Below, piece after piece: positions 1 through 64,000 of a stretch of DNA of 64,000 nt. This stretch comes from Candidatus Pacearchaeota archaeon. Its GTDB lineage: Archaea > Nanobdellota > Nanobdellia > Pacearchaeales > GW2011-AR1. The DNA lies in contig JACOYL010000009.1 in NCBI GenBank assembly GCA_016181895.1, forward strand, positions 3,346 through 67,345, given 5' to 3'. The notes under the pieces were generated by a model. That model did not search any database, was not told the origin of the DNA, and saw nothing but the letters and a program-made list of their open reading frames with translations. The position numbers and the translations under genes were made by a program. Position 1 is the first letter of the stretch. The number at the start of each line of letters is the position of its first letter.

Positions 1-277
1 GTCGCTACAAAATAGATTTCATCATATTTCTCTGCTCAAAAAAGTTTTATTGTGCAAACTTTAACTTTAAATTATAGGATGATTTCAGCTTAATTTTTTT
101 CTTCGGCGGAAAATCCTGTCGGAGATGGATTTGTAGTAATAGTAATAAGCGAGGCAAAGCCGAGCGTAAATTTATATAATTTCTTCCCAACATTTTTCTA
201 TATCATTAATAGAATACAATAAAAAACGTGTTTTCTCCAAAGCAAAAGAACCCAAAGATATATAAATAACCATTATT

Positions 278-811
278 ATGGTTATAATAACCCTTACTGA
301 GGTTATAATGGATTTAATTCAATTTTTAAGAGCAAACGAAGATGCAAGAAAGATATTTGGAAAAAGGGAACTGAAGATAATTGAAAAGCAGATTAATGGA
401 ATCAATTTGACACAATCTGAAAAAAACAGGCTTTCGAGAGATATAAGGAAAAAATTTCTTTTTATAAAAGAGGTTTCAAAATTTTCAGACGAATTTGATT
501 TAAAAAAAGGGCTTTCAATAAAGCGCCTGATTAAAGGGGCTAAAGAGACAATTTTAAGGCATCATCTGATAAGAAAAATAAAAAAAATTATTTTGTTCGG
601 TTCCGTGATTGAAAATAAGCTGACTTTTAAATCAGACATTGACATCGCGGTCGCATTTGATGAAATAACAGAAAAACAGGCGTTTGAATTCAGGAAGAAT
701 ATTATGGGAAAACTCCCCGATAAGATTGACATTCAAGTTTTCAATTTCCTTCCTAAAAAAATAAAAGAAGAAATTAAAAATAAAGGGAGAATTATCTATA
801 AAAATGAATAG
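278..811 (+). CDS. mntA: Minimal nucleotidyltransferase (MNT-type antitoxin of a HEPN/MNT module)
   Basis: 177-aa ORF. NTase core 'ILFGSVIENKLTFKSDIDIAV' (GS...DxD). Overlaps the downstream HEPN ORF by 8 nt. Start may be Met11 (308). Confidence 0.75.
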   Translation: MVIITLTEVIMDLIQFLRANEDARKIFGKRELKIIEKQINGINLTQSEKNRLSRDIRKKFLFIKEVSKFSDEFDLKKGLSIKRLIKGAKETILRHHLIRKIKKIILFGSVIENKLTFKSDIDIAVAFDEITEKQAFEFRKNIMGKLPDKIDIQVFNFLPKKIKEEIKNKGRIIYKNE

Positions 812-1217
812 AATAAAAGATAAAATTGATGAAGCGAGAAAATATCTTAATGAACTGTCTGAGATAATTCCTTCCGATTTTGAACAATATAAATCCGAAT
901 TTAAAACAAAGGCTGCTTGCGAAAGATATTTTGAAAAGATAATTGGGTCGGTGGTTGATTTGGCTTTTCTTGTAATAAAAGAGCATAAATTAAAAATTCC
1001 TGAAGAAGATAAACAGGCATTTGACATTTTGAATGGGGCGGACATTATTCCAAACGAACTTAAGGAAAGGCTGAAAGATGCGAAAGGCATGAGAAACATT
1101 ATTGCGCACGAATATGGAGAGATAGACAACAAAATGGTTTTTGAATCGTTAAAAGAACAATTAATCCCTGATATTGAAGAATTTATTGGGCAAATTAAAA
1201 AATTTCTAAGAAAATAA
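804..1217 (+). CDS. hepT: HEPN (DUF86) domain RNase toxin
   Basis: 137-aa ORF with the Rx4-6H motif 'RNIIAHEY' near the C-terminus. Paired with the MNT gene. Confidence 0.8.
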   Translation: MNRIKDKIDEARKYLNELSEIIPSDFEQYKSEFKTKAACERYFEKIIGSVVDLAFLVIKEHKLKIPEEDKQAFDILNGADIIPNELKERLKDAKGMRNIIAHEYGEIDNKMVFESLKEQLIPDIEEFIGQIKKFLRK

Positions 1218-1218
1218 G

Positions 1219-1674
1219 ATGTCTCTAACCATATACAACAAAAAACGCGATTTCAAAAAAACTTCCGAGCCGTCTGGGAAAATAAAAAAATCTTCTTCAA
1301 AAAAATTAATCTATGTTATTCAAAAACACGCCGCAACGAGATTGCATTATGATTTGCGTCTGGAAATGAATGGTGTTTTGGTTTCGTGGGCTGTTCCGAA
1401 AGAGCCACCGAAAACAAAGGGAATAAAACGTCTCGCAGTTATGACAGAAGACCATCCAATCGGATATGAAAAATTCAAAGGAACAATTCCAAAAGGAGAA
1501 TACGGAGCAGGGAAAGTTGAAATCTGGGACAAAGGCTTTTACGAATTAAAAATAAAAGATGAAAAGAAAATTGAATTTTTCATCCACGGAAAAAAACTTC
1601 ATGGATTGTATGTTCTTGTTAAGACGAATTTTGGAAACAAGCCGGGAAAATCCTGGCTTTTCTTTAAGATATAA
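1219..1674 (+). CDS. Stand-alone LigD-type 3'-phosphoesterase (PE) domain protein
   Basis: 'QKHAATRLHYDLRLE...SWAVPKEPP...EDHPIGY...GTIPKGEYGAGKV' matches the LigD PE core, including the HxxxxxHYDxR and EDHPxxY catalytic motifs. Starts 1 nt after the HEPN stop codon. Confidence 0.85.
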   Translation: MSLTIYNKKRDFKKTSEPSGKIKKSSSKKLIYVIQKHAATRLHYDLRLEMNGVLVSWAVPKEPPKTKGIKRLAVMTEDHPIGYEKFKGTIPKGEYGAGKVEIWDKGFYELKIKDEKKIEFFIHGKKLHGLYVLVKTNFGNKPGKSWLFFKI

Positions 1675-1679
1675 TTTTG

Positions 1680-1696
1680 TTCCCGCCCACCCGCCC
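1680..1696. repeat. GC-box 17-mer 'ttcccgcccacccgccc', identical copy at 54890-54906
   Basis: Exact 17-nt GC-rich match in otherwise AT-rich DNA. Followed by further shared modules (see 1755-1792). Confidence 0.7.
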
Positions 1697-1754
1697 CTAA
1701 AGAAGGTTAATCAATAATCATAATTTTATTAACTATTAATTGTCGTGAAAATTA

Positions 1755-1792
1755 TTTTCGCATTAATCTTTTTCATCAATAAGCGAGCCGAG
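1755..1792. repeat. Intergenic repeat module 'ttt(c)gcattaatcttttt(t)(a)catcaata(a/t)gcgag'
   Basis: About 90% identical to 49189-49225. Related copies at 54971-55023 and 46568-46618. Confidence 0.6.
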
Positions 1793-1901
1793 TGCTTTGA
1801 CTTTGGCAAATTTATTTTATTAATATAAAGTCGGGGCACGAGTAGAAGGCAAGCGTGAAATAATAATTTTGAAAGGAAAAAATGATTTTTTAAAGTGTAA
1901 A

Positions 1902-1972
1902 TCTCCCCAGCAGGACTTGAACCTGCACGCATCGGGCTACGGCCGATTGCTCTGCCCTTGAGCTATGGGGAG
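1902..1972 (-). tRNA. tRNA-Tyr (anticodon GUA), no encoded CCA
   Basis: Hand-folded cloverleaf. Acceptor stem CTCCCCA/TGGGGAG (7 bp, C1-G72 as in archaeal/eukaryal tRNA-Tyr). D stem GCTC/GAGC with a GG loop. Anticodon stem ATCGG/CCGAT with loop CCGTAGC. T arm GCAGG-TTCAAGT-CCTGC. Discriminator A. Position 33 is C, which is unusual. Confidence 0.8.
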
Positions 1973-2110
1973 AGAAATTTTATCAATCGGCTTATAGATA
2001 ATAGAATTCTGAGTTAAAACTAGAAAAACTAATCAACTTGCATAGATTTAATTTCAATTCAATATTCATGCTTTCTTAAGATTTATAATATATTTAAATT
2101 TATTGTCTTT

Positions 2111-2398
2111 ATGAATTACATCTTTGAAATCATAGATAAAACCGGAAGAAAAATCCGTTTGACAAAAAAGATTTGGTCAAAAATCAGAAAAAAACATTAT
2201 GAAATAGAAGACAAAGAGTTAATTCTTGAAACATTAAATAAACCAGATAAAATAGAAAATTACGAGGAAGGCGTTATTTATTATTATAAATATTATAAGA
2301 ATAAACTTCTTCCTAAGAGATTTTTATTGGTTGTCGTTAAATATTTAAATGGCAACGGTTTTGTAATCACGTCTTATTTTATAGATAAGATTGGATAA
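2111..2398 (+). CDS. Putative small toxin (DUF4258-like)
   Basis: 95-aa ORF overlapping the next ORF by 8 nt. Pattern 'H...ETLNKPDKI...LLVVVKY...GFVITSY' resembles DUF4258-type partners of DUF2283. Confidence 0.4.
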   Translation: MNYIFEIIDKTGRKIRLTKKIWSKIRKKHYEIEDKELILETLNKPDKIENYEEGVIYYYKYYKNKLLPKRFLLVVVKYLNGNGFVITSYFIDKIG

Positions 2399-2642
2399 AA
2401 TGAAAGAAGAAATATATGAGATTTATTATGATAAAGAAGCGGATTTTTTAGAAATATTTTTTGGAAAGTCCTCTAAATGCATAGCCGGTGAGATAGAAAA
2501 GGGAATATTTGTTAGAAGAGACATAAAAACAAATGATATTAAAAGTATCGGGATTATAAATTTTAGCAAAAGATTGGGTATTTTGAATAAAATTCTCTTA
2601 CAACTTGAAATAAAAATTCCTCTAGATATTAAGCCGATTTAA
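2391..2642 (+). CDS. DUF2283-like putative antitoxin
   Basis: 83 aa. N-terminal 'YYDKEADFLEIFF' matches the YDxExDxLyI signature of DUF2283. Confidence 0.5.
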   Translation: MDKMKEEIYEIYYDKEADFLEIFFGKSSKCIAGEIEKGIFVRRDIKTNDIKSIGIINFSKRLGILNKILLQLEIKIPLDIKPI

Positions 2643-2717
2643 GATAAATTTTTATAAATAAATCTTATTAAAATCCCTGTGAAAATCAACTTTGAGGCCA
2701 TAAATCCTCAATGAAGA

Positions 2718-2966
2718 TTGATGAAAAGAATAACAAAAAAAGAACTGAAGGAATATGATAAAGAAGTCAAGGAAAAATCCAAAAAATTCAAATTAAAGCC
2801 AGAAGATTTTCATAATCTTTACGATTTATTTTGGATGGTTACTTCTGAATCAGATGTTATGGACACTTTAAAATTGAACAAGATGGATAAATGGTTTCAT
2901 AATTTTACGGCAAGAGTTGAAAGAATTTTATTTGAGGAAGATTTTGCATTGGATTTTAAGAAGTAA
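2718..2966 (+). CDS. Hypothetical protein
   Basis: 82-aa ORF in AT-rich DNA. No recognisable motif. Confidence 0.35.
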   Translation: MMKRITKKELKEYDKEVKEKSKKFKLKPEDFHNLYDLFWMVTSESDVMDTLKLNKMDKWFHNFTARVERILFEEDFALDFKK

Positions 2967-2981
2967 AGAGTTGGTTGTTGT

Positions 2982-3251
2982 TTAAGGTTTAATTGACGTT
3001 TCGGGTTTTTTCAATTCATCTTCCAAAGAACTTAACTTTAAAATATTACTTCTTATCATTCTAACTGTATTTTCTTCGCTAGGAGATAAATCGCGCAAAT
3101 GAGGTTCTTCTAAATGAGTTACAGCCCCATATCCAAAAAGTCGATTAACAACATCTGCAAAAGTCGGAAGAAAATCATCTTTTCTCTTTGAATAATGATT
3201 AACTAAATATTCTTCGTCAGTTTTAACAATACTTATTCTATAATCTGTCAT
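2982..3251 (-). CDS. Hypothetical protein
   Basis: 89-aa ORF. No recognisable motif. Confidence 0.35.
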   Translation of the reverse strand: MTDYRISIVKTDEEYLVNHYSKRKDDFLPTFADVVNRLFGYGAVTHLEEPHLRDLSPSEENTVRMIRSNILKLSSLEDELKKPETSIKP

Positions 3252-3310
3252 ATTTTTTTATATTCTTGCTCTTTTTAAGAATTGTTATTCTCTATTTTTC
3301 TTCCTTCACA

Positions 3311-3583
3311 TCACGTTCCCCGCTTGTAAATATTGTCGTGATGGTCGTAATCTTCAATTATTATGTGTTTTTTATTTTCATCAACAGAGAAGACAAGCAC
3401 AAAACTTTTGTCAATATGAACCCTTTTAAGATGTTGCAGCGGTTTTCTTAAATTCTTATAATGTTGCGGATTTTGCCTGATTTCTTGAATTTTATTCTCT
3501 ATTATCATCAGTTGTTTGGAATTTTTCTTGGCTAACTTGAAGAATATCTTTTCAACATTTTTCCTTAATTCATAAGAATACAT
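3311..3583 (-). CDS. relE: RelE/ParE-family toxin
   Basis: 90 aa. 'QNPQHYKNLRKPLQHLKRVHIDKSFVLVFSVDENKKHIIIEDYDHHDNIY' is the typical RelE/ParE C-terminal pattern. Lies 1 nt downstream of the partner ORF. Confidence 0.7.
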   Translation of the reverse strand: MYSYELRKNVEKIFFKLAKKNSKQLMIIENKIQEIRQNPQHYKNLRKPLQHLKRVHIDKSFVLVFSVDENKKHIIIEDYDHHDNIYKRGT

Positions 3584-3584
3584 T

Positions 3585-3818
3585 TTAGTTCAAACCAAAA
3601 TGTTTTTTGAAATTGGTAATCTTTATAGTCGGTTCCAATTGCCTTTTTCTCATTTTCTCAATAAATTCGGGTCTCAAATCAGGCTCGGCTTCATCGTCAA
3701 TATATTTGCTGACTACGAAATTTATCGCCTCGGATTTGTCCTTAAAACCATATTTGGCTTTTATCAGATTCAAAACCCTGTTAAGATTCTCATCAAGTTC
3801 TATTAATGCTCTAACCAT
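3585..3818 (-). CDS. Antitoxin partner of RelE (small DNA-binding-type protein)
   Basis: 77-aa ORF immediately upstream of relE and tightly coupled to it. Confidence 0.5.
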   Translation of the reverse strand: MVRALIELDENLNRVLNLIKAKYGFKDKSEAINFVVSKYIDDEAEPDLRPEFIEKMRKRQLEPTIKITNFKKHFGLN

Positions 3819-3862
3819 TTTAACTTATTCCGACTAAGTCGGACTTATTTTTAAACATTTCG

Positions 3863-4312
3863 TTATTCTTCAGTTTTCTTCCCCGTCACATCCTCCGGAA
3901 TTCTGTATTCTTCCCATCGCACTTTCTTTTTATCAATAGTTTCCTTAAGATTTTTTTCGTGGTTGTTTATTTTTGCCTTTCCTGATTTGACTTCGACAAA
4001 AACAACTTCTTCAATATTCTTGTTGTCCGCGCCCTTGAAAACAAGAAAGTCAATCGGCTTTCCTAAAAAACGAACTTCGCTCGGGCTGTAAGGAAAATCA
4101 GGAAGATACGGAGCGAGTTGCTCTGAAAATAAACCTCCTAGCGTCGCCCTTGATTTTGCGATTGCATCCTGCCTGTGAATCGGTAGCTGATTTTCCCAAT
4201 GCCTGTCTCTTCTCATGACTCCGATAATGTGTCCGATAATTATTCCTATGAAGAGAAATAAAATTATTATTAAAATTGTGGAAAATTCCATTTTAATTGA
4301 GAAGTTTTGCAA
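3863..4312 (-). CDS. Membrane-anchored endonuclease related to archaeal Holliday-junction resolvase (PF10107-like)
   Basis: N-terminal TM helix, then 'SRATLGGLFSEQLAPYLPDFPYSPSEVRFLGKPIDFLVFKG...VVFVEVKSGKAKI'. Confidence 0.65.
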   Translation of the reverse strand: MQNFSIKMEFSTILIIILFLFIGIIIGHIIGVMRRDRHWENQLPIHRQDAIAKSRATLGGLFSEQLAPYLPDFPYSPSEVRFLGKPIDFLVFKGADNKNIEEVVFVEVKSGKAKINNHEKNLKETIDKKKVRWEEYRIPEDVTGKKTEE

Positions 4313-4607
4313 GTCTTCCTTTTCTGTGCATTAATCTTACTCTCGTTGAATTGTGAGTTAAACAATGTTTTGCATCACATTTTCTGACTTCATCATCGTA
4401 TCTTGGTACAAGCCCCGTTCTGCTATTTTTAGAGAAATTATATCCAATTAACACCCTTTTTCTAGGACTTCTCCCCATCCCTTCAATCGTTGGTAAATCA
4501 ATTTCTACAGGAACTCTTGAATTTAACTCCATAAATCCATAATATATCTCATCACCTATAATTACTTCAACTTCATATTCTATTGGTTTTTTATAATCAT
4601 AAACCAT
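4293..4607 (-). CDS. Hypothetical protein
   Basis: ORF 4293-4619. Met5 (4607) lies 1 nt after the uS2 stop codon, suggesting coupling. No motif recognised. Confidence 0.4.
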   Translation of the reverse strand: MVYDYKKPIEYEVEVIIGDEIYYGFMELNSRVPVEIDLPTIEGMGRSPRKRVLIGYNFSKNSRTGLVPRYDDEVRKCDAKHCLTHNSTRVRLMHRKGRLAKLLN

Positions 4608-4608
4608 C

Positions 4609-5544
4609 TTAATACACAACAGGCACCTCCAATTCTTCCTTCATCCACCAATCCATGTCGGGAATCCTGTCGATTGCGTCGATTCCTCGGGCTTTGCAAT
4701 ATCCTCTTGCGAGCAGGTAAAAAATCAAGCCCAAACTCTTGGAACTTTTGTTGTTTCCTATTATTACCTTGTCGGCGCCCTTTGCAAAATTGTTCGTGTC
4801 GCAAATCATCAAAACTTTTTTGTGGACATTGAGGGTGTCATGCAATGCATTTTTGTCAAGCCATGAATCAGTAACAATTGTAAGTTCATTTTCCATGAAT
4901 GTCGGAAGGTTTGTGTTTGTCAGGATTCCGGCGGGATATTTTTTCGTGAAAACTCTTATTCCCGTTAACTTTGAAAACATCTCCGCGGCGTTCCATCCGG
5001 TTTGCCTCTTGCACACGAGAATTATTTCCTCCGGATTGAACTTTGAAATAAATTCTATGGCTTCTTTTATTTTCTCGTCGATTATGTTTGTGTCGAAAAT
5101 CGCCAAGCCGTCCGCTCTCCGACGATAAACAAAGGGTTTCATGTCGGGAGTCACTGCTCTTTTGCCGATGTAAATTCCTGACTTGACATATTCTTCAAGG
5201 GGAATGAGCATTTCTGTTCTTTTCTTTGCCTTGACTTTTTCTTTCAGCTCTTCTGTCTTCGGTTCCAAAATCTGCTCCGAGAGTTTTTTCGCCCTTTCTA
5301 TAAGTTCTTTTTTCTTTTCCTCGATTGTTTTCTTTTCCTTTCCCGAAATCTCTGTTTCAAGCGATTCAAGTTCCGCAAGTTTTTCCTCTTCCTTGGAAAA
5401 TTCTTCTTTTTTTGCCTTGGGGGATTTCCTTGAAATTTTCTTTTTATTCTTTCCTTCTATTTTTTCAACAATTTCCTCGACAACTTCCTCTGCTTTTTCC
5501 AAACCCTCTTCAACCTTTTCCTTAATCTCATCAATAATTGCCAT
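4609..5544 (-). CDS. rps2: Ribosomal protein uS2 with a ~112-aa K/E-rich N-terminal extension
   Basis: The C-terminal ~200 aa ('GIYIGKRAVTPDMKPFVYRRRADGLAIFD...VCKRQTGWNA...ICDTNN') is canonical uS2. The N-terminal 112 aa are low-complexity K/E. Confidence 0.9.
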   Translation of the reverse strand: MAIIDEIKEKVEEGLEKAEEVVEEIVEKIEGKNKKKISRKSPKAKKEEFSKEEEKLAELESLETEISGKEKKTIEEKKKELIERAKKLSEQILEPKTEELKEKVKAKKRTEMLIPLEEYVKSGIYIGKRAVTPDMKPFVYRRRADGLAIFDTNIIDEKIKEAIEFISKFNPEEIILVCKRQTGWNAAEMFSKLTGIRVFTKKYPAGILTNTNLPTFMENELTIVTDSWLDKNALHDTLNVHKKVLMICDTNNFAKGADKVIIGNNKSSKSLGLIFYLLARGYCKARGIDAIDRIPDMDWWMKEELEVPVVY

Positions 5545-5563
5545 TAGAACTGTGGTGAAAATA

Positions 5564-5575
5564 GATTTTTAAAGT
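5564..5575 (-). promoter_or_regulatory. TATA-box-like element upstream of rps2
   Basis: Minus-strand 'ACTTTAAAAATC' centred ~26 nt upstream of the 5544 ATG. Supports use of the long ORF. Confidence 0.4.
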
Positions 5576-5624
5576 TATTTGTCAACATAACAATTCTTAA
5601 ATAATCTTGATATTTATTTGAGGG

Positions 5625-5855
5625 ATGGAAGACGAACTCATCCGAAAATTAGATGAAAGATACATTGGATGCGATATTAGGGGGCACAGATTGCCTAATC
5701 CAGAAAAAACTTATTGCAATTCTTGTTTTAGGAGATTGAATTATAATGCCACAAATGGGCTTTCAGAACGAGATCAAAGAAGTTTGGATAAATTAGCAGG
5801 ACTTACTTTATTGAGAAAAGAATTACTTCCTGCAGGAAAATTATTATCTCGCTAA
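5625..5855 (+). CDS. Hypothetical small protein
   Basis: 76-aa ORF between rps2 and eno on the opposite strand. Its 3' end overlaps the eno stop region. Confidence 0.3.
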   Translation: MEDELIRKLDERYIGCDIRGHRLPNPEKTYCNSCFRRLNYNATNGLSERDQRSLDKLAGLTLLRKELLPAGKLLSR

Positions 5856-7004
5856 ATCTTTCTCAATTTCAATCAATCTCTTTATTTTAACTTCCCTTTC
5901 TTTTCCAGCGATTCCGCATTTCAAAAAATCAGCCTGAAATCCGAAAGTCAAATCGGCAAGAATGTCTTCATTTGTTTCCCCGCTTCTGTGGGAAAAAATT
6001 ATTTTTATTCCATATTTTTTCGCCAATTCACAGACTGTTTTCACTTCTGTCAAATTTCCTATCTGATTCGGCTTTACGATCAATGCATTTATGCTTTTCA
6101 TCTTGATTGCTTTTTCAAGCCTTTCAGGATTCGTGACTGTCAAATCGTCGCCGACAATCAATTTATTTGCAAATTTTTTTGTCAGCTTGGAAAAATCTTC
6201 AAAATCTTCCTCGTCAAAAGGATCTTCAATATAAAACAAGTCAAAATTTTCTATAAGATTTGAAATGTATCTGAATTGTTCCCCTGAATCCCTTTTCAGC
6301 ATGGGATTTTTGTAAAGATATTTTTTCCTTGAATAAAAACTCGATGCCGCGATATCCAATCCAAGCGGGATTTCATATTTCAAAAGAACATCAAGAACTT
6401 CTTTTTCATTCAGGCTTGTTTCCCATGCATACTCATCATTTTTTATGCTTTTGAATTTCTCGTCAAATTCTTTCAAATCTTGTTCAACTTTTTCCTTGAT
6501 TTTTTTCATCAATTCAAAATTTTCTTTTGTTGATTTTTCATTTGGAATTAAAAGAAATTCCTGAAAATCAGGCTTTTTTTCATTGCCGGAATGTTTTCCT
6601 CCGCCAATGCAATTCCCGACAAGTCTAGGAAATTTTCTTGCCTTGGAATCAACGATTTCCCATACCTCCTTTTTCTTTTCTTTTGCCATTGCCTTAAGAA
6701 TTGCAGACTCCAATGCAAATAAAGTGTTTGCCCCGACATTACCAGAAACAATATCTTCAATTCTTTTCAAATCATCAAAGAAATCTATGTTCTCCATTGA
6801 AAAATAATCAGAGAATTTTTTTAACGTTTCAATGTCTCCAAGAAGATTTTTCTTGTAAGATTTTGCTTCGTGTTTTCCCTTTGACTTTCCATTCGGCGCG
6901 CTTGCCTTGAATTCACCGACATTTGTTTTTATTGAGACTTCGATTGTCTTCTCTTTGCGGGAATCAAAAATGGATTTCGCAGAAACACTTCTTATGACAA
7001 CCAT
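5844..7004 (-). CDS. eno: Enolase (short form, 386 aa)
   Basis: Signature 'SHRSGETNEDILADL' plus the N-terminal 'IFDSRKEKTIEVSI' pattern. Confidence 0.9.
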   Translation of the reverse strand: MVVIRSVSAKSIFDSRKEKTIEVSIKTNVGEFKASAPNGKSKGKHEAKSYKKNLLGDIETLKKFSDYFSMENIDFFDDLKRIEDIVSGNVGANTLFALESAILKAMAKEKKKEVWEIVDSKARKFPRLVGNCIGGGKHSGNEKKPDFQEFLLIPNEKSTKENFELMKKIKEKVEQDLKEFDEKFKSIKNDEYAWETSLNEKEVLDVLLKYEIPLGLDIAASSFYSRKKYLYKNPMLKRDSGEQFRYISNLIENFDLFYIEDPFDEEDFEDFSKLTKKFANKLIVGDDLTVTNPERLEKAIKMKSINALIVKPNQIGNLTEVKTVCELAKKYGIKIIFSHRSGETNEDILADLTFGFQADFLKCGIAGKEREVKIKRLIEIEKDLAR

Positions 7005-7074
7005 GAAATAAAAAATTCTCAGAACTTTTTAAAGGTGATTATTTTAAATGTAATCTACTTAGAATTTTATTCTA

Positions 7075-7575
7075 TCAAGGAAGGATAGCATCTTCCCAAA
7101 GATGTCTTTTCTCTTTCATTAATTCCTTAAAACCTTCCCAATCTTTATATCGGAAAATTTCATTAAATCTGTTTGCATTAACATAAATATTCCAAACATC
7201 TCTTAAAGGAATATGTTTAAACATACCATAACCACGACCAATAAATGTTTCTCCGACCACCCTATCTATTAAATTTTGTGGGATATTTTTTGCTAATTTC
7301 GTTCGGCCCTCAATATTTCCGGGTATAAAATCAGGGTAGATCTTGTTCATTTCATCATTGTCAAAATGGCTTTCATATATCCAGTTTCTTAAAAGAAATC
7401 TAGCGGCATTTTCTTTCGTTTCAATAAAATAAGGAGAACCAATACTCATTGTTATTGCATCACAATAAACAAATCTCTCTGTCGGTAGATGAGATATAAG
7501 CGAATCTCTTAAGTAATTGGCTTCTTTATTCCTCTTAAATCTGACATTTAATCTCAATCTATTTTCTTTTGTCAT
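7075..7575 (-). CDS. Hypothetical protein
   Basis: 166-aa ORF starting 1 nt after the stop codon of the upstream Tat-signal ORF. Confidence 0.45.
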   Translation of the reverse strand: MTKENRLRLNVRFKRNKEANYLRDSLISHLPTERFVYCDAITMSIGSPYFIETKENAARFLLRNWIYESHFDNDEMNKIYPDFIPGNIEGRTKLAKNIPQNLIDRVVGETFIGRGYGMFKHIPLRDVWNIYVNANRFNEIFRYKDWEGFKELMKEKRHLWEDAILP

Positions 7576-7576
7576 T

Positions 7577-8035
7577 TTATAATTTCCTAATAGTTTTGTA
7601 ATCTATTATTTGTTTAACTGAGATGTTCGGTCCATATTTGTCCCATTCTCTATGAGTAAAGGCACTTCTATTCAGGATCATCTTTCCGTTTTCATTTATT
7701 ACTTCTGGCGATATTTCAATAGTCATCTCTCCATCTTCGTCTGTCTCTAATCCAGAAACATATCCTGTGAGAGTGTATTCTTTATCTAAGTCAAAATCGG
7801 AGAACCATGGAGTAAATCCCCATTCATTGTCCTTTCTTGGATGTATTTTTATTTCTGCCAATTCAAAAGCTTCTCTCTTATCATAACGTCCTTTAGCTTC
7901 AGGCAATCTTCCTAATGATTCTTCTAAAGATGGCTGATATCTATCTTCAGCAATTTTCGGAACAGCCAAAGCTCCTGCTGTTAAAGCAAGTCCTTTCAAA
8001 GCTGTTCTTCTTGTGATTTTTCTTTCGTTTGTCAT
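7577..8035 (-). CDS. Secreted protein with twin-arginine-type signal peptide
   Basis: N-terminus 'MTNERKITRRTALKGLALTAGALAVP' has an RR motif and a hydrophobic region. Confidence 0.55.
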   Translation of the reverse strand: MTNERKITRRTALKGLALTAGALAVPKIAEDRYQPSLEESLGRLPEAKGRYDKREAFELAEIKIHPRKDNEWGFTPWFSDFDLDKEYTLTGYVSGLETDEDGEMTIEISPEVINENGKMILNRSAFTHREWDKYGPNISVKQIIDYKTIRKL

Positions 8036-8144
8036 TTTTCTTGTTTTATATTTTTGTTTTTATCTTCGGATTTAATTCCTTGTTAGTGGTTACAAATAGG
8101 AATATATAAAATCTTTTTCTTGTATATTTTGTAAAAACGTAAGA

Positions 8145-8154
8145 TTTATAAATA
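8145..8154 (+). promoter_or_regulatory. TATA box upstream of the tandem Lrp gene
   Basis: 'tttataaata' centred ~25 nt upstream of the ATG at 8175. 'aagatttataaa' recurs upstream of other genes, e.g. 51087. Confidence 0.45.
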
Positions 8155-8174
8155 AAATAGGAATAATACAAAAT

Positions 8175-9158
8175 ATGAGCAAACTGGATAAAATAGATTT
8201 GAAATTGCTGTCCGAGTTGGAAAAAGATTCAGAGCAAACACTTTCGAAGATTGCAAAGAAACTCAAAACTTCCCAGCAAGTTATTAGTTATAGGCTGAAG
8301 TCTTTGGAGGAACGCGGGATTTTGGGAGGATTTTACACGATAATTGACATTGCAAAATTAGGTTATACAAGTTACAGGACGATGATTCGTTTGAGCAATA
8401 TTACAGAAGAGAAACACAAAGAGATAATTAATTTCTTGATGAAACATAAAAATGTTCTCTGGCTTGTGGAATGTGGCGGGCGTTGGGATTTGATTGTAAA
8501 TTTCACGGCGAAAAACATAATTCATTACAATAATATTATGAAAGAATTTGTAAATAGATTCCCAAAACAAATGCAAAATTATGATATTTTAACAACGCTG
8601 GAAGTTATTTATTTTGGAAGAGATTATTTTATAAAAGAAGCAAGGACAGAAATAAAATCTTCCGGTTTCGGCGGAAAATGGGAAACGATTTCAACAGACA
8701 AGACAAATTTACAAATATTGAATTTAATTTCTGAAAACGCAAGAATTAATTCTGTTGAAATCGCAGATAAATTGAAAATAAGTCCGAATACTGTTTTATT
8801 GAGAATAAAAGAAATGAAAAAATCCGGATTGATACAGGGAACAAAACCTTTGATTCATCTAGAAAATATTGGCTATTCAGGATACAAGGCATTGATAAAA
8901 TTCCAAAATTTGACAGAGCAAAAAGAAAAGGAAATTGTCAATCATGTTAAATCAAATGCCAATATTGTCGGGGCGATAAAACTTGTTGGATTGTGGGATT
9001 TTGAAAGTGAATTTGAAGTCGAGAACAAAGAGCAAATGCTAAAGATTACAAGAAATTTCAGGGACAAATTCAAGGAAATTATAAAAGAATTTGAAGTAAT
9101 TCCGTTGTTTCACGAATACAGATATAATTTTTTTCCAGGAGATTTATTGAATGGATAA
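8175..9158 (+). CDS. Tandem (duplicated) Lrp/AsnC-family transcriptional regulator
   Basis: Two HTH_AsnC-like units: 'LDKIDLKLLSELEKDSEQTLSKIAKKLKTSQQVISYRLKSLEERGIL' and 'DKTNLQILNLISENARINSVEIADKLKISPNTVLLRIKEMKKSGLI'. Each is followed by a ligand-domain-like region. Confidence 0.8.
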   Translation: MSKLDKIDLKLLSELEKDSEQTLSKIAKKLKTSQQVISYRLKSLEERGILGGFYTIIDIAKLGYTSYRTMIRLSNITEEKHKEIINFLMKHKNVLWLVECGGRWDLIVNFTAKNIIHYNNIMKEFVNRFPKQMQNYDILTTLEVIYFGRDYFIKEARTEIKSSGFGGKWETISTDKTNLQILNLISENARINSVEIADKLKISPNTVLLRIKEMKKSGLIQGTKPLIHLENIGYSGYKALIKFQNLTEQKEKEIVNHVKSNANIVGAIKLVGLWDFESEFEVENKEQMLKITRNFRDKFKEIIKEFEVIPLFHEYRYNFFPGDLLNG

Positions 9159-9164
9159 AAAATT

Positions 9165-9539
9165 TTACTTGACAAACTCAACATTTTCAAAATCTTTAAA
9201 CTGATTGTCTCCCGTTACAAATCTAAAATTTCTGTTAATAGCCATAATATATCCAAGGCAGTCTATATAACTAAATCTTAGTTTAGAATTTTTTATTCTG
9301 AATTTCGATGCCTCTTTTACATCTTTGATTTCAATATTAATCTTCATGGTTTTTATCTGATCAATAATTTCATCAGCCCTTTTTGCCCCAAAATCCCTGC
9401 TTACGGAATAGTGAACTTCCAGCATATTCATAATGCCTGTAAAATTTATTGTTTTCTCAAATCTCTTAAAATTTTTGTTCTCTTTTATTATTTCAATCAG
9501 AGCATAACTATCTAAGAAGAACGTTTCAGGTGTTTCCAT
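9165..9539 (-). CDS. vapC: PIN-domain toxin (VapC)
   Basis: 124 aa. N-terminal 'FLDSYALIE' acidic motif and size fit PIN. Overlaps the AbrB-type partner. Confidence 0.65.
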   Translation of the reverse strand: METPETFFLDSYALIEIIKENKNFKRFEKTINFTGIMNMLEVHYSVSRDFGAKRADEIIDQIKTMKINIEIKDVKEASKFRIKNSKLRFSYIDCLGYIMAINRNFRFVTGDNQFKDFENVEFVK

Positions 9540-9766
9540 TTTCTTTTTTCCAATTGAAATTCTTCTTTTCTTAATTCATCTTTGAATTTCTGGGCATTTA
9601 TTTTCCAACCTTTCAAAGAACCGAATATCTCTTTTATAGGATTTCCTTTTTCAATTTCCACGGTTATTTCTGTTTCCTTGGTTATGCTTTCTCTTCTCAC
9701 CATTTCTTTGGGCAGGATGATTCCCAGAGAATTCCCCCATTGCTTTGGTTTTGTTATAATTTTCAT
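9512..9766 (-). CDS. vapB: AbrB/SpoVT-type antitoxin (VapB)
   Basis: 'KPKQWGNSLGIILPKEMV' swapped-hairpin motif. Confidence 0.65.
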   Translation of the reverse strand: MKIITKPKQWGNSLGIILPKEMVRRESITKETEITVEIEKGNPIKEIFGSLKGWKINAQKFKDELRKEEFQLEKRKWKHLKRSS

Positions 9767-9818
9767 ATAATGTATAACATATAACTATTTATAAATTTTT
9801 CTAACAACCAAAAATTAA

Positions 9819-10199
9819 TCACTCTTCCCCTGCCTCTTCCGTGGTTTCCTCCTCAACTTCGTCGTCGGGATTTGCAAGTTCCATTATCTCGCCCTCTTTC
9901 ACTATGTCCTCTTCCTCTTCATGTTCCTTTTCCTCGACTTTTTGCTCGCTTGTTTTTTCCTTGACCCTCTTTAATTTTTCTTCCTTTTTTCTTGGCATCG
10001 GTCTTTTCACGGAAATAGGCAAAACTCCCGATTCAAATTCAATCTCCGCAATTTTCAAGGCATCGTATCTTATTTTTTCCATTTCTTCATTGCTTAATTT
10101 TATCAATATCGGCGCGTTCATCGCGATTTGCAAAGCTCTTGCTCCCAAAATCCTTGCGATTTCATATCTCGTGAATTCCTCGTGTTTTTGTTTTTCCAT
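9819..10199 (-). CDS. rpoK: RNA polymerase subunit Rpo6/RpoK with acidic C-terminal tail
   Basis: 'FTRYEIARILGARALQIAMNAPILI' is the Rpo6/Rpb6 core. The last ~55 aa are E/K/D-rich. Confidence 0.85.
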   Translation of the reverse strand: MEKQKHEEFTRYEIARILGARALQIAMNAPILIKLSNEEMEKIRYDALKIAEIEFESGVLPISVKRPMPRKKEEKLKRVKEKTSEQKVEEKEHEEEEDIVKEGEIMELANPDDEVEEETTEEAGEE

Positions 10200-10227
10200 T
10201 TTATTGTCTTTATTAAATCAAAAAATA

Positions 10228-11025
10228 TTATTTTAAATCTTTGCTAATTTCTGAAAAGAGTTTTTTCCAGACTTTCTCGCACAAATCAAGTATCTTCTCA
10301 AAATCCTCGACGCTTAATGAGAAATGATCCCCCTTCTGCATCGAGTAAATTGTTCCCTCATGGCTTCCGATTGTCACTCTTGTTTCGCTTATGTCTTCTT
10401 CTTCCTGGCTCGGGTCTATGAGAAAATGGCTTCCGATCTTGTGGATTGTTATTGATAATGGGATTTCCTTTTTTGTCGGAATTTTTTCTTTCGTCCATTC
10501 TCCATAGACGACTTTTCCGGTTTCCTCGTCGTACTTTGGAATTTTGGCGTTTTTCAAGGCGACAACAGCACCGATTCCCGCCGCATCGAGCAAATTCCCG
10601 TCGGCGTTCATTGAATAAATGTCTATGAAGATGTTCCAGACTTTCTCTCCTTCCTTTATGCACAATTTTTCCAAGTCGATGAACTTGCTTTCCCTTACCA
10701 TCCTGTCGATTATTCTTGCAAGTTCTATTGACTCGATGCTTGGGGGTCCCGGCTCGAATCTCTTTGAACTTAATGGAAGCAATTCAGCCGTAACCATGAG
10801 GTTTCCCTTGTCGGGCGAATCTGAATAAGGTTCCGCCAAATCCATTTTCACCCCCACAATGACTTCCGTGTTTCCCAATTTGACGCGCGCGCTTCCCTCG
10901 GCTTTGTTTGAAATCCCTGTTTCTATTTCTATGTTCCTGAATTCGTCGAACTTTCTTCCGTCGAATCTTTTTCCGTGCTCGAGGTATTCCTTTATTCTCT
11001 CTCCTGTTATGTATGGTGTTTCCAT
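10228..11025 (-). CDS. rrp42: Exosome complex subunit Rrp42 (RNase PH-like, inactive type)
   Basis: 'GKRFDGRKFDEFRNIEIETGISNKAEGSARVKLGNTEVIVGVK'. 265 aa. Position in the superoperon. Confidence 0.85.
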   Translation of the reverse strand: METPYITGERIKEYLEHGKRFDGRKFDEFRNIEIETGISNKAEGSARVKLGNTEVIVGVKMDLAEPYSDSPDKGNLMVTAELLPLSSKRFEPGPPSIESIELARIIDRMVRESKFIDLEKLCIKEGEKVWNIFIDIYSMNADGNLLDAAGIGAVVALKNAKIPKYDEETGKVVYGEWTKEKIPTKKEIPLSITIHKIGSHFLIDPSQEEEDISETRVTIGSHEGTIYSMQKGDHFSLSVEDFEKILDLCEKVWKKLFSEISKDLK

Positions 11026-11201
11026 TATACAAATCTCTCCTGACTTTGTTCTGTTTCAAAATTTCTGTATTTATTTTGCCTTATATTTCTTAATTTTGAT
11101 TGAAATTTCCTTAGCATTTCTATGTCCCCATCTTCAGCAGATAATTCTAACATTAATTTGTAATAATTTTCTCTCCTGCTTGGCAAATATTCTTTATCCA
11201 T
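11025..11201 (-). CDS. Small ORF (58 aa) wedged between rrp41 and rrp42
   Basis: Not in the ORF track (below 60 aa). 'MDKEYLPSRRENYYKLMLELSAEDGDIEMLRKFQSKLRNIRQNKYRNFETEQSQERFV'. Starts 1 nt after the rrp41 stop codon. Its TAA overlaps the rrp42 ATG (TAATG). Confidence 0.35.
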   Translation of the reverse strand: MDKEYLPSRRENYYKLMLELSAEDGDIEMLRKFQSKLRNIRQNKYRNFETEQSQERFV

Positions 11202-11202
11202 T

Positions 11203-11910
11203 TTATTTTTCCTCCAAACTTTCCTTCAAGGCTTTTTTCTGGATTTCATAAATTTCCTTGCAGGCTTTTCTTGCCATTTTAATTGCTTCTTTCAATTGCT
11301 TTGTCTCGATTTTTCCGTCAAGCTGAATGTGCGTGATTCTTCCGTCAGATGTCATCGTTATCGGAATGTCTGTGGCTCCTTCTCCCTCTTCCCAGTCTTC
11401 CTCGTCTTTTGCAACGTCGACGACAAGTTGCTTGTCGAGTTTTCCTATTGAAACGCTTGAAACAATGTCTCTCATAGGAATTCCCGCGTGCGCAAGAGCC
11501 AAAGCTGCCGCGTTTATTCCCGCGCATCTTGTCGATGCGTTTGCCTGAATGATGCTCACGTAAACATCAATCACTGTTCCAGGAAACCTGTCTGTCATAA
11601 CAACAGGCTCGAGAGCCCATTCTGAAATCTTGCTTATTTCCATGCTTCTTCTGCTTGGTCCTGGGCGAATTCTTTCTGAAACAGAGAAACTTATCATGTT
11701 GTAATTGTATCTCAATGTTCCCTTTGCGACATTTTGCAGGTGCGCGGGGTGCATTTTCTTGGGTCCGTAGACGGCGGCGATTGCTATAGTGTCGCCGAAT
11801 GAAAACATCGCGCTGCCGTCGGCGTTTCCTATGATTCCAACTTTCGCGGTTATCTTTCTTGTCTCGTCGATTTTTCTTCCGTCGGGGCGTTTGAAATCTT
11901 TTTCTTTCAT
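11203..11910 (-). CDS. rrp41: Exosome complex exonuclease Rrp41 (RNase PH)
   Basis: 'RPDGRKIDETRKITAKVGIIGNADGSAMFSFGDTIAIAAVYGPK'. Confidence 0.9.
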   Translation of the reverse strand: MKEKDFKRPDGRKIDETRKITAKVGIIGNADGSAMFSFGDTIAIAAVYGPKKMHPAHLQNVAKGTLRYNYNMISFSVSERIRPGPSRRSMEISKISEWALEPVVMTDRFPGTVIDVYVSIIQANASTRCAGINAAALALAHAGIPMRDIVSSVSIGKLDKQLVVDVAKDEEDWEEGEGATDIPITMTSDGRITHIQLDGKIETKQLKEAIKMARKACKEIYEIQKKALKESLEEK

Positions 11911-11911
11911 T

Positions 11912-12244
11912 TTAATCGTAAACCCTCCTTTGTTTATCTTTCAACGTAAAATAAAGTTGCGCCACGTCTTCTTGGCTAAGTCTAGATACTTGGTTAATTT
12001 CATTTAATCTCCTCTGATTAACACTTTTCTTTTTATCGTATTTTAACAAAGGAAAGATTTGTTCACTATTTCTTTTCAAATCTTCAACATGATTCATAAA
12101 CCACGCGGCTGCAACCCCAGCATTTTCTATTACTGTCCCGCCAATAAGTTCTCCACTCGGCCCTTCATCAATCAACATTAGCGTATAACCACTTGAAGGA
12201 AATAAGTAATCTCCAACTCTTGATAACATTTTTCTAAGACTCAT
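11912..12244 (-). CDS. Hypothetical protein (110 aa) inserted in the exosome operon
   Basis: ORF 11912-12346. Met35 (12244) directly follows the stop codon of the 73-aa ORF. Its own stop lies 1 nt before the rrp41 start. Confidence 0.45.
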   Translation of the reverse strand: MSLRKMLSRVGDYLFPSSGYTLMLIDEGPSGELIGGTVIENAGVAAAWFMNHVEDLKRNSEQIFPLLKYDKKKSVNQRRLNEINQVSRLSQEDVAQLYFTLKDKQRRVYD

Positions 12245-12245
12245 T

Positions 12246-12467
12246 TTATTTTTTTGCCTCTGTTTTAATTTCAATTTCAAGTCCTCCGACAATAACTCTA
12301 TCTGGAGATGCTCGGGATATTCTCTCCATATGTCTCTTATAAACATTTCTTATCCCAGTATAATATTTCTTGAATGATGGAGATAATACCTCTTCTATTA
12401 ATTGGTCATTAGTTTCCAAATTTGTTGCATTAACTCTTCCATCTTCATACTCCAATCTTATTTTCAT
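12246..12467 (-). CDS. Hypothetical protein (73 aa) inserted in the exosome operon
   Basis: Its ATG overlaps the rrp4 stop codon (ATGA). Confidence 0.4.
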   Translation of the reverse strand: MKIRLEYEDGRVNATNLETNDQLIEEVLSPSFKKYYTGIRNVYKRHMERISRASPDRVIVGGLEIEIKTEAKK

Positions 12468-13129
12468 TTCCCCCTCCGATTTTTCTCAAACCATTTTTTT
12501 ACTTCTTCCGTCAATCCCTCGACAAATGATTTCTCGACGATGTGCAAAATCGCCTTCTTCGCGAACAATTCGTCCTCGACATTGTTTCCCTGAATCCATA
12601 TGATTCCGTTTTGTCCGACGGTTATGTTGCACCTTGTTTCGTCCTTAATCATGCTTATCATGCTCCCCTCTTTTCCGATAACACGGGGAACCTTGTTTGA
12701 ATTTACCTCCATCGTGATTCCCTTTTCTATTTTTCCCAAGCCGTGCATCTTCGTCGTCAAGTCAATTCCCCTTTTTGTTATTTCGTTTATTTTCGCGACA
12801 ACCATGTCTCCCAAGTCGAGAAATTCATCCAGCCCGTTTTTGTTCACGAATCTCGGAGTTTCCATCAAAGGAAGAAAAGAGGTTTCGGGAGTTCCGATGT
12901 CTATAACCCAGCCGTTGAATGTGATGTTCTCGACTTTTCCTATCACAAGATTTCCTCTTCGCGGAATGTAAACTCCCGACAAAGGAATTACTTTCACGAG
13001 TTTGTTTGCTTCCTCCGCAAGCCCGTATTTTATCGCGACTATGTCATTTCCTCTTTTTTCCGTTCCGTCTCCCGGAAGATAACTTTCTCCGCTCACTATG
13101 ACTTCGCCGGGAATTATCACTTTTCTCAT
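12464..13129 (-). CDS. rrp4: Exosome RNA-binding subunit Rrp4 (S1 + KH)
   Basis: 'YIPRRGNLVIGKVENITFNGWVIDIGTPETSFLP' (S1) and a C-terminal KH-like 'IGKEGSMISMIKDETRCNITVGQNG'. Confidence 0.85.
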   Translation of the reverse strand: MRKVIIPGEVIVSGESYLPGDGTEKRGNDIVAIKYGLAEEANKLVKVIPLSGVYIPRRGNLVIGKVENITFNGWVIDIGTPETSFLPLMETPRFVNKNGLDEFLDLGDMVVAKINEITKRGIDLTTKMHGLGKIEKGITMEVNSNKVPRVIGKEGSMISMIKDETRCNITVGQNGIIWIQGNNVEDELFAKKAILHIVEKSFVEGLTEEVKKWFEKNRRGK

Positions 13130-13401
13130 TTTTGTTTTAATTTAACTCCAAATTTACTCTGCATGAATTCAGCATATTTTTCAATCGTTTCTCTTTCTCC
13201 TGAAAGTTCAACTTCTGCCTGCTTCCCGGAGTCATCAAAAGCATTTCTTACAGCCATTCTTATTCCCCTATATCTTAAATTATAACTTCTTGTATCCTTT
13301 TCAAGTTCTACACAATTTTTGTAAAATTTGTATGTTTTGGCATCAAAAACAAACACTGACAAGGGCGCATCATTCTTGAAAACTAAATATTCAATCTTCA
13401 T
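13126..13401 (-). CDS. Hypothetical protein (91 aa from Met23) inserted between SBDS and rrp4
   Basis: ORF 13126-13467. The internal Met at 13401 abuts the upstream 73-aa ORF stop codon. Its own stop overlaps the rrp4 ATG (ATGA). Confidence 0.4.
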   Translation of the reverse strand: MKIEYLVFKNDAPLSVFVFDAKTYKFYKNCVELEKDTRSYNLRYRGIRMAVRNAFDDSGKQAEVELSGERETIEKYAEFMQSKFGVKLKQK

Positions 13402-13402
13402 C

Positions 13403-13624
13403 TTATGCCGCTTTTTCCAAAAATTTATTTTGATAACTTTCGCAATTAAAATTGCATCTTCCGGCAAACATTTGCTTATAATAACTGCACCAACTCTTGT
13501 TATTAGTGGGAATTTCGCTATTAATACAAGATTTATATGCGGGAATATTTCTTAATTTTTCAGTTAATCTTTCTGTTTGAGTTTGTGAACTTTCTATTAC
13601 TATTTGTAAACTCTTTAAGCTCAT
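13403..13624 (-). CDS. Hypothetical Cys-containing protein (73 aa)
   Basis: Its ATG overlaps the SBDS stop codon (ATGA). Confidence 0.3.
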   Translation of the reverse strand: MSLKSLQIVIESSQTQTERLTEKLRNIPAYKSCINSEIPTNNKSWCSYYKQMFAGRCNFNCESYQNKFLEKAA

Positions 13625-14292
13625 TCTTTCATCTCCTCCGTCAAAATCGCGCCGTGCGTCGCTGAATTTAATTTGTCGTAAAAATCAATTATAAATCCCG
13701 CCGGAATGCTGGCTATGATTTCCAAGTCGCCGTTTGAAAGCCAGTTTTCCTCTTCCTTATACTGATTGACAAGCCCGTAGGCTTTTCCGGTATGAATCGC
13801 TGGAATCGTGATTTTGACTTTCTTCGTTTCTATTTTTATGGGAAGGATCTTGCTTATCTCTGAAATTATCTCTTGAATTTGATTTTCAATTGCGACGTTT
13901 TTGATATTCACATGAGATTGTTCAAGCGCCGATTTAATTCTCTCTGGAGTGTGCGGCATTCTCGTTTGCGGATTAATCGCGTTTCTAGAAAGGAAATCAA
14001 CAACCTGTTTTATTCTCTTTTCCTTTTCTTCTTCCCTGAAATCTTGGGTTAGAAGTATCTCTCCGCTTTTCACGATTTTCTGCGCGATTTCATAAATGTC
14101 GTCTGTTCCGAAAGAATTTTTCAAATCAGATTCCTTCGCGGTGAATCCTTTTTTGCTGTCGGAAAAAATCTTGTCGATTTCCAGAAAATCGCTTCCTTTT
14201 CCCGTTTTCTTGAAATTTATCGCCTTTTCCAAGTCAACGAGAATTTCAAAATGTTTTCCAGACTGTTTTATTCTTGCGGTTGTTTGCGTCAT
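13621..14292 (-). CDS. SBDS-family ribosome maturation protein
   Basis: 'ARIKQSGKHFEILVDLEKA' N-terminal FYSH-domain signature. 223 aa. Superoperon position. Confidence 0.85.
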   Translation of the reverse strand: MTQTTARIKQSGKHFEILVDLEKAINFKKTGKGSDFLEIDKIFSDSKKGFTAKESDLKNSFGTDDIYEIAQKIVKSGEILLTQDFREEEKEKRIKQVVDFLSRNAINPQTRMPHTPERIKSALEQSHVNIKNVAIENQIQEIISEISKILPIKIETKKVKITIPAIHTGKAYGLVNQYKEEENWLSNGDLEIIASIPAGFIIDFYDKLNSATHGAILTEEMKE

Positions 14293-14540
14293 TTTGAATC
14301 TTCCCCTGAAAAAACAGCTTCTAATTTAACTAAATTTTTCCCTGCTCTGCTAAACATTATATTATTAAATACGGGATAAATACTTTCTATTTCTTGTCTA
14401 ATTTTTATAGGTAATTTTTCTCTTGCTTCTAAATCTAGGGTTTCTCCATTATGAGTTAAAAAAAATTCTGTTCTGTTACCATATTCTCGAGGTTTTATTT
14501 CTACTCTTAATATATATTCATTTCCCATATTACTTTGCAA
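14289..14540 (-). CDS. Hypothetical protein (83 aa) inserted between psmA and SBDS
   Basis: Its stop codon overlaps the SBDS ATG (ATGA). Met5 (14528) follows the psmA stop codon. Confidence 0.4.
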   Translation of the reverse strand: MQSNMGNEYILRVEIKPREYGNRTEFFLTHNGETLDLEAREKLPIKIRQEIESIYPVFNNIMFSRAGKNLVKLEAVFSGEDSK

Positions 14541-15252
14541 AATTCTTTAATTCGTTTCCCTCGAGTCTTGTGATTTTTCCCTTATCATCGATGTAAACAA
14601 CCTCGAATTTCTCGATGTTGAATTTCGTGCCTTGAATTTCCTTGAAAACATCAAGAACTGTTTTGACGCCTTTCTTTATCGTCAAGTCGTGCTTGTAAAC
14701 TTCCCTCAGCTTTTCCTTTATTTTGTCGTCGTTTTCCCCGATTGCGTTCGCGTGATACGAGAAATAATTTCCGGAGACATTGCTTACGTACAACTCCGGT
14801 TTCTTTCCGTTCATTCCCGCGAGCATGAAGAAAACCCCGAAAGGCCTTGCGCCCCCGTATTGCGTGAATTGCTGTTTTATGTTCGCGATTTCCTTTATGA
14901 CAAGTTCCGGTTCTATGGGAGAATCGTAAGTCACCCTGTGTTGTTGCGAAATTACCTGCGCCCTTTCAACAAGAACTCTCGCGTCCGCGACAACGCCTGC
15001 TGCTGAGGCAATTATGTGCGAATCGATTTCGTAAACTTTGTTCGCGGATTTTGAAACAATCAATTTGTCGTCTATTCTCTTGTCCGCAAGAATGAAAACT
15101 CCGTCTGTGCAAGCCATGCCGACGCTGGAACTTCCCCACTTTGTCGCCTTTTCCGCATATTCAACCTGAATTATCGTTCCTTCGGGAGAAAACATCGTGG
15201 CAGTCCTGTCATAGCCCATTGCCTGATGCTGCATATCCATAGGTAAATCCAT
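14530..15252 (-). CDS. psmA: Proteasome subunit alpha
   Basis: 'GYDRTATMFSPEGTIIQVEYAEKA'. Confidence 0.9.
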   Translation of the reverse strand: MDLPMDMQHQAMGYDRTATMFSPEGTIIQVEYAEKATKWGSSSVGMACTDGVFILADKRIDDKLIVSKSANKVYEIDSHIIASAAGVVADARVLVERAQVISQQHRVTYDSPIEPELVIKEIANIKQQFTQYGGARPFGVFFMLAGMNGKKPELYVSNVSGNYFSYHANAIGENDDKIKEKLREVYKHDLTIKKGVKTVLDVFKEIQGTKFNIEKFEVVYIDDKGKITRLEGNELKNFAK

Positions 15253-15302
15253 TATAAAAAATTCCTATTTTTTATTTTGACTTCTGTCATTATGCAACCT
15301 CC

Positions 15303-15362
15303 TGTTGCGATGCTTTGTTTCTCCCCGATGCGTATGGGAATCGCAATGCTAATCGCTTTGTA
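15303..15362. repeat. Partial copy of the MITE-like repeat core
   Basis: 'gttgcgatgc...ccgatgcgtatgggaatcgcaatgctaatcgctttg' resembles the cores of 32625-32820 and 46317-46437. Confidence 0.5.
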
Positions 15363-15523
15363 TGCTTGAAAAATTTATTTTTCATTTTCTAATTTCAGAG
15401 AAATTTATAATGTGTAAATTTCCTTTTCTTTCTCCGTACAAAAAACATAGAAATGGGGAATTTAAAAGGTTTTTGGTGTGTCCTTACACAAATTATTATA
15501 AATAATAATTTCTGTTTGCTTCA

Positions 15524-16384
15524 ATGAAAATTGGTGTTGTCGGAGTCGGGATTGTTGGCGGGGCTACTGCGGAAGTCCTAAAAAATGTCCATGAATTATT
15601 CTTATATGATAGATTCAAGCAGGAACACAATTCTCCGGAAAACTTGCGCAATCTTGTTAAAAATTCCGATGTGATATTCATTTGCGTTCCTACGCCGATG
15701 AAAATTACGGGAGAGATAGACTATTCAGACATACATAATTCAATGGACCAATTGATTGAAGAATTGATTAAAATAGGAAGAAACCCGCAAGACATTCTTA
15801 TTGTAATAAGGTCAACCGCGGTTTCCGGAGCCACGGACAAATTGGCATATAAATATCCGTTTAGATTTGCGTTTAATCCGGAGTTTTTGAGGGAAAAACA
15901 TGCCTTTGACGACATGAAAAATACTGACAGGATTGTAATCGGCGCCAATGATGAAAGAAGCACAAATCAATTGCGTGACATTTACAAACCGCTTTTTCCA
16001 AACGCCAAATATTCAACAGTAACGAGAAAAGAAGCCGAAATGATAAAATATGCCGCAAATGTCGTCCTTGCCTCTCAAGTTACAGTCGCAAATGAAATAT
16101 TTCAAATCTGCAAGGCGGTCGGCGTGGATTATGATATTGTAAAGAATGCAATTTTGCTTGACAAAAGAATTGGAAGCAACATAGAAGTTCCAGGTCCCGA
16201 CGGCGATTTTGGATTCGGCGGCAAATGTTTTCCAAAGGACTTGAAAGCATTGATAAGACTTGCGCAAGAACACGAGTATGACCCCTATCTTCTTCAGGAA
16301 ATATGGAGAACAAATGAAAGAATCAGAAAGAACAAAGATTGGCTGAAAATCAAGGGGGCAACTTCAAAAAATAATTATTTGTGA
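15524..16384 (+). CDS. UDP-glucose/GDP-mannose dehydrogenase family protein lacking the C-terminal UDP-binding domain
   Basis: 'MKIGVVGVGIVGGA' Rossmann motif and the catalytic 'GFGGKCFPKDL'. Ends at 286 aa, immediately before the duplicated pop5 3' fragment. Confidence 0.7.
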   Translation: MKIGVVGVGIVGGATAEVLKNVHELFLYDRFKQEHNSPENLRNLVKNSDVIFICVPTPMKITGEIDYSDIHNSMDQLIEELIKIGRNPQDILIVIRSTAVSGATDKLAYKYPFRFAFNPEFLREKHAFDDMKNTDRIVIGANDERSTNQLRDIYKPLFPNAKYSTVTRKEAEMIKYAANVVLASQVTVANEIFQICKAVGVDYDIVKNAILLDKRIGSNIEVPGPDGDFGFGGKCFPKDLKALIRLAQEHEYDPYLLQEIWRTNERIRKNKDWLKIKGATSKNNYL

Positions 16385-16385
16385 C

Positions 16386-16420
16386 TTCCCCTCAATCCCT
16401 TCAACGTCCCGCTGACTTTC
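16386..16420. repeat. Direct repeat DR1: duplicate of the pop5 3' end
   Basis: 'ttcccctcaatcccttcaacgtcccgctgactttc' matches 17113-17147 at 34 of 35 positions. Confidence 0.9.
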
Positions 16421-16483
16421 CATGAAGGTGATGTGCCCTGATTTCTTTTCGCGGATTTTGTTTTAATTCATATAGATATTTTG

Positions 16484-16831
16484 TTATATTAACTTAGAAA
16501 ATTCTTCTTTTACTTTTGATAAAGTTATTTTATTTACTTTAGCAATTCTCTTGTTGATAATGCTTTTATTCAGAGTAAATAATTTGTCAATCTTAATCCT
16601 GCTTTTTGCAGGTATTCTGCCATTTTTCAAATCACTATTATCAATTAAAACAGAATATTTTGCGTCTTTCAAATTTGAAGTAATTCCGCAAGTAATAACG
16701 TCATCAGATGTCTTATTGGCAATATCCTTGGACAATATTAAAACAGGTCTTTGTTTTATGTTGCTTAAATCAGAAAAAGGGAAGGGCACAACAACAATTT
16801 CTCCTTGTTCATACATCATTCCATATTTCAT
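16484..16831 (-). CDS. mazF: MazF/PemK-family toxin
   Basis: 'GEIVVVPFPFSDLSNIKQRPVLILS'. Confidence 0.8.
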   Translation of the reverse strand: MKYGMMYEQGEIVVVPFPFSDLSNIKQRPVLILSKDIANKTSDDVITCGITSNLKDAKYSVLIDNSDLKNGRIPAKSRIKIDKLFTLNKSIINKRIAKVNKITLSKVKEEFSKLI

Positions 16832-17042
16832 CGTATTTATTATTCCATAATTTCTTGGCTACTTTCTCAGAATGTTTTAACAAATCAGAGAAATCTTCTT
16901 TCCTAAGCTTTTTAATTACAATGGAATTATCGCTCTGTGTTATGATAAGTTCATCTCCCTGTTCAATATTTAAGATTTCCCGAATTTTAATAGGTAACGA
17001 AATCTGCCCTTTATCTGTAACTTTGATAATTTTAGTTTCCAT
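16809..17042 (-). CDS. mazE: AbrB/MazE-type antitoxin
   Basis: 'KVTDKGQISLPIKIREILNIEQGDELII'. Overlaps mazF. Confidence 0.75.
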   Translation of the reverse strand: METKIIKVTDKGQISLPIKIREILNIEQGDELIITQSDNSIVIKKLRKEDFSDLLKHSEKVAKKLWNNKYDEIWNDV

Positions 17043-17107
17043 AAATAAGTAAGAATTTCCTTACTTATAAATTTTTCTGTCTTGAGATTAAAACTTTAAT
17101 TATATAA

Positions 17108-17386
17108 TCATTTTCCTCTCAATCCCTTCAACGTCCCGCTGACTTTCTTCACTTCAATTTTCTCGGGAAAAACAGCCAGCGACGCGCGGACTTCATTAAT
17201 CACTTCTCTGTTGATGCAAATAATCGCGCTTTCATTTTCAGTCTTGATGAAACTCAATCCTGATTTTGACATCCCTAAAATCCCAAGAAAATCAAGAATT
17301 GCTTTTTCAATATTTTCTCTTAAGTTTTTCCCAATAACAAGAAGATATCTTTTATTCTCACGCATTGTCGGTTTCAGGGTTTTCAT
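17108..17386 (-). CDS. rnp2: RNase P protein component 2 (Pop5/Rpp14 homolog)
   Basis: 'LKPTMRENKRYLLVIG...' N-terminal motif. Small size. The canonical neighbour of psmA in the archaeal superoperon. Confidence 0.7.
   Translation of the reverse strand: MKTLKPTMRENKRYLLVIGKNLRENIEKAILDFLGILGMSKSGLSFIKTENESAIICINREVINEVRASLAVFPEKIEVKKVSGTLKGLRGK
17113..17147. repeat. Direct repeat DR2: last 11 codons of pop5
   Basis: Partner of 16386-16420. Confidence 0.9.
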
Positions 17387-17416
17387 GAATAAAACAAGAA
17401 AAAAGAGTTATTAAAA

Positions 17417-17731
17417 TTATCTTGTATTTCTATTCCTATAATGTATGCATATCTTATATCTTTCATCACCATCGTCATCCATACAATACAAGCTTAATTC
17501 CATCGGAGATTGCTTAGCGGATATGACTGAATTTAACGGCTCAATTTTTAATTCGGCATCTTCCGCGAGAATTCCACAATAATAAAATGAATCTCCCGCC
17601 TTTCTCAAATGAGGACATTTTACTTTTACCTCCTCTTCAAGTTTTTTCGTCAAGGCTTTTTCTTTTTCCGTCACCAAATCATCAACAGTTCTTATATCAT
17701 CCCATGTGTTCCACAATAACATAAAAATCAT
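17417..17731 (-). CDS. Hypothetical Cys-containing protein
   Basis: 104-aa ORF with 5 Cys ('KCPHL...YYCG...YCMDD...KICIHY'). Confidence 0.4.
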   Translation of the reverse strand: MIFMLLWNTWDDIRTVDDLVTEKEKALTKKLEEEVKVKCPHLRKAGDSFYYCGILAEDAELKIEPLNSVISAKQSPMELSLYCMDDDGDERYKICIHYRNRNTR

Positions 17732-17799
17732 TGCAGGATTTTATTTATAAAAATTATTGTAGTATAAACTTTTAAACCACTTTCGCCTTTTTCATAGAG

Positions 17800-19146
17800 G
17801 TGAAAAAAATGGAAGTTTTTAGCATTGGAGGTTACAGCGAAGTCGGAAAAAACATGACTGCTGTAAAAATCAAAGATGATGTTTTTCTTTTCGACTGCGG
17901 TTTGTACATTCCCGCCGTGATTGAGTTGCAGGAGGAAAAAATCCAGGATTACGGCGAAAGGCAATTGAGAGGCAAGCAGGCATTGCCCGATGATTTGATT
18001 CTTGACAAACTTGGATTGCGAAATAAAGTCAGGGCGATTTTTCTTTCTCATGGGCATCTAGACCATATTGGCGCCGTGCCTTTCATTGCATACAGATACA
18101 ACTGTCCGATTTTTGGCTCTCCATTCACTATTTCTGTTTTGAAACGGACAATGGAAGACGAAAAAAAAAGAATCCCAAACAAAATAATCACAATTGAGTC
18201 GGATTCATCTCATACGATAAATGGAAAATCCGGAGATTACGAGGTTGAATTGATTCACATGACTCATTCAATACCTCACACGACAATGATTGCCTTGCAT
18301 ACCAAAGAAGGAATTGTCGTCTATGGAAACGATTTCAAAATTGACAACACCCCTGTTTTGGAAAGTCCGCCGAATTACAACGCCTTGAAAAGAATTTCAA
18401 AACAAGGCATCAAGGTTGCAATTCTTGATTCTCTTTACTGCAGTTCCGAAACAAAAACACCGAGCGAGAATCTGGCGAGAAACATGGTTAAGGAAATTTT
18501 CTCCGGAATGCACGGAAGCAAAAATGCGATTTTTGTCTCGACTTTTTCCTCGCACATTGCAAGATTGAAAAGCATTGTTGAATTCGGAAAAAAACTCGAC
18601 AGGGAAATTTTCTTCATAGGTAGGAGTTTGAACAGATACACGCAGGCGTCAAACGACATCAATCTTTTCAGTTTCAAAAACCAAGTAAGAATTGTGACTT
18701 ACAAAAATCAGGTTGCCTCTGCATTGAAAAAAATAAGCAGTCAAAGAGACAAATTTCTTGTCATTTGCACAGGGCATCAGGGAGAACCGGGAAGCATTTT
18801 GGAAAGATTGTCGAGAAAAAAACTTCCGTTTGAATTTCGCAGGGGAGATAATCTTGTTTTTTCCTCGAAGACAATTCCGGTTCCAATCAACATTAAAAAC
18901 AAGGGGGAGATGGACAAGAGATTCAAGAAATACGGAGTCAGGATTTTCGACGAAGTTCATGTCTCGGGGCACGGAGGAAGGGAAGACATAAGAGAACTGA
19001 TTGAAACGCTGAATCCCGAGCATGTAATTCCTTCCCACGGCTCTTATCAGCAATTGCTTCCCATGAGGGAACTTGGAAAAGAACTCGGCTACAAAATGGA
19101 CAAGAATTTTCATCTGATGCAGGACGGGGAAAAAATAAGTATTTGA
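17800..19146 (+). CDS. rnj: Archaeal RNase J (beta-CASP metallo-beta-lactamase)
   Basis: 'FLSHGHLDHIGAVP' (HxHxDH) and 'VHVSGHG'. 448 aa. 'GAGGTGA' SD-like element upstream. Confidence 0.85.
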   Translation: MKKMEVFSIGGYSEVGKNMTAVKIKDDVFLFDCGLYIPAVIELQEEKIQDYGERQLRGKQALPDDLILDKLGLRNKVRAIFLSHGHLDHIGAVPFIAYRYNCPIFGSPFTISVLKRTMEDEKKRIPNKIITIESDSSHTINGKSGDYEVELIHMTHSIPHTTMIALHTKEGIVVYGNDFKIDNTPVLESPPNYNALKRISKQGIKVAILDSLYCSSETKTPSENLARNMVKEIFSGMHGSKNAIFVSTFSSHIARLKSIVEFGKKLDREIFFIGRSLNRYTQASNDINLFSFKNQVRIVTYKNQVASALKKISSQRDKFLVICTGHQGEPGSILERLSRKKLPFEFRRGDNLVFSSKTIPVPINIKNKGEMDKRFKKYGVRIFDEVHVSGHGGREDIRELIETLNPEHVIPSHGSYQQLLPMRELGKELGYKMDKNFHLMQDGEKISI

Positions 19147-19485
19147 AAAGATTTATAAATATTAATTTACAGGAATTTTTATGGAAAGAAAAATATTAAA
19201 ACAAGGGTTTGTCGATGGGCTAGAAAATTATTATCAAATATTAGCCCAAGCAAAGATTATCAAGAAAGGATAAAAGAAAGACTAAAGAAAAATTCTTTGG
19301 ATAACCTTGGTAACAGTAATTACCGTTGAGCTGTTTTTTCAGGGATGATTGCCGGAGCAACTTCAACAATAACACCATATCTTGTTTATACTAATTATGT
19401 GTTTAGTCAACTTAATTAATATTTTTCTTATATTCTTTCAAAACCCCTAATTTTTTAAATTGCAAAATCTTTGATTTAAAGTAAA

Positions 19486-20028
19486 ATGGTGAAGGAAGAT
19501 ATCATTCGCGGTTTGGAAGGTGCGATGTCAAAGGGTGAAAGTTTGGAAAGGGCGATGTACAGTTTCTACAATGCGGGCTACAACAAATCAGATGTCGAAG
19601 CGGCTGCAAGGGCTTTGAGCATTCATCTTTCGCAGCAGGAATCTCTTATTCCCTCTAAACCTGAGGAGATAAAAGTTCCACCAATACCTATTTCAAAAAA
19701 ACCGGTTGAAATTCCTGTTTCCATAGAGATAAAACCTCCAGAACCGAAACCGGAACCCAAACCAATAAAAGTTGAAGAAATAATTCCGAAACCCGGCTTA
19801 AAACCCATAAATGAAAAACAAAAAGAAAAGCCAAGTTTTTTCACGCCGCAAAAGCCGAAAGTCGTTCAGCAAGTTTCCGCCTATGAAACAAGGGAAAAAA
19901 CAAGTTTAAGGACAATTCTCATAATCGTTCTTTTGATTGTTTTGATTGTTCTTCTCGGCATTTTGACAAGCATATTTATTTTCAGGGACACTCTTCTCAA
20001 TTTCTTTGACAACTTGATAGGAACATGA
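19486..20028 (+). CDS. Tail-anchored protein: N-terminal helical 'KG.S...AG[YW]' domain, Pro-rich linker, C-terminal TM
   Basis: 'MSKGESLERAMYSFYNAGYNKSDVEAAARAL', then PEPKPEPKP repeats, then 'ILIIVLLIVLIVLLGILTSIFIF'. Confidence 0.5.
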   Translation: MVKEDIIRGLEGAMSKGESLERAMYSFYNAGYNKSDVEAAARALSIHLSQQESLIPSKPEEIKVPPIPISKKPVEIPVSIEIKPPEPKPEPKPIKVEEIIPKPGLKPINEKQKEKPSFFTPQKPKVVQQVSAYETREKTSLRTILIIVLLIVLIVLLGILTSIFIFRDTLLNFFDNLIGT

Positions 20029-20558
20029 ATGAAATTTATATTCCAAGAGAAGACTCGTATTTGCTGACCAGGATTTTAAAAAAACAAATTCCGAAACTGA
20101 TCGCAGAAAATAAAAATCTGAAATCGCTTGAAGTTGGCTGCGGTTCTGGAATTCAATTGCTGACATTGAAGAGTTTGGGAATTAAAAATATTTTTGGCGT
20201 TGACATCAATAAAAAAGCAGTGGAACATTGCAAGAAACTTGGATTAAAATGCACTCATTCAAATTTGTTTCAAAATGTAAAAGGCAAATTTGATTTGATT
20301 ATTTTCAATCCACCATATCTTCCATTGGATTCAAGAGAGCCAAAGGATTCAAGAGTTGCAACAACCGGCGGAGAAAAAGGAAGCGAACTGACAAATAGGT
20401 TTTTGAAACAAGCTAAAAAACATCTTGCAAAAAACGGAATAATCTTTCTCGTTTCAAGTTCCTTGACAAAAGGAATAAATTTTCAGGGATTTAGGAAAAA
20501 AATCCTGGATTCCAAAAAATTATTCTTCGAGGAACTGAGAGTTTGGGAAATTTATTGA
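20025..20558 (+). CDS. HemK-related/Mtq2-type SAM-dependent methyltransferase
   Basis: 'LEVGCGSGIQ' SAM motif and the 'IIFNPPYLP' NPPY motif. 177 aa. Confidence 0.8.
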   Translation: MNEIYIPREDSYLLTRILKKQIPKLIAENKNLKSLEVGCGSGIQLLTLKSLGIKNIFGVDINKKAVEHCKKLGLKCTHSNLFQNVKGKFDLIIFNPPYLPLDSREPKDSRVATTGGEKGSELTNRFLKQAKKHLAKNGIIFLVSSSLTKGINFQGFRKKILDSKKLFFEELRVWEIY

Positions 20559-20847
20559 GAGTTTCTTGTTAGAATTTCAAGAGCCCTTTTTGCACCTGCA
20601 TATCTTGGGTTAGAATAATTAACAATTGTCCTATCTATCTTGCCCCTATATATCCAAGACTATAATCTCTTCCTCTATATAAAAAATCATGGCGCCACAT
20701 TTCTTGTAATCTTGCAAATTCATTTGCATTCATTAGAATTTTCAATATTGTTATGGGGTTGGTTATACTCTCACATTTCCATCACACTTTTAAACTTTCC
20801 TTTTTCACCACAACTATATTTATATATTTCTTATTAAAATTATTTTT

Positions 20848-22014
20848 ATGGTGAAATTCGCGCATATGGCTGACGTTCATCTTGGAGGATGGAAGCAAAA
20901 GCCGATGCAGGAATTGAATTTCCAGTCGTTTCAGAAAGCCATTGACATTTCGATTCAGGAAAAAGTCGAGTTTCTTCTCATTGCAGGAGACTTGTTCGAT
21001 ACAGCCTATCCCTCGATAGAAATCCTCAAGGAAACATTTGCGGAATTCAAGAAATTGAAGGAATCTGGAACTCCATGTTTTTTGATTTCGGGAAGCCATG
21101 ACTATTCCGTTTCCGGAAAAACATTTCTCGATGTTCTCGAAAAATCCGGCTTCTGCAAAAACGTTTCTGTTTTTGAGGACGATGGCTCGGTTTTATTATT
21201 GAAGCCGACAAAATTCAGAGACGTTGTTTTCTACGGCTATCCCGGAAAAAAAACCGGGCTTGACGTCGGAGATTTGAAAAGATTAAAACTCGAACATTCA
21301 GACGGAAAATTCAAAATCCTAATGCTTCACACGACAATTGACAAGGCTGTTGAAACTCTTGGAAACCTGCCGATTGATTACATAAAAGCGGATTCGCTGC
21401 CTGAAACAGATTACTGTGCATTAGGGCACATTCACATTTTGCTTAAATACAAAAGCTTTGTTTATCCCGGTCCTGTTTTTCCGAACAATTTCGCAGAACT
21501 CGAAAATTTGAAGCACGGGCATTTTTGCATTTATGATTCCAATTCGGAAGTTCCATTGAGAAGAATTGAGCTGAAAATAAAACAAACAGAAAGAATTGAA
21601 ATCAAAATCAACAATTCTTCCGAAGCCACCGAGAAAATAATTTCCGAACTGAACAAAAGAAACGTTTATGACAAAATAATTTTATTGAGGATTTCAGGGG
21701 AAATTGAAAGTCCGCAAAACCAGATAAAATTTTTTCAAATAGAGGAATTTGCAAAAAGAAAAGGTGTTTATTTTCTGCTGAAAAACACCCACAACCTTAA
21801 AACAAAAGAAATTGAAATGGAATTGGAAATAGAAAAATCCGAGAATGTCGAGGAGGAAACGATAAAACTTTATTCCTCTCAAAATCCCTCTGCTTTTGAT
21901 TCTTTTATTCCTCAATTGATGAATTCACTTGCTATAGAAAAGCAGGAAGGGGAAACTTCCGAAACTTTCTCATCAAGAATTTTGGACGAATCAAGAAAAA
22001 TATTAAGGTTTTGA
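20848..22014 (+). CDS. mre11: DNA double-strand-break repair nuclease Mre11
   Basis: Phosphoesterase motifs 'HMADVHLG', 'AGDLFD', 'GSHD', 'MLHT', 'GHIH'. Confidence 0.85.
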   Translation: MVKFAHMADVHLGGWKQKPMQELNFQSFQKAIDISIQEKVEFLLIAGDLFDTAYPSIEILKETFAEFKKLKESGTPCFLISGSHDYSVSGKTFLDVLEKSGFCKNVSVFEDDGSVLLLKPTKFRDVVFYGYPGKKTGLDVGDLKRLKLEHSDGKFKILMLHTTIDKAVETLGNLPIDYIKADSLPETDYCALGHIHILLKYKSFVYPGPVFPNNFAELENLKHGHFCIYDSNSEVPLRRIELKIKQTERIEIKINNSSEATEKIISELNKRNVYDKIILLRISGEIESPQNQIKFFQIEEFAKRKGVYFLLKNTHNLKTKEIEMELEIEKSENVEEETIKLYSSQNPSAFDSFIPQLMNSLAIEKQEGETSETFSSRILDESRKILRF

Positions 22015-22017
22015 AAA

Positions 22018-23211
22018 ATGAAAAAAATATTGATTGTCGGAACAGGTGGCAGAGAGCATGCATTAGGCTGGAATCTTTCAAAAGACAGAGATTCTAAAAT
22101 TCTTTATGTTGCTCCGGAAAAAACTTCAAGAGAGGTTGCGGAACTGATAAAAAAAGAAAAAATTGAATTGACTATTATTGGTCCAGAGGAACCCTTGGAA
22201 AGAGGAATGGTTGATTTTTTGAACATGAACGGGATTCAAAATGTTTTCGGACCAACCAAGGAAATGACAAAACTTGAATCTGACAAATTTTATTCTTACG
22301 ATTTGATGGAAGAACTTGGAATTCCGCAGGCGCGTTCTGTAAAGTGTTTTCATCTTTTTGATATTAAAAAAGCGATTAAGATGTTTGAAAAGCCTGTTCT
22401 GAAATACAGGGGGCTTGCAGGAGGAAAAGGGGTAAAAGTTTGCAATTCCCAAAAAGAAGCCATGGAGGATTTGAATTTATTTTTAAGAAAATTTGGCAAG
22501 GATATACTTGTTGCTGAAAGATTATATGGAAAGGAATTTTCTGTTTTTGGAATTGCCGATGGAAAAAATGTTTTGCCCTTTAAAGTTGCCTTCCAGGATT
22601 ACAAAAGACTGAATGACGGAGACATTGGTCCAAATACAGGAGGCATGGGTGCTTACGGGCCGGTACAATTTGTTTCAAAGAAATTACTGAAAAAAATAAA
22701 TGAAGAAATAATGATTCCGGTTGTAAGAAGAACAAATTACAGGGGTTTTCTTTATGTCGGAATGATTCTGACAGAAGATGGTCCAAAGGTTATAGAATTT
22801 AATGCAAGATTTGGAGATCCTGAGGCGCAACCGGCGATGATGTTGCTTAAAGACAGTTTATATGTTCCATTAAAGCTTTCTTTGGAAGGAAAAGTTTTGG
22901 AATCATCATTGGATTTGAAGGATGGCGCTTCATGTTGTGTTGTCCTTGCATTAAAAGGTTACCCTGAAAATTATGAAATTGGATTGCCTATTTCTGGGAT
23001 TGAAGAAGCGGAAAAAATTGAAGGAATAAAGGTCTTTCATGCCGGAACAAAATTTGAAAACGGCTCATGGAAAACCAATGGCGGAAGAGTCTTGGATGTA
23101 ACAAGTTATTCTCGCGGACTGCCCCAAGCCAGAGACTTGGCGTATCAAGCCGCCTCAAAAATAAATATTCCCGGAGGATTTCACCATAGGAAAGACATAG
23201 CCTTATTTTGA
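22018..23211 (+). CDS. purD: Phosphoribosylamine-glycine ligase
   Basis: 'VGTGGREHALGW', 'GLAGGKGV', 'GPNTGGMGAY', 'EFNARFGDPEAQP', 'TNGGRVL'. Collinear with E. coli PurD from memory. Confidence 0.9.
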   Translation: MKKILIVGTGGREHALGWNLSKDRDSKILYVAPEKTSREVAELIKKEKIELTIIGPEEPLERGMVDFLNMNGIQNVFGPTKEMTKLESDKFYSYDLMEELGIPQARSVKCFHLFDIKKAIKMFEKPVLKYRGLAGGKGVKVCNSQKEAMEDLNLFLRKFGKDILVAERLYGKEFSVFGIADGKNVLPFKVAFQDYKRLNDGDIGPNTGGMGAYGPVQFVSKKLLKKINEEIMIPVVRRTNYRGFLYVGMILTEDGPKVIEFNARFGDPEAQPAMMLLKDSLYVPLKLSLEGKVLESSLDLKDGASCCVVLALKGYPENYEIGLPISGIEEAEKIEGIKVFHAGTKFENGSWKTNGGRVLDVTSYSRGLPQARDLAYQAASKINIPGGFHHRKDIALF

Positions 23212-23220
23212 AAATTTAAA

Positions 23221-25266
23221 ATGAAACTGAAAAAAATTATTTTGGAAAACATAAGAAGTTACAAGAATCAGGAAGTGGAATTCCCGGAAGGCTCGATTTT
23301 GCTTTCGGGAGACATCGGCTCCGGGAAAACTTCCATTCTTCTTGGAATAGAATTCGCACTGTTCGGTTTGCAGCCGGGACAAAAAGGCTCTTCTTTGCTT
23401 AGAAACGGGGAAAACAAAGGTTCCGTGGTTTTGGAATTTGAAATCGACGACAAAAACATTCTGATAGAAAGGACTTTGAAAAGAGGAAAATCAATTTCCC
23501 AGGAAGACTGTTCAATAACAATCAACCATGAGAAAAAGGAAATATCTGTCATGGAACTGAAAAGCCGCGTCCTTGAACTTTTGAATTATCCCAAGGAATT
23601 TTCCAAGAAACAAAATCTTCTTTACAAATTCACGGTTTACACGCCGCAGGAGGAAATGAAGGAAATAATTTTGCAGGATTCCGAGATGAGAGTCAACACG
23701 TTGAGGCACATTTTCGGGATTGACAAGTACAAGAAAATATTGGAGAATGCCTCTGTTTTGGCTTCAAAAATAAGGGAGGAAAAAAGGATTAAGGAAAATC
23801 TTGTCCTGGATTTGGAGCAGGATAAACTGGAACTTGTTTCAAAAGAAAACGAACTTGAATCAAAGCATTACAATCTTGCTTCTGTTGAAAAGGAATTTTT
23901 TTTGAAAGCAGAGGAAAGAAAAAAAATTCAGGAGGAAAAAGACCTGATTCAGGAAAAAATCAACGAGAAATCAAAAATCCAAGGAGAGGTGGAAAAAACA
24001 AAAATAATGATTTCAAACAAGGAAGATTTGATTTCAGGAAACGAGAAAACTACAAAACAGTTGTCTTTGCAGATTAAGGAATCGGAAGACGCAAGGTTTG
24101 ACGAAACAGAGATTTTGAAACTTGAGGAGGAATTAAAAACGACAAAAAGGCAGAAAACAGATTTGAATGATTTATTCATCAAGATTTCAGCAGAAATAAA
24201 TTCCCTCAATTCAAAAAACCAGGAAAACGCCGAGGTAAAAGCAAGGATAGGCAGCGTCGATGTCTGTCCGACATGTCTTCAGGAAGTCAATGTTCTCTAC
24301 AAGAACAACATCCTTGCCAAAATAAATCTCGGCATTTTGGAAAACCTGAAAAAAATCGAGGCTTTGAATTCGGAAAAAAGAAACGCGCAAATACATCTTT
24401 CGGAGATTGACATGCAAATCGATTTTACAGAGAAAAAAATCCAGGATTGCAACATTGTTAAAATAAAACTTCAAAACATAAACGAAAAAAAATCAAGGAT
24501 TGAGGAATTGAAAAACAGCAACTTTCTCATTCAAAAGGAAATAAAAGATTTGCAGGCAAAAATATCCTCTTTGGAAAAATTGCTTGAAACATTGGAAAAA
24601 TTCGATTCTTTGCATGAAGAAAAGCAAAAGGCGTTTGACATTGCCATGAAACAAGAGAGACTTGCGGAAATAAAAACGGCTGAATTAAAAAAAGAAATTG
24701 AATTTTTCAACAGGCAAATCGAGGAACTGAAGGAAAAAATAAAGAAAACGGCGGAAATAAAAAGGCAGCTGAATTATCTTGCCGAGGTTGAATCTTGGAT
24801 TTCCAAGAATTTTTCTGTTTTGATTTCTGCAATAGAAAGAAACGTGATGATAAAATTGAAAAAGCAATTTTCCGAGTTGTTTTCGGAATGGTTTTCAATG
24901 CTTGTCTCCGAGTCATTCAATGTAAGGCTCGACGACAATTTCACTCCAGTAATTGAGCAGCAGGATTATGAGTTGGATTATTCATATCTCTCGGGAGGAG
25001 AACGCACCGCGGTTGCTTTGGCGTATCGTCTGGCTCTTAATCAAGTCATTAATTCCCTTCTGAGCAAGATAAAGACGAAAGACATCGTTGTTCTCGATGA
25101 ACCCACTGATGGATTTTCAAGCCAGCAACTGGACAAGCTGCGCGACGTTCTTGCGCAATTGAATGTAAAGCAACTTATCATCGTAAGCCACGAGCAGAAA
25201 ATCGAGAGCTTTGTGGAAAACGTGATACGATTCAAGAAAGTGAATGGAATTTCTGTCAAAGAGTAA
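23221..25266 (+). CDS. rad50: Rad50 ATPase (short, 681 aa)
   Basis: Walker A 'GSGKTSIL', Zn hook 'CPTC' (~24262-24273), signature '[17 protein letters not shown]', Walker B 'VVLDEPTDG'. Confidence 0.9.
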
Positions 25267-25296
25267 ATTTATATATTATCATCTGCCGAGAAAATA

Positions 25297-25698
25297 ATGG
25301 AATTGGAAAGAGTAGAAATGTTAAAATATGTCAATTATGAATTTGAAAACATTTTAAGACTTTACGAAGATTACAGGAACCTTATATCTGAATTGGCGAA
25401 ACAAAAAATGATTCCGTCGCCGCTTGGAAAATTTATCAAGGCTAACTTGTTTTTTGGGCTGAACGGTTCTCCAGCCGCGGATTTTTACTGCAAGTTTGGT
25501 TATCGTTACGGTTCTGAAATGGATTTGCAAAATGATGCGTTGATTTTTCCATTGAGGAGGGTTTTGTTTCATAGTACACAATCTGTCGGAAACGGCTCCA
25601 TAAATCCGATATACAAATTATTCCGCGATTTCTCGGATGCGAAAAAATACAGGCTTCAATACAAGAACGATTTGTCAAATCCATTTTCAGTTCCCTGA
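25297..25698 (+). CDS. Hypothetical protein
   Basis: 133-aa ORF downstream of rad50. Confidence 0.4.
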   Translation: MELERVEMLKYVNYEFENILRLYEDYRNLISELAKQKMIPSPLGKFIKANLFFGLNGSPAADFYCKFGYRYGSEMDLQNDALIFPLRRVLFHSTQSVGNGSINPIYKLFRDFSDAKKYRLQYKNDLSNPFSVP

Positions 25699-25790
25699 AA
25701 CTGAAAAACAAAACATTTATAAAATATCATTTTATTGATAAATCATTCTAGAAATTTATTCTAAATTATTTACAAGACAAAGCAAACAAA

Positions 25791-26453
25791 ATGGACGCTG
25801 AATTAAAAAACTCGATTTTGAAGACGGGAACGACAATCCTTGGAATTGTCTGCAAAGACGGGATTGTGATGGCTGCTGACAAACAGAGTACTGCAGGAAA
25901 TATTGTTATGAACAAGGATTCTGAAAAAATTAAAATAATTAATGAGTATCTTGCCTTTGCTGGAACAGGGATGGTTGCAGACATCCAAAGGGCAATAAAA
26001 ATCGCTGCAGCAGAATTAAGACTTAAAGAACTTAGGGCAAGGTCAAGACCTTCTGTTGTAAATGGCGCAAGTTTAGTTGCCTCTTTAATTTATAATTCAG
26101 TTAGGCAACCTGCAATGATTCAATTTATGGTTGGTAGTTTGGTTGGAGGTGTAAATGAAGACGGCTCAACAGAATTATATTCTATAGACCCTGTTGGAGG
26201 CATAAAGCAAATTAAAGATTATGATGCTAATTTTGGTTCAGGTATGCCTTATGTTCTGGGACTTTTGGAAAGACAATATAAAAAAGGAATGTCTATTGAA
26301 GATGGAGTTAAATTGGCCGTTGAGTCAATAAAATCTTCGACACAAAGAGATACCGGAAGCGGACATGGTATTGATGTTTATACCCTTACAAAAGACGGAA
26401 TAAAAAAAGTAATTGACCAGGATATAATTCCAGAGTACAAAGACAGCAAGTGA
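25791..26453 (+). CDS. psmB: Proteasome subunit beta
   Basis: Short propeptide, then 'TGTTILGIVCKDGIVMAADKQST'. Confidence 0.9.
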   Translation: MDAELKNSILKTGTTILGIVCKDGIVMAADKQSTAGNIVMNKDSEKIKIINEYLAFAGTGMVADIQRAIKIAAAELRLKELRARSRPSVVNGASLVASLIYNSVRQPAMIQFMVGSLVGGVNEDGSTELYSIDPVGGIKQIKDYDANFGSGMPYVLGLLERQYKKGMSIEDGVKLAVESIKSSTQRDTGSGHGIDVYTLTKDGIKKVIDQDIIPEYKDSK

Positions 26454-26599
26454 TTTATTTTAATTTTAAATAATTTAAGAGGACAAATCTAAATACAAAG
26501 CGAGATATTAATGAATATTTCATTTAAACTTACTAATTTGCAGAATGATTAATTTTATGTTAACTAAATAAAGCGAGCCGAAAGGCAGCACATTTTTCA

Positions 26600-28486
26600 A
26601 TGGACATCTTAAAGACAATAACAGAAAGGTTTGAGAAAAAAATAAAAGAAGCGAGCTTCGAAGGCGCGAACATTGTTCTCTATACGGACAACGAGAGGTT
26701 TTTCATTGAAGGGGAACCGGAGATAAAAAAAATCGTCAACGAGATAAAAAAAAGAATTGAACTTCGTGCCGATGAAAGCATTCTTCACTCTCAGGATGCG
26801 GCGGAAAAGGAAATAAGAAAAATCGTTCCCGATGAGGCTGAAATAACAAACATAATTTTCGAGTCTCAAAGAAGCATTGTTATAATTGAAGCAAAAAAAC
26901 CAGGATTGGTAATTGGAAAACAGGGAAGCATTTTGGACGAAATAAAAAAAACAACTCTTTGGAATCCGCAGGTTCAGAGAAGCCCGGGCATAAAAAGCAA
27001 GATTGTCGAGAATATAAGGGAAGTTTTGTATGCAAACAACAACTACAGGAGAAAATTCCTGAACTCAATCGGGAAAAAAATTTACAACGAGTGGAATCCG
27101 GAAAAAACAGATGAATGGGTCAGGCTTACTTTTCTTGGAAGCGCGAGGCAGGTTGGAAGAAGCTGCCTGCTTTTGCAGACGCCGAATTCAAAAATTCTTC
27201 TTGACTGCGGGATTGATGTCTCGGCCCAAGGCGAGGACAAGTTCCCGTATTTCAACATTCCCGAATTTGATCTAAACCAATTGGATGCGATAATTTTGAG
27301 CCACGCCCACATTGATCACTCGGGATTTGTTCCTTATCTTTACAAGATGGGATACAAAGGCCCGATATACATGACAGCTCCTACAAGAGACATATCTGCT
27401 TTGCTCGCATTGGATTTCATAGGCGTTGCATACAAACAGGCTGAGAAACCTCTTTTCAGTTCCTCAGACATAAGCGAAATGGTGAAGCACAGCATCTGCA
27501 TCAATTACAACGAAGTTACCGACGTGACTCCGGACATAAGACTGACTTTCTACAATGCGGGGCATGTTCTCGGAAGCGCGATGGCGCATTTGAACATTGG
27601 AAACGGCTCGCACAATTTGCTTTATACCGGAGACTACAAATACGGAAGAACAAGGCTTCTGGATCCTGCTATTACAAATTTCCCAAGGCTTGAATCGGTT
27701 ATAACAGAATCAACATACGGCGCAAAGACAGATGTTCTTCCTCCAAGAATAGAGGCAGAGGAAAAATTGATTGAATTAATCAACAAGACAATTGAAAGGG
27801 GCGGTAAAGTTTTGATTCCAGAGCTTGGGCTCGGTCGTGCTCAAGAGACAATGATGATTGTCGAGGATGCAATAAAAACAGGAAAGATGAAAAAAATTCC
27901 TGTTTATATCGACGGAATGATTTGGGACATCAATGCAATTCACACGGCTTATCCTGATTTTTTGAGCAACAGTTTGAAATCATTGACATTCGCGGATAAA
28001 AACCCATTTGTTTCAGAGATTTTTTCCCGTGTCGGTTCTGTTTTGGAAAGAAAAAAAGTTTATGAAGGAGGTCCCTGCCTTGTTCTCGCGACTTCTGGAA
28101 TGCTTACCGGTGGAGCTTCGGTTGAATATCTCCGCGAGTTTGCATCTTCGCCAAAAAATTCTCTTATTTTTGTTTGTTATCAAGGCCATGGTTCATTGGG
28201 AAGGCAGATTCAGGACGGATTGAAGGAAACAAAAATGATTGTCGAAGGAAAAGAGGAATTTGTGAAAATAAATCTCGAAGTCCACAATACTGTCTATGGA
28301 TTGACGGCGCACGCGGGAAGAAATGAAATCATGTCTTTCTTCTCAAGGATTTCGCCGAAGCCGAAAAGAATAATAATAAATCACGGAGAAGTTTCAAAAT
28401 CTCTCGACCTTGCTTCTTCATTGTACAAACTGCACAGGATTGAAACAAATGTTCCTAGGATTTTGGAAACTTTGAAGTTGAGATAA
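26600..28486 (+). CDS. fttA: aCPSF1/FttA: KH + beta-CASP ribonuclease (transcription termination factor)
   Basis: 628 aa. N-terminal KH region ('GLVIGKQGS'), 'ILSHAHIDHSGFVPYL', beta-CASP C-terminal motifs. Confidence 0.9.
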   Translation: MDILKTITERFEKKIKEASFEGANIVLYTDNERFFIEGEPEIKKIVNEIKKRIELRADESILHSQDAAEKEIRKIVPDEAEITNIIFESQRSIVIIEAKKPGLVIGKQGSILDEIKKTTLWNPQVQRSPGIKSKIVENIREVLYANNNYRRKFLNSIGKKIYNEWNPEKTDEWVRLTFLGSARQVGRSCLLLQTPNSKILLDCGIDVSAQGEDKFPYFNIPEFDLNQLDAIILSHAHIDHSGFVPYLYKMGYKGPIYMTAPTRDISALLALDFIGVAYKQAEKPLFSSSDISEMVKHSICINYNEVTDVTPDIRLTFYNAGHVLGSAMAHLNIGNGSHNLLYTGDYKYGRTRLLDPAITNFPRLESVITESTYGAKTDVLPPRIEAEEKLIELINKTIERGGKVLIPELGLGRAQETMMIVEDAIKTGKMKKIPVYIDGMIWDINAIHTAYPDFLSNSLKSLTFADKNPFVSEIFSRVGSVLERKKVYEGGPCLVLATSGMLTGGASVEYLREFASSPKNSLIFVCYQGHGSLGRQIQDGLKETKMIVEGKEEFVKINLEVHNTVYGLTAHAGRNEIMSFFSRISPKPKRIIINHGEVSKSLDLASSLYKLHRIETNVPRILETLKLR

Positions 28487-28519
28487 AAACTTTAAAAACT
28501 TCTTTTCCATTTTTCACTT

Positions 28520-28714
28520 ATGAAAAGATATGTCAGGAAAATTCTTAACACTCTCTTAATTGCCTTTGCAATCGTCGCCTTCTGGCGCGGAATTTGGGGT
28601 TTGATGGATTTGTACCTGTTTCCGAATTATGAAATTTTGAGTTATTTTGTTTCAATTTTAATCGGAATAGTGATACTTTATTACACTGAAAATCTTTTGG
28701 AGGGTTTGATATGA
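28520..28714 (+). CDS. Small membrane protein
   Basis: 64 aa with two hydrophobic helices. Confidence 0.35.
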   Translation: MKRYVRKILNTLLIAFAIVAFWRGIWGLMDLYLFPNYEILSYFVSILIGIVILYYTENLLEGLI

Positions 28715-28772
28715 TTTCATTAATAGTTGAGGGATTCACAATATTAGGGAAAAGTTCGCGGAGGTTTTTACT

Positions 28773-29756
28773 ATGAAGCACAACTTAAAAATCACAGTCA
28801 TTCTTCTTGCGATGTTCATAATAACGCAGTTAATCGGAATTTATGTCGTGAATTTTTATTCCCCGACAAAAATAATCGGGGGGCAAATAACAAATGTTTC
28901 CGCTCCTGAACTTCCTTTTGGATTGGAAACTCCTGAATTAAAAGAAAAAAGCGAGTTCAATTACGCATTTGTTTCAATTATCATCGCATTCATGATTGCA
29001 ATTTCCCTGCTTTTGTTTCTCACAAGATTGAATGCTGAATTTTTCCTGAGATTGTGGTTTTTTCTTGTGATAATAATCTCGCTTGTGATTGCATTCAATG
29101 TTTTTGCATACCAGATTGGATTGTTTTCTTACGAAATTAGTTTCTTGTCATGGACGTTTCCGATTTCATGGCTTCTTGCCCTTGCGATTTCCCTGCCGTT
29201 GGCTTACATAAAAATTTACAAGCGGGATTTTTTGGTTCACAATTTTACAGAACTTCTTATTTATCCAGGAATAGCGGCTGTTTTTGTCCCGATTTTAAAT
29301 ATTTACACGATATCTTTGTTGCTGATTTTGATTTCCCTTTATGATGCATGGGCTGTCTGGCATTCGGGAATAATGCAAAAAATGGCGAAATACCAGATAA
29401 ATCAATTGAACATTTTTTCCGGTTTCTTTGTCCCTTATGTTTCAAAGAAAGTGAAAATGCAGATGATGAAAATGAAAAGCTCGTCGAATTCAATGAAGTC
29501 GAAATCAAAATTAAAAAAGAAAATGAAAGTCAACATCGCAATTCTCGGCGGCGGCGATGTTGTGTTTCCCATAATCACCGCGGGAGTCATGCTAAAAACT
29601 CTTGGGCTTTTTCCCGCGTTGCTTGTGATTCTCGGCGCGGTTTTCGGCTTGGGTTATTTGTTTTTCTTCGCCGAAAAAAAGAAATTCTATCCCGCGATGC
29701 CTTTCATAACCGCGGGAATCTTTGTAGGAATTTTAGCGGGTTATTTGCTTTTTTGA
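28773..29756 (+). CDS. Presenilin/signal-peptide-peptidase-like intramembrane aspartyl protease (A22 family)
   Basis: Polytopic protein. 'SLYDAWAV' (YD), a K-rich loop, 'LGGGDVVFP' (GxGD) and 'FPALLVIL' (PAL) in the canonical order. Confidence 0.75.
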   Translation: MKHNLKITVILLAMFIITQLIGIYVVNFYSPTKIIGGQITNVSAPELPFGLETPELKEKSEFNYAFVSIIIAFMIAISLLLFLTRLNAEFFLRLWFFLVIIISLVIAFNVFAYQIGLFSYEISFLSWTFPISWLLALAISLPLAYIKIYKRDFLVHNFTELLIYPGIAAVFVPILNIYTISLLLILISLYDAWAVWHSGIMQKMAKYQINQLNIFSGFFVPYVSKKVKMQMMKMKSSSNSMKSKSKLKKKMKVNIAILGGGDVVFPIITAGVMLKTLGLFPALLVILGAVFGLGYLFFFAEKKKFYPAMPFITAGIFVGILAGYLLF

Positions 29757-30092
29757 TTTCTTTCTTTCATCTTTCAATTTTCTAGCTTCTTTTCTGTTAT
29801 TAAATTCAAAAAATCTTTCCAAATTTTCTTTTGTTATCGGCTCTACGACTGAAATATCAGAAACTCTTATCGTGGAATCATCATATATCAATTTTCTTAT
29901 CAACCCTTTTTTCACATCCCATTCTCCACCTTGAAAAGGATTTAGAATTATATACCCTTCTTTTATGGAATTAACTTGCCCTGAAAAATTTGTTTGCTGA
30001 CCTTGAACATAAATTATTACATATCTCCCGATGTATTTGTCATAAGTTCTTTCTTTAATTTCTTCTCTCCCAAAACCTGCTTGTTTTTTCAT
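29733..30092 (-). CDS. Hypothetical protein (possibly Sm-fold)
   Basis: 119 aa. 'YIGRYVIIYVQGQQTNFSGQVNSIKEGYIILNP' is weakly Sm-like. Confidence 0.35.
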   Translation of the reverse strand: MKKQAGFGREEIKERTYDKYIGRYVIIYVQGQQTNFSGQVNSIKEGYIILNPFQGGEWDVKKGLIRKLIYDDSTIRVSDISVVEPITKENLERFFEFNNRKEARKLKDERKKSKKQITR

Positions 30093-30164
30093 AAATTCAT
30101 TTCAATAAATTCCTATTTAAATCTTGCCTTTTGTTACTTTTTTGAAGTGGGAACAAAACATAAG

Positions 30165-30174
30165 CTTTATAAAA
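30165..30174 (+). promoter_or_regulatory. TATA box for the TrmB-family gene
   Basis: 'ctttataaaa' ~25 nt upstream of the ATG at 30195. Argues against the longer 29994 start. Confidence 0.45.
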
Positions 30175-30194
30175 CCCCTAAGTTTTGGGATTTT

Positions 30195-30968
30195 ATGATA
30201 GTGAAACAGGAACTTGTTAACAGAATAAAGGACTATTTCGGCTTGAACATTTACGAGACAAAAGTCTGGCTCGCGCTTTTGAAGAAAGGAATCGCTTCTG
30301 CTGGCGAGGTGGCCGAATCTTCCGGAATTCCGAGAAGCAGGACTTATGATGTTCTTGAAAGCCTTGAGAAAATGGGGTTCGCAATGGCAAAATTGGACAA
30401 GCCTGTGAAATACATAGGAGTGAAACCGAGAATCATTCTTGAAAAACTGAAGAACAACGTGAAAAAAGAGGCAAGCGAAAGGATAGTTGAATTGTCAAGA
30501 GTCAAAAATTCCGACGAATACACGAAGCTCGAGGAACTTTACAACGAGGGAATGAGCCCCATGAAAAAAGAAGAACTTTCCCTTGCATTAAAGGGCAAGA
30601 TGAACATCTCAAATCATATAAAAGAATTAATATTGAATGCAAAAGAGGAAGTCATAATCTGCACGAATGCCGATGAATTGGCTTCAAAATTTAAATTATT
30701 CAAGCAAACTCTCGATATTTTGAAAAAATCAAACGTGAAAGTCAGCATTGCTCTTTCGGGAGATGAAAAAATGATAAAGCAGCTTTCAGAAAAACTTAAT
30801 GTCAAAATAAAAAAGATAAATTTGAATTCAAAATTCTTCATCGTTGACGGGAAGGAAATGCTTTTCTACATATCAAAAAATTCCGATGAGGATTCCGCAA
30901 TCTGGCTTAACTCGGAATTTTTCTCAAAATCATTCGCGGAATTGTTTGAAAAGGCGGTGAGGAATTGA
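30195..30968 (+). CDS. TrmB-family transcriptional regulator
   Basis: 'LNIYETKVWLALLKKGIASAGEVAESSGIPRSRTYDVLESLEKMGF' winged HTH. Start reassigned to 'MIVKQ'. Confidence 0.8.
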   Translation: MIVKQELVNRIKDYFGLNIYETKVWLALLKKGIASAGEVAESSGIPRSRTYDVLESLEKMGFAMAKLDKPVKYIGVKPRIILEKLKNNVKKEASERIVELSRVKNSDEYTKLEELYNEGMSPMKKEELSLALKGKMNISNHIKELILNAKEEVIICTNADELASKFKLFKQTLDILKKSNVKVSIALSGDEKMIKQLSEKLNVKIKKINLNSKFFIVDGKEMLFYISKNSDEDSAIWLNSEFFSKSFAELFEKAVRN

Positions 30969-30969
30969 G

Positions 30970-31341
30970 ATGAAACTTGAAGATGAAGCAAGATTTATGT
31001 CAAATGAAAAATTGGAAACTGAAATATCAGATTTAAGAGGAATTTTGACTGACCTAAAAAAAACATTTAAACGATTTGTTATTGGGGCGTATATAGGGAC
31101 ACCTGTTATAGCATTAGCAACTTATCTTTATGGTTCTTACACTAAGTCTTCATTTACAGAGTTAGATACAATAGCATTTTCAGCAATGAATCTTGGACTT
31201 TTTGCTCATCTTTTGATAGGAACATCTCATGCAATCAGATCAAGAGAAAATCGTTATAATATTTTACAATCAGAATACAATTCCCGACTTGAAAGAGGAA
31301 TTATCCAAGAATCTTCATCCCCACCACACCCATCTCCCTGA
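30970..31341 (+). CDS. Hypothetical membrane protein
   Basis: 123 aa with two TM-like segments. Its 3' end overlaps the convergent cca gene. Confidence 0.4.
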   Translation: MKLEDEARFMSNEKLETEISDLRGILTDLKKTFKRFVIGAYIGTPVIALATYLYGSYTKSSFTELDTIAFSAMNLGLFAHLLIGTSHAIRSRENRYNILQSEYNSRLERGIIQESSSPPHPSP

Positions 31342-32569
31342 TTTTTCCCCTGTTTTTTCTTTCCCAATCTTTCAAAAATTCCTTCAAATCAAAATTAATT
31401 TTTTCCCTTGCATAAACTTTTCCCGACTTGTAAAATATGTTCTTGTGTTTCTTTCTGAAATCTCTGACGTTTTCTTCCTGTTTTATCAAAGGACCTGAAA
31501 GAATTACCTCTTTTTTTCTTTTCGCGGCAAAAAAATATCTCGCGCTTTTTCCTTTCTTGTATTCAAATCCTCTCGCCTTTACTTCAAAAAACCTGTCGAT
31601 TTCGCTTGTAAGATGATTGTAAAACTTCAGCAATTTTGCGCCCGCGATGTCTCCTTCCTGCCTGTCTGTCATTGCATTCAAAACAACAAAATCAAATTTT
31701 TTCTTTTTGGCTTGTGCTTTGATTTTGTCCAGATTTAAAACCCTCGGTTCAAAAAACTTCCCGCTTGGATTTCTCAGGAATTCAGAGCAGGCTTTCTTGA
31801 ATTTCTCAAAAGTTTCATTTGACAAGGCAGCCAATGCATTTCTGCTCTTGAATGTAGGATCAACAAGGATTATTGGAGAATGAAGTTTCGACTCGTTCAA
31901 ATCCATGAAAACATCGTTCTTGTTTTTGAAATGCTTTTCAATGTCTATCACTTCCTTGACTCTGATTTTTTCAAAAGCCTTTATGAATTTCAAAAAACTT
32001 CCGTAATGATAAACAAGCAATTCTATCGCATATCCCGAGAAACCGCGGACATAAGACTCCGCGCCGTAACATCCGTTTGCGTGGCAGAACGCCTTTGCCA
32101 GTTTTATCTCGTCGAGAATTTTCGGATTTTTTATTCTTTTTTTTATGTAATTCACATGGCTGTATGACAAATCCATGACGTTCTCGGCTTTTCTCGGGTT
32201 GTTTATTTTTAAAACCGGAACTATTTCAATGAAAAAATGCCCTTTGTCAATTATGAAATAATTCCTCGAGCCCTTTACTTCTTTTTTCCTGAAATTTCCC
32301 AGAATCTTTCTTGTTAATTCTGAAATGTTTTCGTGTTTTTTGTCGAATCTTATGAAGACGTCTATGTCGTAAACGTCTTTTTTTATCATTGTTTTCTTGG
32401 CAAAACTCCCGCCGATGAAAACATCTGCCTTTATTTTCAGTTCCTTAATTTTTTTCCCGATTTTTTTCCTGAAATTATCAATTATGCATTTTATGAGATA
32501 AGCCTCTTCTTTCGACGGGTTTATCTTTTCAAAAACGATTTTCAAAATTTCGCCGATTCTTTTTGTCAT
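31301..32569 (-). CDS. cca: CCA-adding enzyme (archaeal class I tRNA nucleotidyltransferase)
   Basis: 'VFIGGSFAKKTMIKKDVYDIDVFIRF' NTase motif. 422 aa. Consistent with the tRNA lacking an encoded CCA. Confidence 0.85.
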   Translation of the reverse strand: MTKRIGEILKIVFEKINPSKEEAYLIKCIIDNFRKKIGKKIKELKIKADVFIGGSFAKKTMIKKDVYDIDVFIRFDKKHENISELTRKILGNFRKKEVKGSRNYFIIDKGHFFIEIVPVLKINNPRKAENVMDLSYSHVNYIKKRIKNPKILDEIKLAKAFCHANGCYGAESYVRGFSGYAIELLVYHYGSFLKFIKAFEKIRVKEVIDIEKHFKNKNDVFMDLNESKLHSPIILVDPTFKSRNALAALSNETFEKFKKACSEFLRNPSGKFFEPRVLNLDKIKAQAKKKKFDFVVLNAMTDRQEGDIAGAKLLKFYNHLTSEIDRFFEVKARGFEYKKGKSARYFFAAKRKKEVILSGPLIKQEENVRDFRKKHKNIFYKSGKVYAREKINFDLKEFLKDWERKNRGKIREMGVVGMKILG

Positions 32570-32624
32570 TTCCAGAATAACGCAACCGCACTTATAAAAT
32601 TAATCTAATCTTTTGCTTTGTTTA

Positions 32625-32820
32625 AAAATTGACTCACTCCTTCGTCGTTCGCATATTAATAATGTTAATACGAAAACATTTAATTTTTCGTGTTTCGCGT
32701 CTCGTTGCGATGCCTATGCAATGGCACGTAATCGCTGCTTTTATTACTCCATGCCTCGCGATGCGTATGCGTAATCGCTTTTAAACAGCGACTACTTGTT
32801 AAACAAAGCCTCGGCAGAAT
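32625..32820. mobile_element. MITE-like repeat, full copy (196 bp) with 11-bp terminal inverted repeats GCTTTGTTTAA
   Basis: Left end 'gctttgtttaa', right end 'ttaaacaaagc'. Internal blocks are collinear, in reverse orientation, with 39624-39833 and 62908-63094. Shares a 25-nt exact match (32767-32791) with 42911-42935. Confidence 0.6.
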
Positions 32821-32824
32821 TGTT

Positions 32825-33220
32825 TCAGTCTTCCCCTCTTATTCCCGACTTGTCCGTCTTCATCATCGTCAAATCTATTATGTACTTTCCCTCGCTTACC
32901 TTGAATATTATCGGCCTGTCTTTTCCAAAAAGATTCACGACGTCGATTTCATATTTGCCCGGGCTTATTACTCTTACCGATTCAATGTCGAGGATCACGG
33001 GAACCATTTCATCCTCCATGTTTGCCATTTCCCTTATGTCCTTCTCGATTTTTTCTTTTTCCTTTTGCGGCAGTTCAATGGGATTTTCCCTGGCTTTTTT
33101 CAATTGCTCGTCCCTTATGTAAAAAAAGAAATGCCCGCCGCATTCGCCGCATCCGTCTAATATTTCCCTGCTTCCCGCGGGATATATTTTTCCACAGTGC
33201 ACGCATTGATGGCTACCCAT
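32825..33220 (-). CDS. Zn-ribbon protein (DUF2072/COG3364-like)
   Basis: 'CVHCGKIY...CGECGG' double CxxC at the N-terminus. Operon context with DUF2073 and the GTPase. Confidence 0.55.
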   Translation of the reverse strand: MGSHQCVHCGKIYPAGSREILDGCGECGGHFFFYIRDEQLKKARENPIELPQKEKEKIEKDIREMANMEDEMVPVILDIESVRVISPGKYEIDVVNLFGKDRPIIFKVSEGKYIIDLTMMKTDKSGIRGED

Positions 33221-33408
33221 TATCTGACCAATCCCTCCCCCAAATTTTTGTTCACAAAGTTATTATCTATTAATATTTTTCCACTTTTTCTTCTGTTATC
33301 TTCCCTTGTTAACCATTGTAAATTTTTTGGAGAAAATGCTTTTTTAATTTCATCTTTAGATTTAGCGTTAATATTTTTTCCGCAATACTCGCATTTTTTG
33401 AATGTCAT
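33220..33408 (-). CDS. Degenerate HNH-nuclease-like small ORF
   Basis: 'CEYCGKNI...NLQWLTREDNRRKSGK' resembles the C-terminal half of an HNH motif. No DH/His half is present. Confidence 0.35.
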   Translation of the reverse strand: MTFKKCEYCGKNINAKSKDEIKKAFSPKNLQWLTREDNRRKSGKILIDNNFVNKNLGEGLVR

Positions 33409-33493
33409 TTATATTAATGGAATTTTGAAATTATATAAAGTTTCTTGTGATATATAATATAATAATGTTTATATATGGATTGGTTTCTGAGGA

Positions 33494-33835
33494 ATGATGA
33501 AATTTAATTTACTATTGCTTTTAACAGGGGCATTTACATTAGGAACTCTGGTGGGGGCATCGGCTTTAGTAAATATCTTTTATTTTAATTCAACCGATAA
33601 AAATTTTCTTGATAGATTATATTTTGGAAGAGAATACATTTGCGCGATAAATTCAGAGCCAACTGCCGAAGAAATAACAAAATCAATCAGGTTGTTGGAA
33701 TCGGCATGGGAAAAACATTATCGGGATTACAAACCGGATTTGTTCGGAAATCTTTTTTCTACTGGATTAAATACTCGCGTGGATTTAACCTGCAGAAAAA
33801 TTGAAGATGCAGAACAAAAAGAAACTACCTATTGA
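33494..33835 (+). CDS. Hypothetical secreted or membrane protein
   Basis: N-terminal hydrophobic 'MMKFNLLLLLTGAFTLGTLVGASA'. Confidence 0.4.
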   Translation: MMKFNLLLLLTGAFTLGTLVGASALVNIFYFNSTDKNFLDRLYFGREYICAINSEPTAEEITKSIRLLESAWEKHYRDYKPDLFGNLFSTGLNTRVDLTCRKIEDAEQKETTY

Positions 33836-34220
33836 GCAGCAGTTCAATCTTTTTCGGATTTCTTTTTATCTCTTTTACAATTGTCGCGGGTCCTATGATT
33901 GTTATCGCCCCCAAATCCCTTCCTGAAAGCGCGTTGACAATTCCCATCCTGAATTTTCCGATGGGATTCTCGCTGCCGTTTCCGGAAATCACGGCAAGCT
34001 CGACGCCCTTGAAATCCCTTACATGCCCTATCATCGCCATCGTGTCTTCAATCAATCTTGTTTCTTCCTCCGGTTTCAGCCTTCCCTGAAGTATCAAAAT
34101 GCTGTTTCCCAAAATGACATCGAGGATTTTTCTTATTCTTTTTGTCGAATCCAATCCTGAAATCTCCGAATAAGGCATGAAGTTTATCGTGAATCCTCTT
34201 ATCTTCCCCTTCTTTTTCAT
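33825..34220 (-). CDS. DUF2073/COG3365-like conserved archaeal protein
   Basis: 'ILILQGRLKPEEETRLIEDTMAMIG...FKGVEL' matches my recollection of the DUF2073 core. Confidence 0.55.
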   Translation of the reverse strand: MKKKGKIRGFTINFMPYSEISGLDSTKRIRKILDVILGNSILILQGRLKPEEETRLIEDTMAMIGHVRDFKGVELAVISGNGSENPIGKFRMGIVNALSGRDLGAITIIGPATIVKEIKRNPKKIELLLNR

Positions 34221-34228
34221 TTTATATT

Positions 34229-34492
34229 TTAATTAATTATCTGTTCCCTCTTTACTATTTGTATTTCACCCCCCTTTTCAATTACAGGGGGCTGATGAAG
34301 GCATATGTAAACTAAATTATCTTCTTCTTTAAGCAAACTAACTTTTATTCTGTCTTGGTTGATAAGCGGCAGGGGATAAAATCCTTCAATAATTTCCCCC
34401 CTATAATTTTCAAATGAAAAACTTCTTTCATTGCTGAACATTCCTTTTCCCAAATCGCATTTCAAATAAACTTCGGTTAATTTGTTTCCCAT
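34229..34492 (-). CDS. Hypothetical protein (87 aa from Met29)
   Basis: ORF 34229-34576. The internal Met at 34492 lies 4 nt after the GTPase stop codon. Confidence 0.4.
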   Translation of the reverse strand: MGNKLTEVYLKCDLGKGMFSNERSFSFENYRGEIIEGFYPLPLINQDRIKVSLLKEEDNLVYICLHQPPVIEKGGEIQIVKREQIIN

Positions 34493-34496
34493 TTTC

Positions 34497-35138
34497 CTAG
34501 ACTTTTTTTGCCAGTTTAAACAATGACTCGTAAAATTCCTCGAGATTTTTTCCGTATCTGGCGCTGATTCCGACAACCTCGTATTCCGGAAACGCAGCCT
34601 CGATTCTTTTCACGTCGGCTTTTCTCAAGTCAACTTTATTCGCCACCACTAAAACGGGAATCTTTCTTGCCGCGAGATTCCCTATAATTGTAATATTAAC
34701 TTGGTTATAAGGGTTTTCGGTGGCGTCCAAAACCACGACGACAACATCCATGTCGTCGAGCCATTTTATCGCCTCAATTACTCCCTGCGTGGCTTCCTTT
34801 GCTCTTTTCTTTGAATCCGCTTTTTTCATTTTGTATTTCATGAAATCCTCGTAGTCTATTTTTGTCGCGATTCCCGGGGTGTCAATCATCTTGAAAGTCA
34901 TTTTTTTTCCGTTGTATATTATTTCAACCTGCTCTTTGAACTGCACGTTTCTTGTTTCATGCGGAATTTTGCTCACGGTTCCTATTTCCTCTCCTGTAAA
35001 ATCCTTGCAAATTCTGTTTGCCAGCGAGGTTTTACCGGCATTCGGCGGCCCGTAGAAGCCGAGCTTTATGTTTCTTTTTCCCTTGAATATATTGGAAAGG
35101 ATTCTTCTGAAGAAATTCGCCATGATTTTAATTGCCAT
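34497..35138 (-). CDS. Small GTP-binding protein (COG2229-like)
   Basis: G1 'GPPNAGKTS', G3 'DTPG', G4 'NKVD'. Confidence 0.8.
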   Translation of the reverse strand: MAIKIMANFFRRILSNIFKGKRNIKLGFYGPPNAGKTSLANRICKDFTGEEIGTVSKIPHETRNVQFKEQVEIIYNGKKMTFKMIDTPGIATKIDYEDFMKYKMKKADSKKRAKEATQGVIEAIKWLDDMDVVVVVLDATENPYNQVNITIIGNLAARKIPVLVVANKVDLRKADVKRIEAAFPEYEVVGISARYGKNLEEFYESLFKLAKKV

Positions 35139-35163
35139 GTAAAAACCTCCTGCGGGTTTTTAC
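35139..35163 (-). promoter_or_regulatory. Perfect 9-bp stem / 7-nt loop hairpin abutting the GTPase start codon, containing the SD-like AGGAGG
   Basis: Plus strand 'gtaaaaacc tcctgcg ggtttttac'. On the mRNA strand GTAAAAACC-CGCAGGA-GGTTTTTAC is followed directly by ATG. Confidence 0.4.
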
Positions 35164-35366
35164 GAATCCAGCAACCATTTTATTTTTCATTTGTTGTAAA
35201 TTTTCTGCTTCGCAGAATTTAATTTGCGCAAGTTAATAGGAAAGCCTCTTTTATCATCTGATAATTTATTGTATGAGGATTTATTTGTTAACATCTTAAT
35301 TCGGATATTTTACATATTTTTATTTTCATTTTTTTCTTGTTTTTCTAAAATGCATAAATCCCTTTA

Positions 35367-38054
35367 TTAAATTTTTCGTGGTTGAGTTGCATTTTGGTTC
35401 TTAATATTTGAATTGCCGAAAGAGGTCTTGGGATGCCTTGCAAACTTGAACAATTCCCCCATGGGAATTTCAAACATGCCTGTTCTTTTTCCGTAATATT
35501 TTTTCATTATGTAGGCAACCTGCTCTGAATTCCAGCCCGCTTTTTTTAATCCCAAGGAAACTTTCCTGTCCTCAACCCCCTGCTTCTTCATGTTGTGCAC
35601 ATACGAAACTATGTTGAACAAATCATTTCTGTTTTTGAAAAGATGGCTTTCGTATTTTCTCTTGTACCACTGCTGCATTGTTATATAGGAAATAAATCCA
35701 AGTAAACTAACGAGCAACACAACCAAAATGATTAAAGTTAAATCAGATATTTTTTCAGTGTTAAGTATCTTAAATTCCTTTTGAATAGAAATCTCGCTTA
35801 ATTTAGGGGAAATGAATGCCGGCAGTTCTGAAAATTCAATGTCTTCTATTGTTGAAAATCCTATGGTTTCTCCGCCTTCAAGCCGGATTGAAACATATCC
35901 TTCTTCTTTCTGTTCAGAATAATCGCCGTCAAATGTGAGATTTTCAAATTCAGGCATAATCAAATAAGCACCGTCAATTTCAGGATTGCTGCTTATTTGC
36001 AATTTAAACACATTTAATATTTCCACGGGATTGTCTTCGAAATTTGCCGTGAATTCCTTGGAACTGATTTTCGTCTGGCTGTTCGCGGCGTTCCATGCCA
36101 AAACAGCTTGCGTGTATTTTTCACTGTCGTTTCCATAATTCCCGCCGCCAATCTTTTTTAAAATTTGCAGATTCACGCTTTCCTCACTTGGAAAAAACGG
36201 AATTGATTCAACATTTTTTGTTATGTCAATGGAACTAGGTATGCTCAGAGTTACCAAATCGGCCATTATTGAAATGTAATCATTATCATCACTTCCTGCG
36301 GTTGCATTTCTCTGCTGTATGTCGCTTAATATTGATTCAACGTCATCAAGATTTAGAATCGCATCCAATGAATTTTGTTCAAATAAAGAAAGATTTTCAA
36401 TCTGTGCCTTTATGTTGTTTAAATTGTCCAAATTCCGTTTTAACAACTTATTTACGGCATTTCTTGGCGTTGCAATTTCAATGTTGAACGATTTTGAGGA
36501 ACTTTTTCTGTTGGAATCTGTTACCATTATTGTCACGACATACTCTCCAATTTCAGTGTAAGTGTATGTGGTTTTGTTTTCTGTGGTTTTCTGGCTTGGA
36601 GAATCGTCGCCAAAATCCCATTCATAATTAATTATTCTTGCTGAAGAATTAAAAGTGTTAACCCTAACCTTGAATTCCGTGGGGAGAGCGGCAATGGCAA
36701 TCATGGGACTTAAGGAAACTATCTGCGGCACTTTTTCAATTTCAATTGTTTCCGAGAAAATTGGTTCATCGTTTAAACTCAGAGAAAGATTGTGTCTTCC
36801 GAAATTTCCCGGAACTGAAAAATTTGCATAATCCAATAAAATTTTTAAAAATCCGGATGTAATTTTTGCGGGGGTTTCTGATATATTATGAATTGGAAAA
36901 TTTCCTCCTTCACATATACCGATTTCCTCATTATAACACCTAAACGTTCCATCCACCTCATAATTAATATGCACGTCTGAAATCGTAACGGCTTGCTGCT
37001 GATTTTTTCCGGATGTAATCCTTATTGGGACAATGCATTCATTAGCACACTTTCCATTATATTTGTCCAAAATATATCCTCCTATTTCCCCATCAAGTTC
37101 ATTTAAAGCAATTGTTCCCAATGCTGCAAATTTTCCAGGTTTTGCAAATATCTGGAAATCTTTCGGGAATTGCTTGCTTGTGGCATAACCGCATATTTCT
37201 CCTGCTTGTTCAAATTTTATTTTATAATTATAGTTCGCAGGGTCATCCTCATTGTTTTTGATGCACACATAATAATCCTCTTGCTTGTCTATTTTGAAAT
37301 CTTCCGGAACGCAGCCGATTCTTCCCCCTCTAAGCACGGAGACATCGCAGGATGCGCTGTTTCCATTTTCATTGTCTATTGTAAATCTAAAACTTGCGCT
37401 TGGGTTTGTTGGGTCTGTTATATAGGCGCCTATTTCAACTTCCGGCGCAATGGGAATGTTTATTTTTTCGCAAAAAGAATTTGTTATTATAAGTGTTTCT
37501 CCTAAAGTTTGAGTCAAAGGGTCAAAACACCCGAAATCCTCATTGTAGAAATTTCCGGATGCATCAGATGATTCCCAGTCATTTTCTCCGTCAGCCAAGA
37601 CATCGATAAATAATTGTTTGAAAGTGGATTCAGGGGCATTACTTTGTATGTTCATTGAAAAACCGTTAATTTCGTCAATTGTTTCTCCTAAAAATCTCAA
37701 TCCAAAAACTTTTGATTCCCTGCTTCCCAATGTAATTTCTTTTATACTTTCTCCGCTTTCATCCACGGAAGAATAATCAGAGGCGCAGTCAAGGGGCGAA
37801 CATGTGTAATTCACACCCGCTTCAAACTTGTTTAAGTCCATTAAATCAACCAGACTTATGCCGTCTCCAAAACCTGTTTCAAACAATGAATTTACAGATT
37901 CTTCGTTCAAGCTTATGTTTATCCAGCCTCTTAAAGAACTGCCCAAAGGATATTTTTTTTCAATTGAACGGCTTAGATTTCCATTTGTAAAATCCGCGGA
38001 AATAAAATTTGAAACCAGTATGACTAATAATAAAAATATCACCGCTTTTTTCAT
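35367..38054 (-). CDS. Large surface protein (895 aa): signal peptide, PKD domain, TM, cytoplasmic 'KG..AGW' tail
   Basis: 'MKKAVIFLLLVILVSNFISA'. PKD-like 'YEWDFGDDSPSQ...YTYTEIGEYVVTIMVTD' (~36430-36610). TM 'LTLIILVVLLVSLLGFISYI'. Tail 'MKKQGVEDRKVSLGLKKAGWNSEQVAYIMKK'. Confidence 0.75.
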   Translation of the reverse strand: MKKAVIFLLLVILVSNFISADFTNGNLSRSIEKKYPLGSSLRGWINISLNEESVNSLFETGFGDGISLVDLMDLNKFEAGVNYTCSPLDCASDYSSVDESGESIKEITLGSRESKVFGLRFLGETIDEINGFSMNIQSNAPESTFKQLFIDVLADGENDWESSDASGNFYNEDFGCFDPLTQTLGETLIITNSFCEKINIPIAPEVEIGAYITDPTNPSASFRFTIDNENGNSASCDVSVLRGGRIGCVPEDFKIDKQEDYYVCIKNNEDDPANYNYKIKFEQAGEICGYATSKQFPKDFQIFAKPGKFAALGTIALNELDGEIGGYILDKYNGKCANECIVPIRITSGKNQQQAVTISDVHINYEVDGTFRCYNEEIGICEGGNFPIHNISETPAKITSGFLKILLDYANFSVPGNFGRHNLSLSLNDEPIFSETIEIEKVPQIVSLSPMIAIAALPTEFKVRVNTFNSSARIINYEWDFGDDSPSQKTTENKTTYTYTEIGEYVVTIMVTDSNRKSSSKSFNIEIATPRNAVNKLLKRNLDNLNNIKAQIENLSLFEQNSLDAILNLDDVESILSDIQQRNATAGSDDNDYISIMADLVTLSIPSSIDITKNVESIPFFPSEESVNLQILKKIGGGNYGNDSEKYTQAVLAWNAANSQTKISSKEFTANFEDNPVEILNVFKLQISSNPEIDGAYLIMPEFENLTFDGDYSEQKEEGYVSIRLEGGETIGFSTIEDIEFSELPAFISPKLSEISIQKEFKILNTEKISDLTLIILVVLLVSLLGFISYITMQQWYKRKYESHLFKNRNDLFNIVSYVHNMKKQGVEDRKVSLGLKKAGWNSEQVAYIMKKYYGKRTGMFEIPMGELFKFARHPKTSFGNSNIKNQNATQPRKI

Positions 38055-38220
38055 AATAAATTATGGTGAATTTGTTTTATAAATATTTGGAGAAAATCAC
38101 TATGAAGTTAATTCGCCAACCTAATAAGCATTATTTAAGATAAATCTTAATGCTGTGAATTTAAATTATCCGACACTGCCCGATTAAGTTATTATAGATT
38201 ATTGATATAAAATTATTCAA

Positions 38221-39579
38221 TTATTTTTTCTTATGCTTATGTTTCCTTTTTTGTTTTTCGATTATGTTGAATATTGCGTAAATCAATGCAATCAAAATTC
38301 CAGAGATTATCAAATTGTAGAAATTGAAAAACGGAAGCTGCACCAATGCAGGACATGCAAGTTTCTTTGAGTCAACTTCACAGGAAGCAGGCTTGTCTAA
38401 AAGTTCTCCACTCCATGTTGCCGTCCAACTGTATGAAATAAATCCGTCGCCGCATCCATCAGGGTCGCTGCTTGATGCCTTGATTGTGCATTTTCCTAAA
38501 ATGCTTTCCTGCCCTGTTGTAGGATCGTAATTAACAGTCTGAAATGCCGAATCGCATGTTGATGAAGATGTATCCCACTCGCAGAAACAAAATGACGGAG
38601 GCGAACATTCGCTGCTTTCAGGAACACTGTCCTCTGCAACATCGCACACATCATTATCAGTGCAATATGCTTGCCCATAATCAGAACACACAAACTTGTC
38701 ATCGCAGAATCCCGCGGTTAAAACAGTTCCTATCTTCAAATCCCCGCTTGTGGCTAATGAATTTCCCGCATTTGAAGCTTCGAAATAAAATTCCATTTCA
38801 TCATAATCTTCAACAAGAGCTTCAAGAAGAGGGTGTCCTTTATCCAAATCTATTTGAGTAATAAGCCATTCATAGTTTGCTCTTTCATCAGCACCTGTTT
38901 GGACTGTCACGGTTTTTATTAAGTCGTCTGCAGTAAGAGTATCATCCCTTTCTTTAATCTCAAATGTTATTTGCGTTCCTTGGGGAAGATTTGAATTCTT
39001 TAATATCATCCATATTTTTGTTGTGTCTGGAACAACATCTATCGTGCTTACAGACGTTACACCATTTTTAGACCATATGGCAGATGTTATTAGTGAAGAA
39101 GATGTACAATAAATTTTAACCCCGTAATCATTAATCGCTCCAATATGGGCATTTGTTTCTGCCGATAATGATAATACAGGGATGGGATATTTATCCGGAG
39201 CATATTCAGGGTCATTTGAATCTACACACTCCAAATCCCCGTAACAAACAAAATTTGCAAGAATTGTATAAGCAGTTCCCGATGGGATTTCAGCGTGTGC
39301 GTTTGTTGCAGATGAGAGTCCGATAACTTTGTTGGTTCCGGAACATGCTGCGTTGCCGCCGGCAAAATTACAGCAAACATATTTGTATCCGGAAGGACTC
39401 GCTTCTGTTGTTGCGCCGTGCGCATTCGTTAGGTCTGAAACTCTCATCAATTCATAATCAGAACCGGTATCGGTACAGGCTGTACTTTGAATCGAACAAC
39501 TTTCTCCGGTCGCAAAAACTCCGATTGAAAGAAACATTGTAAAAATCAACGTCAGTAATAAAACCACACCGCTTTTCAT
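38221..39579 (-). CDS. Cys-rich surface protein with three 'S..TNAH' repeats and a C-terminal TM/basic anchor
   Basis: Signal-like 'MKSGVVLLLTLIFTMFLSIGVFA'. 'SDLTNAHG', 'SSATNAHA', 'SAETNAHI'. Very Cys-rich throughout. C-terminus '...ILIALIYAIFNIIEKQKRKHKHKKK'. Start set at Met8 from TATA spacing. Confidence 0.6.
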   Translation of the reverse strand: MKSGVVLLLTLIFTMFLSIGVFATGESCSIQSTACTDTGSDYELMRVSDLTNAHGATTEASPSGYKYVCCNFAGGNAACSGTNKVIGLSSATNAHAEIPSGTAYTILANFVCYGDLECVDSNDPEYAPDKYPIPVLSLSAETNAHIGAINDYGVKIYCTSSSLITSAIWSKNGVTSVSTIDVVPDTTKIWMILKNSNLPQGTQITFEIKERDDTLTADDLIKTVTVQTGADERANYEWLITQIDLDKGHPLLEALVEDYDEMEFYFEASNAGNSLATSGDLKIGTVLTAGFCDDKFVCSDYGQAYCTDNDVCDVAEDSVPESSECSPPSFCFCEWDTSSSTCDSAFQTVNYDPTTGQESILGKCTIKASSSDPDGCGDGFISYSWTATWSGELLDKPASCEVDSKKLACPALVQLPFFNFYNLIISGILIALIYAIFNIIEKQKRKHKHKKK

Positions 39580-39623
39580 CTCCCCTATAACAAACCGCAT
39601 TTTATAAACTTTAATATTCTATT

Positions 39624-39877
39624 GGCTTTGTTTAATAAGTAACCACTGTTTAAAATTGGCTCGCATTCTGCTCGCGATTGATGAAAGAATTAACCAAAAA
39701 ACCATTACGCATAGCGATTAGCCATACGCATAGGCAAACACTAAATAAAAAAATATCGCGAGACACGGAAAACTAATGGGTTTTGCATTAACGTTATTAT
39801 TAATATGCGAGCGAATGAAGTGAGTGAGCCATTTTGTTTAGCAAGTCAATAAAAATTGTTTAGCAAGTCAATAAAAA
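39624..39877. mobile_element. MITE-like repeat copy with a perfect 22-bp tandem duplication at its right end
   Basis: 39624-39706 aligns at ~85% with 62908-62991. The right arm is collinear with the reverse complement of the left part of 32625-32820. 'ttgtttagcaagtcaataaaaa' occurs twice, at 39834-39855 and 39856-39877. Confidence 0.6.
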
Positions 39878-39903
39878 TCAAGACTTTTTCAACAAATCTT
39901 ATT

Positions 39904-41100
39904 CTATTCCCCCTTCCAGTTTATCATCGGCTTTATGTGCTTTATTATCTTGATTGATTCTTTTTGCGCTTCCATGACTTCCGAGATGTTTTTGTAAGCC
40001 ATCGGCAATTCATCGAGTGTTTTATTGGAAATAGTTCCTTTTATTCCTTTCATTGACTCTTTGAATTGCTCCATCGTGTATTTTTCCCTAGCTTTTTTTC
40101 TGCTCATGCTTCTTCCTGCCCCATGGCTTGAAGAGTTGAGGAATTTCCCGTTTCCTTTTCCTACTACAAGAAAAGAACCGTCTCTCATGTTTCCCGGAAT
40201 AATTCCTCTTTCATTTTTTTTCGCGGGCGTGGCTCCTTTTCTGTGAATGAAAAAGCCGTTTTCATAAATTGCATGATTGTGATTTTTATTAACCCAAATT
40301 TCGTATTTCAAATCTTCTTGAAGAACCCCTTTTAAAATCTCAATAATTTGATAAGCTATTTCGAGCCTGTTCAATAAAGCGTAGTCCAAACCGAATTCAA
40401 GAACATTCAAATATTCTTTTCCGATTTCCGAATTGGAATCCAGGGGAAATGTTTTTTCATATTTTGTTTTTTCCCTGCTTCCCGAAGCGCTTATCATGTA
40501 TTTTTTTGCAACATTGTGCCCGATGCCCCTGCTTCCGGAGTGGATTATAAGCCATAATTCTTCACTATTCTTTTTCTTCGGGGGTTTTGCAAAGGGGGTG
40601 TCCCCCTGCTCGTCTGTTCCCAATTCAATGAAATGATTTCCTCCTCCCAAAGTTCCAAGATGCCTTATTGCAGTGGTTTTTAAATAATTCAAAACATTTT
40701 TGTCATGCGGTTTTTTTTCAAACTTTTCTAGAATTTTCTTGAAATCTTTTTTTGTTTTCTCCGTGATTTTTTCTGGTTTGTTGTAGCTCCCGACACCCAT
40801 TGGAATTTTTCTCATTACTTGGCTGTAAATCCTGTCCTGATTTTCTCCGACTCTTTCAATAAGTTTCTTGCCTTTGATTCTCAACGCAATCAAGCCGCAG
40901 CCAATGTCAAAACCAACCCACGCGGGCACGATAAATCCCTTTGTTTTCAAGACAGCGCCTATTGGAGCTGCATATCCCAAATGCGCGTCAGGCATCAATG
41001 CCGCGGCTACAACAAACTTTTCAGAATAGCAATTTTTGAACTGTTCCAACGTTTCCTTGTCAACATCTATCGCGTAATTGTATATTTCTTTTGTTTTCAT
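39904..41100 (-). CDS. rtcB: RNA 3'-phosphate/5'-OH ligase RtcB
   Basis: 'MPDAHLGYAAPIG', 'GGGNHFIE', 'IHSGSRGIGH', 'NHNH', 'SSHGAGR'. Start reassigned to 'MKTKEIY' (41100). Confidence 0.9.
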   Translation of the reverse strand: MKTKEIYNYAIDVDKETLEQFKNCYSEKFVVAAALMPDAHLGYAAPIGAVLKTKGFIVPAWVGFDIGCGLIALRIKGKKLIERVGENQDRIYSQVMRKIPMGVGSYNKPEKITEKTKKDFKKILEKFEKKPHDKNVLNYLKTTAIRHLGTLGGGNHFIELGTDEQGDTPFAKPPKKKNSEELWLIIHSGSRGIGHNVAKKYMISASGSREKTKYEKTFPLDSNSEIGKEYLNVLEFGLDYALLNRLEIAYQIIEILKGVLQEDLKYEIWVNKNHNHAIYENGFFIHRKGATPAKKNERGIIPGNMRDGSFLVVGKGNGKFLNSSSHGAGRSMSRKKAREKYTMEQFKESMKGIKGTISNKTLDELPMAYKNISEVMEAQKESIKIIKHIKPMINWKGE

Positions 41101-41120
41101 CTTAAATGAAATGCAATTAA

Positions 41121-41130
41121 TTTTATAAAG
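41121..41130 (-). promoter_or_regulatory. TATA box for rtcB
   Basis: Minus-strand 'CTTTATAAAA' centred ~25 nt upstream of the 41100 ATG, inside the longer track ORF. Confidence 0.45.
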
Positions 41131-41150
41131 ATTGACAACGAAGGATTCTG

Positions 41151-41462
41151 ATGGATTTAGCAGAAAGAATTCAGGATTTTTCTTCGACTTATAACGCCCT
41201 TCTTGATTTGGGAAAGAACAGATTGCCTTTTTATCAAGGAATAAAAGATGCAAGAATTAATTTGCTCGTTGAAAAAGGATATCTCATTCCTGGAATATCA
41301 AGAGTTCATTTGGATGAAGGAAAAACAGTTAACGTAACCCATTATAAAAGAACTCCCAAGGGACAAAGAGCATTATTTTTCGCGCAAATCCCAGAAAAAA
41401 TCAAAAGAATTCCTTCGGAAATTTGTTACAAAATAGATTGCTTTCTCCATCCTGATGATTAA
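41151..41462 (+). CDS. Hypothetical protein
   Basis: 103-aa ORF divergent from rtcB. Confidence 0.4.
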   Translation: MDLAERIQDFSSTYNALLDLGKNRLPFYQGIKDARINLLVEKGYLIPGISRVHLDEGKTVNVTHYKRTPKGQRALFFAQIPEKIKRIPSEICYKIDCFLHPDD

Positions 41463-41466
41463 ATTC

Positions 41467-41922
41467 TCATCCCTGCGCCCAGCAAAACAGGTTTAGTTTT
41501 CTCGGAGCATATAAATTTTGATTCGCCCCAAAGAACGAGGATTGCACGAAAACGTCTTTGTCGTCGGGAACCAAATTAATGACGCAATCATCTTGGATTT
41601 CGCAAAGTTGCGCTTCGCATTTTAAATATCCCGGAGCTCTTGTTTCTATTTTATCTTTGACATCGTCTAGATTGTTAGGGGGCCCGTTAAAATCATCCCA
41701 TTCAATCGGAAGATTTCCAACAGGAACAGCAATGATATCATTTCTCAAATCATTATTCAGTTGTATTTCCCTCAAAATCGCATATTCCGAATCATAAACA
41801 AAAACCGAAGAATCCGGGACTTGAAGCCCGAGGCTGTTTATTATTATGAGCAAAGCGCCTGCTATTAGAAGTATGCTCGTGAAAGCCTCGACGATTTTTA
41901 TCCAACCTTGCTTGTTTTTCAT
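41467..41922 (-). CDS. Pilin-like protein with class III (type IV prepilin-like) signal peptide
   Basis: 'MKNKQG/WIKIVEAFTSILLIAGALLII'. Promoter-like 'AATATTAATAAACTT' lies upstream. Confidence 0.55.
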   Translation of the reverse strand: MKNKQGWIKIVEAFTSILLIAGALLIIINSLGLQVPDSSVFVYDSEYAILREIQLNNDLRNDIIAVPVGNLPIEWDDFNGPPNNLDDVKDKIETRAPGYLKCEAQLCEIQDDCVINLVPDDKDVFVQSSFFGANQNLYAPRKLNLFCWAQG

Positions 41923-42102
41923 AATCTAATTATCAATAATAAGTTTATTAATATTTTGAGAAAAATGGCTCGTTGCCCTGCAACTCGCATGTTGATATAA
42001 TGATAAATTAATGAAAAAATTTATCGCAAGTTTTTTAGAATAACAAGATTATGCATTGACATTATTTTCTTCTGGTAGTGCTGGCTTTTCAATGTCACAT
42101 AG

Positions 42103-42957
42103 TCACCATACCTTTATCGTCAAAAAACCTATTTGAAGATTTGCATCGCTGTCAAGATACTGCAGCGGAAATGTTGTTGCGTAAACATTTGTGTTTGGAA
42201 TTCCCCCGCATGCTTCAATATTTGGTTCAATTACTAATGTTCCATCTGCCGATTCAAACCTGAATGTAAACTCGTTTCCCTCGGGAACTCCAAGTCTTGT
42301 TTTAATGGTTTCTCCGCAGTCCAGTTCATATTCATCTTTCAATGCATAAATGTTTGACTCAAGGATTTGAGTTTGTTCTTCGACGAGGGAACCAACGGTA
42401 TAATCACTTACAGGATGGCAGCCGCTCATACTAACCTGATTTTGCTCTAATGCTTCTGAATAATATATCTTGAAAAAAAAACCGTTTGTCTGCAAATCTC
42501 CTGGTGCCCAAAAACCAACCTGTAAACTATTGCCAGAACGCGAATAATCAAAATTTTTAGAGTTGTTTTTTATTTTTAGCTGATTATTTGTAATATATGA
42601 TTCAGCAATTTGGTTGTCTCCGCTGCCAATTATATTTTGTAGGCTAACACAATCTTTATCTGGGCTTATCGGTTCGCCATCTATAGTCATCACTGTCAAA
42701 TCTCCAACCCTAAATTCCTCAACCAATGAAAATCGGAAAAAATCCAGCAACGATTGTTTGCTTGCCTGCGTTTTCAAGAACGGCTCTATTGCGGAGAACA
42801 TGAAAATTATGAACATTATGAAAATCACGAAAGACAAAACAAATCCTATTTGGGTTGCGCCCCTTTTCCGAGTTTTCGAGGAAAACGAGTGAACTCTTTT
42901 TTCAGTGCTTCGCGATGCGTATGCGTAATCGCTTTGTGAAACCCTTTTAGTTTTCAT
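42103..42957 (-). CDS. Pilin-like protein with a long (33-aa) basic leader before the class III motif
   Basis: '...SSKTRKRG/ATQIGFVLSFVIFIMFIIF'. No alternative start codon lies between 42957 and the hydrophobic core. Confidence 0.55.
   Translation of the reverse strand: MKTKRVSQSDYAYASRSTEKRVHSFSSKTRKRGATQIGFVLSFVIFIMFIIFMFSAIEPFLKTQASKQSLLDFFRFSLVEEFRVGDLTVMTIDGEPISPDKDCVSLQNIIGSGDNQIAESYITNNQLKIKNNSKNFDYSRSGNSLQVGFWAPGDLQTNGFFFKIYYSEALEQNQVSMSGCHPVSDYTVGSLVEEQTQILESNIYALKDEYELDCGETIKTRLGVPEGNEFTFRFESADGTLVIEPNIEACGGIPNTNVYATTFPLQYLDSDANLQIGFLTIKVW
42911..42935. repeat. 25-nt exact copy of the MITE core inside the pilin leader coding region
   Basis: 'cgcgatgcgtatgcgtaatcgcttt' is identical to 32767-32791. 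Confidence 0.85.
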
Positions 42958-43016
42958 GAATTATAAAAGAAAAACTCTTTTTAATATATTATGCTCTGGG
43001 CAAATTTTATAAAGGG

Positions 43017-43718
43017 GTGATGTTAAACAGATTTATGCAGGAAATAGAATTTGAAGAAAATATAGGCAAAATGGTGGATTTTCCATGGAAGGAGGAAGAT
43101 TTTGATTTTGCAAAAGAACCAATTAAAAAAACAAAGAGGGAATTGTCGCCGGTTGAAAGACTTGAAGAATCTTATAAAAATTCATGGATTGAAAAAAGGA
43201 AATCTTTTTACTTCAATACCAAAGCGTATGAAAATCTGCCTGCATCTTTGTCTTACAGTTACAGGGCGACAATAAAAACTTCCAAGGGTTTCAAAACTTT
43301 GACAAATCTTACGGAAGAGGGTTTAACGGGATTTTTGGAAGAAGTCGGGGAAAAATCTTCCTCTACTGTGTCTGGACCGGGATTAATTCAGAGACCGATT
43401 ATAAAAGGTTATAACATTGGAATTGGAATGCAAAACGGAAAAATGGTTTCTTCGGAAGAAGAATGCGGTTACATAATTGAGGTTTATGACCCGAGCCAGC
43501 CGATTGAGATACTCAGAATCGGGGAAGACGGATTCATTTACGAGAACAAGGGAAAAAGAAAACCGCAAATTAAAAAAGAGATGTTCTACAACAGGCGCAG
43601 GTATTCTAATGCTTATGCTTTCAGGGGAAAAGCCAAGGATTTGGAAAATTGCTTTTTTTCTGCCAACATCAAGGCAGTTCATATGGTTAAATCAAACAAG
43701 CCTAAATTTTTGAATTAA
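43017..43718 (+). CDS. Hypothetical protein
   Basis: 233-aa ORF convergent with the platform gene. No motif recognised. Confidence 0.45.
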   Translation: MMLNRFMQEIEFEENIGKMVDFPWKEEDFDFAKEPIKKTKRELSPVERLEESYKNSWIEKRKSFYFNTKAYENLPASLSYSYRATIKTSKGFKTLTNLTEEGLTGFLEEVGEKSSSTVSGPGLIQRPIIKGYNIGIGMQNGKMVSSEEECGYIIEVYDPSQPIEILRIGEDGFIYENKGKRKPQIKKEMFYNRRRYSNAYAFRGKAKDLENCFFSANIKAVHMVKSNKPKFLN

Positions 43719-44554
43719 CCGCCCAAAAAAATATTCGCCACAGAGGAAATCACGAAAGCCATCAGCATCAATGCAAAAGAGTGTTTTACTCCTGATTTCA
43801 GACTTCCTTCCGCAAGTTTTCCTATCGCCAAACCTGAGAACAATCCTTGAATCAAAATCAAATAAAGGAATGAATTCGTCACCTCTCCCTGAATGTTTTC
43901 AAACTGCGTTGAAACTCCCAACTCCCTTTCCAAACTGCCCGTTCCCTGAATTCCCGAAAGCAATGGAATAATCTTGAATTGCATCACAAGAACAATAATC
44001 ATGAACACGAAGAAAATTATGTATCCCTGAACAACCAGCGTCGATATCACTGCTTTTCTTTCTTTTTTCAATTTGTCGGAAGTGTTGACGGCTCCCGCAA
44101 CCGATTCCAGAATCTCGCCGATTTCTCCGCCCGATTTCTCCGCCTGTCCTATCAGCGTGATAGCTCGGGAAATCGTTTTGTTGTTGACGTCTTTTGAAAA
44201 AACCTGCAACGCCAAACTGAGCGGAATTCCCATGTAAATTTGGTTTGCAAGTTTGTTTATGTGCTGGCTCAAAACCCCGTAGGGTTTGTCTTTTATGTTG
44301 ACGATGCTCTTGCTTATCGGCGTTCCTGTTTTTACGGATTCGACGAGATTTCTTGAAAACTCGAGGAACATCTGCTCCTTTTCACTGGAGTCCCTTGCCT
44401 CTTTCATCAACGAAAGCACAAAAGGCAGAATTCCCGAGATGACCCCTATGCCGAGAATCAAAAAGAAAAATCTCGATTCCGAAATGAAAAAAGACATTCC
44501 GATTATTGTCAATGCGACCATTATTCCAATGAGATGAATTTTTTTCAATTCCAT
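43715..44554 (-). CDS. Type IV filament platform protein, single T2SSF domain (TadC/FlaJ-half-like)
   Basis: 'FSRNLVESVKTGTPISKSI...ALQVFSKDV...LIGQAEKSGGEIGEILESVA' flanked by TM helices. Confidence 0.75.
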   Translation of the reverse strand: MELKKIHLIGIMVALTIIGMSFFISESRFFFLILGIGVISGILPFVLSLMKEARDSSEKEQMFLEFSRNLVESVKTGTPISKSIVNIKDKPYGVLSQHINKLANQIYMGIPLSLALQVFSKDVNNKTISRAITLIGQAEKSGGEIGEILESVAGAVNTSDKLKKERKAVISTLVVQGYIIFFVFMIIVLVMQFKIIPLLSGIQGTGSLERELGVSTQFENIQGEVTNSFLYLILIQGLFSGLAIGKLAEGSLKSGVKHSFALMLMAFVISSVANIFLGG

Positions 44555-44814
44555 TTTTTATCTTTTCTTTTTTTAAATAATTTACTTTCAATATATCTTC
44601 CAAAATTTGTTTTAAATAAAATTTCTATAAGTATGAATATAAGTATTAAATGGATAATAAAGAACCATGTACGATTTAGTTTATTTCCTAAAATAAAAGT
44701 TAGAAAATCTCCAATGAGGCTTGCCCCCACTAATACTAATATTATAAAAAGGATTGTCACTGAAATTAATCTAAATTTTTCTTTCATTATAAAATTCCTA
44801 TTTTTTATTTCCAT
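44545..44814 (-). CDS. Small membrane protein between the two platform genes
   Basis: 89 aa with 2-3 TM segments. Overlaps both neighbours. Confidence 0.45.
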   Translation of the reverse strand: MEIKNRNFIMKEKFRLISVTILFIILVLVGASLIGDFLTFILGNKLNRTWFFIIHLILIFILIEILFKTNFGRYIESKLFKKRKDKKWN

Positions 44815-46139
44815 TACACATTCGGCTGTTTTAATTGAAGGAAAACGAGGAACGCTATATTTATTCCGATGACTCCGAGAATCATAATAAGGGTAATGGC
44901 GCTCGTGCTTAATGAAATTCCCAATCCGGAAATCCTCATCATCATCAGCAAAAGCATTAAAATCATGGGAGCCGCGATTACAACGGAAATGTAAATGTCC
45001 ATGAAAGTTTCCGCGGCTTTCGTGGATTTTTCCCTTTCAAGATTGTATTCAAAAAGCATGGTCTCCGCCCTTTCCCCGAAAAATTTCACCAAGTCTCCTC
45101 CGGAACTTATCGTCGTTGAAAGCCCGTTGAACAAATCCGCGAGTTTTTTGCTCGCGGTGTTGAAACTGCTGTTTCTCAGGGCGGAGACAAAATCCTGCCC
45201 AAGAACATTCACTGTATTGAGAAGCTTGTTGAATTCTTTTTCCAAATAAGGATATTCTTTTGTTGAAATTATTATGTTGAACATTTTCGTCGGATCAATT
45301 AATGAGCCAGAAATCGCAGCCATGTTTATCGTCGCAAAAGGCAGTTCCTGCTCGATTTTTTTTCCGACAGAATCCCTTTCCAGAGAAGGATAAAAATACA
45401 TGAAAAGCAATGTCGTCGTTGGGAAAATAAAAATCAGCCAGAATGTTTTCAGAAATCTCAGGGCAATGCTTTCAGTCCTCAAAGTCACAAAAGGAAGAAT
45501 GGTTCCAATATTGAAAAAAAGCAGAAACACCACAATCAAGACGGCGGCAAAAAGAGAAATCAACGTTGTGAGAATGATGACGGAAAGATAGCTCCTCAAA
45601 AGAAAATTCATGTTTGCCTTCACGATGTCAACCTGCAATTCCCTGAATCCGTATTTTTTTATCATCTCTGCGGAAAATTCCGAGAAAAGCTTGTTTGCGA
45701 ACCCAATATATCTGCTCGGCTTTTTTATTTTTTTTCTTTCGACTTTTTCCTCCTCCTCTTTTTGCTTCAGCCTTTTCAACGTTTCCTTTTCAATTTTTGA
45801 AATCTTGTATTTGTTCTGGAATTTGAGAAACTCGGGAACACTGAGAAAATTTTTTTTCCGGGATTTTCCTTCTGCTTTTCTTTCCGGAATTATTTGCATT
45901 ATTCTGGATTTCAAAGAGGCATTCAAGGACAATTGGTTCAATTTTTTAACGATTCCGTCGCCAACTTTTTTCATCTCTTTTTTCAGGGTTTTTATCTGCT
46001 CTTCTATCTCTTTTTTGTCTCCTGAATTGGATTTTTTTCCCATTTCTTTTGAAAAGACGTTTATCTCCTTGACCATTCTTACTTCCTTTGAAATGTCCCT
46101 TTTAAAGTCGAGAAAAAAATCTTCTTTTTTATTCAGCAT
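44814..46139 (-). CDS. Type IV filament platform protein, single T2SSF domain with a K/E-rich N-terminal extension (TadB/FlaJ-half-like)
   Basis: 'ELPFATINMAAISGSLIDPTKMF...LRNSSFNTASKKLADLFNGLSTTISSGGDLVKFF' plus TM helices. Confidence 0.75.
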   Translation of the reverse strand: MLNKKEDFFLDFKRDISKEVRMVKEINVFSKEMGKKSNSGDKKEIEEQIKTLKKEMKKVGDGIVKKLNQLSLNASLKSRIMQIIPERKAEGKSRKKNFLSVPEFLKFQNKYKISKIEKETLKRLKQKEEEEKVERKKIKKPSRYIGFANKLFSEFSAEMIKKYGFRELQVDIVKANMNFLLRSYLSVIILTTLISLFAAVLIVVFLLFFNIGTILPFVTLRTESIALRFLKTFWLIFIFPTTTLLFMYFYPSLERDSVGKKIEQELPFATINMAAISGSLIDPTKMFNIIISTKEYPYLEKEFNKLLNTVNVLGQDFVSALRNSSFNTASKKLADLFNGLSTTISSGGDLVKFFGERAETMLFEYNLEREKSTKAAETFMDIYISVVIAAPMILMLLLMMMRISGLGISLSTSAITLIMILGVIGINIAFLVFLQLKQPNV

Positions 46140-46308
46140 TCAAAACCTCCGCGATTTTTTCCTGAATTTCAACCATTGTTTTTTTCGTTTTGTTGAATTT
46201 TTCAACGTCACCTGCTTTATAATATCTTTCAAGGCTTGGTTCTAAGTCCTCCATAGATTTCACCATTTGCTCGAGAAAAGATGTATCTTTTTCCATGTTA
46301 TTCACCAT
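46129..46308 (-). CDS. Small coiled-coil ORF (59 aa) coupled to the platform gene
   Basis: Below the track cutoff. 'MVNNMEKDTSFLEQMVKSMEDLEPSLERYYKAGDVEKFNKTKKTMVEIQEKIAEVLNAE'. Its stop codon overlaps the start region of the 441-aa ORF. Confidence 0.35.
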   Translation of the reverse strand: MVNNMEKDTSFLEQMVKSMEDLEPSLERYYKAGDVEKFNKTKKTMVEIQEKIAEVLNAE

Positions 46309-46316
46309 TTTTCTAA

Positions 46317-46437
46317 TTTTCCGTGTTTCGCGATGCTTTTTTATTCAGTGTTTGCCGATGCCTTTCGTTGCGAAGCGTATGCAATCGCATCGCTATGCGT
46401 AATCGCTTTTCAATTTAAAACAGAAATACGTTATTAA
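46317..46437. repeat. Partial MITE-like repeat copy
   Basis: 'ccgtgtttcgcgatgc...gtgtttgccgatgc...gctatgcgtaatcgctttt..tttaaaacag' is collinear with the 32625-32820 and 39624-39877 elements. Confidence 0.6.
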
Positions 46438-46644
46438 ATTTTACTTAACTGGATATTATTCCCATTACCTTCATCGCGATATTAATGAGGTTATCCAACC
46501 ACCAACCCCTGACCATCGACCCAAAAGAATGTTAACTAATCATCAAATTTTATTAAACAAATTAAAAAATTCTTTACATTAACATTTATATCAATAAGAT
46601 AGTATGATAATGCGAGCGTATTTTTAAAATTCTTATTTTTCTGC

Positions 46645-48216
46645 CTATTGAATCCCGAATTCCCTTAAAACTTTCTCGGGTTTTTTGTAATATTCGTTTA
46701 TTATTTCCTGGACTTTTTCAAACCCGAAAATTTTTCTTTGATACATCATGTAAATAATCTTGCTTCTTCTTCTGAACTCAAGCTCGATTTCCTCGATTCT
46801 TTGCCCCGTCATTCTTGAAATTTTTTCGAAAATTCTGCTGTTTCTCTTGAAATAAAAACTGTCGTCAATCGGATTCCACGTGAATGGAGTGTTTGTCAAT
46901 GCAACTCCTTCCGGAGTTATGTTTATTATTTCCACGACTTCCTTGAGTTTTCTCGTTTCCTGTTTTTTGACAACCGCGTGCGTCATAACACAAACAGCGT
47001 CGAGAACATTAACAAGCGAAGGAGAAAGTTCTATCGGAGGGGTTTCAAGCCTTTTTACGACGGTATCGACGGAGTCCGCGTGCATCGTGCTTATTGAACT
47101 GTGCCCTGAGGCCATTCCCTGGAACAAAACAAAAGCCTCCTTGCCTCTGACTTCCCCGACAATCACGTAATCCGGATTTTGCCTGAAAGAGCTTCTCAAT
47201 AACGCGAACAAATCAATTTCCCCCAAGCCGCCTATTCCCGTAGCCGTTCTTGCAACGCTGGGCAGCCAGTTTTCCCTTGGAAGATTCAATTCCCTCGTGT
47301 CTTCGATGCTTACAACTCTTGACTCTGGGGGAATGAAAAAAGCCATTGCATTCAGCAAAGTTGTTTTTCCCGACGACGTTCCTCCTATGATCAATATGTT
47401 CATTTCATTTTCAATAAGCAGCCAAAGATAGGCAAGCATCTCGGGGCTTAAAGTGTTGAATTCGATAAGCTGCGGCGGCGTCCATGGTTCTTTCGTGAAT
47501 TTTCTTATCGTGAATGTTGGTCCTCTTGATGTGATGTCTTTAGTGTATGTCGCATTTACTCTGCTTCCGTCGGGCAAACTGCCATCTAAAATAGGATTTG
47601 CGTATGAAATGTATTTCCCGACCCTTTGCGCGAGTTTCTCCACGAAGCTCGCGAGTTTCTCCACGTCATTGAAAATAACATTTGTTTTCATGTTTCTGTA
47701 CATTCTGTGGACAATGTAAACCGGCGTTTCGGCGCCGTTGCACTCAATGTCCTCCACGAAATAATCCCTCAGCAACGGTTCCGCCTCGTTGAATCCGACG
47801 AAGTTTCGCGCAAGATAATAATAAATTTTCTTGAAGCTTTCATAAGGAATGTCCAATCCGAGTTCAACGGCAAGAATCCTGAACATCTTGTCAATGTAAT
47901 CAAGCAAAACATTTATTTCCTTTTCTACGATTGTGTCGAAATTAATCATGTTCTCCATCGCGGAAATAAGCTCTTCCCTGTAATATTCTTCTTTTTTTGT
48001 CAAAATCGGCTCCTCAATCTCATAAACCAGTTCGGAAATTTTGTTGTTCCAATAAATGTGAGCGAATGCAAAAGGAGCAATCAACGTGTATCTGACATTG
48101 ACTTTTGTCTTGTCATCTGTTTTTTTCAATCCTGGGATTTCAGGAGAGAAATTTATCTCCACTTTTGGATAACTCTGGATTCCAACTCCAATGAGGTTTT
48201 CTTTTTTTATTTCCAT
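46645..48216 (-). CDS. FlaI/PilB-type secretion ATPase (archaeal type IV filament assembly ATPase)
   Basis: Walker A 'GGTSSGKTTLLNA', 'SIEDTRELNL', 'GEVRGKEAFVLFQGMASGHSSISTMHA'. FlaI-like N-domain 'YTLIAPFAFAHIYW...YEIEEP'. Confidence 0.9.
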   Translation of the reverse strand: MEIKKENLIGVGIQSYPKVEINFSPEIPGLKKTDDKTKVNVRYTLIAPFAFAHIYWNNKISELVYEIEEPILTKKEEYYREELISAMENMINFDTIVEKEINVLLDYIDKMFRILAVELGLDIPYESFKKIYYYLARNFVGFNEAEPLLRDYFVEDIECNGAETPVYIVHRMYRNMKTNVIFNDVEKLASFVEKLAQRVGKYISYANPILDGSLPDGSRVNATYTKDITSRGPTFTIRKFTKEPWTPPQLIEFNTLSPEMLAYLWLLIENEMNILIIGGTSSGKTTLLNAMAFFIPPESRVVSIEDTRELNLPRENWLPSVARTATGIGGLGEIDLFALLRSSFRQNPDYVIVGEVRGKEAFVLFQGMASGHSSISTMHADSVDTVVKRLETPPIELSPSLVNVLDAVCVMTHAVVKKQETRKLKEVVEIINITPEGVALTNTPFTWNPIDDSFYFKRNSRIFEKISRMTGQRIEEIELEFRRRSKIIYMMYQRKIFGFEKVQEIINEYYKKPEKVLREFGIQ

Positions 48217-48225
48217 TTTTTATTT

Positions 48226-48759
48226 TTAGCTTACAACAATGTCAATTATTATTTTTCCTTCTGCATTTTCTCCCTTGTTTTCTATTGAAATAGTGTAGGG
48301 CGTTGTCGAATCTTCTATTGTTCTTTCATCGTTTGCCCCGTTATTAGTTATATCGTAATCGTAAGTTGATGTCAAGGTTACTGTGTTTGTTCCCCCGATG
48401 TCTTCTGTCATTGCTTCCATGTTTCCTATGCTGACTGTTTGTCCTGGCTCGCTGTAAACATAATTTGTTTCCATTTCAAAAATTATTTTGTCATTAACAC
48501 CATCTATCTTTAATTTTCCCTTTCTTATGTTTGTTTCAACGAGCCTTTTGTTTCCCGTCCCCCCATGAACGACAGAGAGTATTACATTATTTATATCCTT
48601 CACTGCGTTTATGCTTTGCTCTATCACAGAACGGTCCTGAATTTCCTCGATTCTTGGGATGACGAAAGCCAAAACCGCGCCAATCATCGTCAATGCGATA
48701 AGAGTGTAAATCACGGTTTCAACCCAGATTTGTCCGAATTTATTCATGCCCCTTTTCAT
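48226..48759 (-). CDS. Pilin-like protein (class III signal; Glu at +5)
   Basis: 'MKRGMNKFG/QIWVETVIYTLIALTMIGAVLAF'. Lies 9 nt upstream of the ATPase gene. Confidence 0.6.
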   Translation of the reverse strand: MKRGMNKFGQIWVETVIYTLIALTMIGAVLAFVIPRIEEIQDRSVIEQSINAVKDINNVILSVVHGGTGNKRLVETNIRKGKLKIDGVNDKIIFEMETNYVYSEPGQTVSIGNMEAMTEDIGGTNTVTLTSTYDYDITNNGANDERTIEDSTTPYTISIENKGENAEGKIIIDIVVS

Positions 48760-49188
48760 TTCAAACTAAGAAAGATTTTGTTTAAATAATTAACTTAAAG
48801 TCCCGCCTCTCGCAATCCCACTTGATATTAATATGAAAAATTTCACTCGTGAAGCTGCCCTTCTCGCGACCCGACTTTATTATTAATAATTTTAAAATTG
48901 TTAAAGTCAAATCGCTCGCCCACCCTTGGAAACAAGTATTAATGCAAAATCCGGGTTCATCAACTATTAATTCAGGATAAATTATCTGCACATTAGCCTT
49001 TTTCATGTAATATTTATGCTCCAAAAATCAACGTTAACCCACAATAATAATTTTATAATGATTTAATTGGGATTTTATATTATTATTCATATCAATATTC
49101 TATAATTTTCCCATCCGCATAAGAGAATAAGTTTAATTTTCAAACAATTTTAATATCGCGTCCAACTGATAATTTAACTATGAAAGAT

Positions 49189-49238
49189 TTTCTGCATTAA
49201 TCTTTTTTACATCAATATGCGAGTTCGCAGAACGAGCC
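49189..49238. repeat. Intergenic repeat module abutting the pilin stop codon
   Basis: 'tttctgcattaatcttttttacatcaatatgcgagttcgcagaacgagcc'. Related to 1755-1792, 54971-55023 and the inner left arm of 39624-39877. Confidence 0.6.
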
Positions 49239-49240
49239 AA

Positions 49241-49738
49241 TCATGCAAGCAAGGAACAATCATCAATGTCTGAAACAACATCTGAAACCTCGCACTGAAC
49301 CCCTGAAATTATCGGAGCGATTTGAATCGTGTTCGGTCTTGTACTAGAATCATAAAAATAAGTTCTGCCGCTGTTTTTTGGAGGAAGTCTTGCTAAATCT
49401 GTTCCATTAAAATATTCCAAACCATTAATTAACTGCTCTTCGTTTGTCAATGTAAAAGGCGTTGTTTCAGCTTGCGTTGAAATTGAAACCAAAACACCTT
49501 CAACGTCGATATCTCCGATGCTGATTGCAAAATGGACTTTATTAGTTGTATCGTCAAAACAAATGTACTTTTCATCCAATGTTATTTTCCCGAAATTTCC
49601 AAAGCACGATTCTGAACTTTTAACTTTTTCTGTAATAAGGTTATTGATGAATGTCCAGACAATTACAACAGAAACAACAGTAAGTGCTATTAGAATCAAT
49701 GTCACGACAATTCCTGAAAGCCCTGATTTGTTTTTCAT
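49241..49738 (-). CDS. Archaeal pilin (Pilin_N/DUF1628-type N-terminus)
   Basis: 'MKNKSG/LSGIVVTLILIALTVVSVVIV'. Confidence 0.7.
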   Translation of the reverse strand: MKNKSGLSGIVVTLILIALTVVSVVIVWTFINNLITEKVKSSESCFGNFGKITLDEKYICFDDTTNKVHFAISIGDIDVEGVLVSISTQAETTPFTLTNEEQLINGLEYFNGTDLARLPPKNSGRTYFYDSSTRPNTIQIAPIISGVQCEVSDVVSDIDDCSLLA

Positions 49739-50022
49739 ATAAAAGAATAAAGAAATATTATTTATTAAATCTTCCCGTCAAAAATCCTAATTTATAAATC
49801 TCTTTCCGTTTATAGAAACAGATGCTAATGTAAAAACCGCCTTTATCAACTATTAATCGTCTGTAAAGAATTTTTGTACATTAACCATTTTCAGATTATT
49901 GTCGTGAAGTTGTTCACCCCTATCAATCAAGTTTTAATAGAAAACTTCCTCATATATTTTTCAATGGGTTGCACCAAGCGATAAAGTGGATTTCAGATTA
50001 AAATCTGTTTCTGCATTAAAAT

Positions 50023-50493
50023 TCAAAACGAAATTTCCCGTCCATAAAGTTTTTCATCGCAGGCAAATGAAGCCTGCGCCCCCTTTTGAGTAGTTCCGAG
50101 GAGAATTGGAATCAGCGTTATGTCTCCTTGCAAACCGCCGACATTGACTAAAGTTGCTTCTCCTTCAACTAATCCATCATTTTCATCATCCCAATCGGCA
50201 CGCAACTCGCTCAAGTCTTTTGTGTCATGTCCTCCGGGACCTGAAGTTATAACTTTAAAGCCGTAAATGGGAACACTTCCAATATTTTTAATTGCCAAGT
50301 CCCCTGTTACATCAGAATAACTTGCATCAAATTGCACGTCATTGCAAACCAGTTGAATGTTTTGGTCGTTTTTCATCCCAGCTTCCTGTATAAATCCTCG
50401 GAACCACATAAAAATAATCAATCCGGAAACGACGACAAGCCCAACGAGAAGCACTGTTGCGATTACGGGGGACAAGCCTCTTTTATTTTGCAT
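50023..50493 (-). CDS. Archaeal pilin (Pilin_N/DUF1628-type N-terminus)
   Basis: 'MQNKRG/LSPVIATVLLVGLVVVSGLIIF', the classic motif. Confidence 0.8.
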   Translation of the reverse strand: MQNKRGLSPVIATVLLVGLVVVSGLIIFMWFRGFIQEAGMKNDQNIQLVCNDVQFDASYSDVTGDLAIKNIGSVPIYGFKVITSGPGGHDTKDLSELRADWDDENDGLVEGEATLVNVGGLQGDITLIPILLGTTQKGAQASFACDEKLYGREISF

Positions 50494-50603
50494 TAAAGAA
50501 TAAAGGAGAGAGCGTTTATAAAAGTTTTTTAAGTTTAGTCTCTAAGATAATCTAATGAGAATAAATTAGAAAAGTATATTAATGGAAGAAAATTAAATTT
50601 TTT

Positions 50604-50804
50604 ATGGAATCAAGTCAAAAAGTCTCATTAGAAAAGATTTACAAAAAACTGGAAAATTTGGAGTTATTTATGAAAAAATTTGAGCAATTTGCTGAAGATT
50701 TGGAATTTGCGAGAAGAACAGAAGAGGCCTACAGAAAGCATGAAGAAGGGGATTTTGTTGAGATGGATTCTGAAAAGTTCTTAAAAGAACTTAAAAAATG
50801 GTAA
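50604..50804 (+). CDS. Putative antitoxin (orphaned partner of the decayed RelE)
   Basis: 66-aa helical acidic ORF. Its stop codon overlaps the ATG of the relE remnant (ATGGTAA). Confidence 0.4.
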   Translation: MESSQKVSLEKIYKKLENLELFMKKFEQFAEDLEFARRTEEAYRKHEEGDFVEMDSEKFLKELKKW

Positions 50805-51045
50805 AGATAATTTATGATTAAAAATTTCAACGAATTATTTCTAAAATAAAAAACTCTTCTGTTCAAAATAGCATAAAAATAAAATTGCAAAAATTATAGA
50901 AAATCCAGAAATAGGCAAACCGATGAGATATATAAGGAAAGGAACAAGAGAAGTTTATGTTGGTTCTTTTCGCCTTTCTTATAAATATTCAAGAGAAGAA
51001 AGTTTAATAGAGTTTCTTGATTTCTATCACAAAGATGAACAATAG
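50798..51045 (+). pseudogene. relE: Decayed RelE/ParE-family toxin gene
   Basis: 'MVKIIYD' is followed by an in-frame TAA (50819-50821). Further stop codons and a frameshift follow near 50893. The C-terminal frame reads 'ENPEIGKPMRYIRKGTREVYVGSFRLSYKYSREESLIEFLDFYHKDEQ*'. Confidence 0.6.
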
Positions 51046-51086
51046 CCTTCTTTTTCACCCCCCAATAATAACAACAAATCATAAGA

Positions 51087-51095
51087 TTTATAAAG
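51087..51095 (+). promoter_or_regulatory. TATA box upstream of the Tat/lipoprotein gene
   Basis: 'tttataaag'. Its spacing favours the 51123 ATG over 51101. Confidence 0.4.
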
Positions 51096-51122
51096 TTTGA
51101 ATGTCAATGAATTTTAAGAAAA

Positions 51123-52097
51123 ATGATATTGGAAAGCAAATTAACCAGAAGGGAAGCGCTAAAGAGGGGAGCGGGTTTAGCAGGCATGTTGGCTTTTGGC
51201 AAACTTTTCACTGCTTGTGCCGACGACGGAAGCAAAAAACATTCTCCAGAAATAACTTCAAATCCTGTAACAGAAGTCAATGAGGGACAAATTTACAATT
51301 CTAAGATTACCGCAACAGACGAGGACAATGCTGAGTTGGAATATAAAATAAACAAAGCTCCTTTATGGCTTTCAATGGAAGAAAGAAGTGATGGGATTTA
51401 CATAACAGGAATGGCTCCTCAGGTTTCTGCAGACACTCCAAATCCGGTTGAGGTTGAAGTTTCCGACGGAAAAAGAACAGACAAGCAAGAATACACTCTA
51501 ACTGTAAAGGATGTTCCTGAACCGGTAAATCATGCCCCGACCGCATTTTTGAGCGAGCCTGATTTTGGCGATGGTTTAAGCGGAACATATTTTGTAACAG
51601 TTGGCGGAGATGATGAAGACGGAGATGGCATTGAAGTTTACGCAAGATTTAACGGCGAGGAGTGGAATTTCTATGACAACGGGCAAACCATCGAGAGGCC
51701 GATAGTTGAGGGACAAAATACCATAGAATCAAAAGTTATTGATGAATTTGGAAATGAATCAGAAATTGTGATGAAGAGTTTTTACTCACCGACGGAGGAG
51801 GAGGCGAGGGAGAAGATTGAGGAGATATTGAATGCAACTAGTAACGGGGGTATTATAGAGGACGATAATTTTAGAAATACTGGAATTATGGTTGATTATG
51901 CTATAGAACCACAACCTTCTGTTCCAAGTGGAGATGTCATTATAGAATATATTGGAGAAAATGATAATTTAACTCAAGAAATGAATGACAAAGAATATTT
52001 TGATGCTAATAATATTCCTAATCTTTACATGAATAAATTACCTGTCACAGAAATAGAACTAAGAGTTAATAAATTTATTCAAGATATCTGGCAATAA
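51123..52097 (+). CDS. Tat-signal lipoprotein with Ig/cadherin-like domain
   Basis: 'LTRREALKRGAGLAGMLAFGKLFTAC' (RR motif plus lipobox-like Cys). 'ITSNPVTEVNEGQIYNSKITATDEDNAELEYKI...' is a putative-Ig pattern. Confidence 0.6.
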   Translation: MILESKLTRREALKRGAGLAGMLAFGKLFTACADDGSKKHSPEITSNPVTEVNEGQIYNSKITATDEDNAELEYKINKAPLWLSMEERSDGIYITGMAPQVSADTPNPVEVEVSDGKRTDKQEYTLTVKDVPEPVNHAPTAFLSEPDFGDGLSGTYFVTVGGDDEDGDGIEVYARFNGEEWNFYDNGQTIERPIVEGQNTIESKVIDEFGNESEIVMKSFYSPTEEEAREKIEEILNATSNGGIIEDDNFRNTGIMVDYAIEPQPSVPSGDVIIEYIGENDNLTQEMNDKEYFDANNIPNLYMNKLPVTEIELRVNKFIQDIWQ

Positions 52098-52110
52098 AAT
52101 TTCTTCTTAA

Positions 52111-53511
52111 TTAATACTTTACTCCACTAATATTAATTCCATCAATGTAAAATTTATCACCATCAGAATTCATCCCACCGACAAAACTAAATTGTGTAGA
52201 ACTGGTAAAAGAAGATGTGTCAGTTAAAATGACATTTTGAGGAATCCAGCCATCTTGAGTTGTTGAACTACACCAAGAATTTATTACAGATGTTCCTACT
52301 TTAAATTGAAGACAATCTGAACCCTCAAAACTATTATAATATCCGCTCCAGTTTACTGTTACGGTTGTATACCCTACTAAATTGAAATTTTGTGATATTG
52401 AGGCTGTACCCCCTCTTATTCTAATATTTGCAATACCCCCTTTTTGTCCGGCGTCTGTAACATTGATTGTAGGACTTTCCACAGTATTCCTATTAACATT
52501 TCCACTAATTGTCCATCCTTGATTTACAATTGTATTATCTTCAAATCCAAAAACTTTCAAAGAGGGGTATTTAAGAGCCACGATATTTAATGTTTCTACC
52601 TGACAACTACTTGAGCAACCATCTCCGCTAAGAGGCGGACTTCCTACATCATTATCACATTGCTCACTTTCCTGATTAACTGTTCCATCTCCACAAACAG
52701 CTGCCGGTGGAGGAGCAGTGCATCCGGTAAACGTGCAACTTGATGTACAACTCAAAGTTCCAGTCCACCCACTTTCAAAAGCAGTTTCACAGTTTTTCCC
52801 ATCCAAATCAGTTCCATCACACTGCTCTGTTCCTTCTATATTATTATTAAGATTACAGCTTATTCCAAATGTTCCGCAAATTAAATTTTCTTTTATCCTC
52901 GCATCTGTGCAACTAACAGGTCTTATTCTGTTTTTTATCGTCTCATATCTTAAAGGAACTATTTCAATTGAATAAATGCATTGGCCAGAACTAGAGGAAC
53001 ACGTGCCACCATTGACACTTAAAGGACCAATTGCAAAAGAATCGCTTAATGTATCTCCAGCACTTTTCGGATTTATGTCATTTCCTCCTGTCCAATATTT
53101 TACAAAACCCCCGACTTTTCTTTTGGGATTGGTGTTATAAGAAGACAAATCATTCACGGCAAGTTCCTGATCTGAAGATGTTGTTGCATGAATAAAATAT
53201 CCCGCGATGTCAAATCTTCCGTTATTTTTAAGAGTTAAATCAAATCTGTCGTCACTGCAATCATTGTTGTAACTTTGTATGAAAAGCGAAACGCCTTCAT
53301 CGCATTTTATTGATTCCTGGGGAACGTATGTTTTTACCCACTGATAGACAATTATGCTCATCAGGATTGCCATTGATATGAGCAATATGTACCCAATCAT
53401 CACGCTGATTCCTCTGCGATTTTTCAGTAAACCCTTTCTTTTTCGAGCCAGAGACGAACGCCAAGATGTTGTTCGTGAGGAAGATGGGTGAACTTGTGAA
53501 CCTCTTTTCAT
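52111..53511 (-). CDS. Pilin-N-terminus fused to a Cys-rich repeat adhesin module (466 aa) with a 34-aa leader
   Basis: '...LLKNRRG/ISVMIGYILLISMAILMSIIVY'. 'CGDGTVNQESEQCDNDVGSPPLSGDGCSSSCQVE' is a Myxococcus-type Cys-rich repeat (~52590-52830). C-terminal beta-sandwich-like region ending 'GDKFYIDGINISGVKY'. Confidence 0.7.
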   Translation of the reverse strand: MKRGSQVHPSSSRTTSWRSSLARKRKGLLKNRRGISVMIGYILLISMAILMSIIVYQWVKTYVPQESIKCDEGVSLFIQSYNNDCSDDRFDLTLKNNGRFDIAGYFIHATTSSDQELAVNDLSSYNTNPKRKVGGFVKYWTGGNDINPKSAGDTLSDSFAIGPLSVNGGTCSSSSGQCIYSIEIVPLRYETIKNRIRPVSCTDARIKENLICGTFGISCNLNNNIEGTEQCDGTDLDGKNCETAFESGWTGTLSCTSSCTFTGCTAPPPAAVCGDGTVNQESEQCDNDVGSPPLSGDGCSSSCQVETLNIVALKYPSLKVFGFEDNTIVNQGWTISGNVNRNTVESPTINVTDAGQKGGIANIRIRGGTASISQNFNLVGYTTVTVNWSGYYNSFEGSDCLQFKVGTSVINSWCSSTTQDGWIPQNVILTDTSSFTSSTQFSFVGGMNSDGDKFYIDGINISGVKY

Positions 53512-53561
53512 AAAACAAAAAGAAAATACAAATTAATAAATGTTTTGAGAAAATCTTAATA

Positions 53562-53891
53562 TTAAAGCCGCAATAATTCTCTTATCTCTTCATCTATCTT
53601 TTTAAGATGGAATTCTTCCAAATTACCTATCTTTGAAATAAATCTTTTTTTATCCAATGCTTGAAGTTGAAGAACGAGGGCAACAGAATCTTTATCTAAT
53701 TTATTATCTTTTGATTTATCAACTCTCAAGGTATGGGGAAGTTTGTTTAAAGCTTGTAAGTTTGATGTTAAAGGAACAACTAATACAAGATTTGTTCCAG
53801 TATCGCCCATTATTACAGAAGGTCGTGTTCCGGCTTGTTCTTTCCCGCCTCTCAAAGGGAAATCAATAATCCATATCTCTCCTTTTTTCAT
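53562..53891 (-). CDS. mazF: MazF/PemK-family toxin
   Basis: 'MKKGEIWIIDFPLRGGKEQAGTRPSVIM...VVPLTSN'. Start reassigned to 53891. Confidence 0.8.
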   Translation of the reverse strand: MKKGEIWIIDFPLRGGKEQAGTRPSVIMGDTGTNLVLVVPLTSNLQALNKLPHTLRVDKSKDNKLDKDSVALVLQLQALDKKRFISKIGNLEEFHLKKIDEEIRELLRL

Positions 53892-53937
53892 ATTCAATGC
53901 CTCAGGAAAAATGGAAATTTCACATTTCCTTTGTTCA

Positions 53938-54108
53938 TTATAAATTATTTTTCTCAAAAAAATCCGCGCTGTCCTCAATTGATGCCTGTTCCAATTCAAT
54001 CATTTCTTCTTCTAAAGATAATCTTTCCTTTATGTAATCAACATCCGACTGAAGTCTCGTCAGTTTTGTCATGATTTCTTTTACATTGGCTTTTATTTCC
54101 TGTTCCAT
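53938..54108 (-). CDS. Candidate antitoxin (56 aa) upstream of mazF
   Basis: Below the track cutoff. 'MEQEIKANVKEIMTKLTRLQSDVDYIKERLSLEEEMIELEQASIEDSADFFEKNNL'. Confidence 0.4.
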   Translation of the reverse strand: MEQEIKANVKEIMTKLTRLQSDVDYIKERLSLEEEMIELEQASIEDSADFFEKNNL

Positions 54109-54194
54109 AATTTATCTAAAAATCACAATTATATAAGCTTTTTGTTAAATGAGATATATTCAGGAATCTTCCAATTTTTCAAGCGCGTTTTCAC

Positions 54195-54252
54195 CACGCC
54201 CCCGCAACCCGAGTTTTAATAATAAAAAACTTTACATCAAGTTGTCAGTTGA
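54195..54252. repeat. Direct repeat (GC box + 'tttacatcaagttgtcagttga') downstream of pilin gene 54327-54857
   Basis: The 22-mer at 54231-54252 matches 54937-54958 at 20 of 22 positions. Both are preceded by a GC-rich box. Confidence 0.6.
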
Positions 54253-54326
54253 GTACGTTTACGGAATTTTGCGCGTTAATTTTTTGCTGCTGCGAAAAAC
54301 ATGACGAAGTTTTGAGCATATTCATT

Positions 54327-54857
54327 TCAACCATTCGTCGTCGTATAAACATTTCCCTCAATTTCCTTGGAAACAATGAAAAAGAAATTTTGCCCCTCGT
54401 TCAACGTGAATGAATAACTTACTCCGTTAACAGTAATGGTTCCAGTTGGAGATGAAACAGAAATATCCCTTGTTGTAAAAATCCCCTGACTTAAAGTTAT
54501 ATCTATTCCGCTCCCGGAACTAAAATCAACATTAACAATTCCATCACTTCTTTTCTTCAATCCGGCAAAAGTTATTTCCGAAACCGTGCCAAAAATATAA
54601 TAAAAGTCGTCGGCGTTGGAATAAGTCGAGTAATCTTCTGCAAAATCAGTTAAAAGTTGTTTCATGTCGGCATCATTCATGCTTTGGCTTATCCCGTAAT
54701 CAATGGCTTTCTCGCTTTCGAATTTCAGTTCCTCGCCGACATGGTAAAATTTCACGTCGCTTTGTTTTACAACAGAGTTTGTTATCGTAGCCAATCCTGC
54801 GACAAGTCCTATGATTATTACGGAAATTATAATGAAAAATTGTCCTCTTTTGTTCAT
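54327..54857 (-). CDS. Pilin-like protein with class III signal peptide
   Basis: 'MNKRGQ/FFIIISVIIIGLVAGLATI'. The track's longer start (54908) reads through the GC-box repeat and is rejected. Confidence 0.6.
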   Translation of the reverse strand: MNKRGQFFIIISVIIIGLVAGLATITNSVVKQSDVKFYHVGEELKFESEKAIDYGISQSMNDADMKQLLTDFAEDYSTYSNADDFYYIFGTVSEITFAGLKKRSDGIVNVDFSSGSGIDITLSQGIFTTRDISVSSPTGTITVNGVSYSFTLNEGQNFFFIVSKEIEGNVYTTTNG

Positions 54858-54889
54858 GAAAAGAAATATTGAAAGAAGTTTATTAATAT

Positions 54890-54958
54890 TTCCCGCCCAC
54901 CCGCCCAAAGAGCAGACAGGTTTTAACGATAAAAATTTTACATCAAGTTTTTAGTTGA
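54890..54958. repeat. Direct repeat partner (GC-box 17-mer + 'tttacatcaagtttttagttga') upstream of the pilin gene
   Basis: The 17-mer is identical to 1680-1696. On the gene strand it reads GGGCGGGTGGGCGGGAA followed by ATATTAATAAA, i.e. BRE/TATA position. Confidence 0.6.
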
Positions 54959-55090
54959 ACAAATTTATGAAATCTTTTTTACATTAACATTTTTATGCCA
55001 ATGCGAGTTGCGAAGCAACGAGCGAATTAAGCGAGCCGAAGGCGAGTGTATGTGAAAAAGATTTAAAAGAGGTTGATTTTAAATTGTTAA

Positions 55091-56035
55091 ATGGTACAAG
55101 AAATAAAAAATGAAAAAAGTTTTTGGGACATATTAGCAGGAAATCCTGGAAAAGAAATTATAACTGTTGATGGAGAAAAAGTTGCGGAGATTAGACATGA
55201 GACTACATGGACTGGAAAGCCTGTAGATAGGGTTTATACTCCAAAAGGGGAAATAGTTTCAGAAACAAAGAAGGATACAGATTGGTTAGGAAGAGATGTA
55301 AGGGTTACTCGTGATACTGGAGGAAAGGTAATTAGCAAGCAAACAGAAACTTCTTCGGGAGCTGTAATTAAACGTTATGATGGGCGCGGTAAAATAGAGA
55401 GTACAACAGAACATAAAACAAAAATTTTGGGTGGAAGTGTTGATGTTACCAGAGATTCTCGTGGTAAAGTAGTTAGCAAGACAGAGCATATAACAGATAT
55501 TTATGGAAGACCTTTTAGTCTAACTACTTATAAAGACGAAAGGAAAGATGATAAAACCAGTGGACGTAATTCAGAAGGAAGAGTAGTTGGGGTTAGTCAT
55601 CATAAAAGAAATCTCGCGGAAATAGTCAAAGAAAAAGGGCTTGAGAAAAAAGTAACGGGAGAAAGTTATTCCAGCTCTTCAAGCGAGGAATCATATTCTG
55701 CAAAGAACAAATCAAGCGGAGTTATACCAGCCATATTAATTCTTGGGGTTCTTTCTTTTATGGGATATTGCACTTATTCAAATATCATTCGTCCAGCAGT
55801 AAACTATTGGAATGAAATAAGCAGAGAGTATGATCGAATGGTCAATGAACTGATGATTTATAACCGGTTAAAAGATAAAATAAATAATGTTGCGGACAAT
55901 AATAAAAATAAATTTCTGGATTCGTTTGAAATAAAGCAAGTTTATGAGGCTCTTGGTTTAAAGTGCAACGAACTTTGTAATTTTTTAAATTTATCTTCAC
56001 AACAAATGCAGAGATATTTGGATATGCAAAAATAA
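55091..56035 (+). CDS. Membrane protein with YD/RHS-like short repeats
   Basis: 'DVRVTRDTGGKVISKQTE' and 'SVDVTRDSRGKVVSKTEH' plus looser copies ('YDGRGKIESTTEH'). TM 'VIPAILILGVLSFMGYCTY'. Confidence 0.5.
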   Translation: MVQEIKNEKSFWDILAGNPGKEIITVDGEKVAEIRHETTWTGKPVDRVYTPKGEIVSETKKDTDWLGRDVRVTRDTGGKVISKQTETSSGAVIKRYDGRGKIESTTEHKTKILGGSVDVTRDSRGKVVSKTEHITDIYGRPFSLTTYKDERKDDKTSGRNSEGRVVGVSHHKRNLAEIVKEKGLEKKVTGESYSSSSSEESYSAKNKSSGVIPAILILGVLSFMGYCTYSNIIRPAVNYWNEISREYDRMVNELMIYNRLKDKINNVADNNKNKFLDSFEIKQVYEALGLKCNELCNFLNLSSQQMQRYLDMQK

Positions 56036-56218
56036 TAATTTTTAAATAAAATGCGAAAAATATTTAATACGATTGAAGAAGTTGTTACTGAGAAGGTGAG
56101 TGCAGAATAAAAACATCAGACAACTTTTCTTATTCTTCCGGATTTGACATCTTCCAAGCTGTCTTTGAATTGCCTTATCAAATCAAAACTCTTAAAAACC
56201 CATTTCCTTTTCTTCTTT

Positions 56219-56478
56219 CGCAGACTAGGTTGGCGGGTTAGCCCTCCGCTATTTGCAAACGGGCTTCATGGCAAACTGCGAGGAAGACGTGACAGACGCG
56301 TTGAAAAGTCTTTATTTGGACGTTGACGTTTTGTCCGCTTTGATCTTGCAGGTGCGAAACGGGTCAGGCCTTGATCGGAGCAGCCCTAAACATTTGTTAA
56401 GGTGCTTGGCGGGTTACAGGACCGAGAAAGAATGAAGGAAACTATTCAGTGTGTTTGAAGCAACCTTCCGAGTCTGCG
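56219..56478 (+). ncRNA. Signal recognition particle RNA (7S/SRP RNA), ~260 nt
   Basis: Local GC-rich island. Helix-8 motif 'GGGUCAGGCC..UCGGAGCAGCCC' (56361-56386) matches the universal GGUCAGGUCC...GGAAGCAGCC. 5' 'CGCAGACUAGG' pairs with 3' 'CCGAGUCUGCG' at 10 of 11 positions. Alu-like 5' 'GGCGGGUUAGCCCUCCGC'. TATA-like 'cttaaaaa' ~24 nt upstream. Ends approximate. Confidence 0.75.
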
Positions 56479-56484
56479 TATAAT

Positions 56485-56850
56485 ATGTTCAATCCGCTAA
56501 AACCATTTCAGAGACATGATGACAAATTTTTTGCCTTCCTTTTAGAAAACGATTTCTCGAAAGATTTGGAATTTATTACCCATTTAATTTTGATATCTGA
56601 AAGAGATACCGAGAAAATTCCTATGATAGAACCTTTATTGGATTCTCTAAGAGAAAAGTACTCAAAAGAAAACCCCTCCTATAAATATGCCTCAAAAAAT
56701 TTGAGGGATGAATATGATGAAATTAGCGGCAAAATAAACCGGATTTTGCGGTTGGACTCTTTGAGAATGAGCCACAATCCAAGAAGCAAAGTATATCAGC
56801 ATGCTTACAGGCTTTTAAGAAAAGAATTGAGTCAAATAAATTATAATTGA
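56485..56850 (+). CDS. Hypothetical protein
   Basis: ORF 56449-56850 trimmed to Met13 to clear the SRP RNA 3' end. Confidence 0.45.
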   Translation: MFNPLKPFQRHDDKFFAFLLENDFSKDLEFITHLILISERDTEKIPMIEPLLDSLREKYSKENPSYKYASKNLRDEYDEISGKINRILRLDSLRMSHNPRSKVYQHAYRLLRKELSQINYN

Positions 56851-56851
56851 T

Positions 56852-59731
56852 TTATCTCCTCCTGAAAACAGCAATAAGCAAGATTAAAACTCCGACAACC
56901 AAATTCATCCAAACCAGATATTTGTTTGCAGTGTCAAACTGTTTGTAAAATTCGCCGTTTATGTTATTCCCTTGGATTTCATTGTTCGTTGTTTCGCCAT
57001 TTTCATGATTCAAGTCGCTTGAAGATAAAAGAATTTTCTTGAATGCTGAAAATTCTGTTTTAACTTCATCAAAGCCGTCGTCAAAAACAACCTTTGCATT
57101 TAAACTATATTTTCCCTGCTCAAAATTTTCGGGAATTTTTATAGTGACGTTCCAAAATGCTTTGTCATCTTCGTCAAATTCCTCCAATTCAAAAACCTCG
57201 CTGACTATATTTATTTCCATTTCGGGAATGCTGACAACGACATAAACCTCTTCATCTCTTGTTCCGATGTTTTCAATTGAAACCCCGACATTCAAATAAT
57301 CTCCGAGATAAGCATAAGGGCTTGTCGTCAATTCTTTTATTATGACGTTGTGCTTTTCCCTTTCAGCATCAATTAAAATCGCTTCCTCATTGCATTGCGA
57401 TTCCTGATTGTTTTTTTCGTATGCTTTCATGTATAATATGTAATTGTCATTTTCATCCAAATCTCTTGGAATTTCAAGCTCGAATTCAAATTCCTCGCCT
57501 TCATTTCCTTTTATTCTCTCGTCATGGCTTTCTTTTTCTTCCTCTTTATTTTTATCAACATTGTATAAAACCGCTTTGAGAACTAGATCCTTGCTTTGCT
57601 CGTTGTTGTTTCTTACATCTGCTTCAATGTCAACAAAATCTCCAACTTCAACCTCGTCATTTTCCTCGGGGTCGTTTAAATCAATCTCCAAATTTCCCCG
57701 AACCCCTGAAATGCATTTTGCCAATCCTGTTAAGAGGCTTAAGTCAATTATCTCTCCGCTTCCGGTTACAAAGAAAGAAGAAAAATGCTCGACTTCAAAT
57801 TCGACAATTCCGTTTGCCGTCGGAAAATTTGTGTAATTAATGATTTCACAAAAATCACAATTCTGATTTATCTGGCTTGAAATACTTGTGAAACCGCTTG
57901 TAAAAAGGATTTTCGGAACGGAATTGTAACTTGCTTTAAGGGTTATTGTCGCGTTTTTGTTCAATTCAGGATATTTCGTGGTGTTTACGGCTATAATTCC
58001 ATTTTGAATTATCACGTTTCCGTCAATGTCCAAAACGTTTGTCAAATCCACGACATCGTTGAATGTGATTTTTCCGGCAGAATTCTCAAGCGTGAAATCC
58101 GATACGTTGCTCAAATCGGCAACAGCCGAAAGATTTGTCGTCGCGTTTCCCGTGAAGGAATTCATTATTGGAATTATCGTGGAAATTAAATTCCATTCTT
58201 TTGCAACTTCATTGTTTCCCAAATCGAAAACAATTACTGTTATGTTAAATTGCCCAAGATTTTGAGATTGATATAAAAAACTGCTTGTGTTTGTTTCATT
58301 CTGGATTCCGTTGACAAACCATCTATAAATTAAGGTATCTCCGCCGAAATCAACGGCAGTTACATTGAACATCTGGCTTTGATTTTGTTTTATAATAATT
58401 TGCGATTCCAAAGGACTGAAATTTGTTATCTGCGGCAATCCGTTGTTAATCAAAATTTGTGCAATCGTGCTTACATTTGCATTATTCACATTATCTATAG
58501 AACTTATATTAATAAAATAAAATCCATCCAAAAATGAAGATGTATTGAAAGAATTGTTAATCCAGTTTCCTCCGATAAATTTTGCCGGATAAGTCATGTT
58601 TCCCACGCTGAAAACAAGCGATTGAACCCCGCTTAAATCAGAAACGCTTGCATTTAAGAGAGTCATTCCGAAAATCGTTGAATTGTTTGCAGGAGAATTC
58701 AAAGTTGCTATCGGGGCGGTATTGTCGACGAAAATTGTCCCGACAAAAATTTCAACAGTATTATTTCCTGTGTCTGTTAAAGTTGTATTGATTGTATAAA
58801 TTCCGTCTGGAACAAATGGGGGAATTGTTTCTGTAAATCCTCCTTTCCAAACTTCAACATTTGAATAAACATTATTTGGACCCACAAAAAATTTAACTTG
58901 ATCAGCGCTTGAATTATGAATCTCTGTTCTTCCCCAGTCCTCAATTAATTCCGAGGCGTTCATTGTTATGTTTGCAAAGTCATAAAATCCGTCCTGGTTT
59001 GCCGGCGAGAAAATGTAATCGCTGCCGTTGAAATAAGCTCCGGAGATTGTGGTTGAGTTTAGTGTTGGAAAAACTTCGTCAAAGAATTCAACAATCTGTC
59101 CGTTAATTACTACATCATCAACATAAGACTCATGTTCCAAATATTGTGGAATCCAACCATCAATTTCTATTTGGATTTTTAATATGTTCGCGCCGGAATA
59201 ATTTATTTTCCAGTCTGCAAGTGATTTATGATTGTTATCAAATGTTGAGTCTCCGCAAGGTCCCGGAGGTCCGGAATTCAACCAGGCATAACTTAAATTT
59301 GTTAAAATTCCCTTATCATCAAAAGTGCTTAGGTTTCCTGTGGGATATGGTGCATTATCACAATTTGATTGATCAACTTTTGCATATTCAAAGACAAGAA
59401 CTTCTCCATTATCGAGAAAAATATCCGCATGTGGCAAATAACCTTGAACAACATTTGCCTGCCAAGAGATATTTTCCAAATCGATTAATGGTACTGGAAC
59501 ATCAAATGTTATGTTTATTCTTGCTTCATTTGAAGGAGGGTAACTTGTTATATTATCCGCCTGCAAATAAACAGATTCTGAACCGCTAAAATTCCAGTTT
59601 GTTGAAATTTGGGAGATTGCAGAACCTGTAACCGACAAATCCGAGGTCGTGGAAAAAGCAGAAGTAAAAATAGCAACAAGAACAAGAATCAACAATAACA
59701 CAAATACACTCTCAATCCCTCTTCCCCCCAT
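56852..59731 (-). CDS. Giant surface adhesin-like protein (959 aa), sequon-rich, with C-terminal TM anchor
   Basis: N-terminus 'MGGRGIESVFVLLLILVLVAIF'. Dozens of N-x-S/T sequons. CARDB-like segments ('GDFVDIEADVRNN', 'GDYLNVGVSIENIGTRDEEVYVVV'). C-terminus 'LVVGVLILLIAVFRRR'. Confidence 0.7.
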   Translation of the reverse strand: MGGRGIESVFVLLLILVLVAIFTSAFSTTSDLSVTGSAISQISTNWNFSGSESVYLQADNITSYPPSNEARINITFDVPVPLIDLENISWQANVVQGYLPHADIFLDNGEVLVFEYAKVDQSNCDNAPYPTGNLSTFDDKGILTNLSYAWLNSGPPGPCGDSTFDNNHKSLADWKINYSGANILKIQIEIDGWIPQYLEHESYVDDVVINGQIVEFFDEVFPTLNSTTISGAYFNGSDYIFSPANQDGFYDFANITMNASELIEDWGRTEIHNSSADQVKFFVGPNNVYSNVEVWKGGFTETIPPFVPDGIYTINTTLTDTGNNTVEIFVGTIFVDNTAPIATLNSPANNSTIFGMTLLNASVSDLSGVQSLVFSVGNMTYPAKFIGGNWINNSFNTSSFLDGFYFINISSIDNVNNANVSTIAQILINNGLPQITNFSPLESQIIIKQNQSQMFNVTAVDFGGDTLIYRWFVNGIQNETNTSSFLYQSQNLGQFNITVIVFDLGNNEVAKEWNLISTIIPIMNSFTGNATTNLSAVADLSNVSDFTLENSAGKITFNDVVDLTNVLDIDGNVIIQNGIIAVNTTKYPELNKNATITLKASYNSVPKILFTSGFTSISSQINQNCDFCEIINYTNFPTANGIVEFEVEHFSSFFVTGSGEIIDLSLLTGLAKCISGVRGNLEIDLNDPEENDEVEVGDFVDIEADVRNNNEQSKDLVLKAVLYNVDKNKEEEKESHDERIKGNEGEEFEFELEIPRDLDENDNYILYMKAYEKNNQESQCNEEAILIDAEREKHNVIIKELTTSPYAYLGDYLNVGVSIENIGTRDEEVYVVVSIPEMEINIVSEVFELEEFDEDDKAFWNVTIKIPENFEQGKYSLNAKVVFDDGFDEVKTEFSAFKKILLSSSDLNHENGETTNNEIQGNNINGEFYKQFDTANKYLVWMNLVVGVLILLIAVFRRR

Positions 59732-59796
59732 ATTTCCTCAATTCAGTTTTCATATTTAAGCATTATTGTCCTCTAAAAATATTGTTTGAAATAATG

Positions 59797-60582
59797 CTAA
59801 TAACTCTTCCACAAAACCAATTTTCCTTCCTCATCTCTGAGGAACAGAGTATCTCCTGTTCTTGTCCAGACATAATTCTCATTTTTCCAGAATAAAACAT
59901 TTTCCTTGCCAGTTTCATTGCCGACTTTTATTGTAATTTCTTTATTTCCATTTAATACAAATTTTAGAAAAATGAATTTCTTTCTTCCCTCGTCCTTTAT
60001 TTCCCAATTTGTTAAATCGCAGGAAAAATCGCATTTGTTTCCAAAAACAACAATTTCATTTTTGTAGTCAAAATTTTTCAATTCCACGCAGCTTGAACAA
60101 ATATCTTTTGATTTCTCGCACAAATTTATATTTTTCTTCAAACATTCGTTCCACGCTTCTTGGAAATTATCATAATAAACATCTTTTCCTGCGGGAAAAT
60201 AATAATTCCCGAATCCATTTTCTACAACTCCCAGATTTACATTTTCTCCATTGAGAAAAATATATGCCAGGGTTCTGTTGTACAAGTCCTTTCTTTCCTT
60301 TCCGAATTTTAATTGAACTGTTTTATTAAGAATTTCCTTTTCCAAAAATTCCTTCGCTTCACTATAATATTTCTCTTTTCTTTCCGGCGTGTTAATTCCG
60401 AGAAGCCTTATGCTTTCATTGTTCCCGATTATTGTGTCTCCGTCGACGATTCTTGAAACAAAAGCTTCTTCGTCGCTTTCCAGAAATTTTACAACAAGAC
60501 TGTCAAGGAAAGAATAATCAACTGTGAACAAAAACAGGAAAAGAAAAATCAGGAGATAAATGTCTATTCTCTTTTTGCTCAT
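59797..60582 (-). CDS. Secreted/membrane-anchored staphylococcal-type nuclease (SNase) fused to a lamin-tail-like domain
   Basis: 'VSRIVDGDTII...IRLLGINTPE...YYSEAKEFLEKEILNKTVQL...DLYNRTLAYIF' (SNase). C-terminal 'CVELKNF...CDLTNWEIKDEGRKKFIF' is LTD-like. Confidence 0.75.
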   Translation of the reverse strand: MSKKRIDIYLLIFLFLFLFTVDYSFLDSLVVKFLESDEEAFVSRIVDGDTIIGNNESIRLLGINTPERKEKYYSEAKEFLEKEILNKTVQLKFGKERKDLYNRTLAYIFLNGENVNLGVVENGFGNYYFPAGKDVYYDNFQEAWNECLKKNINLCEKSKDICSSCVELKNFDYKNEIVVFGNKCDFSCDLTNWEIKDEGRKKFIFLKFVLNGNKEITIKVGNETGKENVLFWKNENYVWTRTGDTLFLRDEEGKLVLWKSY

Positions 60583-60824
60583 AAAACAATAAAAAAATTT
60601 ATCTTAATAATCGAATAGCGGTCGGCTTTTCCTGTTTCTGAAAGAATTTTTGTTCCATCTTTTTCCCTATGCTCTCTCCAAAGTCTTTCCTCATAAGTTT
60701 CATTTCTTCTAAATGTTTGTTGTTGATTTTCAGTTCTGTTTGAATATTGTCTATTTAGTGTACAACCTCCAATTGCAACAATTCCCACAATTAATGGCGT
60801 AATTACATATTTTCTTAAATTCAT
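60579..60824 (-). CDS. Small putative lipoprotein
   Basis: 'LIVGIVAIGGC' lipobox-like signal. Overlaps the nuclease start. Confidence 0.4.
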   Translation of the reverse strand: MNLRKYVITPLIVGIVAIGGCTLNRQYSNRTENQQQTFRRNETYEERLWREHREKDGTKILSETGKADRYSIIKINFFIVL

Positions 60825-60877
60825 TATTAGTCTTGGGAAAAAGAATACTTAAACATTATTATAAAAAAGGATATATA

Positions 60878-62251
60878 TTATTCCAGGCTTCCCCTTTGCT
60901 CCGAGACAAAGAACGCCTTGTTCGACGATGTTTCATGTATCTCTCCTTCTTTTTCATAAATCGCGGTTGCTTCCGGCAATGCAAATTTTCCCATCACTCC
61001 GACTTTTGAATAAATCACGTATGAAAGCACCCTCTTTTCGCCGGGCATGAGATTGCTTATGTCCCACTCGATTCTTCTCAGTTTGTCGTTGATTCTGCTT
61101 GGTTTTTCACCGCCGAATCTCTCGTAAAGTTTTACAAGCGGCGGGATTCTATCAACGACGCTTATTCTCTCAACATGCCTTCTTGCTCCGACGACAATGG
61201 AAATCTTCAATGCAAATTCCCCGCCTTTGGCATGGACAAAAGAAACCTTTTTTCTCAAAACAAGATTTGTCATCGCATATTGCTTTACTATCACGACTAT
61301 CGCAACAATAAAGAAAATCACAAGCAGCGGGAAAAGCCAGTTTGTCCTTACCGTGATTTTCAAACTCTCTCCTGGATTTATTTCCTTTGCCCAGGTGTAA
61401 TAAACATTGAATCCCTGCCTTCTCACGGAATCCGGCTCAGGATTCAAAGTCGTGAACAATCTGGAAATAATGTTCTTTTTTATTGTTGTTTGCGATTCAG
61501 CGACGACATTTCCCTGATTTTTCTTTTCTATGACATGCGTGCCGATTAAAAATCCGTAGTCGTTCTCTGTTGTTTTCAGCAAATCCTGTTCGACAAATTT
61601 CACAACACCCTCGACCTTTGCGTCTTCATTTTTGTACGTGACATCCGCCTTCAAAGTGTAAAAACCTGCTGTTAATTTTTCAAAATCCTCCCTGTTCAAT
61701 TGAACCAAAAACTCCTTTCTCTCAAAAGCCTTCAATGGAATGTCCTGCTCCAATTCAAAAAACGGAGAATCAAAACTGACGCGAATGATGTCAAAATTAA
61801 AATTTACCTTGTTGCTTATGTACACGTTTATCGAGCTTGTTTCCGGAAATATTTCCCACGAGCCTATTTCAAAAGCGTCTTTCAAATCAATCATGTTTAT
61901 TGTGACTTTTTCGGAAACTTTTTCCTTGTTGGTTCCCTGTATGAAATATTCGAAAGTGTAAAATCCGTTGAAATTCAAATCCTCTCTTGGATAAATCATC
62001 AATTGAACGTCTTTTGTTTCGCCGCCCGCTATCAAAACAGTTCCTTTCGGCGCCATGGAAAACCCGAGAAGATTGTAAAATTCAAAGTTGTCGCTGCTTC
62101 CGAGATTTTTTACCTTCAAGTCAAAAGTTGCCGGTTCGTTCACGTTGTTTATTATCACTTCCCTTGAACCGACTTTTTGAACCTCAAGATTTATTGCCGA
62201 GAGATACGGGAGAGCCAATAACAGAATTATCAAAAAAATCAATTTTTTCAT
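60878..62251 (-). CDS. Surface/membrane protein with signal peptide and central TM
   Basis: 'MKKLIFLIILLLALPYLSA'. Ig-like beta-rich N-half. TM 'LFPLLVIFFIVAIVVIV'. The C-half resembles DUF58/DUF11-like repeats (weak). Confidence 0.5.
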   Translation of the reverse strand: MKKLIFLIILLLALPYLSAINLEVQKVGSREVIINNVNEPATFDLKVKNLGSSDNFEFYNLLGFSMAPKGTVLIAGGETKDVQLMIYPREDLNFNGFYTFEYFIQGTNKEKVSEKVTINMIDLKDAFEIGSWEIFPETSSINVYISNKVNFNFDIIRVSFDSPFFELEQDIPLKAFERKEFLVQLNREDFEKLTAGFYTLKADVTYKNEDAKVEGVVKFVEQDLLKTTENDYGFLIGTHVIEKKNQGNVVAESQTTIKKNIISRLFTTLNPEPDSVRRQGFNVYYTWAKEINPGESLKITVRTNWLFPLLVIFFIVAIVVIVKQYAMTNLVLRKKVSFVHAKGGEFALKISIVVGARRHVERISVVDRIPPLVKLYERFGGEKPSRINDKLRRIEWDISNLMPGEKRVLSYVIYSKVGVMGKFALPEATAIYEKEGEIHETSSNKAFFVSEQRGSLE

Positions 62252-62310
62252 GAAAAATCATGGAATAACTTTATTTTAAGGATTTCGGTTGTGGAAATAT
62301 TGTTTTTGAT

Positions 62311-62814
62311 TTATTTCCTTCCTTCCAAATCCAGATACGCCTTTGCCTGGTTTAGAAATTCGTCGCATTCCTCCGCAATTTTTCCCTGATACTCTTCGAC
62401 TCTGGATGGTATGACCCATTTTTCATAAACGCTTCTCAGGAATTTTCTGAAAGCGGACATTTCAAATTTTCCCTGATAATCCCTTGCAAGCACGCCTTTC
62501 ATTTTTATTTCCACCGCGCCGCGGTTTGTCTGTATTTTCACGCCGCCCTGATTTATTTCGGCTTTTGTCAAATTTGAAATCCTGAAATCAACCCTTGTTT
62601 CAAACTGGAAATAATCAGTCATTCTTTTGAAGCAAACCCACGTTATCTCGATTCCTTTCGCGTCTCCCGTCAGTTTTTCCGAATATTTTGTTTCCGAAAG
62701 TATAAGCCCTGTTTCTTCCGTGAGCCACGCATGGCAGAAATTGTAAAAATCCGTGAATGAAAAAATCCCGTTGTATCTTATCTTGCTTGAAAACACAGTG
62801 TCTTTTTCCACCAT
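62311..62814 (-). CDS. Hypothetical protein
   Basis: 167-aa ORF. No motif recognised. Confidence 0.45.
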   Translation of the reverse strand: MVEKDTVFSSKIRYNGIFSFTDFYNFCHAWLTEETGLILSETKYSEKLTGDAKGIEITWVCFKRMTDYFQFETRVDFRISNLTKAEINQGGVKIQTNRGAVEIKMKGVLARDYQGKFEMSAFRKFLRSVYEKWVIPSRVEEYQGKIAEECDEFLNQAKAYLDLEGRK

Positions 62815-62907
62815 TCAGCAACCCCCGAGGAAACATGCAAATATTTGATTTACTTTTTCTGCCATTTTAGAATTAGTGAAATTTTATTTAAATATTCTTC
62901 GGATTAT

Positions 62908-63094
62908 GGCTTTGTTTAAACAGTAATCGCTATTTAAAATTTGGCTCGCATTCTGCTCACAATTGATAAAAAAATTAACTAAAAAACAATTGGTCTTGTA
63001 TTAACCTTATTAGTAATATGCGAACCGTGCCATCGGCGTTCGAGGAGGAGCCGTTTTGTTTAATAAATCAAAATTCGGAATTCTTAAACAAAGC
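62908..63094. mobile_element. MITE-like repeat, full copy (187 bp) with GCTTTGTTTAA terminal inverted repeats
   Basis: Left 'ggctttgtttaa', right 'ttaaacaaagc'. 62908-62991 aligns at ~85% with 39624-39706. Confidence 0.6.
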
Positions 63095-63101
63095 AGAATT
63101 A

Positions 63102-63674
63102 TTACAATATATTCATGCAGCCTTCACAGAGAAGCATCCCGTTGAATTTCTGCAAAACGCTTTGCCTTCCGCAGCGTTCGCACGAGCCTTCTTCCCTTGA
63201 CATTTCCGACTCTTTTTTTTCCCTGATTCTTTTCAGTTTTTCAGATTCTTCCTTGATTTTTGCGAACTCTTCAAGCTCCGTGTAAATCTCCGGATGGAAA
63301 CTCAAAATATCCCTTACAGTTATGATTCCGACAAGCTCTTTTTTCTTCACGACGGGAAGCCTCTCGAATTTCAATTCCTTTATTTTTTTTATCGCCTCCC
63401 TTATCGTGGCTTCCGGCTTTACCGTCGCGATTTTTTTCGGGGAAATGTCAATGGCTTTTATTTTTCCCAAGTCCTCTTTCGGTTTTTTAACCAAAGCCCA
63501 TAGAATGTCCTTGTTTGTTATTATTCCGAGAAGCCTTTTTTTGTCGTCGGTTATGACGAGGCTCCCCATGTTTTTTCTTACCATGATTTTCGCGCATTCA
63601 AGCAAATTTGTATCGGGTTTGATTTTTGTGGGATTGTGGGTCATTATGTCCGAAACAAGCACTTCCTTTAACAT
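63102..63674 (-). CDS. CBS-domain pair protein with C-terminal Zn ribbon
   Basis: 'VSDIMTHNPTKIKPDTNLLECAKIMVRKNMGSLVI' and a second CBS unit. C-terminal 'CERCGRQ...CEGC'. Start set at Met17 from the TATA at ~63700-63711. Confidence 0.75.
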   Translation of the reverse strand: MLKEVLVSDIMTHNPTKIKPDTNLLECAKIMVRKNMGSLVITDDKKRLLGIITNKDILWALVKKPKEDLGKIKAIDISPKKIATVKPEATIREAIKKIKELKFERLPVVKKKELVGIITVRDILSFHPEIYTELEEFAKIKEESEKLKRIREKKESEMSREEGSCERCGRQSVLQKFNGMLLCEGCMNIL

Positions 63675-63755
63675 AAGACTCTTAAGAAAAAGGCGGTTAT
63701 ATAATTTTCTTCTGTAGAACAATAATGCTTAAAAGCCCGGTGGAAATCCCTTTTT

Positions 63756-64000
63756 ATGGATAGAGATGTTGCCAGTAAATTGGTTGAAGAATTGTCCAAA
63801 CACACTCTTATTTTTCCGATTGATGAAGACAAATTTCTTGAGATTCTAATGGTTTTAGATGTTCCGGAATCTTCAAGATTTTATCATGATATGCCTGAGA
63901 ATGAACAGATTTTAAACGAGTCTGATAGATATCATTATCTCTCTTTAAGGAGGGTTTTGAGAAACAGGAATGCGGCAAATTACAAATTATCTGGGGCAAA
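63756..64000 (+). CDS. Hypothetical protein, 5' partial (runs off the window)
   Basis: Open frame from the ATG at 63756 to the window end (81 codons, no stop): 'MDRDVASKLVEELSKHTLIFPIDEDKF...'. Confidence 0.4.
   Translation, partial: MDRDVASKLVEELSKHTLIFPIDEDKFLEILMVLDVPESSRFYHDMPENEQILNESDRYHYLSLRRVLRNRNAANYKLSGA

Follow-up and report, generated by a model that had tools for sequence, protein, structure and literature searches.

A type IV pilus gene cluster with seven conserved pilin-like families in a Pacearchaeota archaeon

Gene content of the locus

The window analysed here is a stretch of DNA of 64 kb, and its source is a Candidatus Pacearchaeota MAG. Between positions 41467 and 54908, translation of its open reading frames reveals an assembly ATPase, a platform encoded by two genes, a 59-aa protein and seven pilin-like ORFs, all on the minus strand, to which the coordinates below refer unless another strand is given. 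The ATPase, the two platform genes and the seven ORFs with class III signal peptides had been listed in an earlier note, and each is found where it was placed, on the minus strand. All 11 ORFs of the machine are intact and full length when compared with their orthologues, and a promoter-like, AT-rich TATA-like box lies 5' of every pilin gene. This is a genuine cluster of type IV pilus genes, carried by a very small, symbiotic archaeon of the DPANN group.

The motor and the platform

The ATPase (46645..48216) belongs to the FlaI/PilB/GspE family (Pfam T2SSE, 7e-31) and is 55–91% identical to its relatives. Its Walker A (GGTSSGKTT), Asp box (IEDTRE), Walker B (VIVGEVRG) and His box (GHSSISTMHA) motifs, read from the translation, are intact. 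The best NCBIfam model is that of archaellum FlaI (1e-115), but the score of 387 bits lies below the model's cut-off of 550 bits, and the protein is nearer to Archaeoglobus fulgidus GspE (2OAP, 368 bits) than to FlaI (276 bits). The Pfam scan also yielded a weak PilB3_C match.

The platform is a FlaJ-type protein split into two genes, each encoding one T2SSF domain. The TadB-like gene (44814..46139; 2.9e-11) covers the N-terminal half (positions 24–248) of the 555-position ArlJ/FlaJ model; its predicted product has transmembrane segments and, ahead of the T2SSF domain, a charged, helical cytoplasmic N-domain of about 200 aa. The TadC-like gene (43715..44554; 1.2e-14), 86% identical in the related genome L001, covers the C-terminal half (positions 271–545). 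The start of the TadB-like gene is overlapped by 11 nt by s59 (46129..46308), a conserved gene for a small, soluble, helical protein, for which a Pfam search gave no significant match. Its orthologues occupy the same position in L001, L002, L003, L004, L007 and L009, and ORFs of 54–62 aa are found there in L010 and L012.

Three PilA-like pilins

All seven pilin-like ORFs carry a (K/R)-G↓ motif, where the arrow marks the cleavage site, with 20 or more hydrophobic residues after it, and this class III-type motif is conserved among the orthologues of each of the seven families. Three of the pilins have a G↓(V/I/L)S start of the PibD/FlaK type. A window-wide motif scan returned 10 lines representing 9 ORFs: six pilins of the locus, two surface proteins (38221 and 56852) and a short ORF (50894); its pattern did not match p177, the seventh pilin of the locus.

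The claim that the seven proteins share almost nothing beyond the N-terminal helix holds for p193, p177, p284 and p151. It has to be limited to these four, because p156, p165 and p466 (in its N-domain) are PilA-like paralogues that align beyond the helix (hhalign 96–97%). Judged by their sequences, these three paralogues are related to solved archaeal pilins. p156 (50023..50493; KRG↓LSPVIATVLLVGL) is a canonical archaeal type IV pilin (TIGR02537, 30.6 bits at a cut-off of 20) with orthologues in all relatives. Its family profile matches the solved archaeal pilins 8FK7 (4e-8) and Iho670 5KYH (4e-4), and it is thus a relative of known filament-forming proteins; our guess is that it is the candidate shaft (major) subunit. 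p165 (49241..49738; KSG↓LSGIVVTLILIAL; TIGR02537, 21.7 bits at the same cut-off of 20) aligns with p156 over 133 columns (hhalign 96%), and its Cys pairs are conserved in the family alignment.

The third paralogue, p466 (52111..53511), is a modular pilin, as seen with AF2, Foldseek and hhalign. A 34-aa leader with the motif RRG↓ISVMIGYILL and a helix (33–62) are followed by a pilin β-sandwich (76–215), a Cys-rich stalk of the DUF4215 type (~217–360; myxo_disulf_rpt, 26.2 bits) and a CBM-like jelly-roll head (363–465). The AF2 model is lollipop-shaped, with a mean pLDDT of 75.8 and values above 90 in both β domains. Against the p156 family, hhalign gives 97%. In Foldseek, the head matches the CBM16 structure 2ZEX best (E 3e-7, TMt 0.67) and CBM4/22/61 next; glycan binding is thus suggested by fold similarity at 16–21% identity, and such a sugar-binding-like head could determine to what the cell adheres. 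Of 106 homologues, only 10 have this head in common, and across lineages it is CBM-like, a Laminin_G_3 domain (L010), CARDB or missing altogether.

Four families without Pfam or PDB relatives

The families of p193, p177, p284 and p151 have no relatives in Pfam or the PDB, and in hhalign comparisons they are mutually unrelated beyond the helix. Their designation as pilins is based on the N-terminal motif, plus one AF2 model, and they could be non-polymerising, membrane-anchored accessory proteins similar to FlaF/FlaG.

p193 (54327..54857) was recognized by its motif, MNKRG↓QFF with Gln at +1, and by its orthologues in L003, L005, L006, L010 and L012; the N-terminal K-x-G-Q-F is invariant in six orthologues. 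Its start is most likely the ATG at 54857 (MNKRG↓Q), not the TTG at 54908 of the mechanically called ORF. It has no Pfam match, and hhalign aligns it with the other families at the N-terminus only. p177 (48226..48759), whose gene ends 9 nt ahead of the ATPase start, has 494 homologues with the motif G↓Q(I/V)W(V/I)ETVIYTLIA, in which W, E, Y, T, L and I are invariant; their source names include PulG and UPF0333. Its Gln at +1 and Glu at +5 constitute the signature of EppA substrates (PMC4371748).

In p284 (42103..42957), assigned from its AF2 model and from orthologues in relatives, a leader of 33 aa (RKRG↓ATQIGFVLSFVIF) precedes an N-terminal helix of 49 residues and two β-rich lobes, and the protein ends in TIKVW. 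Its fold is confidently predicted and lollipop-shaped (pLDDT 86.7, pTM 0.70), and had no match among PDB folds (best E 0.08) or in Pfam. p151 (41467..41922; KQG↓WIKIVEAF, with Trp at +1 and Glu at +6) is represented by 729 representative clusters, counted at E≤1e-3. E12, R60 and C102 are invariant, and conservation is 90% or more for W7, C107, C113 and C147; the family has four conserved Cys.

Conservation and insertions

All seven families have one-to-one counterparts in genomes of Woese/Pacearchaeota, marine lineages included, and their order there is almost unchanged. The set is kept down to a p177 identity of 52%, and the one-to-one order in L001–L007 and L009–L013, over which the identity of the ATPase falls from 91% to ~64%; the exception is p193, which is relocated in the marine lineage. 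Identity to L003 is 26–47% for the pilin-like proteins and 72% for the ATPase; the former evolve at two to three times the rate of the motor. Neither extra pilin copies nor silent cassettes or recombination repeats were found. Given the one-to-one families in relatives, the set is neither expanded nor variable in this genome, contrary to what the earlier note had proposed. Since families and order are shared, and the operon is a compact, contiguous gene string in L003 and L010, the seven families are the ancestral parts list of the lineage, fixed throughout it, rather than a repertoire peculiar to this genome. The variation of the locus is concentrated in one gene, p466; the notion of exchangeable tips survives in an evolutionary sense and for the p466 head only, and nothing points to cassette exchange within a genome.

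Insertions separate the genes at about eight intergenic junctions, and coordinated expression of the interrupted operon is therefore not assured. The toxin-antitoxin modules and the Tat lipoprotein described previously are indeed present. The MazEF module (53562..54108) comprises MazF (ATG ~53891 to 53562; PemK_toxin, 1.1e-22) and a MazE-like ORF (53938–54108) assigned from size and position only; it is absent from the p193/p466 junction in L003, L005, L006 and L010, where the orthologues of both pilins abut or overlap. On the plus strand (50604..51045), three-frame translation shows a decayed module in which a RelB-like, antitoxin-like ORF of 66 aa (50604–50804) precedes N- and C-terminal RelE-like pieces in different frames with stops (50805–51045). 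The Tat-signal lipoprotein-like gene (51123..52097, likewise on the strand opposite to the pilins) encodes TRREALK and a lipobox-like LFTAC at its N-terminus. It was not found in the compact operons, but L002 has a homologue within an insertion of ~6.5 kb at the same junction. MazEF, the RelBE remnant, the Tat lipoprotein gene and a 233-aa gene are later, lineage-specific insertions at operon junctions and not parts of the machine. Repeat elements, also claimed, are weak and come down to a single 43-nt, 79% repeat in two spacers.

Relationship to known systems

The supposed mismatch to well-characterised pili is borne out, as gene content and order are unlike those of Epd, Aap, Ups and haloarchaeal Pil. 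On our best reading, the locus belongs among the conserved T4P-like loci that Hamm et al. (2024; PMC11291902) report for cluster-2 DPANN, including Woesearchaeota and Pacearchaeota. As described there, those loci share with ours a CpaF/FlaI-type ATPase, a TadC-type platform, filament proteins annotated as PilA and FlaF, and helical or coiled-coil proteins, here the charged N-domain of the TadB-like protein and the 59-aa protein. The focus of that text is on Nanohaloarchaeota and large coiled-coil proteins, and the seven-family pilin set, the split platform and the lectin-head pilin are not described in its accessible part.

Makarova et al. (2016) place AfGspE (2OAP) in clade 2 (arCOG01817), together with the ATPases of N. 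equitans and Nst1, and a pair of tadC-like genes is common in loci of this clade (PMC4858521). We provisionally assign our ATPase to this clade by sequence similarity: as in euryarchaeal clade 2 ('System 2') pili such as Haloferax PilB3/PilC3, it is nearest to AfGspE and has the weak PilB3_C match, and there are PilA-like pilins with a TIGR02537 N-terminus. Unlike here, the PilA genes of Haloferax lie apart from pilB3C3, and the four unique families match no Pfam model of haloarchaeal pilins. With the Epd pilus of Methanococcus maripaludis (clade 1, 'System 1', which has been reported in DPANN), the locus shares two platform genes (EpdJ/K), many distinct pilins and Gln +1/Glu +5 pilins (p177; p193 with Gln +1 only). 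By contrast, an EppA-type 9-TM peptidase and a ~70-aa major pilin are missing in and near the locus, three of its pilins have the PibD/FlaK-type start, and its ATPase strongly resembles clade 2/3 proteins, whereas clade 1 is said to evolve fast and to branch deepest.

Bacterial modular type IV pilins, such as Streptococcus sanguinis PilB/PilC, have a pilin scaffold to which an adhesin or lectin module has been added C-terminally. p466 likewise has its lectin-like module at the C-terminus; it differs in that it comes from another domain of life, is unrelated in sequence, uses a DUF4215 Cys-rich repeat as linker and has had its head replaced between lineages. Finally, a fixed set of four dissimilar pilin-like proteins beside motor genes, one of them markedly larger and some with and others without Glu at +5, resembles the core minor pilins of bacterial T4aP/T2SS (FimU-PilVWX/GspHIJK), a likeness by analogy only, as no sequence or fold match was found.

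Function and alternative explanations

We consider it probable that the locus encodes an adhesive, non-motility type IV pilus that belongs to the core genome of Woese/Pacearchaeota-type DPANN archaea. Attachment to a host is plausible in view of the CBM-like head on one pilin and of the report that Pacearchaeota are strongly host-attached and enriched in the >2.5 µm fraction; ultrasmall cells with pili-like appendages were also imaged, the taxon of which was not identified (PMC7906910). If the filament is assembled as type IV filaments are known to be, its prepilins would enter the membrane, where an A24 prepilin peptidase would cut them after (K/R)-G; the gene for this enzyme would lie elsewhere, as the 64-kb window contains none. 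The hexameric ATPase would then drive the TadB/TadC-like platform to lift pilins from the membrane, and these would stack via their N-terminal helices into a shaft of p156 and/or p165. By analogy, p193, p177, p284 and p151 may be minor pilins with a part in priming assembly or in capping or anchoring the fibre, while p466 would display its glycan-binding head for contact with the host or a surface.

Alternatively, the fibre might be a short, dynamic pseudopilus for uptake or secretion, which together with a membrane-anchored nuclease captures DNA or nucleotides and imports them into a cell presumed unable to make its own building blocks, or which exports proteins. The nuclease in question, a SNase and lamin-tail-domain (LTD) protein (59797..60582; SNase 9e-16, LTD 1.4e-8) with a predicted N-terminal TM segment, is a conserved neighbour upstream of the operon in four lineages, among them L003, L010 and L012/L013. 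Moreover, p177 shares its Gln +1/Glu +5 with what bacterial pilins, pseudopilins and EppA substrates typically have (PMC4371748), the PulG name fits, and the many minor-pilin-like genes are reminiscent of T2SS and Com systems. However, RtcB is equally syntenic and has no plausible functional tie to a pilus, so the nuclease linkage may be inherited gene order only; the window contains no ComEC/Ced-type DNA channel, secretin or second (retraction) ATPase, and a lectin-like head suits adhesion better. We therefore regard this reading as unlikely. Improbable, too, is an expanded, strain-variable repertoire whose members are swapped as alternative tips of one filament. The fast evolution of the pilin-like proteins and the lineage-specific p466 head would fit it, but each genome has exactly one orthologue per family at a fixed position, save for the p193 move, additional copies, silent cassettes and recombination repeats are lacking, and the four families, unrelated beyond the helix, are not alternatives of one another.

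A role in motility, whether as a divergent archaellum or as a twitching pilus, is very improbable for the locus, in line with the earlier note. The FlaI model is the best for the ATPase, and twitching in the absence of a retraction ATPase is known from the Aap pili of Sulfolobales, as cited in a recent report (10.64898/2026.04.22.720090). Against this stand the sub-threshold FlaI score, the greater closeness to clade 2 GspE, a platform that is split, unlike FlaJ, and the absence of archaellin (PF01917), FlaH/KaiC, FlaF/G, FlaCDE and FlaX among the 56 window ORFs in Pfam scans. Hardly credible, lastly, is the view that the locus has lost its function and is decaying while toxin-antitoxin modules and other insertions move in. 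Interrupted junctions and a RelE pseudogene inside the locus might suggest this, but the machine ORFs and the ATPase motifs are intact, each separated gene has its TATA-like box, and L001, L002 and L007 carry similar insertions and retain all genes.

Motor, platform and small partner

The type IV filament gene set comprises eleven minus-strand ORFs within 41467-54908. Its motor is a 523-aa secretion ATPase of the PilB/GspE/FlaI family, a hexameric type (46645-48216, minus strand), which matches Pfam T2SSE (7e-31) and whose translation retains intact Walker A, Asp-box, Walker B and His-box motifs. Archaellum FlaI is its best NCBIfam model (1e-115, 387 bits, under the 550-bit cut-off), and this match, together with T2SSE and the intact boxes, identifies it as an ATPase of the type IV filament superfamily. 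Among solved structures, it is nearest to GspE of A. fulgidus (2OAP, 368 bits), followed by FlaI (276 bits, with 4II7 among the matches) and CpaF (168 bits), and it shares 55-91% identity with proteins from contigs that bear Woesearchaeota, Pacearchaeota or Nanoarchaeota labels.

The polytopic platform of the superfamily (PilC/TadBC/FlaJ, with T2SSF domains) is likewise found, split over two genes. The TadB-like protein (44814-46139, minus strand, 441 aa) and the TadC-like protein (43715-44554, minus strand, 279 aa) have one T2SSF domain each and align with positions 24-248 and 271-545, respectively, of the 555 positions of the ArlJ/FlaJ model; together, the two membrane proteins constitute a FlaJ-type platform divided into halves. 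The earlier note had proposed a FlaI/PilB-type ATPase with two platform genes, and these matches bear it out. An ORF for a soluble 59-aa protein, s59 (46129-46308, minus strand), overlaps the first platform gene at its start.

Prepilin peptidases are often encoded away from pilus loci, so that the lack of an A24-family member in the 64-kb window (Pfam scans of 56 ORFs; scan for at least four transmembrane segments with a GxGD motif) is compatible with membership in the superfamily. The only GxGD protease in the window, an eight-transmembrane protein at 28773-29756 (plus strand), was rejected as a candidate, as it is a presenilin-type SPP (PF06550, 1.7e-12).

Seven pilin-like families

Seven ORFs, here named by their length in residues, have the N-terminus typical of pilins of this superfamily, i.e. 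a charged leader and [K/R]-G ahead of 20 or more hydrophobic residues: p193 (54327), p466 (52111), p156 (50023), p165 (49241), p177 (48226), p284 (42103) and p151 (41467). The motif is conserved within every one of the seven families, in agreement with their first reading as class III signal peptide proteins. A window-wide pattern scan for such peptides gave ten lines corresponding to nine ORFs, six of them pilins of the locus and the others two surface proteins (38221 and 56852) and one short ORF; the pattern used did not pick up p177. A search for small class III ORFs between 41000 and 55500 revealed no hidden Flp/EpdE-like pilins. Three of the seven are identical to annotated hypothetical proteins from a 100,596-bp contig of a Candidatus Pacearchaeota MAG (p177, HYT25_02370; p466, HYT25_02400; p284, HYT25_02335). 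The leaders of p466 (34 residues, 53410-53511) and p284 (33 residues, 42859-42957) are unusually long compared with the 6-14 residues of their orthologues, and their upstream ATGs are supported by TATA-like boxes.

These proteins had been described as sharing almost nothing beyond the N-terminal helix, which holds for four of them. The other three are p156, p165 and the N-domain of p466, which are PilA-like paralogues: in profile-profile comparisons, p156 matches p165 at 96% over 133 columns and the p466 N-domain at 97%. Both p156 (KRG↓LSPVIATVLL, 30.6 bits) and p165 (KSG↓LSGIVVTLIL, 21.7 bits) exceed the cut-off of 20 bits of the archaellin/pilin N-terminal model TIGR02537, and the p156 family profile recovers the solved archaeal filament subunits 8FK7 (4e-8), Iho670 (4e-4) and 8REY (2e-3).

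By contrast, p193, p177, p151 and p284 have only about 30 N-terminal residues in common with the PilA-like group and with one another, and they are without sequence relatives in Pfam, NCBIfam or PDB profile searches. Each has its own motif. In p177 (494 homologues, some called PulG or UPF0333 by their sources) it is the near-invariant G↓Q(V/I)W(V/I)ETVIYTLIA, which places Gln at +1 and Glu at +5, the signature seen in Epd pilins cut by EppA and in bacterial pilins (PMC4371748). The p193 motif is RG↓QFY; p151, with 729 representative clusters at E<=1e-3, combines RG↓W(I/L)(K/R)I(V/I)EA with four conserved cysteines; and in p284, the motif is G↓(A/S)xxxGFxxSFVIF and the C-terminus reads IKVW. 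For p284, AlphaFold2 yields a confident model (pLDDT 86.7, pTM 0.70) of pilin-like lollipop shape, made up of an N-terminal helix of 49 residues and two lobes rich in beta structure, which has no match in the PDB (Foldseek, best E 0.08). We consider all four to be putative pilins, based on their conserved N-terminal motifs and, for p284, on this model.

Conservation and insertions

The earlier note had read the locus as an expanded and variable pilin repertoire. A BLAST comparison of the window proteins with the ORFs of nine related loci, from other genomes of Woesearchaeota and Pacearchaeota type, contradicts this: each of the seven families is represented by one orthologue per genome at a fixed position. 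One example is the locus L003 (ATPase 72% identical), a compact and partly overlapping operon in the order p193, p466 N-domain, p156, p165, p177, ATPase, s59, TadB, TadC, p284 and p151, followed by RtcB. The upstream half of this order recurs in L005 and L006, the downstream half in L004, L007 and L009. Even two distant contigs, reached via p177 homologues of about 52% identity and one of them from a Tara Oceans marine sample, preserve it. The only rearrangement among the seven occurs in the marine lineage, where the p193 orthologue (15325-15867 in L012) has moved from the operon head to between p284 and p151. Compared with L003, the pilin-like proteins are 26-47% identical and the ATPase 72%; they change faster than the motor, with no gain or loss. 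The seven families therefore make up an ancestral and fixed set.

The apparent complexity of the locus is instead due to inserted toxin-antitoxin modules and other insertions rather than to diversification of the pilins. The compact operons are without the MazEF module, the Tat lipoprotein, the RelBE remnant, a 233-aa gene and several spacers of 260-480 nt, with the exception that the 233-aa gene is also found in the close relative L007. At the same junctions, close relatives carry other cargo, for example PIN/VapBC pairs or, in L002, a block of 6.5 kb. The inserted genes themselves had for the most part been recognized correctly: MazF is supported by a PemK match (1e-22), with MazE represented only by a preceding ORF of MazE size; the decayed RelE consists of fragments with stops in different frames, behind a RelB-like ORF; and the Tat lipoprotein is an opposite-strand protein with the twin-arginine motif TRREALK as well as a lipobox-like cysteine. 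The repeat elements also noted for the locus proved marginal. They amount to a 43-nt repeat of 79% identity in a pair of enlarged spacers separating pilin genes (48929-48971 and 49815-49857), one copy of which lies inside an imperfect inverted repeat (49814-49843/49983-50012), and to weak inverted repeats. The 43-nt repeat may be the remnant of a small inserted element; statistically, it is not compelling. The separated pilin genes each have an AT-rich TATA-like box about 25-35 nt 5' of the ATG, and the gap from p177 to the ATPase is only 9 nt. A 15-mer common to two upstream regions was discarded as not significant, since three matches were reached in 13 of 100 shuffles.

Toxin-antitoxin modules are unusually dense in the window, with MNT/HepT, PIN, two MazF and RelB with a broken RelE (278-1217, 9165-9766, 16484-16831, 53562-54108 and 50604-51045). 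In relatives, PIN/VapBC-like ORFs lie at or beside the same junctions of the pilus operon (7735-8345 in L002, 755-1162 in L007, 203-550 in L005), and these intergenic junctions may be recurrent insertion sites. Two related contigs have peculiarities of their own. L006 (DATJPO010000031.1), which is labelled 'Candidatus Omnitrophota bacterium', contains the archaeal operon with an ATPase of 77% identity and all five upstream pilins, and has probably been binned wrongly. In the closest relative, L001, the p151 orthologue and RtcB read as a single 596-aa ORF (10321-12111), due to a lost stop or an assembly error, and a gene resembling low-molecular-weight phosphatases/ArsC, as judged by eye from its N-terminus, lies between the platform genes (8292-8708).

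The p466 head

The one respect in which the notion of 'exchangeable tips' stands is the C-terminal head of p466, and there only on an evolutionary scale; elsewhere in the pilin set we found no support for it. The AlphaFold2 model of p466 (mean pLDDT 75.8, above 90 in both beta domains) comprises a helix (residues 33-62) and two beta domains, the pilin beta-sandwich (76-215) and, at the C-terminus, a jelly roll (363-465); the Cys-rich stretch of the myxococcal/DUF4215 repeat type between them is modelled with low confidence. In Foldseek, the jelly roll matches the CBM16 structure 2ZEX (E 3e-7, TMt 0.67), with CBM4, CBM22 and CBM61 next. Only 10 of the 106 homologues with the same pilin N-domain have this head; the remaining ones, with lengths of 256-542 aa, differ in their C-termini, and precomputed Pfam domains among the homologues include DUF4215, CARDB and Laminin_G_3. 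Among the orthologues in related loci, the head is a Laminin_G_3 domain in L010 and missing in L003, L005, L006 and L012. Sequence and model thus describe p466 as a modular pilin with a predicted lectin-like head that is swappable over evolution.

Relationship to known archaeal pili

Neither the locus nor the window has a Pfam or NCBIfam match to archaellin, FlaH, FlaF/FlaG, FlaCDE or FlaX (56 ORFs Pfam-scanned); the earlier note had stated this of the locus for FlaH, FlaF/G and FlaCDE. With these accessory genes missing, the FlaI model below its cut-off and the ArlJ models far below theirs, the locus is no archaellum.

Among archaeal type IV pili, it shows likenesses to two groups. AfGspE has been placed in clade 2 (arCOG01817), to which nanoarchaeal ATPases also belong, and clade 2 loci often contain a pair of tadC-like genes (Makarova et al., PMC4858521). 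A clade 2/System 2 affinity is suggested by the nearness of our ATPase to AfGspE, a ranking among solved structures, and the weak Pfam match to PilB3_C and the PilA-like N-termini agree with it; the sub-type is provisional. Epd pili (clade 1/System 1) come to mind in view of the platform split over two genes, the large number of pilins and the Gln +1/Glu +5 signature of p177. Gln +1 occurs in two of the seven families and Glu +5 in one, and EppA is missing from the window. The Epd major pilin of about 70 aa has no counterpart among the class III ORFs in 41000-55500, which is a weak test. In Methanococcus, the small major pilin is encoded elsewhere. System 1 has also been reported in DPANN by a 2026 preprint (10.64898/2026.04.22.720090).

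The Aap and Ups pili of Sulfolobales differ in that the UpsA model reaches only 26 and 19 bits (cut-off 130) and UpsF 23-34 bits (cut-off 400), and the locus has no AapX/UpsX-type accessory gene; bacterial Tad differs in that CpaF scores far below the archaeal relatives (168 bits), with neither a Flp-size pilin nor a secretin. In gene content and order, the locus matches none of the pili studied experimentally (Epd, Aap, Ups, haloarchaeal PilA/PilB3C3). The closest published description is that of a pair of type IV pilus-like loci conserved across cluster-2 DPANN, Woesearchaeota and Pacearchaeota among them (Hamm et al., 2024, PMC11291902); lineage and core content (CpaF, TadC and PilA/FlaF) agree with ours, which does not imply locus-by-locus identity.

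That type IV pilus loci occur in DPANN, perhaps serving contact with a host, is known from the literature; new here are the defined seven-family set and its ancestral, fixed character, four pilin-like families that lack annotated relatives, one of them with a confidently predicted fold absent from the PDB, and the swappable lectin-like head. This provides a conserved parts list, consisting of a motor ATPase, a platform in two halves, a 59-aa partner, three PilA-like pilins and four uncharacterized pilin-like families.

Possible functions

Pacearchaeota and Woesearchaeota are abundant, uncultured and ultra-small, and are thought to live attached to hosts. Following the established behavior of the superfamily, the prepilins would enter the membrane and be cut after [K/R]-G by a peptidase encoded elsewhere, and the ATPase would act via the TadB/TadC-like platform, building a helical fibre whose cohesion comes from the N-terminal helices. 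Its shaft might consist of p156 and/or p165, while p193, p177, p284 and p151 might be minor pilins for priming, capping or anchoring the fibre and p466 the adhesin-bearing subunit. The lineage-variable head of p466 is a concrete candidate for recognizing a host or a surface. Adhesion to glycans of either, the most likely function, is consistent with the predicted fold of this head and with field data, in which the >2.5 um size fraction is enriched in Pacearchaeota and pili-like appendages on ultrasmall cells, of a taxon not identified, reach host cells (PMC7906910).

The main rival is that the fibre could serve uptake or secretion. This is hinted at by a membrane-anchored SNase + LTD nuclease that is conserved a few kb upstream of the operon in four lineages (59797-60582, minus strand, in the window; 4796-5593 in L003; 3242-4024 in L010; 1-456 in L012/L013). 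However, RtcB is just as syntenic, so that the linkage could reflect either a functional tie, such as DNA scavenging, or merely inherited gene order. A motility organelle is poorly supported, and so is pseudogenisation of the locus.

A further reading, which we regard as rather improbable as a whole, would have the p466-type pilin as a host-range determinant, an independent tip complex and possibly a cooperating nuclease. The conserved machine of Pacearchaeota and Woesearchaeota may then present, on a disulfide-rich stalk, a lineage-specific lectin-like head (CBM-like here, and Laminin_G_3, CARDB or none elsewhere); if so, a head swap would retarget the symbiont to another host envelope glycan. 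The four 'dark' families, including p284, may form an archaeal priming or tip complex that evolved independently of the bacterial minor-pilin complex, and the pilus and the linked surface nuclease might scavenge host or environmental DNA.

Genomic neighbourhood

Across the 56 window ORFs, Pfam identifies exosome, proteasome, Mre11/Rad50, aCPSF1, RtcB and other housekeeping proteins, along with several toxin-antitoxin pairs; Rfam and tRNA scans found only one tRNA-Tyr, remote from the locus. A 959-aa surface protein (56852-59731, minus strand) with Ig-like domains and a C-terminal transmembrane anchor harbors a Nup98-type autopeptidase S59 domain (PF04096, 4.9e-9); nucleoporin-like domains in DPANN proteins are mentioned by Hamm et al. 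(2024, PMC11291902). Directly downstream of RtcB, two large surface proteins with C-terminal transmembrane anchors (35367-38054 and 38221-39600, both minus strand) are encoded, one with a PKD domain and the other Cys-rich. As both are syntenic in L001 and L007, the pilus operon lies in a conserved neighbourhood of cell-surface genes.

What the first reader, a model, noticed from the sequence alone, without database searches (positions are those of the whole stretch)
56852..62251. Adhesin-nuclease cluster adjoining the pilus locus
- **Seen:** This is a co-oriented run of four genes: a 959-aa sequon-rich adhesin with CARDB-like domains and a C-terminal anchor, the SNase-LTD nuclease, a small lipoprotein and a 457-aa signal-peptide membrane protein.
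- **Seen:** The adhesin N-terminus ('MGGRG/IESVFVLLLILVLV') also resembles a class III signal.
- **Inference:** Together with 35367-39600 and the pilus genes this forms a ~27-kb surface island. That is what one would expect of an episymbiont's host-contact and nutrient-scavenging toolkit.
Basis: partly seen in the sequence, partly recalled or inferred. Interest (0 to 1): 0.6.

Follow-up and report, generated by a model that had tools for sequence, protein, structure and literature searches.

The report
Self-cleaving archaeal adhesin beside nuclease
Next to its pilus genes, a tiny DPANN archaeon encodes a membrane-bound DNA-cutting enzyme and a sugar-coated surface protein with the same self-cutting joint as the nuclear-pore protein Nup98, so its outer part can probably be snapped off; the other two genes of the supposed cluster do not belong to this unit.

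Summary
All four minus-strand ORFs exist as described, but they are not one functional unit and not a variable island.

- **Protein A (959 aa):** It has a Sec signal, a sequon-rich ectodomain (35 sequons against 15 expected, 34 of them before residue 650) and a Nup98-type S59 autoproteolytic domain with an intact His-Phe|Ser motif. An acidic, sequon-poor two-β-sandwich stalk and a C-terminal TM anchor follow. I predict self-cleavage at F650|S651, leaving a non-covalently held, releasable ectodomain, as in bacterial MAIN/GAIN-type surface proteins.
- **Distribution:** The domain occurs in 111 of 201 sampled genomes of the class.
- **Protein B:** An N-terminally anchored SNase-LTD ecto-nuclease.
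- **Synteny:** The order B, A, five pilins, pilus ATPase, platform genes, RtcB recurs in three other genomes or contigs.
- **Protein D (457 aa):** An order-wide, single-copy core envelope protein (57/61 relatives). Its constant partner is the upstream 167-aa gene, not the nuclease or adhesin.
- **ORF C:** A sporadic small lipobox ORF.
- **Rejected:** The class III signal reading and the link to 35367-39600.

Cleavage, nuclease activity and any pilus link remain untested predictions.

The parts
56852..59731 (-). Gene A, 959 aa: Sec-exported, sequon-rich, C-terminally anchored surface protein with an internal Nup98-type autoproteolytic (HFS) domain
   Evidence: ORF; Pfam PF04096 36.9 bits (cut-off 28.4); homologs; sequon statistics; model
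59657..59731 (-). A signal peptide (aa 1-25, predicted cut TSA|FS), class I rather than class III
   Evidence: Ortholog N-termini keep small-x-small sites (VSA|A, SVSA|FS, ASA|FF) and lack a conserved RG motif; genuine window pilins read N[KR][RS]G|hydrophobic
58172..59656 (-). A variable ectodomain (aa 26-520): an N-terminal domain with no detectable relatives, then Ig-like modules (Big_13, Big_7 and PKD-like). It carries 28 of the 35 sequons.
   Evidence: mosaic and length-variable between orthologs (858-1941 aa)
57767..58147 (-). A autoproteolytic HFS domain (aa 529-655), Nup98/S59-type member of the ZU5/Nup98-C/GAIN-B superfamily
   Evidence: PF04096 above the gathering score. The domain profile hits only Nup98, Nup116 and Nup145 in the PDB, to 5e-6. 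It is the best-conserved region of A (55-77% identity). pLDDT is above 90.
57779..57787 (-). His649-Phe650-Ser651 codons; predicted scissile bond F650|S651
   Evidence: Translation checked. Aligned in register with the Nup98 HFS. Lies in the turn between the last two strands of the model. Ser/Thr in 148/148 and Phe in 143/148 representatives.
57017..57766 (-). A stalk (aa 656-905): two acidic beta-sandwich domains with 1 sequon
   Evidence: AF2 model; Foldseek hits to tandem beta-barrels of transglutaminases and RbmA; composition
56858..56929 (-). A C-terminal transmembrane anchor (aa 935-958), followed by Arg959
   Evidence: Hydropathy; helix in the model; TM plus basic tail at the C-terminus of 20 of the 22 homologs tabulated
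59797..60582 (-). Gene B, 261 aa: N-terminally anchored staphylococcal-type nuclease (aa 58-154) fused to a lamin-tail domain (aa 168-258)
   Evidence: Pfam; PDB thermonuclease 4e-13 with DGDT, Arg, Glu and Arg aligned and Asp40 replaced by Asn; 'LGINTPE' and 'NYxFLD' conserved in orthologs; present in 46/61 relatives
60579..60824 (-). ORF C, 81 aa: small lipobox-like protein (IGG|C), sporadic
   Evidence: Its only counterpart is the 106-aa ORF of L001 (IFAG|C, shared ETxxADxYS). It is absent from L003 and from same-genus G001.
60878..62251 (-). Gene D, 457 aa: order-wide core single-pass envelope protein (signal peptide, three external beta-sandwiches, TM 306-326, cytoplasmic beta-sandwich). 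Not part of the nuclease-adhesin unit.
   Evidence: More than 1300 homologs at 56-90% identity; 57/61 relatives, single copy; AF2 pLDDT 81; only generic Ig-array fold hits
62311..62814 (-). 167-aa cytoplasmic protein, the conserved upstream partner of D (outside the finding's coordinates)
   Evidence: Directly upstream of D in L005, L006, L007, L008 and L010 at 55-68% identity
41467..54908 (-). Type IV pilus locus that follows B and A in conserved order (context)
   Evidence: T2SSE and T2SSF Pfam hits; same gene order after B-A in L002, G030 (L009 + L013) and partly L001

Best explanation
The region holds two separate things.

**1. A conserved nuclease + adhesin pair (B, A) that leads into the type IV pilus locus.**
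- A is exported by the Sec route and heavily N-glycosylated on its variable outer 650 residues. It is held in the membrane by a C-terminal helix on top of an acidic two-domain stalk.
- Between ectodomain and stalk sits a Nup98-type (S59; ZU5/Nup98-C/GAIN-B superfamily) autoproteolytic domain with an intact His-Phe-Ser motif.
- I infer that Ser651 attacks the Phe650 carbonyl (N-to-O acyl shift) and cuts the chain in the turn between the last two beta-strands.
- The glycosylated ectodomain then stays attached only by beta-sheet hydrogen bonds. Force could pull it off, for example when it is bound to another cell.
- B is an N-terminally membrane-anchored, calcium-type staphylococcal nuclease with a lamin-tail domain. 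It probably degrades extracellular or host nucleic acid at the cell surface.

**2. Gene D, with the 167-aa gene upstream of it, is an order-wide core envelope gene pair of unknown function.** It merely abuts the B-A pair in this genus. ORF C is a sporadic small lipobox protein.

**Shown:** domain homology, motif register and conservation, architecture, sequon partition, synteny, and core versus variable status.
**Inferred:** cleavage itself, release by force, glycosylation, nuclease activity, and any functional tie to the pilus.
For: **Domain homology**
- PF04096 scores above its gathering cut-off in A (36.9 against 28.4 bits) and in 26/32 family members.
- A domain-only profile finds only Nup98, Nup116 and Nup145 autoproteolytic domains among 177,635 PDB sequences (best 5.3e-6). 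'FevehFssf' aligns on Nup98 'FKVNHFSKY'.

**Motif and geometry**
- The nucleophile is Ser/Thr in 148/148 representatives, P1 is Phe in 143/148, and +2 is aromatic in 148/148.
- HFS sits in the turn between the last two strands of a confident model (pLDDT above 90 there).
- The HFS domain is the best-conserved part of A.

**Partition at the cut**
- 34/35 sequons lie N-terminal to the cut.
- In 22 homologs the C-fragment is 296-387 aa with 0-4 sequons and is acidic in nearly all. 20 of the 22 end in a TM helix plus a basic tail. N-fragments range from 265 to 2034 aa.

**Precedent**
- The same architecture (signal peptide, adhesion or enzyme domains, HFS domain, anchor) was shown experimentally to self-cleave at HF|S in bacterial MAIN proteins (10.64898/2026.05.12.724683).
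- ZU5, GPS and Nup98 were united earlier in one superfamily (PMC3482391; ECOD group).

**B and synteny**
- B matches SNase and LTD in Pfam, with catalytic residues aligned.
- The order B-A-pilins-ATPase-platform-RtcB recurs in L002, G030 and partly L001.

**D**
- D is core and travels with the 167-aa gene.
Against: - No experiment or proteomic data shows cleavage.
- The catalytic His is present in A but in only 83/148 family representatives (Gly in 37, Ser in 14). Part of the family may therefore not cleave, and the conserved F-S/T-x-F/Y could be partly structural.
- Foldseek could not classify the HFS domain, because the two stalk domains dominated the hits.
- No GAIN or ZU5 relationship was demonstrated directly.
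- B carries Asn at the SNase Asp40 calcium ligand.
- The B-A pairing holds only in a sub-clade. G012 has B followed by a different, non-HFS surface protein and no pilus genes.
- Several other relatives have B and HFS proteins far apart or on different contigs.
- Each gene has its own AT-rich TATA-like upstream stretch, so co-transcription is not shown.
Confidence: 0.65

Rival explanations
1. The HFS domain of A is a non-cleaving structural or binding module, like ZU5 domains that do not process. A would then be a single-chain anchored surface protein.
For: The His is replaced by Gly or Ser in about a third of family representatives. The own-genome paralog reads SFS. Position +1 is also mostly Ser/Thr, so F-S/T-S/T-F/Y could be a conserved beta-turn signature. 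No cleavage data exist.
Against: A itself has the full H-F-S triad, aligned in register with the proven Nup98 site and identical to the proven MAIN site. The nucleophile is invariant as Ser/Thr in 148/148, and these two residues were shown to be interchangeable for catalysis. The sharp sequon and charge boundary falls at this bond.
Confidence: 0.2
2. One reading: the four genes, 35367-39600 and the pilus genes form one ~27-kb accessory surface island acting as a host-contact and scavenging toolkit.
For: All these products are predicted to be exported or membrane-bound. B-A-pilus order is conserved. A's ectodomain is highly variable between relatives.
Against: D is a single-copy core gene with a different conserved partner. 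GC content is uniform. RtcB and a MazF gene lie inside the stretch. There is no homology between the two large proteins or between the two ~458-aa proteins. The 35367-39600 genes are absent from the conserved block of G030. An earlier follow-up describes the pilus operon as a fixed lineage-wide parts list.
Confidence: 0.1
3. A is primarily an S-layer or envelope lattice subunit rather than an adhesin. Its conserved HFS + stalk + TM module would form the lattice base, and the cleavage (if any) would be a maturation step.
For: Partial match to NCBIfam NF033506 'putative S-layer protein' over aa 509-889 (70.7 bits, below the 110 cut-off). The sequon-free acidic stalk could be buried in protein contacts. 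A ~560-615-aa HFS ORF recurs in many relatives.
Against: A-type orthologs are confined to a few genera and vary from 858 to 1941 aa, which is unlike a main lattice protein. Family ectodomains are adhesion or enzyme modules such as cadherin-like, PKD, cohesin and S8 peptidase. The NF033506 score is below its cut-off.
Confidence: 0.15

Closest known systems
MAIN (microbial GAIN-like) autoproteolytic surface proteins, e.g. B. subtilis YfkN (Brogan & Rudner, bioRxiv 2026, 10.64898/2026.05.12.724683)
   Same: Same order of parts: signal peptide, adhesion or enzymatic ectodomain, autoproteolytic beta-sandwich with an HFS motif, then a surface anchor. Cleavage between F and S with fragments staying associated was shown for MAIN. 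Family ectodomains here are likewise adhesion and enzyme modules.
   Different: The anchor here is a TM helix on a conserved two-domain acidic stalk, not sortase or SLH. The domain scores as Pfam Nup98 S59 (PF04096), whereas the preprint's proteins score as ZU5 or GPS. No ZU5 hit was found in this genome. The host lineage is DPANN archaea, which are absent from the RefSeq Select set the preprint surveyed. Direct homology to YfkN was not tested.
Nup98-Nup96 / Nup145 / Nup116 autoproteolytic domain (MEROPS S59, Pfam PF04096)
   Same: Sequence homology is above Pfam's curated threshold over 128 of 148 model positions. The family profile retrieves only these domains from the PDB, and HFS aligns on HFS. 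The motif lies between the last two beta-strands.
   Different: A is a secreted, glycosylated, membrane-anchored surface protein, not a nucleoporin. It has no FG repeats and no Nup96-like partner. Cleavage here would free an ectodomain rather than separate two pore subunits.
ZU5-superfamily autopeptidases in bacterial surface proteins and polymorphic toxins (Zhang et al. 2012, PMC3482391)
   Same: That paper united ZU5, GPS and Nup96/98 and noted such domains in large bacterial surface proteins with adhesion and hydrolase modules. This is the same general logic.
   Different: Those were bacterial and often sat N-terminal in RHS toxins. Here the domain is C-proximal, archaeal and of the Nup98-like branch.
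GAIN/GPS domain of adhesion GPCRs and polycystin-1
   Same: H-x-S/T cleavage in a beta-turn, a non-covalently attached ectodomain, adhesion modules outside and a membrane anchor inside.
   Different: There is no 7TM signalling module and no GAIN-A helical subdomain, and no PDB GAIN sequence was hit. The C-fragment is a stalk plus a single TM.
Extracellular or membrane nucleases of DNA-scavenging and competence systems: LTD-bearing Xds and ExeM, and EndA/NucA working with competence pili (own knowledge; EndA in PMC3764208)
   Same: B is a surface-anchored nuclease with an LTD, encoded next to a type IV pilus locus in conserved order.
   Different: The catalytic fold differs (SNase, not beta-beta-alpha-Me or EEP). 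No ComEC-like channel was looked for, and no evidence links B to the pilus beyond synteny. Asp40 is replaced by Asn.

Membership tests
Nup98/Nup145 S59 autopeptidase domain (PF04096) | Sequence match to the curated family model above its gathering score | tested here: met
   36.9 bits against 28.4 over model positions 19-146/148; 42.1 bits in the six-frame genome search; 26/32 family members match
Nup98/Nup145 S59 autopeptidase domain (PF04096) | His-Phe-Ser catalytic motif at the C-terminal end of the domain, in register with the nucleoporin site | tested here: met
   A has H649-F650-S651. The profile alignment puts 'vehFss' on Nup98 'VNHFSK' in 7fik_G.
Nup98/Nup145 S59 autopeptidase domain (PF04096) | Beta-sandwich fold with the scissile bond in the turn between the last two strands | tested here: inconclusive
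   DSSP of the AF2 model places HFS (model residues 145-147) between strands 134-143 and 148-153. Foldseek could not rank the domain, because the stalk domains dominated.
Nup98/Nup145 S59 autopeptidase domain (PF04096) | Actual self-cleavage | not testable with these tools
   Needs protein expression or proteomics
Nucleoporin (whole-protein membership) | FG-repeat or nuclear-pore context | tested here: not met
   A has a signal peptide, sequons, Ig-like modules and a TM anchor. Membership holds at domain level only.
MAIN-domain surface proteins | Architecture: signal peptide, adhesion or enzyme domains, autoproteolytic domain, surface anchor | tested here: met
MAIN-domain surface proteins | Conserved H-x-S/T (HFS) site | tested here: met
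   His is conserved in only 56% of the family but is present in A.
MAIN-domain surface proteins | Homology to YfkN MAIN, GAIN-B or Pfam ZU5 | tested here: inconclusive
   No GAIN or ZU5 chain among PDB hits at E up to 10. PF00791 was silent in this genome, but the controls were silent too. The link rests on the ECOD and Zhang 2012 superfamily.
MAIN-domain surface proteins | Cell-wall anchoring by sortase signal, SLH or wall-binding domains | tested here: not met
   A ends in a TM helix plus a basic tail
Staphylococcal nuclease (PF00565) + lamin-tail domain (PF00932), gene B | Both domain models above their cut-offs | tested here: met
   SNase 58.7 bits (cut-off 21); LTD 35.5 bits (cut-off 34.3)
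Staphylococcal nuclease (PF00565) + lamin-tail domain (PF00932), gene B | Catalytic and calcium residues (Asp21, Arg35, Asp40, Thr41, Glu43, Arg87 of S. aureus nuclease) | tested here: inconclusive
   DGDT, Arg, Thr, Glu and Arg align. Asp40 is Asn ('LGINTPE') in B and in all four orthologs read.
Archaeal class III (prepilin-type) signal, for A | [KR]-G | hydrophobic cleavage motif conserved among orthologs | tested here: not met
   RG is absent in the G001 ortholog, P0003 and P0004. A conserved small-x-small site follows the h-region. The window's pilins differ.
Lipoprotein (lipobox), for ORF C | [LVI][ASTVIG][GAS]-Cys after an N-terminal hydrophobic stretch | tested here: met
   IGG|C in C and FAG|C in the L001 counterpart. 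Whether this archaeon lipidates such sites was not tested.
CARDB (PF07705), for A's C-terminal domains | Match to the family model | tested here: not met
   No CARDB hit in A at E up to 0.1, only weak DUF4625 and DUF7490. 3/32 homologs hit CARDB. The fold is a beta-sandwich.
Genomic island | Deviant composition and variable presence among relatives | tested here: not met
   GC is 0.35-0.38 throughout 54-64 kb. D is present in 57/61 and B in 46/61 relatives. Only A's ectodomain and ORF C are variable.

The most novel reading that the evidence does not exclude
The membrane nuclease (B), the self-cleaving glyco-adhesin (A) and the type IV pilus, encoded in a conserved order, work as one apparatus. 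The adhesin latches onto a host or prey cell and its ectodomain is released under load at the Nup98-type joint. The pilus draws in nucleic acid that the anchored SNase-LTD enzyme cuts at the surface. This would be an archaeal, competence-like nucleic-acid harvesting machine for a nucleotide-auxotrophic symbiont.
Probability: 0.2. Interest if true: 0.75.

Novelty: new member of a known kind. Interest (0 to 1): 0.6.

Why it matters
**Surface biology of DPANN archaea**
- The domain gives large DPANN surface proteins a concrete, testable mechanism: a built-in breakable joint.
- It is common, occurring in 111 of 201 sampled genomes of the class, with up to 11 matches in one genome.
- These genomes fall outside the RefSeq-based survey that defined bacterial MAIN domains.

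**Origin of the nucleoporin autopeptidase**
- Among solved structures, this archaeal branch is closest in sequence to the Nup98 autopeptidase, not to ZU5 or GAIN.
- That bears on where the nuclear-pore domain came from.

**A candidate functional module**
- The conserved order nuclease, adhesin, pilus points to a possible module for attachment and nucleic-acid scavenging.
- It could be tested with recombinant proteins and with metaproteomes, in organisms that cannot yet be grown alone.

**Annotation**
- The analysis separates a genuinely conserved unknown (D and its 167-aa partner, core to the order) from the variable surface genes.

Tried and rejected
- **Paralogy between the two 'surface' regions:** BLASTP of A against 35367-38054 and of D against 38221-39600 found nothing significant. 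Rejected.
- **Single-sequence PDB search with full-length A:** Nothing useful. The domain-only profile was needed.
- **N-terminal domain of A (aa 30-225):** No PDB relative and no Pfam hit.
- **D:** No Pfam or NCBIfam family, only generic Ig-array fold hits. Its function is left open.
- **The search for related loci with the domain alignment:** Failed because the alignment had no stretch conserved enough.
- **Pfam ZU5 search of the genome:** Silent, but so were the controls, so this is uninformative.
- **Class III signal for A:** Rejected on ortholog comparison.
- **ORF C as spurious:** First suspected because tblastn found nothing. Revised after reading the L001 ORF in the same slot.
- **Bacterial promoter and terminator scan:** Not used, because it does not cover archaeal promoters.

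Full report
**1. Observation**

The four co-oriented minus-strand ORFs exist exactly as listed: A 56852-59731 (959 aa), B 59797-60582 (261 aa), C 60579-60824 (81 aa, overlapping B by 4 nt) and D 60878-62251 (457 aa). GC content is flat across the region (0.35-0.38).

- A carries 35 N-X-S/T sequons against 15.1 +/- 3.3 in shuffles. It has an N-terminal hydrophobic signal and a C-terminal TM with a basic tail.
- B is SNase (9.4e-16) plus LTD (35.5 bits against a cut-off of 34.3).
- D has a signal peptide and one internal TM.

So the description is correct.

**2. The key feature of A**

Pfam places a Nup98-Nup96 autopeptidase S59 domain (PF04096) at aa 538-653. It scores 36.9 bits against a gathering score of 28.4 and covers model positions 19-146 of 148. 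The domain ends in '...VEFEVEHFSSFFV', and His-Phe|Ser is the self-cleavage site of Nup98.

- **Homologs.** Full-length homologs are few: four close ones and 13 in all. The motif region is nevertheless their best-conserved part (55-77% identity against 20-70% elsewhere).
- **Wider family.** A search with the domain alone (aa 505-700) against 1.84 billion representatives found 423 clusters at E <= 1e-3 and 124 at E <= 1e-10. They are mostly proteins of 600-2700 aa.
- **Motif conservation.** In the best 150, the nucleophile position is Ser or Thr in 148/148. The preceding residue is Phe in 143/148 and the +2 residue is Phe/Tyr in 148/148. The His is kept in only 83/148, with Gly in 37 and Ser in 14.
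- **PDB comparison.** A 38-sequence domain-only profile searched against all PDB sequences returned only nucleoporin autoproteolytic domains for its first 22 hits (Nup98, Nup116, Nup145; best 5.3e-6). 'ngtvvFevehFssfkv' aligned on Xenopus Nup98 'GSWVFKVNHFSKYGL'. No GAIN or ZU5 chain appeared even at E <= 10.
- **Model.** AlphaFold2 on aa 505-959 with 32 sequences gave mean pLDDT 84, and above 90 across the domain. H649-F650-S651 lie in the tight turn between the last two strands.

Foldseek could not classify the domain, because the two following beta-sandwiches captured all top hits (transglutaminase C-terminal barrels and RbmA). Fold membership therefore rests on sequence homology and secondary structure.

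**3. Architecture and the boundary at the predicted cut**

Downstream of S651 come two beta-sandwich domains (about aa 680-900), a disordered linker and a TM helix. 34 of 35 sequons lie before residue 650. The C-part is acidic, with 69 Asp+Glu against 29 Lys+Arg.

The same partition holds in all 22 homologs examined:
- The C-fragment is 296-387 aa with 0-4 sequons, and is acidic in nearly all.
- 20 of the 22 end in a TM helix plus a basic tail.
- The N-fragment ranges from 265 to 2034 aa with up to 109 sequons.

Ectodomains in the family are adhesion or enzyme modules: Big_9, PKD, cadherin-like, He_PIG, LTD, cohesin and beta-helix, and S8 peptidase by source names. The same-genus ortholog in G001 is 1941 aa. 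Its first ~200 residues and its C-terminal module are conserved, and its middle is mosaic.

The window's genome holds a second, shorter HFS protein of 561 aa. It has the motif VTSFSTY, a Gly7 linker, a predicted C-terminal TM helix and a basic tail.

**4. Signal type**

A reads 'GGRG|IESVF' and the pilin at 52111-53511 reads 'NRRG|ISVM'. However, orthologs lack the RG motif (G001: 'MEIMGLKKRREIILW...'). Nearly all homologs show an n-region, an h-region and a small-x-small site (VSA|A, VSG|A, ASA|F, and SVSA|FS in the G001 ortholog, aligned with TSA|FS in A). I read it as a Sec/signal-peptidase-I signal, at about 80% confidence.

**5. How A most likely works**

The layout of signal peptide, adhesion or enzyme domains, HFS domain and anchor is the one Brogan & Rudner (bioRxiv 2026) describe for bacterial 'MAIN' domains. 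They showed:
- cleavage between Phe and Ser of HFS, by Edman sequencing;
- loss of cleavage in Ser-to-Ala and retention in Ser-to-Thr;
- co-purification of the two fragments;
- release of the ectodomain by denaturing treatments.

ECOD groups ZU5, Nup98-C and GAIN-B in one homology group. Zhang et al. 2012 had united them and noted such domains in large bacterial surface proteins.

By homology and architecture I infer the following for A. Ser651 performs an N-to-O acyl shift on the Phe650 carbonyl. The chain breaks. The glycosylated 625-residue ectodomain stays bound only through the beta-sheet, to which the C-fragment contributes the last strand. Mechanical load can then release it. These steps are inferred, not shown.

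The incomplete conservation of His in the family means some members may not cleave. A itself has the full triad.

**6. Is it a member of the known families?**

- **Domain level:** yes for S59/PF04096. The model threshold and the motif register were both tested and met.
- **Nucleoporin:** no. A is a secreted, anchored glycoprotein.
- **MAIN:** it works like one and shares the superfamily. Direct homology to YfkN, ZU5 or GAIN was not demonstrated, and the anchoring differs (TM and stalk rather than sortase or SLH).
- **Lineage spread:** the preprint surveyed RefSeq Select, where DPANN metagenome-assembled genomes are absent. Named distant hits here are all Woesearchaeota or Nanoarchaeota. With my profile the domain occurs in 35/61 close relatives and in 111/201 genomes of the phylum-level sample, or 93/158 genera. 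One genome has up to 11 matches, and the ORFs reach about 7,500 aa. The eukaryote-trained Pfam model alone sees it in only 11/61.

**7. Gene B**

B aligns to S. aureus thermonuclease structures at 4e-13. DGDT, Arg35, Thr41, Glu43 and Arg87 equivalents are in place, and Asn replaces the Asp40 calcium ligand. All four orthologs read carry the same 'LGINTPE', so this is a lineage trait and not decay. All have an N-terminal hydrophobic stretch followed by 'NYxFLD' with no obvious peptidase site. B is therefore probably a type II membrane-anchored ecto-nuclease. It is present in 46/61 relatives.

**8. What belongs together**

- **D is core.** D has more than 1300 homologs at 56-90% identity and is single-copy in 57/61 relatives, including 11/11 high-quality genomes.
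- **D's partner.** In distant relatives D is always preceded by the homolog of the 167-aa gene (window 62311-62814). The CBS gene and a thermosome gene are usually nearby, and the downstream neighbour varies.
- **D's structure.** The model (pLDDT 81) shows a signal peptide, three external beta-sandwiches, a TM at 306-326 and a cytoplasmic beta-sandwich. Fold hits are generic Ig arrays.
- **B-A pair.** D is next to B only within the genus (G001-G004, L003). By contrast, B is followed by an A-type HFS protein in L001, L002, L003, G001, G002 and G030.
- **Pilus.** In L002, G030 and partly L001 the pair is followed, in the same order as in the window, by homologs of the five pilin-like genes, the T2SSE ATPase, two T2SSF genes, two small ORFs and RtcB. 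The nuclease-adhesin pair is thus a conserved leader of the pilus locus in a sub-clade spanning at least two GTDB genera plus the more distant source genome of L002.
- **Limits.** The arrangement is not universal. G012 has B followed by a lipobox protein, a non-HFS anchored surface protein and a methylase. In several genomes B and the HFS proteins are far apart or on different contigs.
- **ORF C.** It has a counterpart only in L001 (106 aa, IFAG|C, shared ETxxADxYS). It is absent from L003 and G001.
- **35367-39600.** These proteins share no homology with A or D and are not in the conserved block.

**9. Verdict on the interpretation**

'One four-gene cluster' and a '27-kb island' do not hold. 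D is a core gene with another partner. Housekeeping genes lie inside the stretch (RtcB at 2e-85, and a MazF module). Composition is uniform. A role in host contact and scavenging remains a reasonable but untested inference. The literature I could search links DPANN pili to host interaction (PMC11291902), but not to nucleases or autoproteolysis.

**10. Novelty**

Autoproteolytic ZU5/Nup98/GAIN-type joints in prokaryotic surface proteins are known. An earlier follow-up in this scan reached the same domain-level reading for another DPANN genome (e1-1523842). That is agreement between AI notes, not independent evidence.

The new points for this locus are:
- the exact partition of sequons and charge at the predicted cut, across the family;
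- the conserved ~300-residue stalk + TM module;
- the class-wide frequency of the domain;
- the conserved order nuclease, adhesin, pilus;
- the separation of D and its 167-aa partner as an order-wide core pair of unknown function.

I rate it a new member of a known kind, with moderate-to-good interest. It gives a directly testable mechanism and touches the origin of the nucleoporin autopeptidase.

**11. Limits**

The HFS fold was not confirmed by structure comparison. Co-transcription is unknown. The glycosylation machinery was not examined. Relatives are fragmented metagenome-assembled genomes, so absences are soft.

Noticed in passing
G000 contig C23, locus L011:5187-6872 (minus strand); neighbour at L011:6923-7495: Second HFS-domain protein of the same genome. 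It is 561 aa with a variant motif VTSFSTY (His replaced by Ser), a Gly7 linker, a predicted C-terminal TM helix and a basic tail. It sits next to a 190-aa protein with N- and C-terminal hydrophobic segments. ORFs of 560-615 aa with the domain recur in many relatives.
   Followed up: partly
G050:C3:103984-111402 (relative's genome): A single 3745-aa ORF gives at least five separate HFS-domain matches in tandem, which would mean several potential 'joints' in one surface protein.
   Followed up: no
window 62311-62814 with 60878-62251 (and CBS gene 63102-63722): The 167-aa cytoplasmic protein and D form an order-wide conserved gene pair, usually near the CBS and thermosome genes. Neither has a Pfam or NCBIfam family. 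D's C-terminal beta-sandwich is predicted to be cytoplasmic and could contact the 167-aa protein.
   Followed up: partly
window 56449-56850 (+) and L008:7575-7966: The 133-aa ORF that converges on A's stop has a homolog in same-genus G001. There it lies between the nuclease and adhesin genes, beside a duplicated lamin-tail-domain fragment containing a stop codon. This points to a local rearrangement or a small mobile gene.
   Followed up: no
window 56219-56478: The Rfam gathering-threshold scan of the whole window reported only tRNA-Tyr (1902-1972). No SRP RNA was called where another first-stage note proposes a compact one.
   Followed up: no
proteins P0147, P0154; 4 of 32 family members: Lamin-tail domains also occur in some HFS-family surface proteins, at the N-terminus in P0147 and P0154. 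The LTD is therefore shared between the nuclease and adhesin families of these archaea.
   Followed up: no
L010:2048-4445 (G012): In a relative without any HFS domain, the slot after the nuclease gene holds a lipobox protein and a different C-terminally anchored beta-sandwich surface protein, followed by an HsdM-like methylase. The position downstream of the nuclease behaves as a variable surface-protein slot.
   Followed up: partly
window 59732-59796, 60825-60877, 62252-62310: Each of A, C and D has a TATA-like AT-rich box about 25-30 nt upstream of its start codon (for example 'CTTAAATA' before A). The genes may therefore be transcribed individually, but in a 36% GC genome this is weak evidence.
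   Followed up: no
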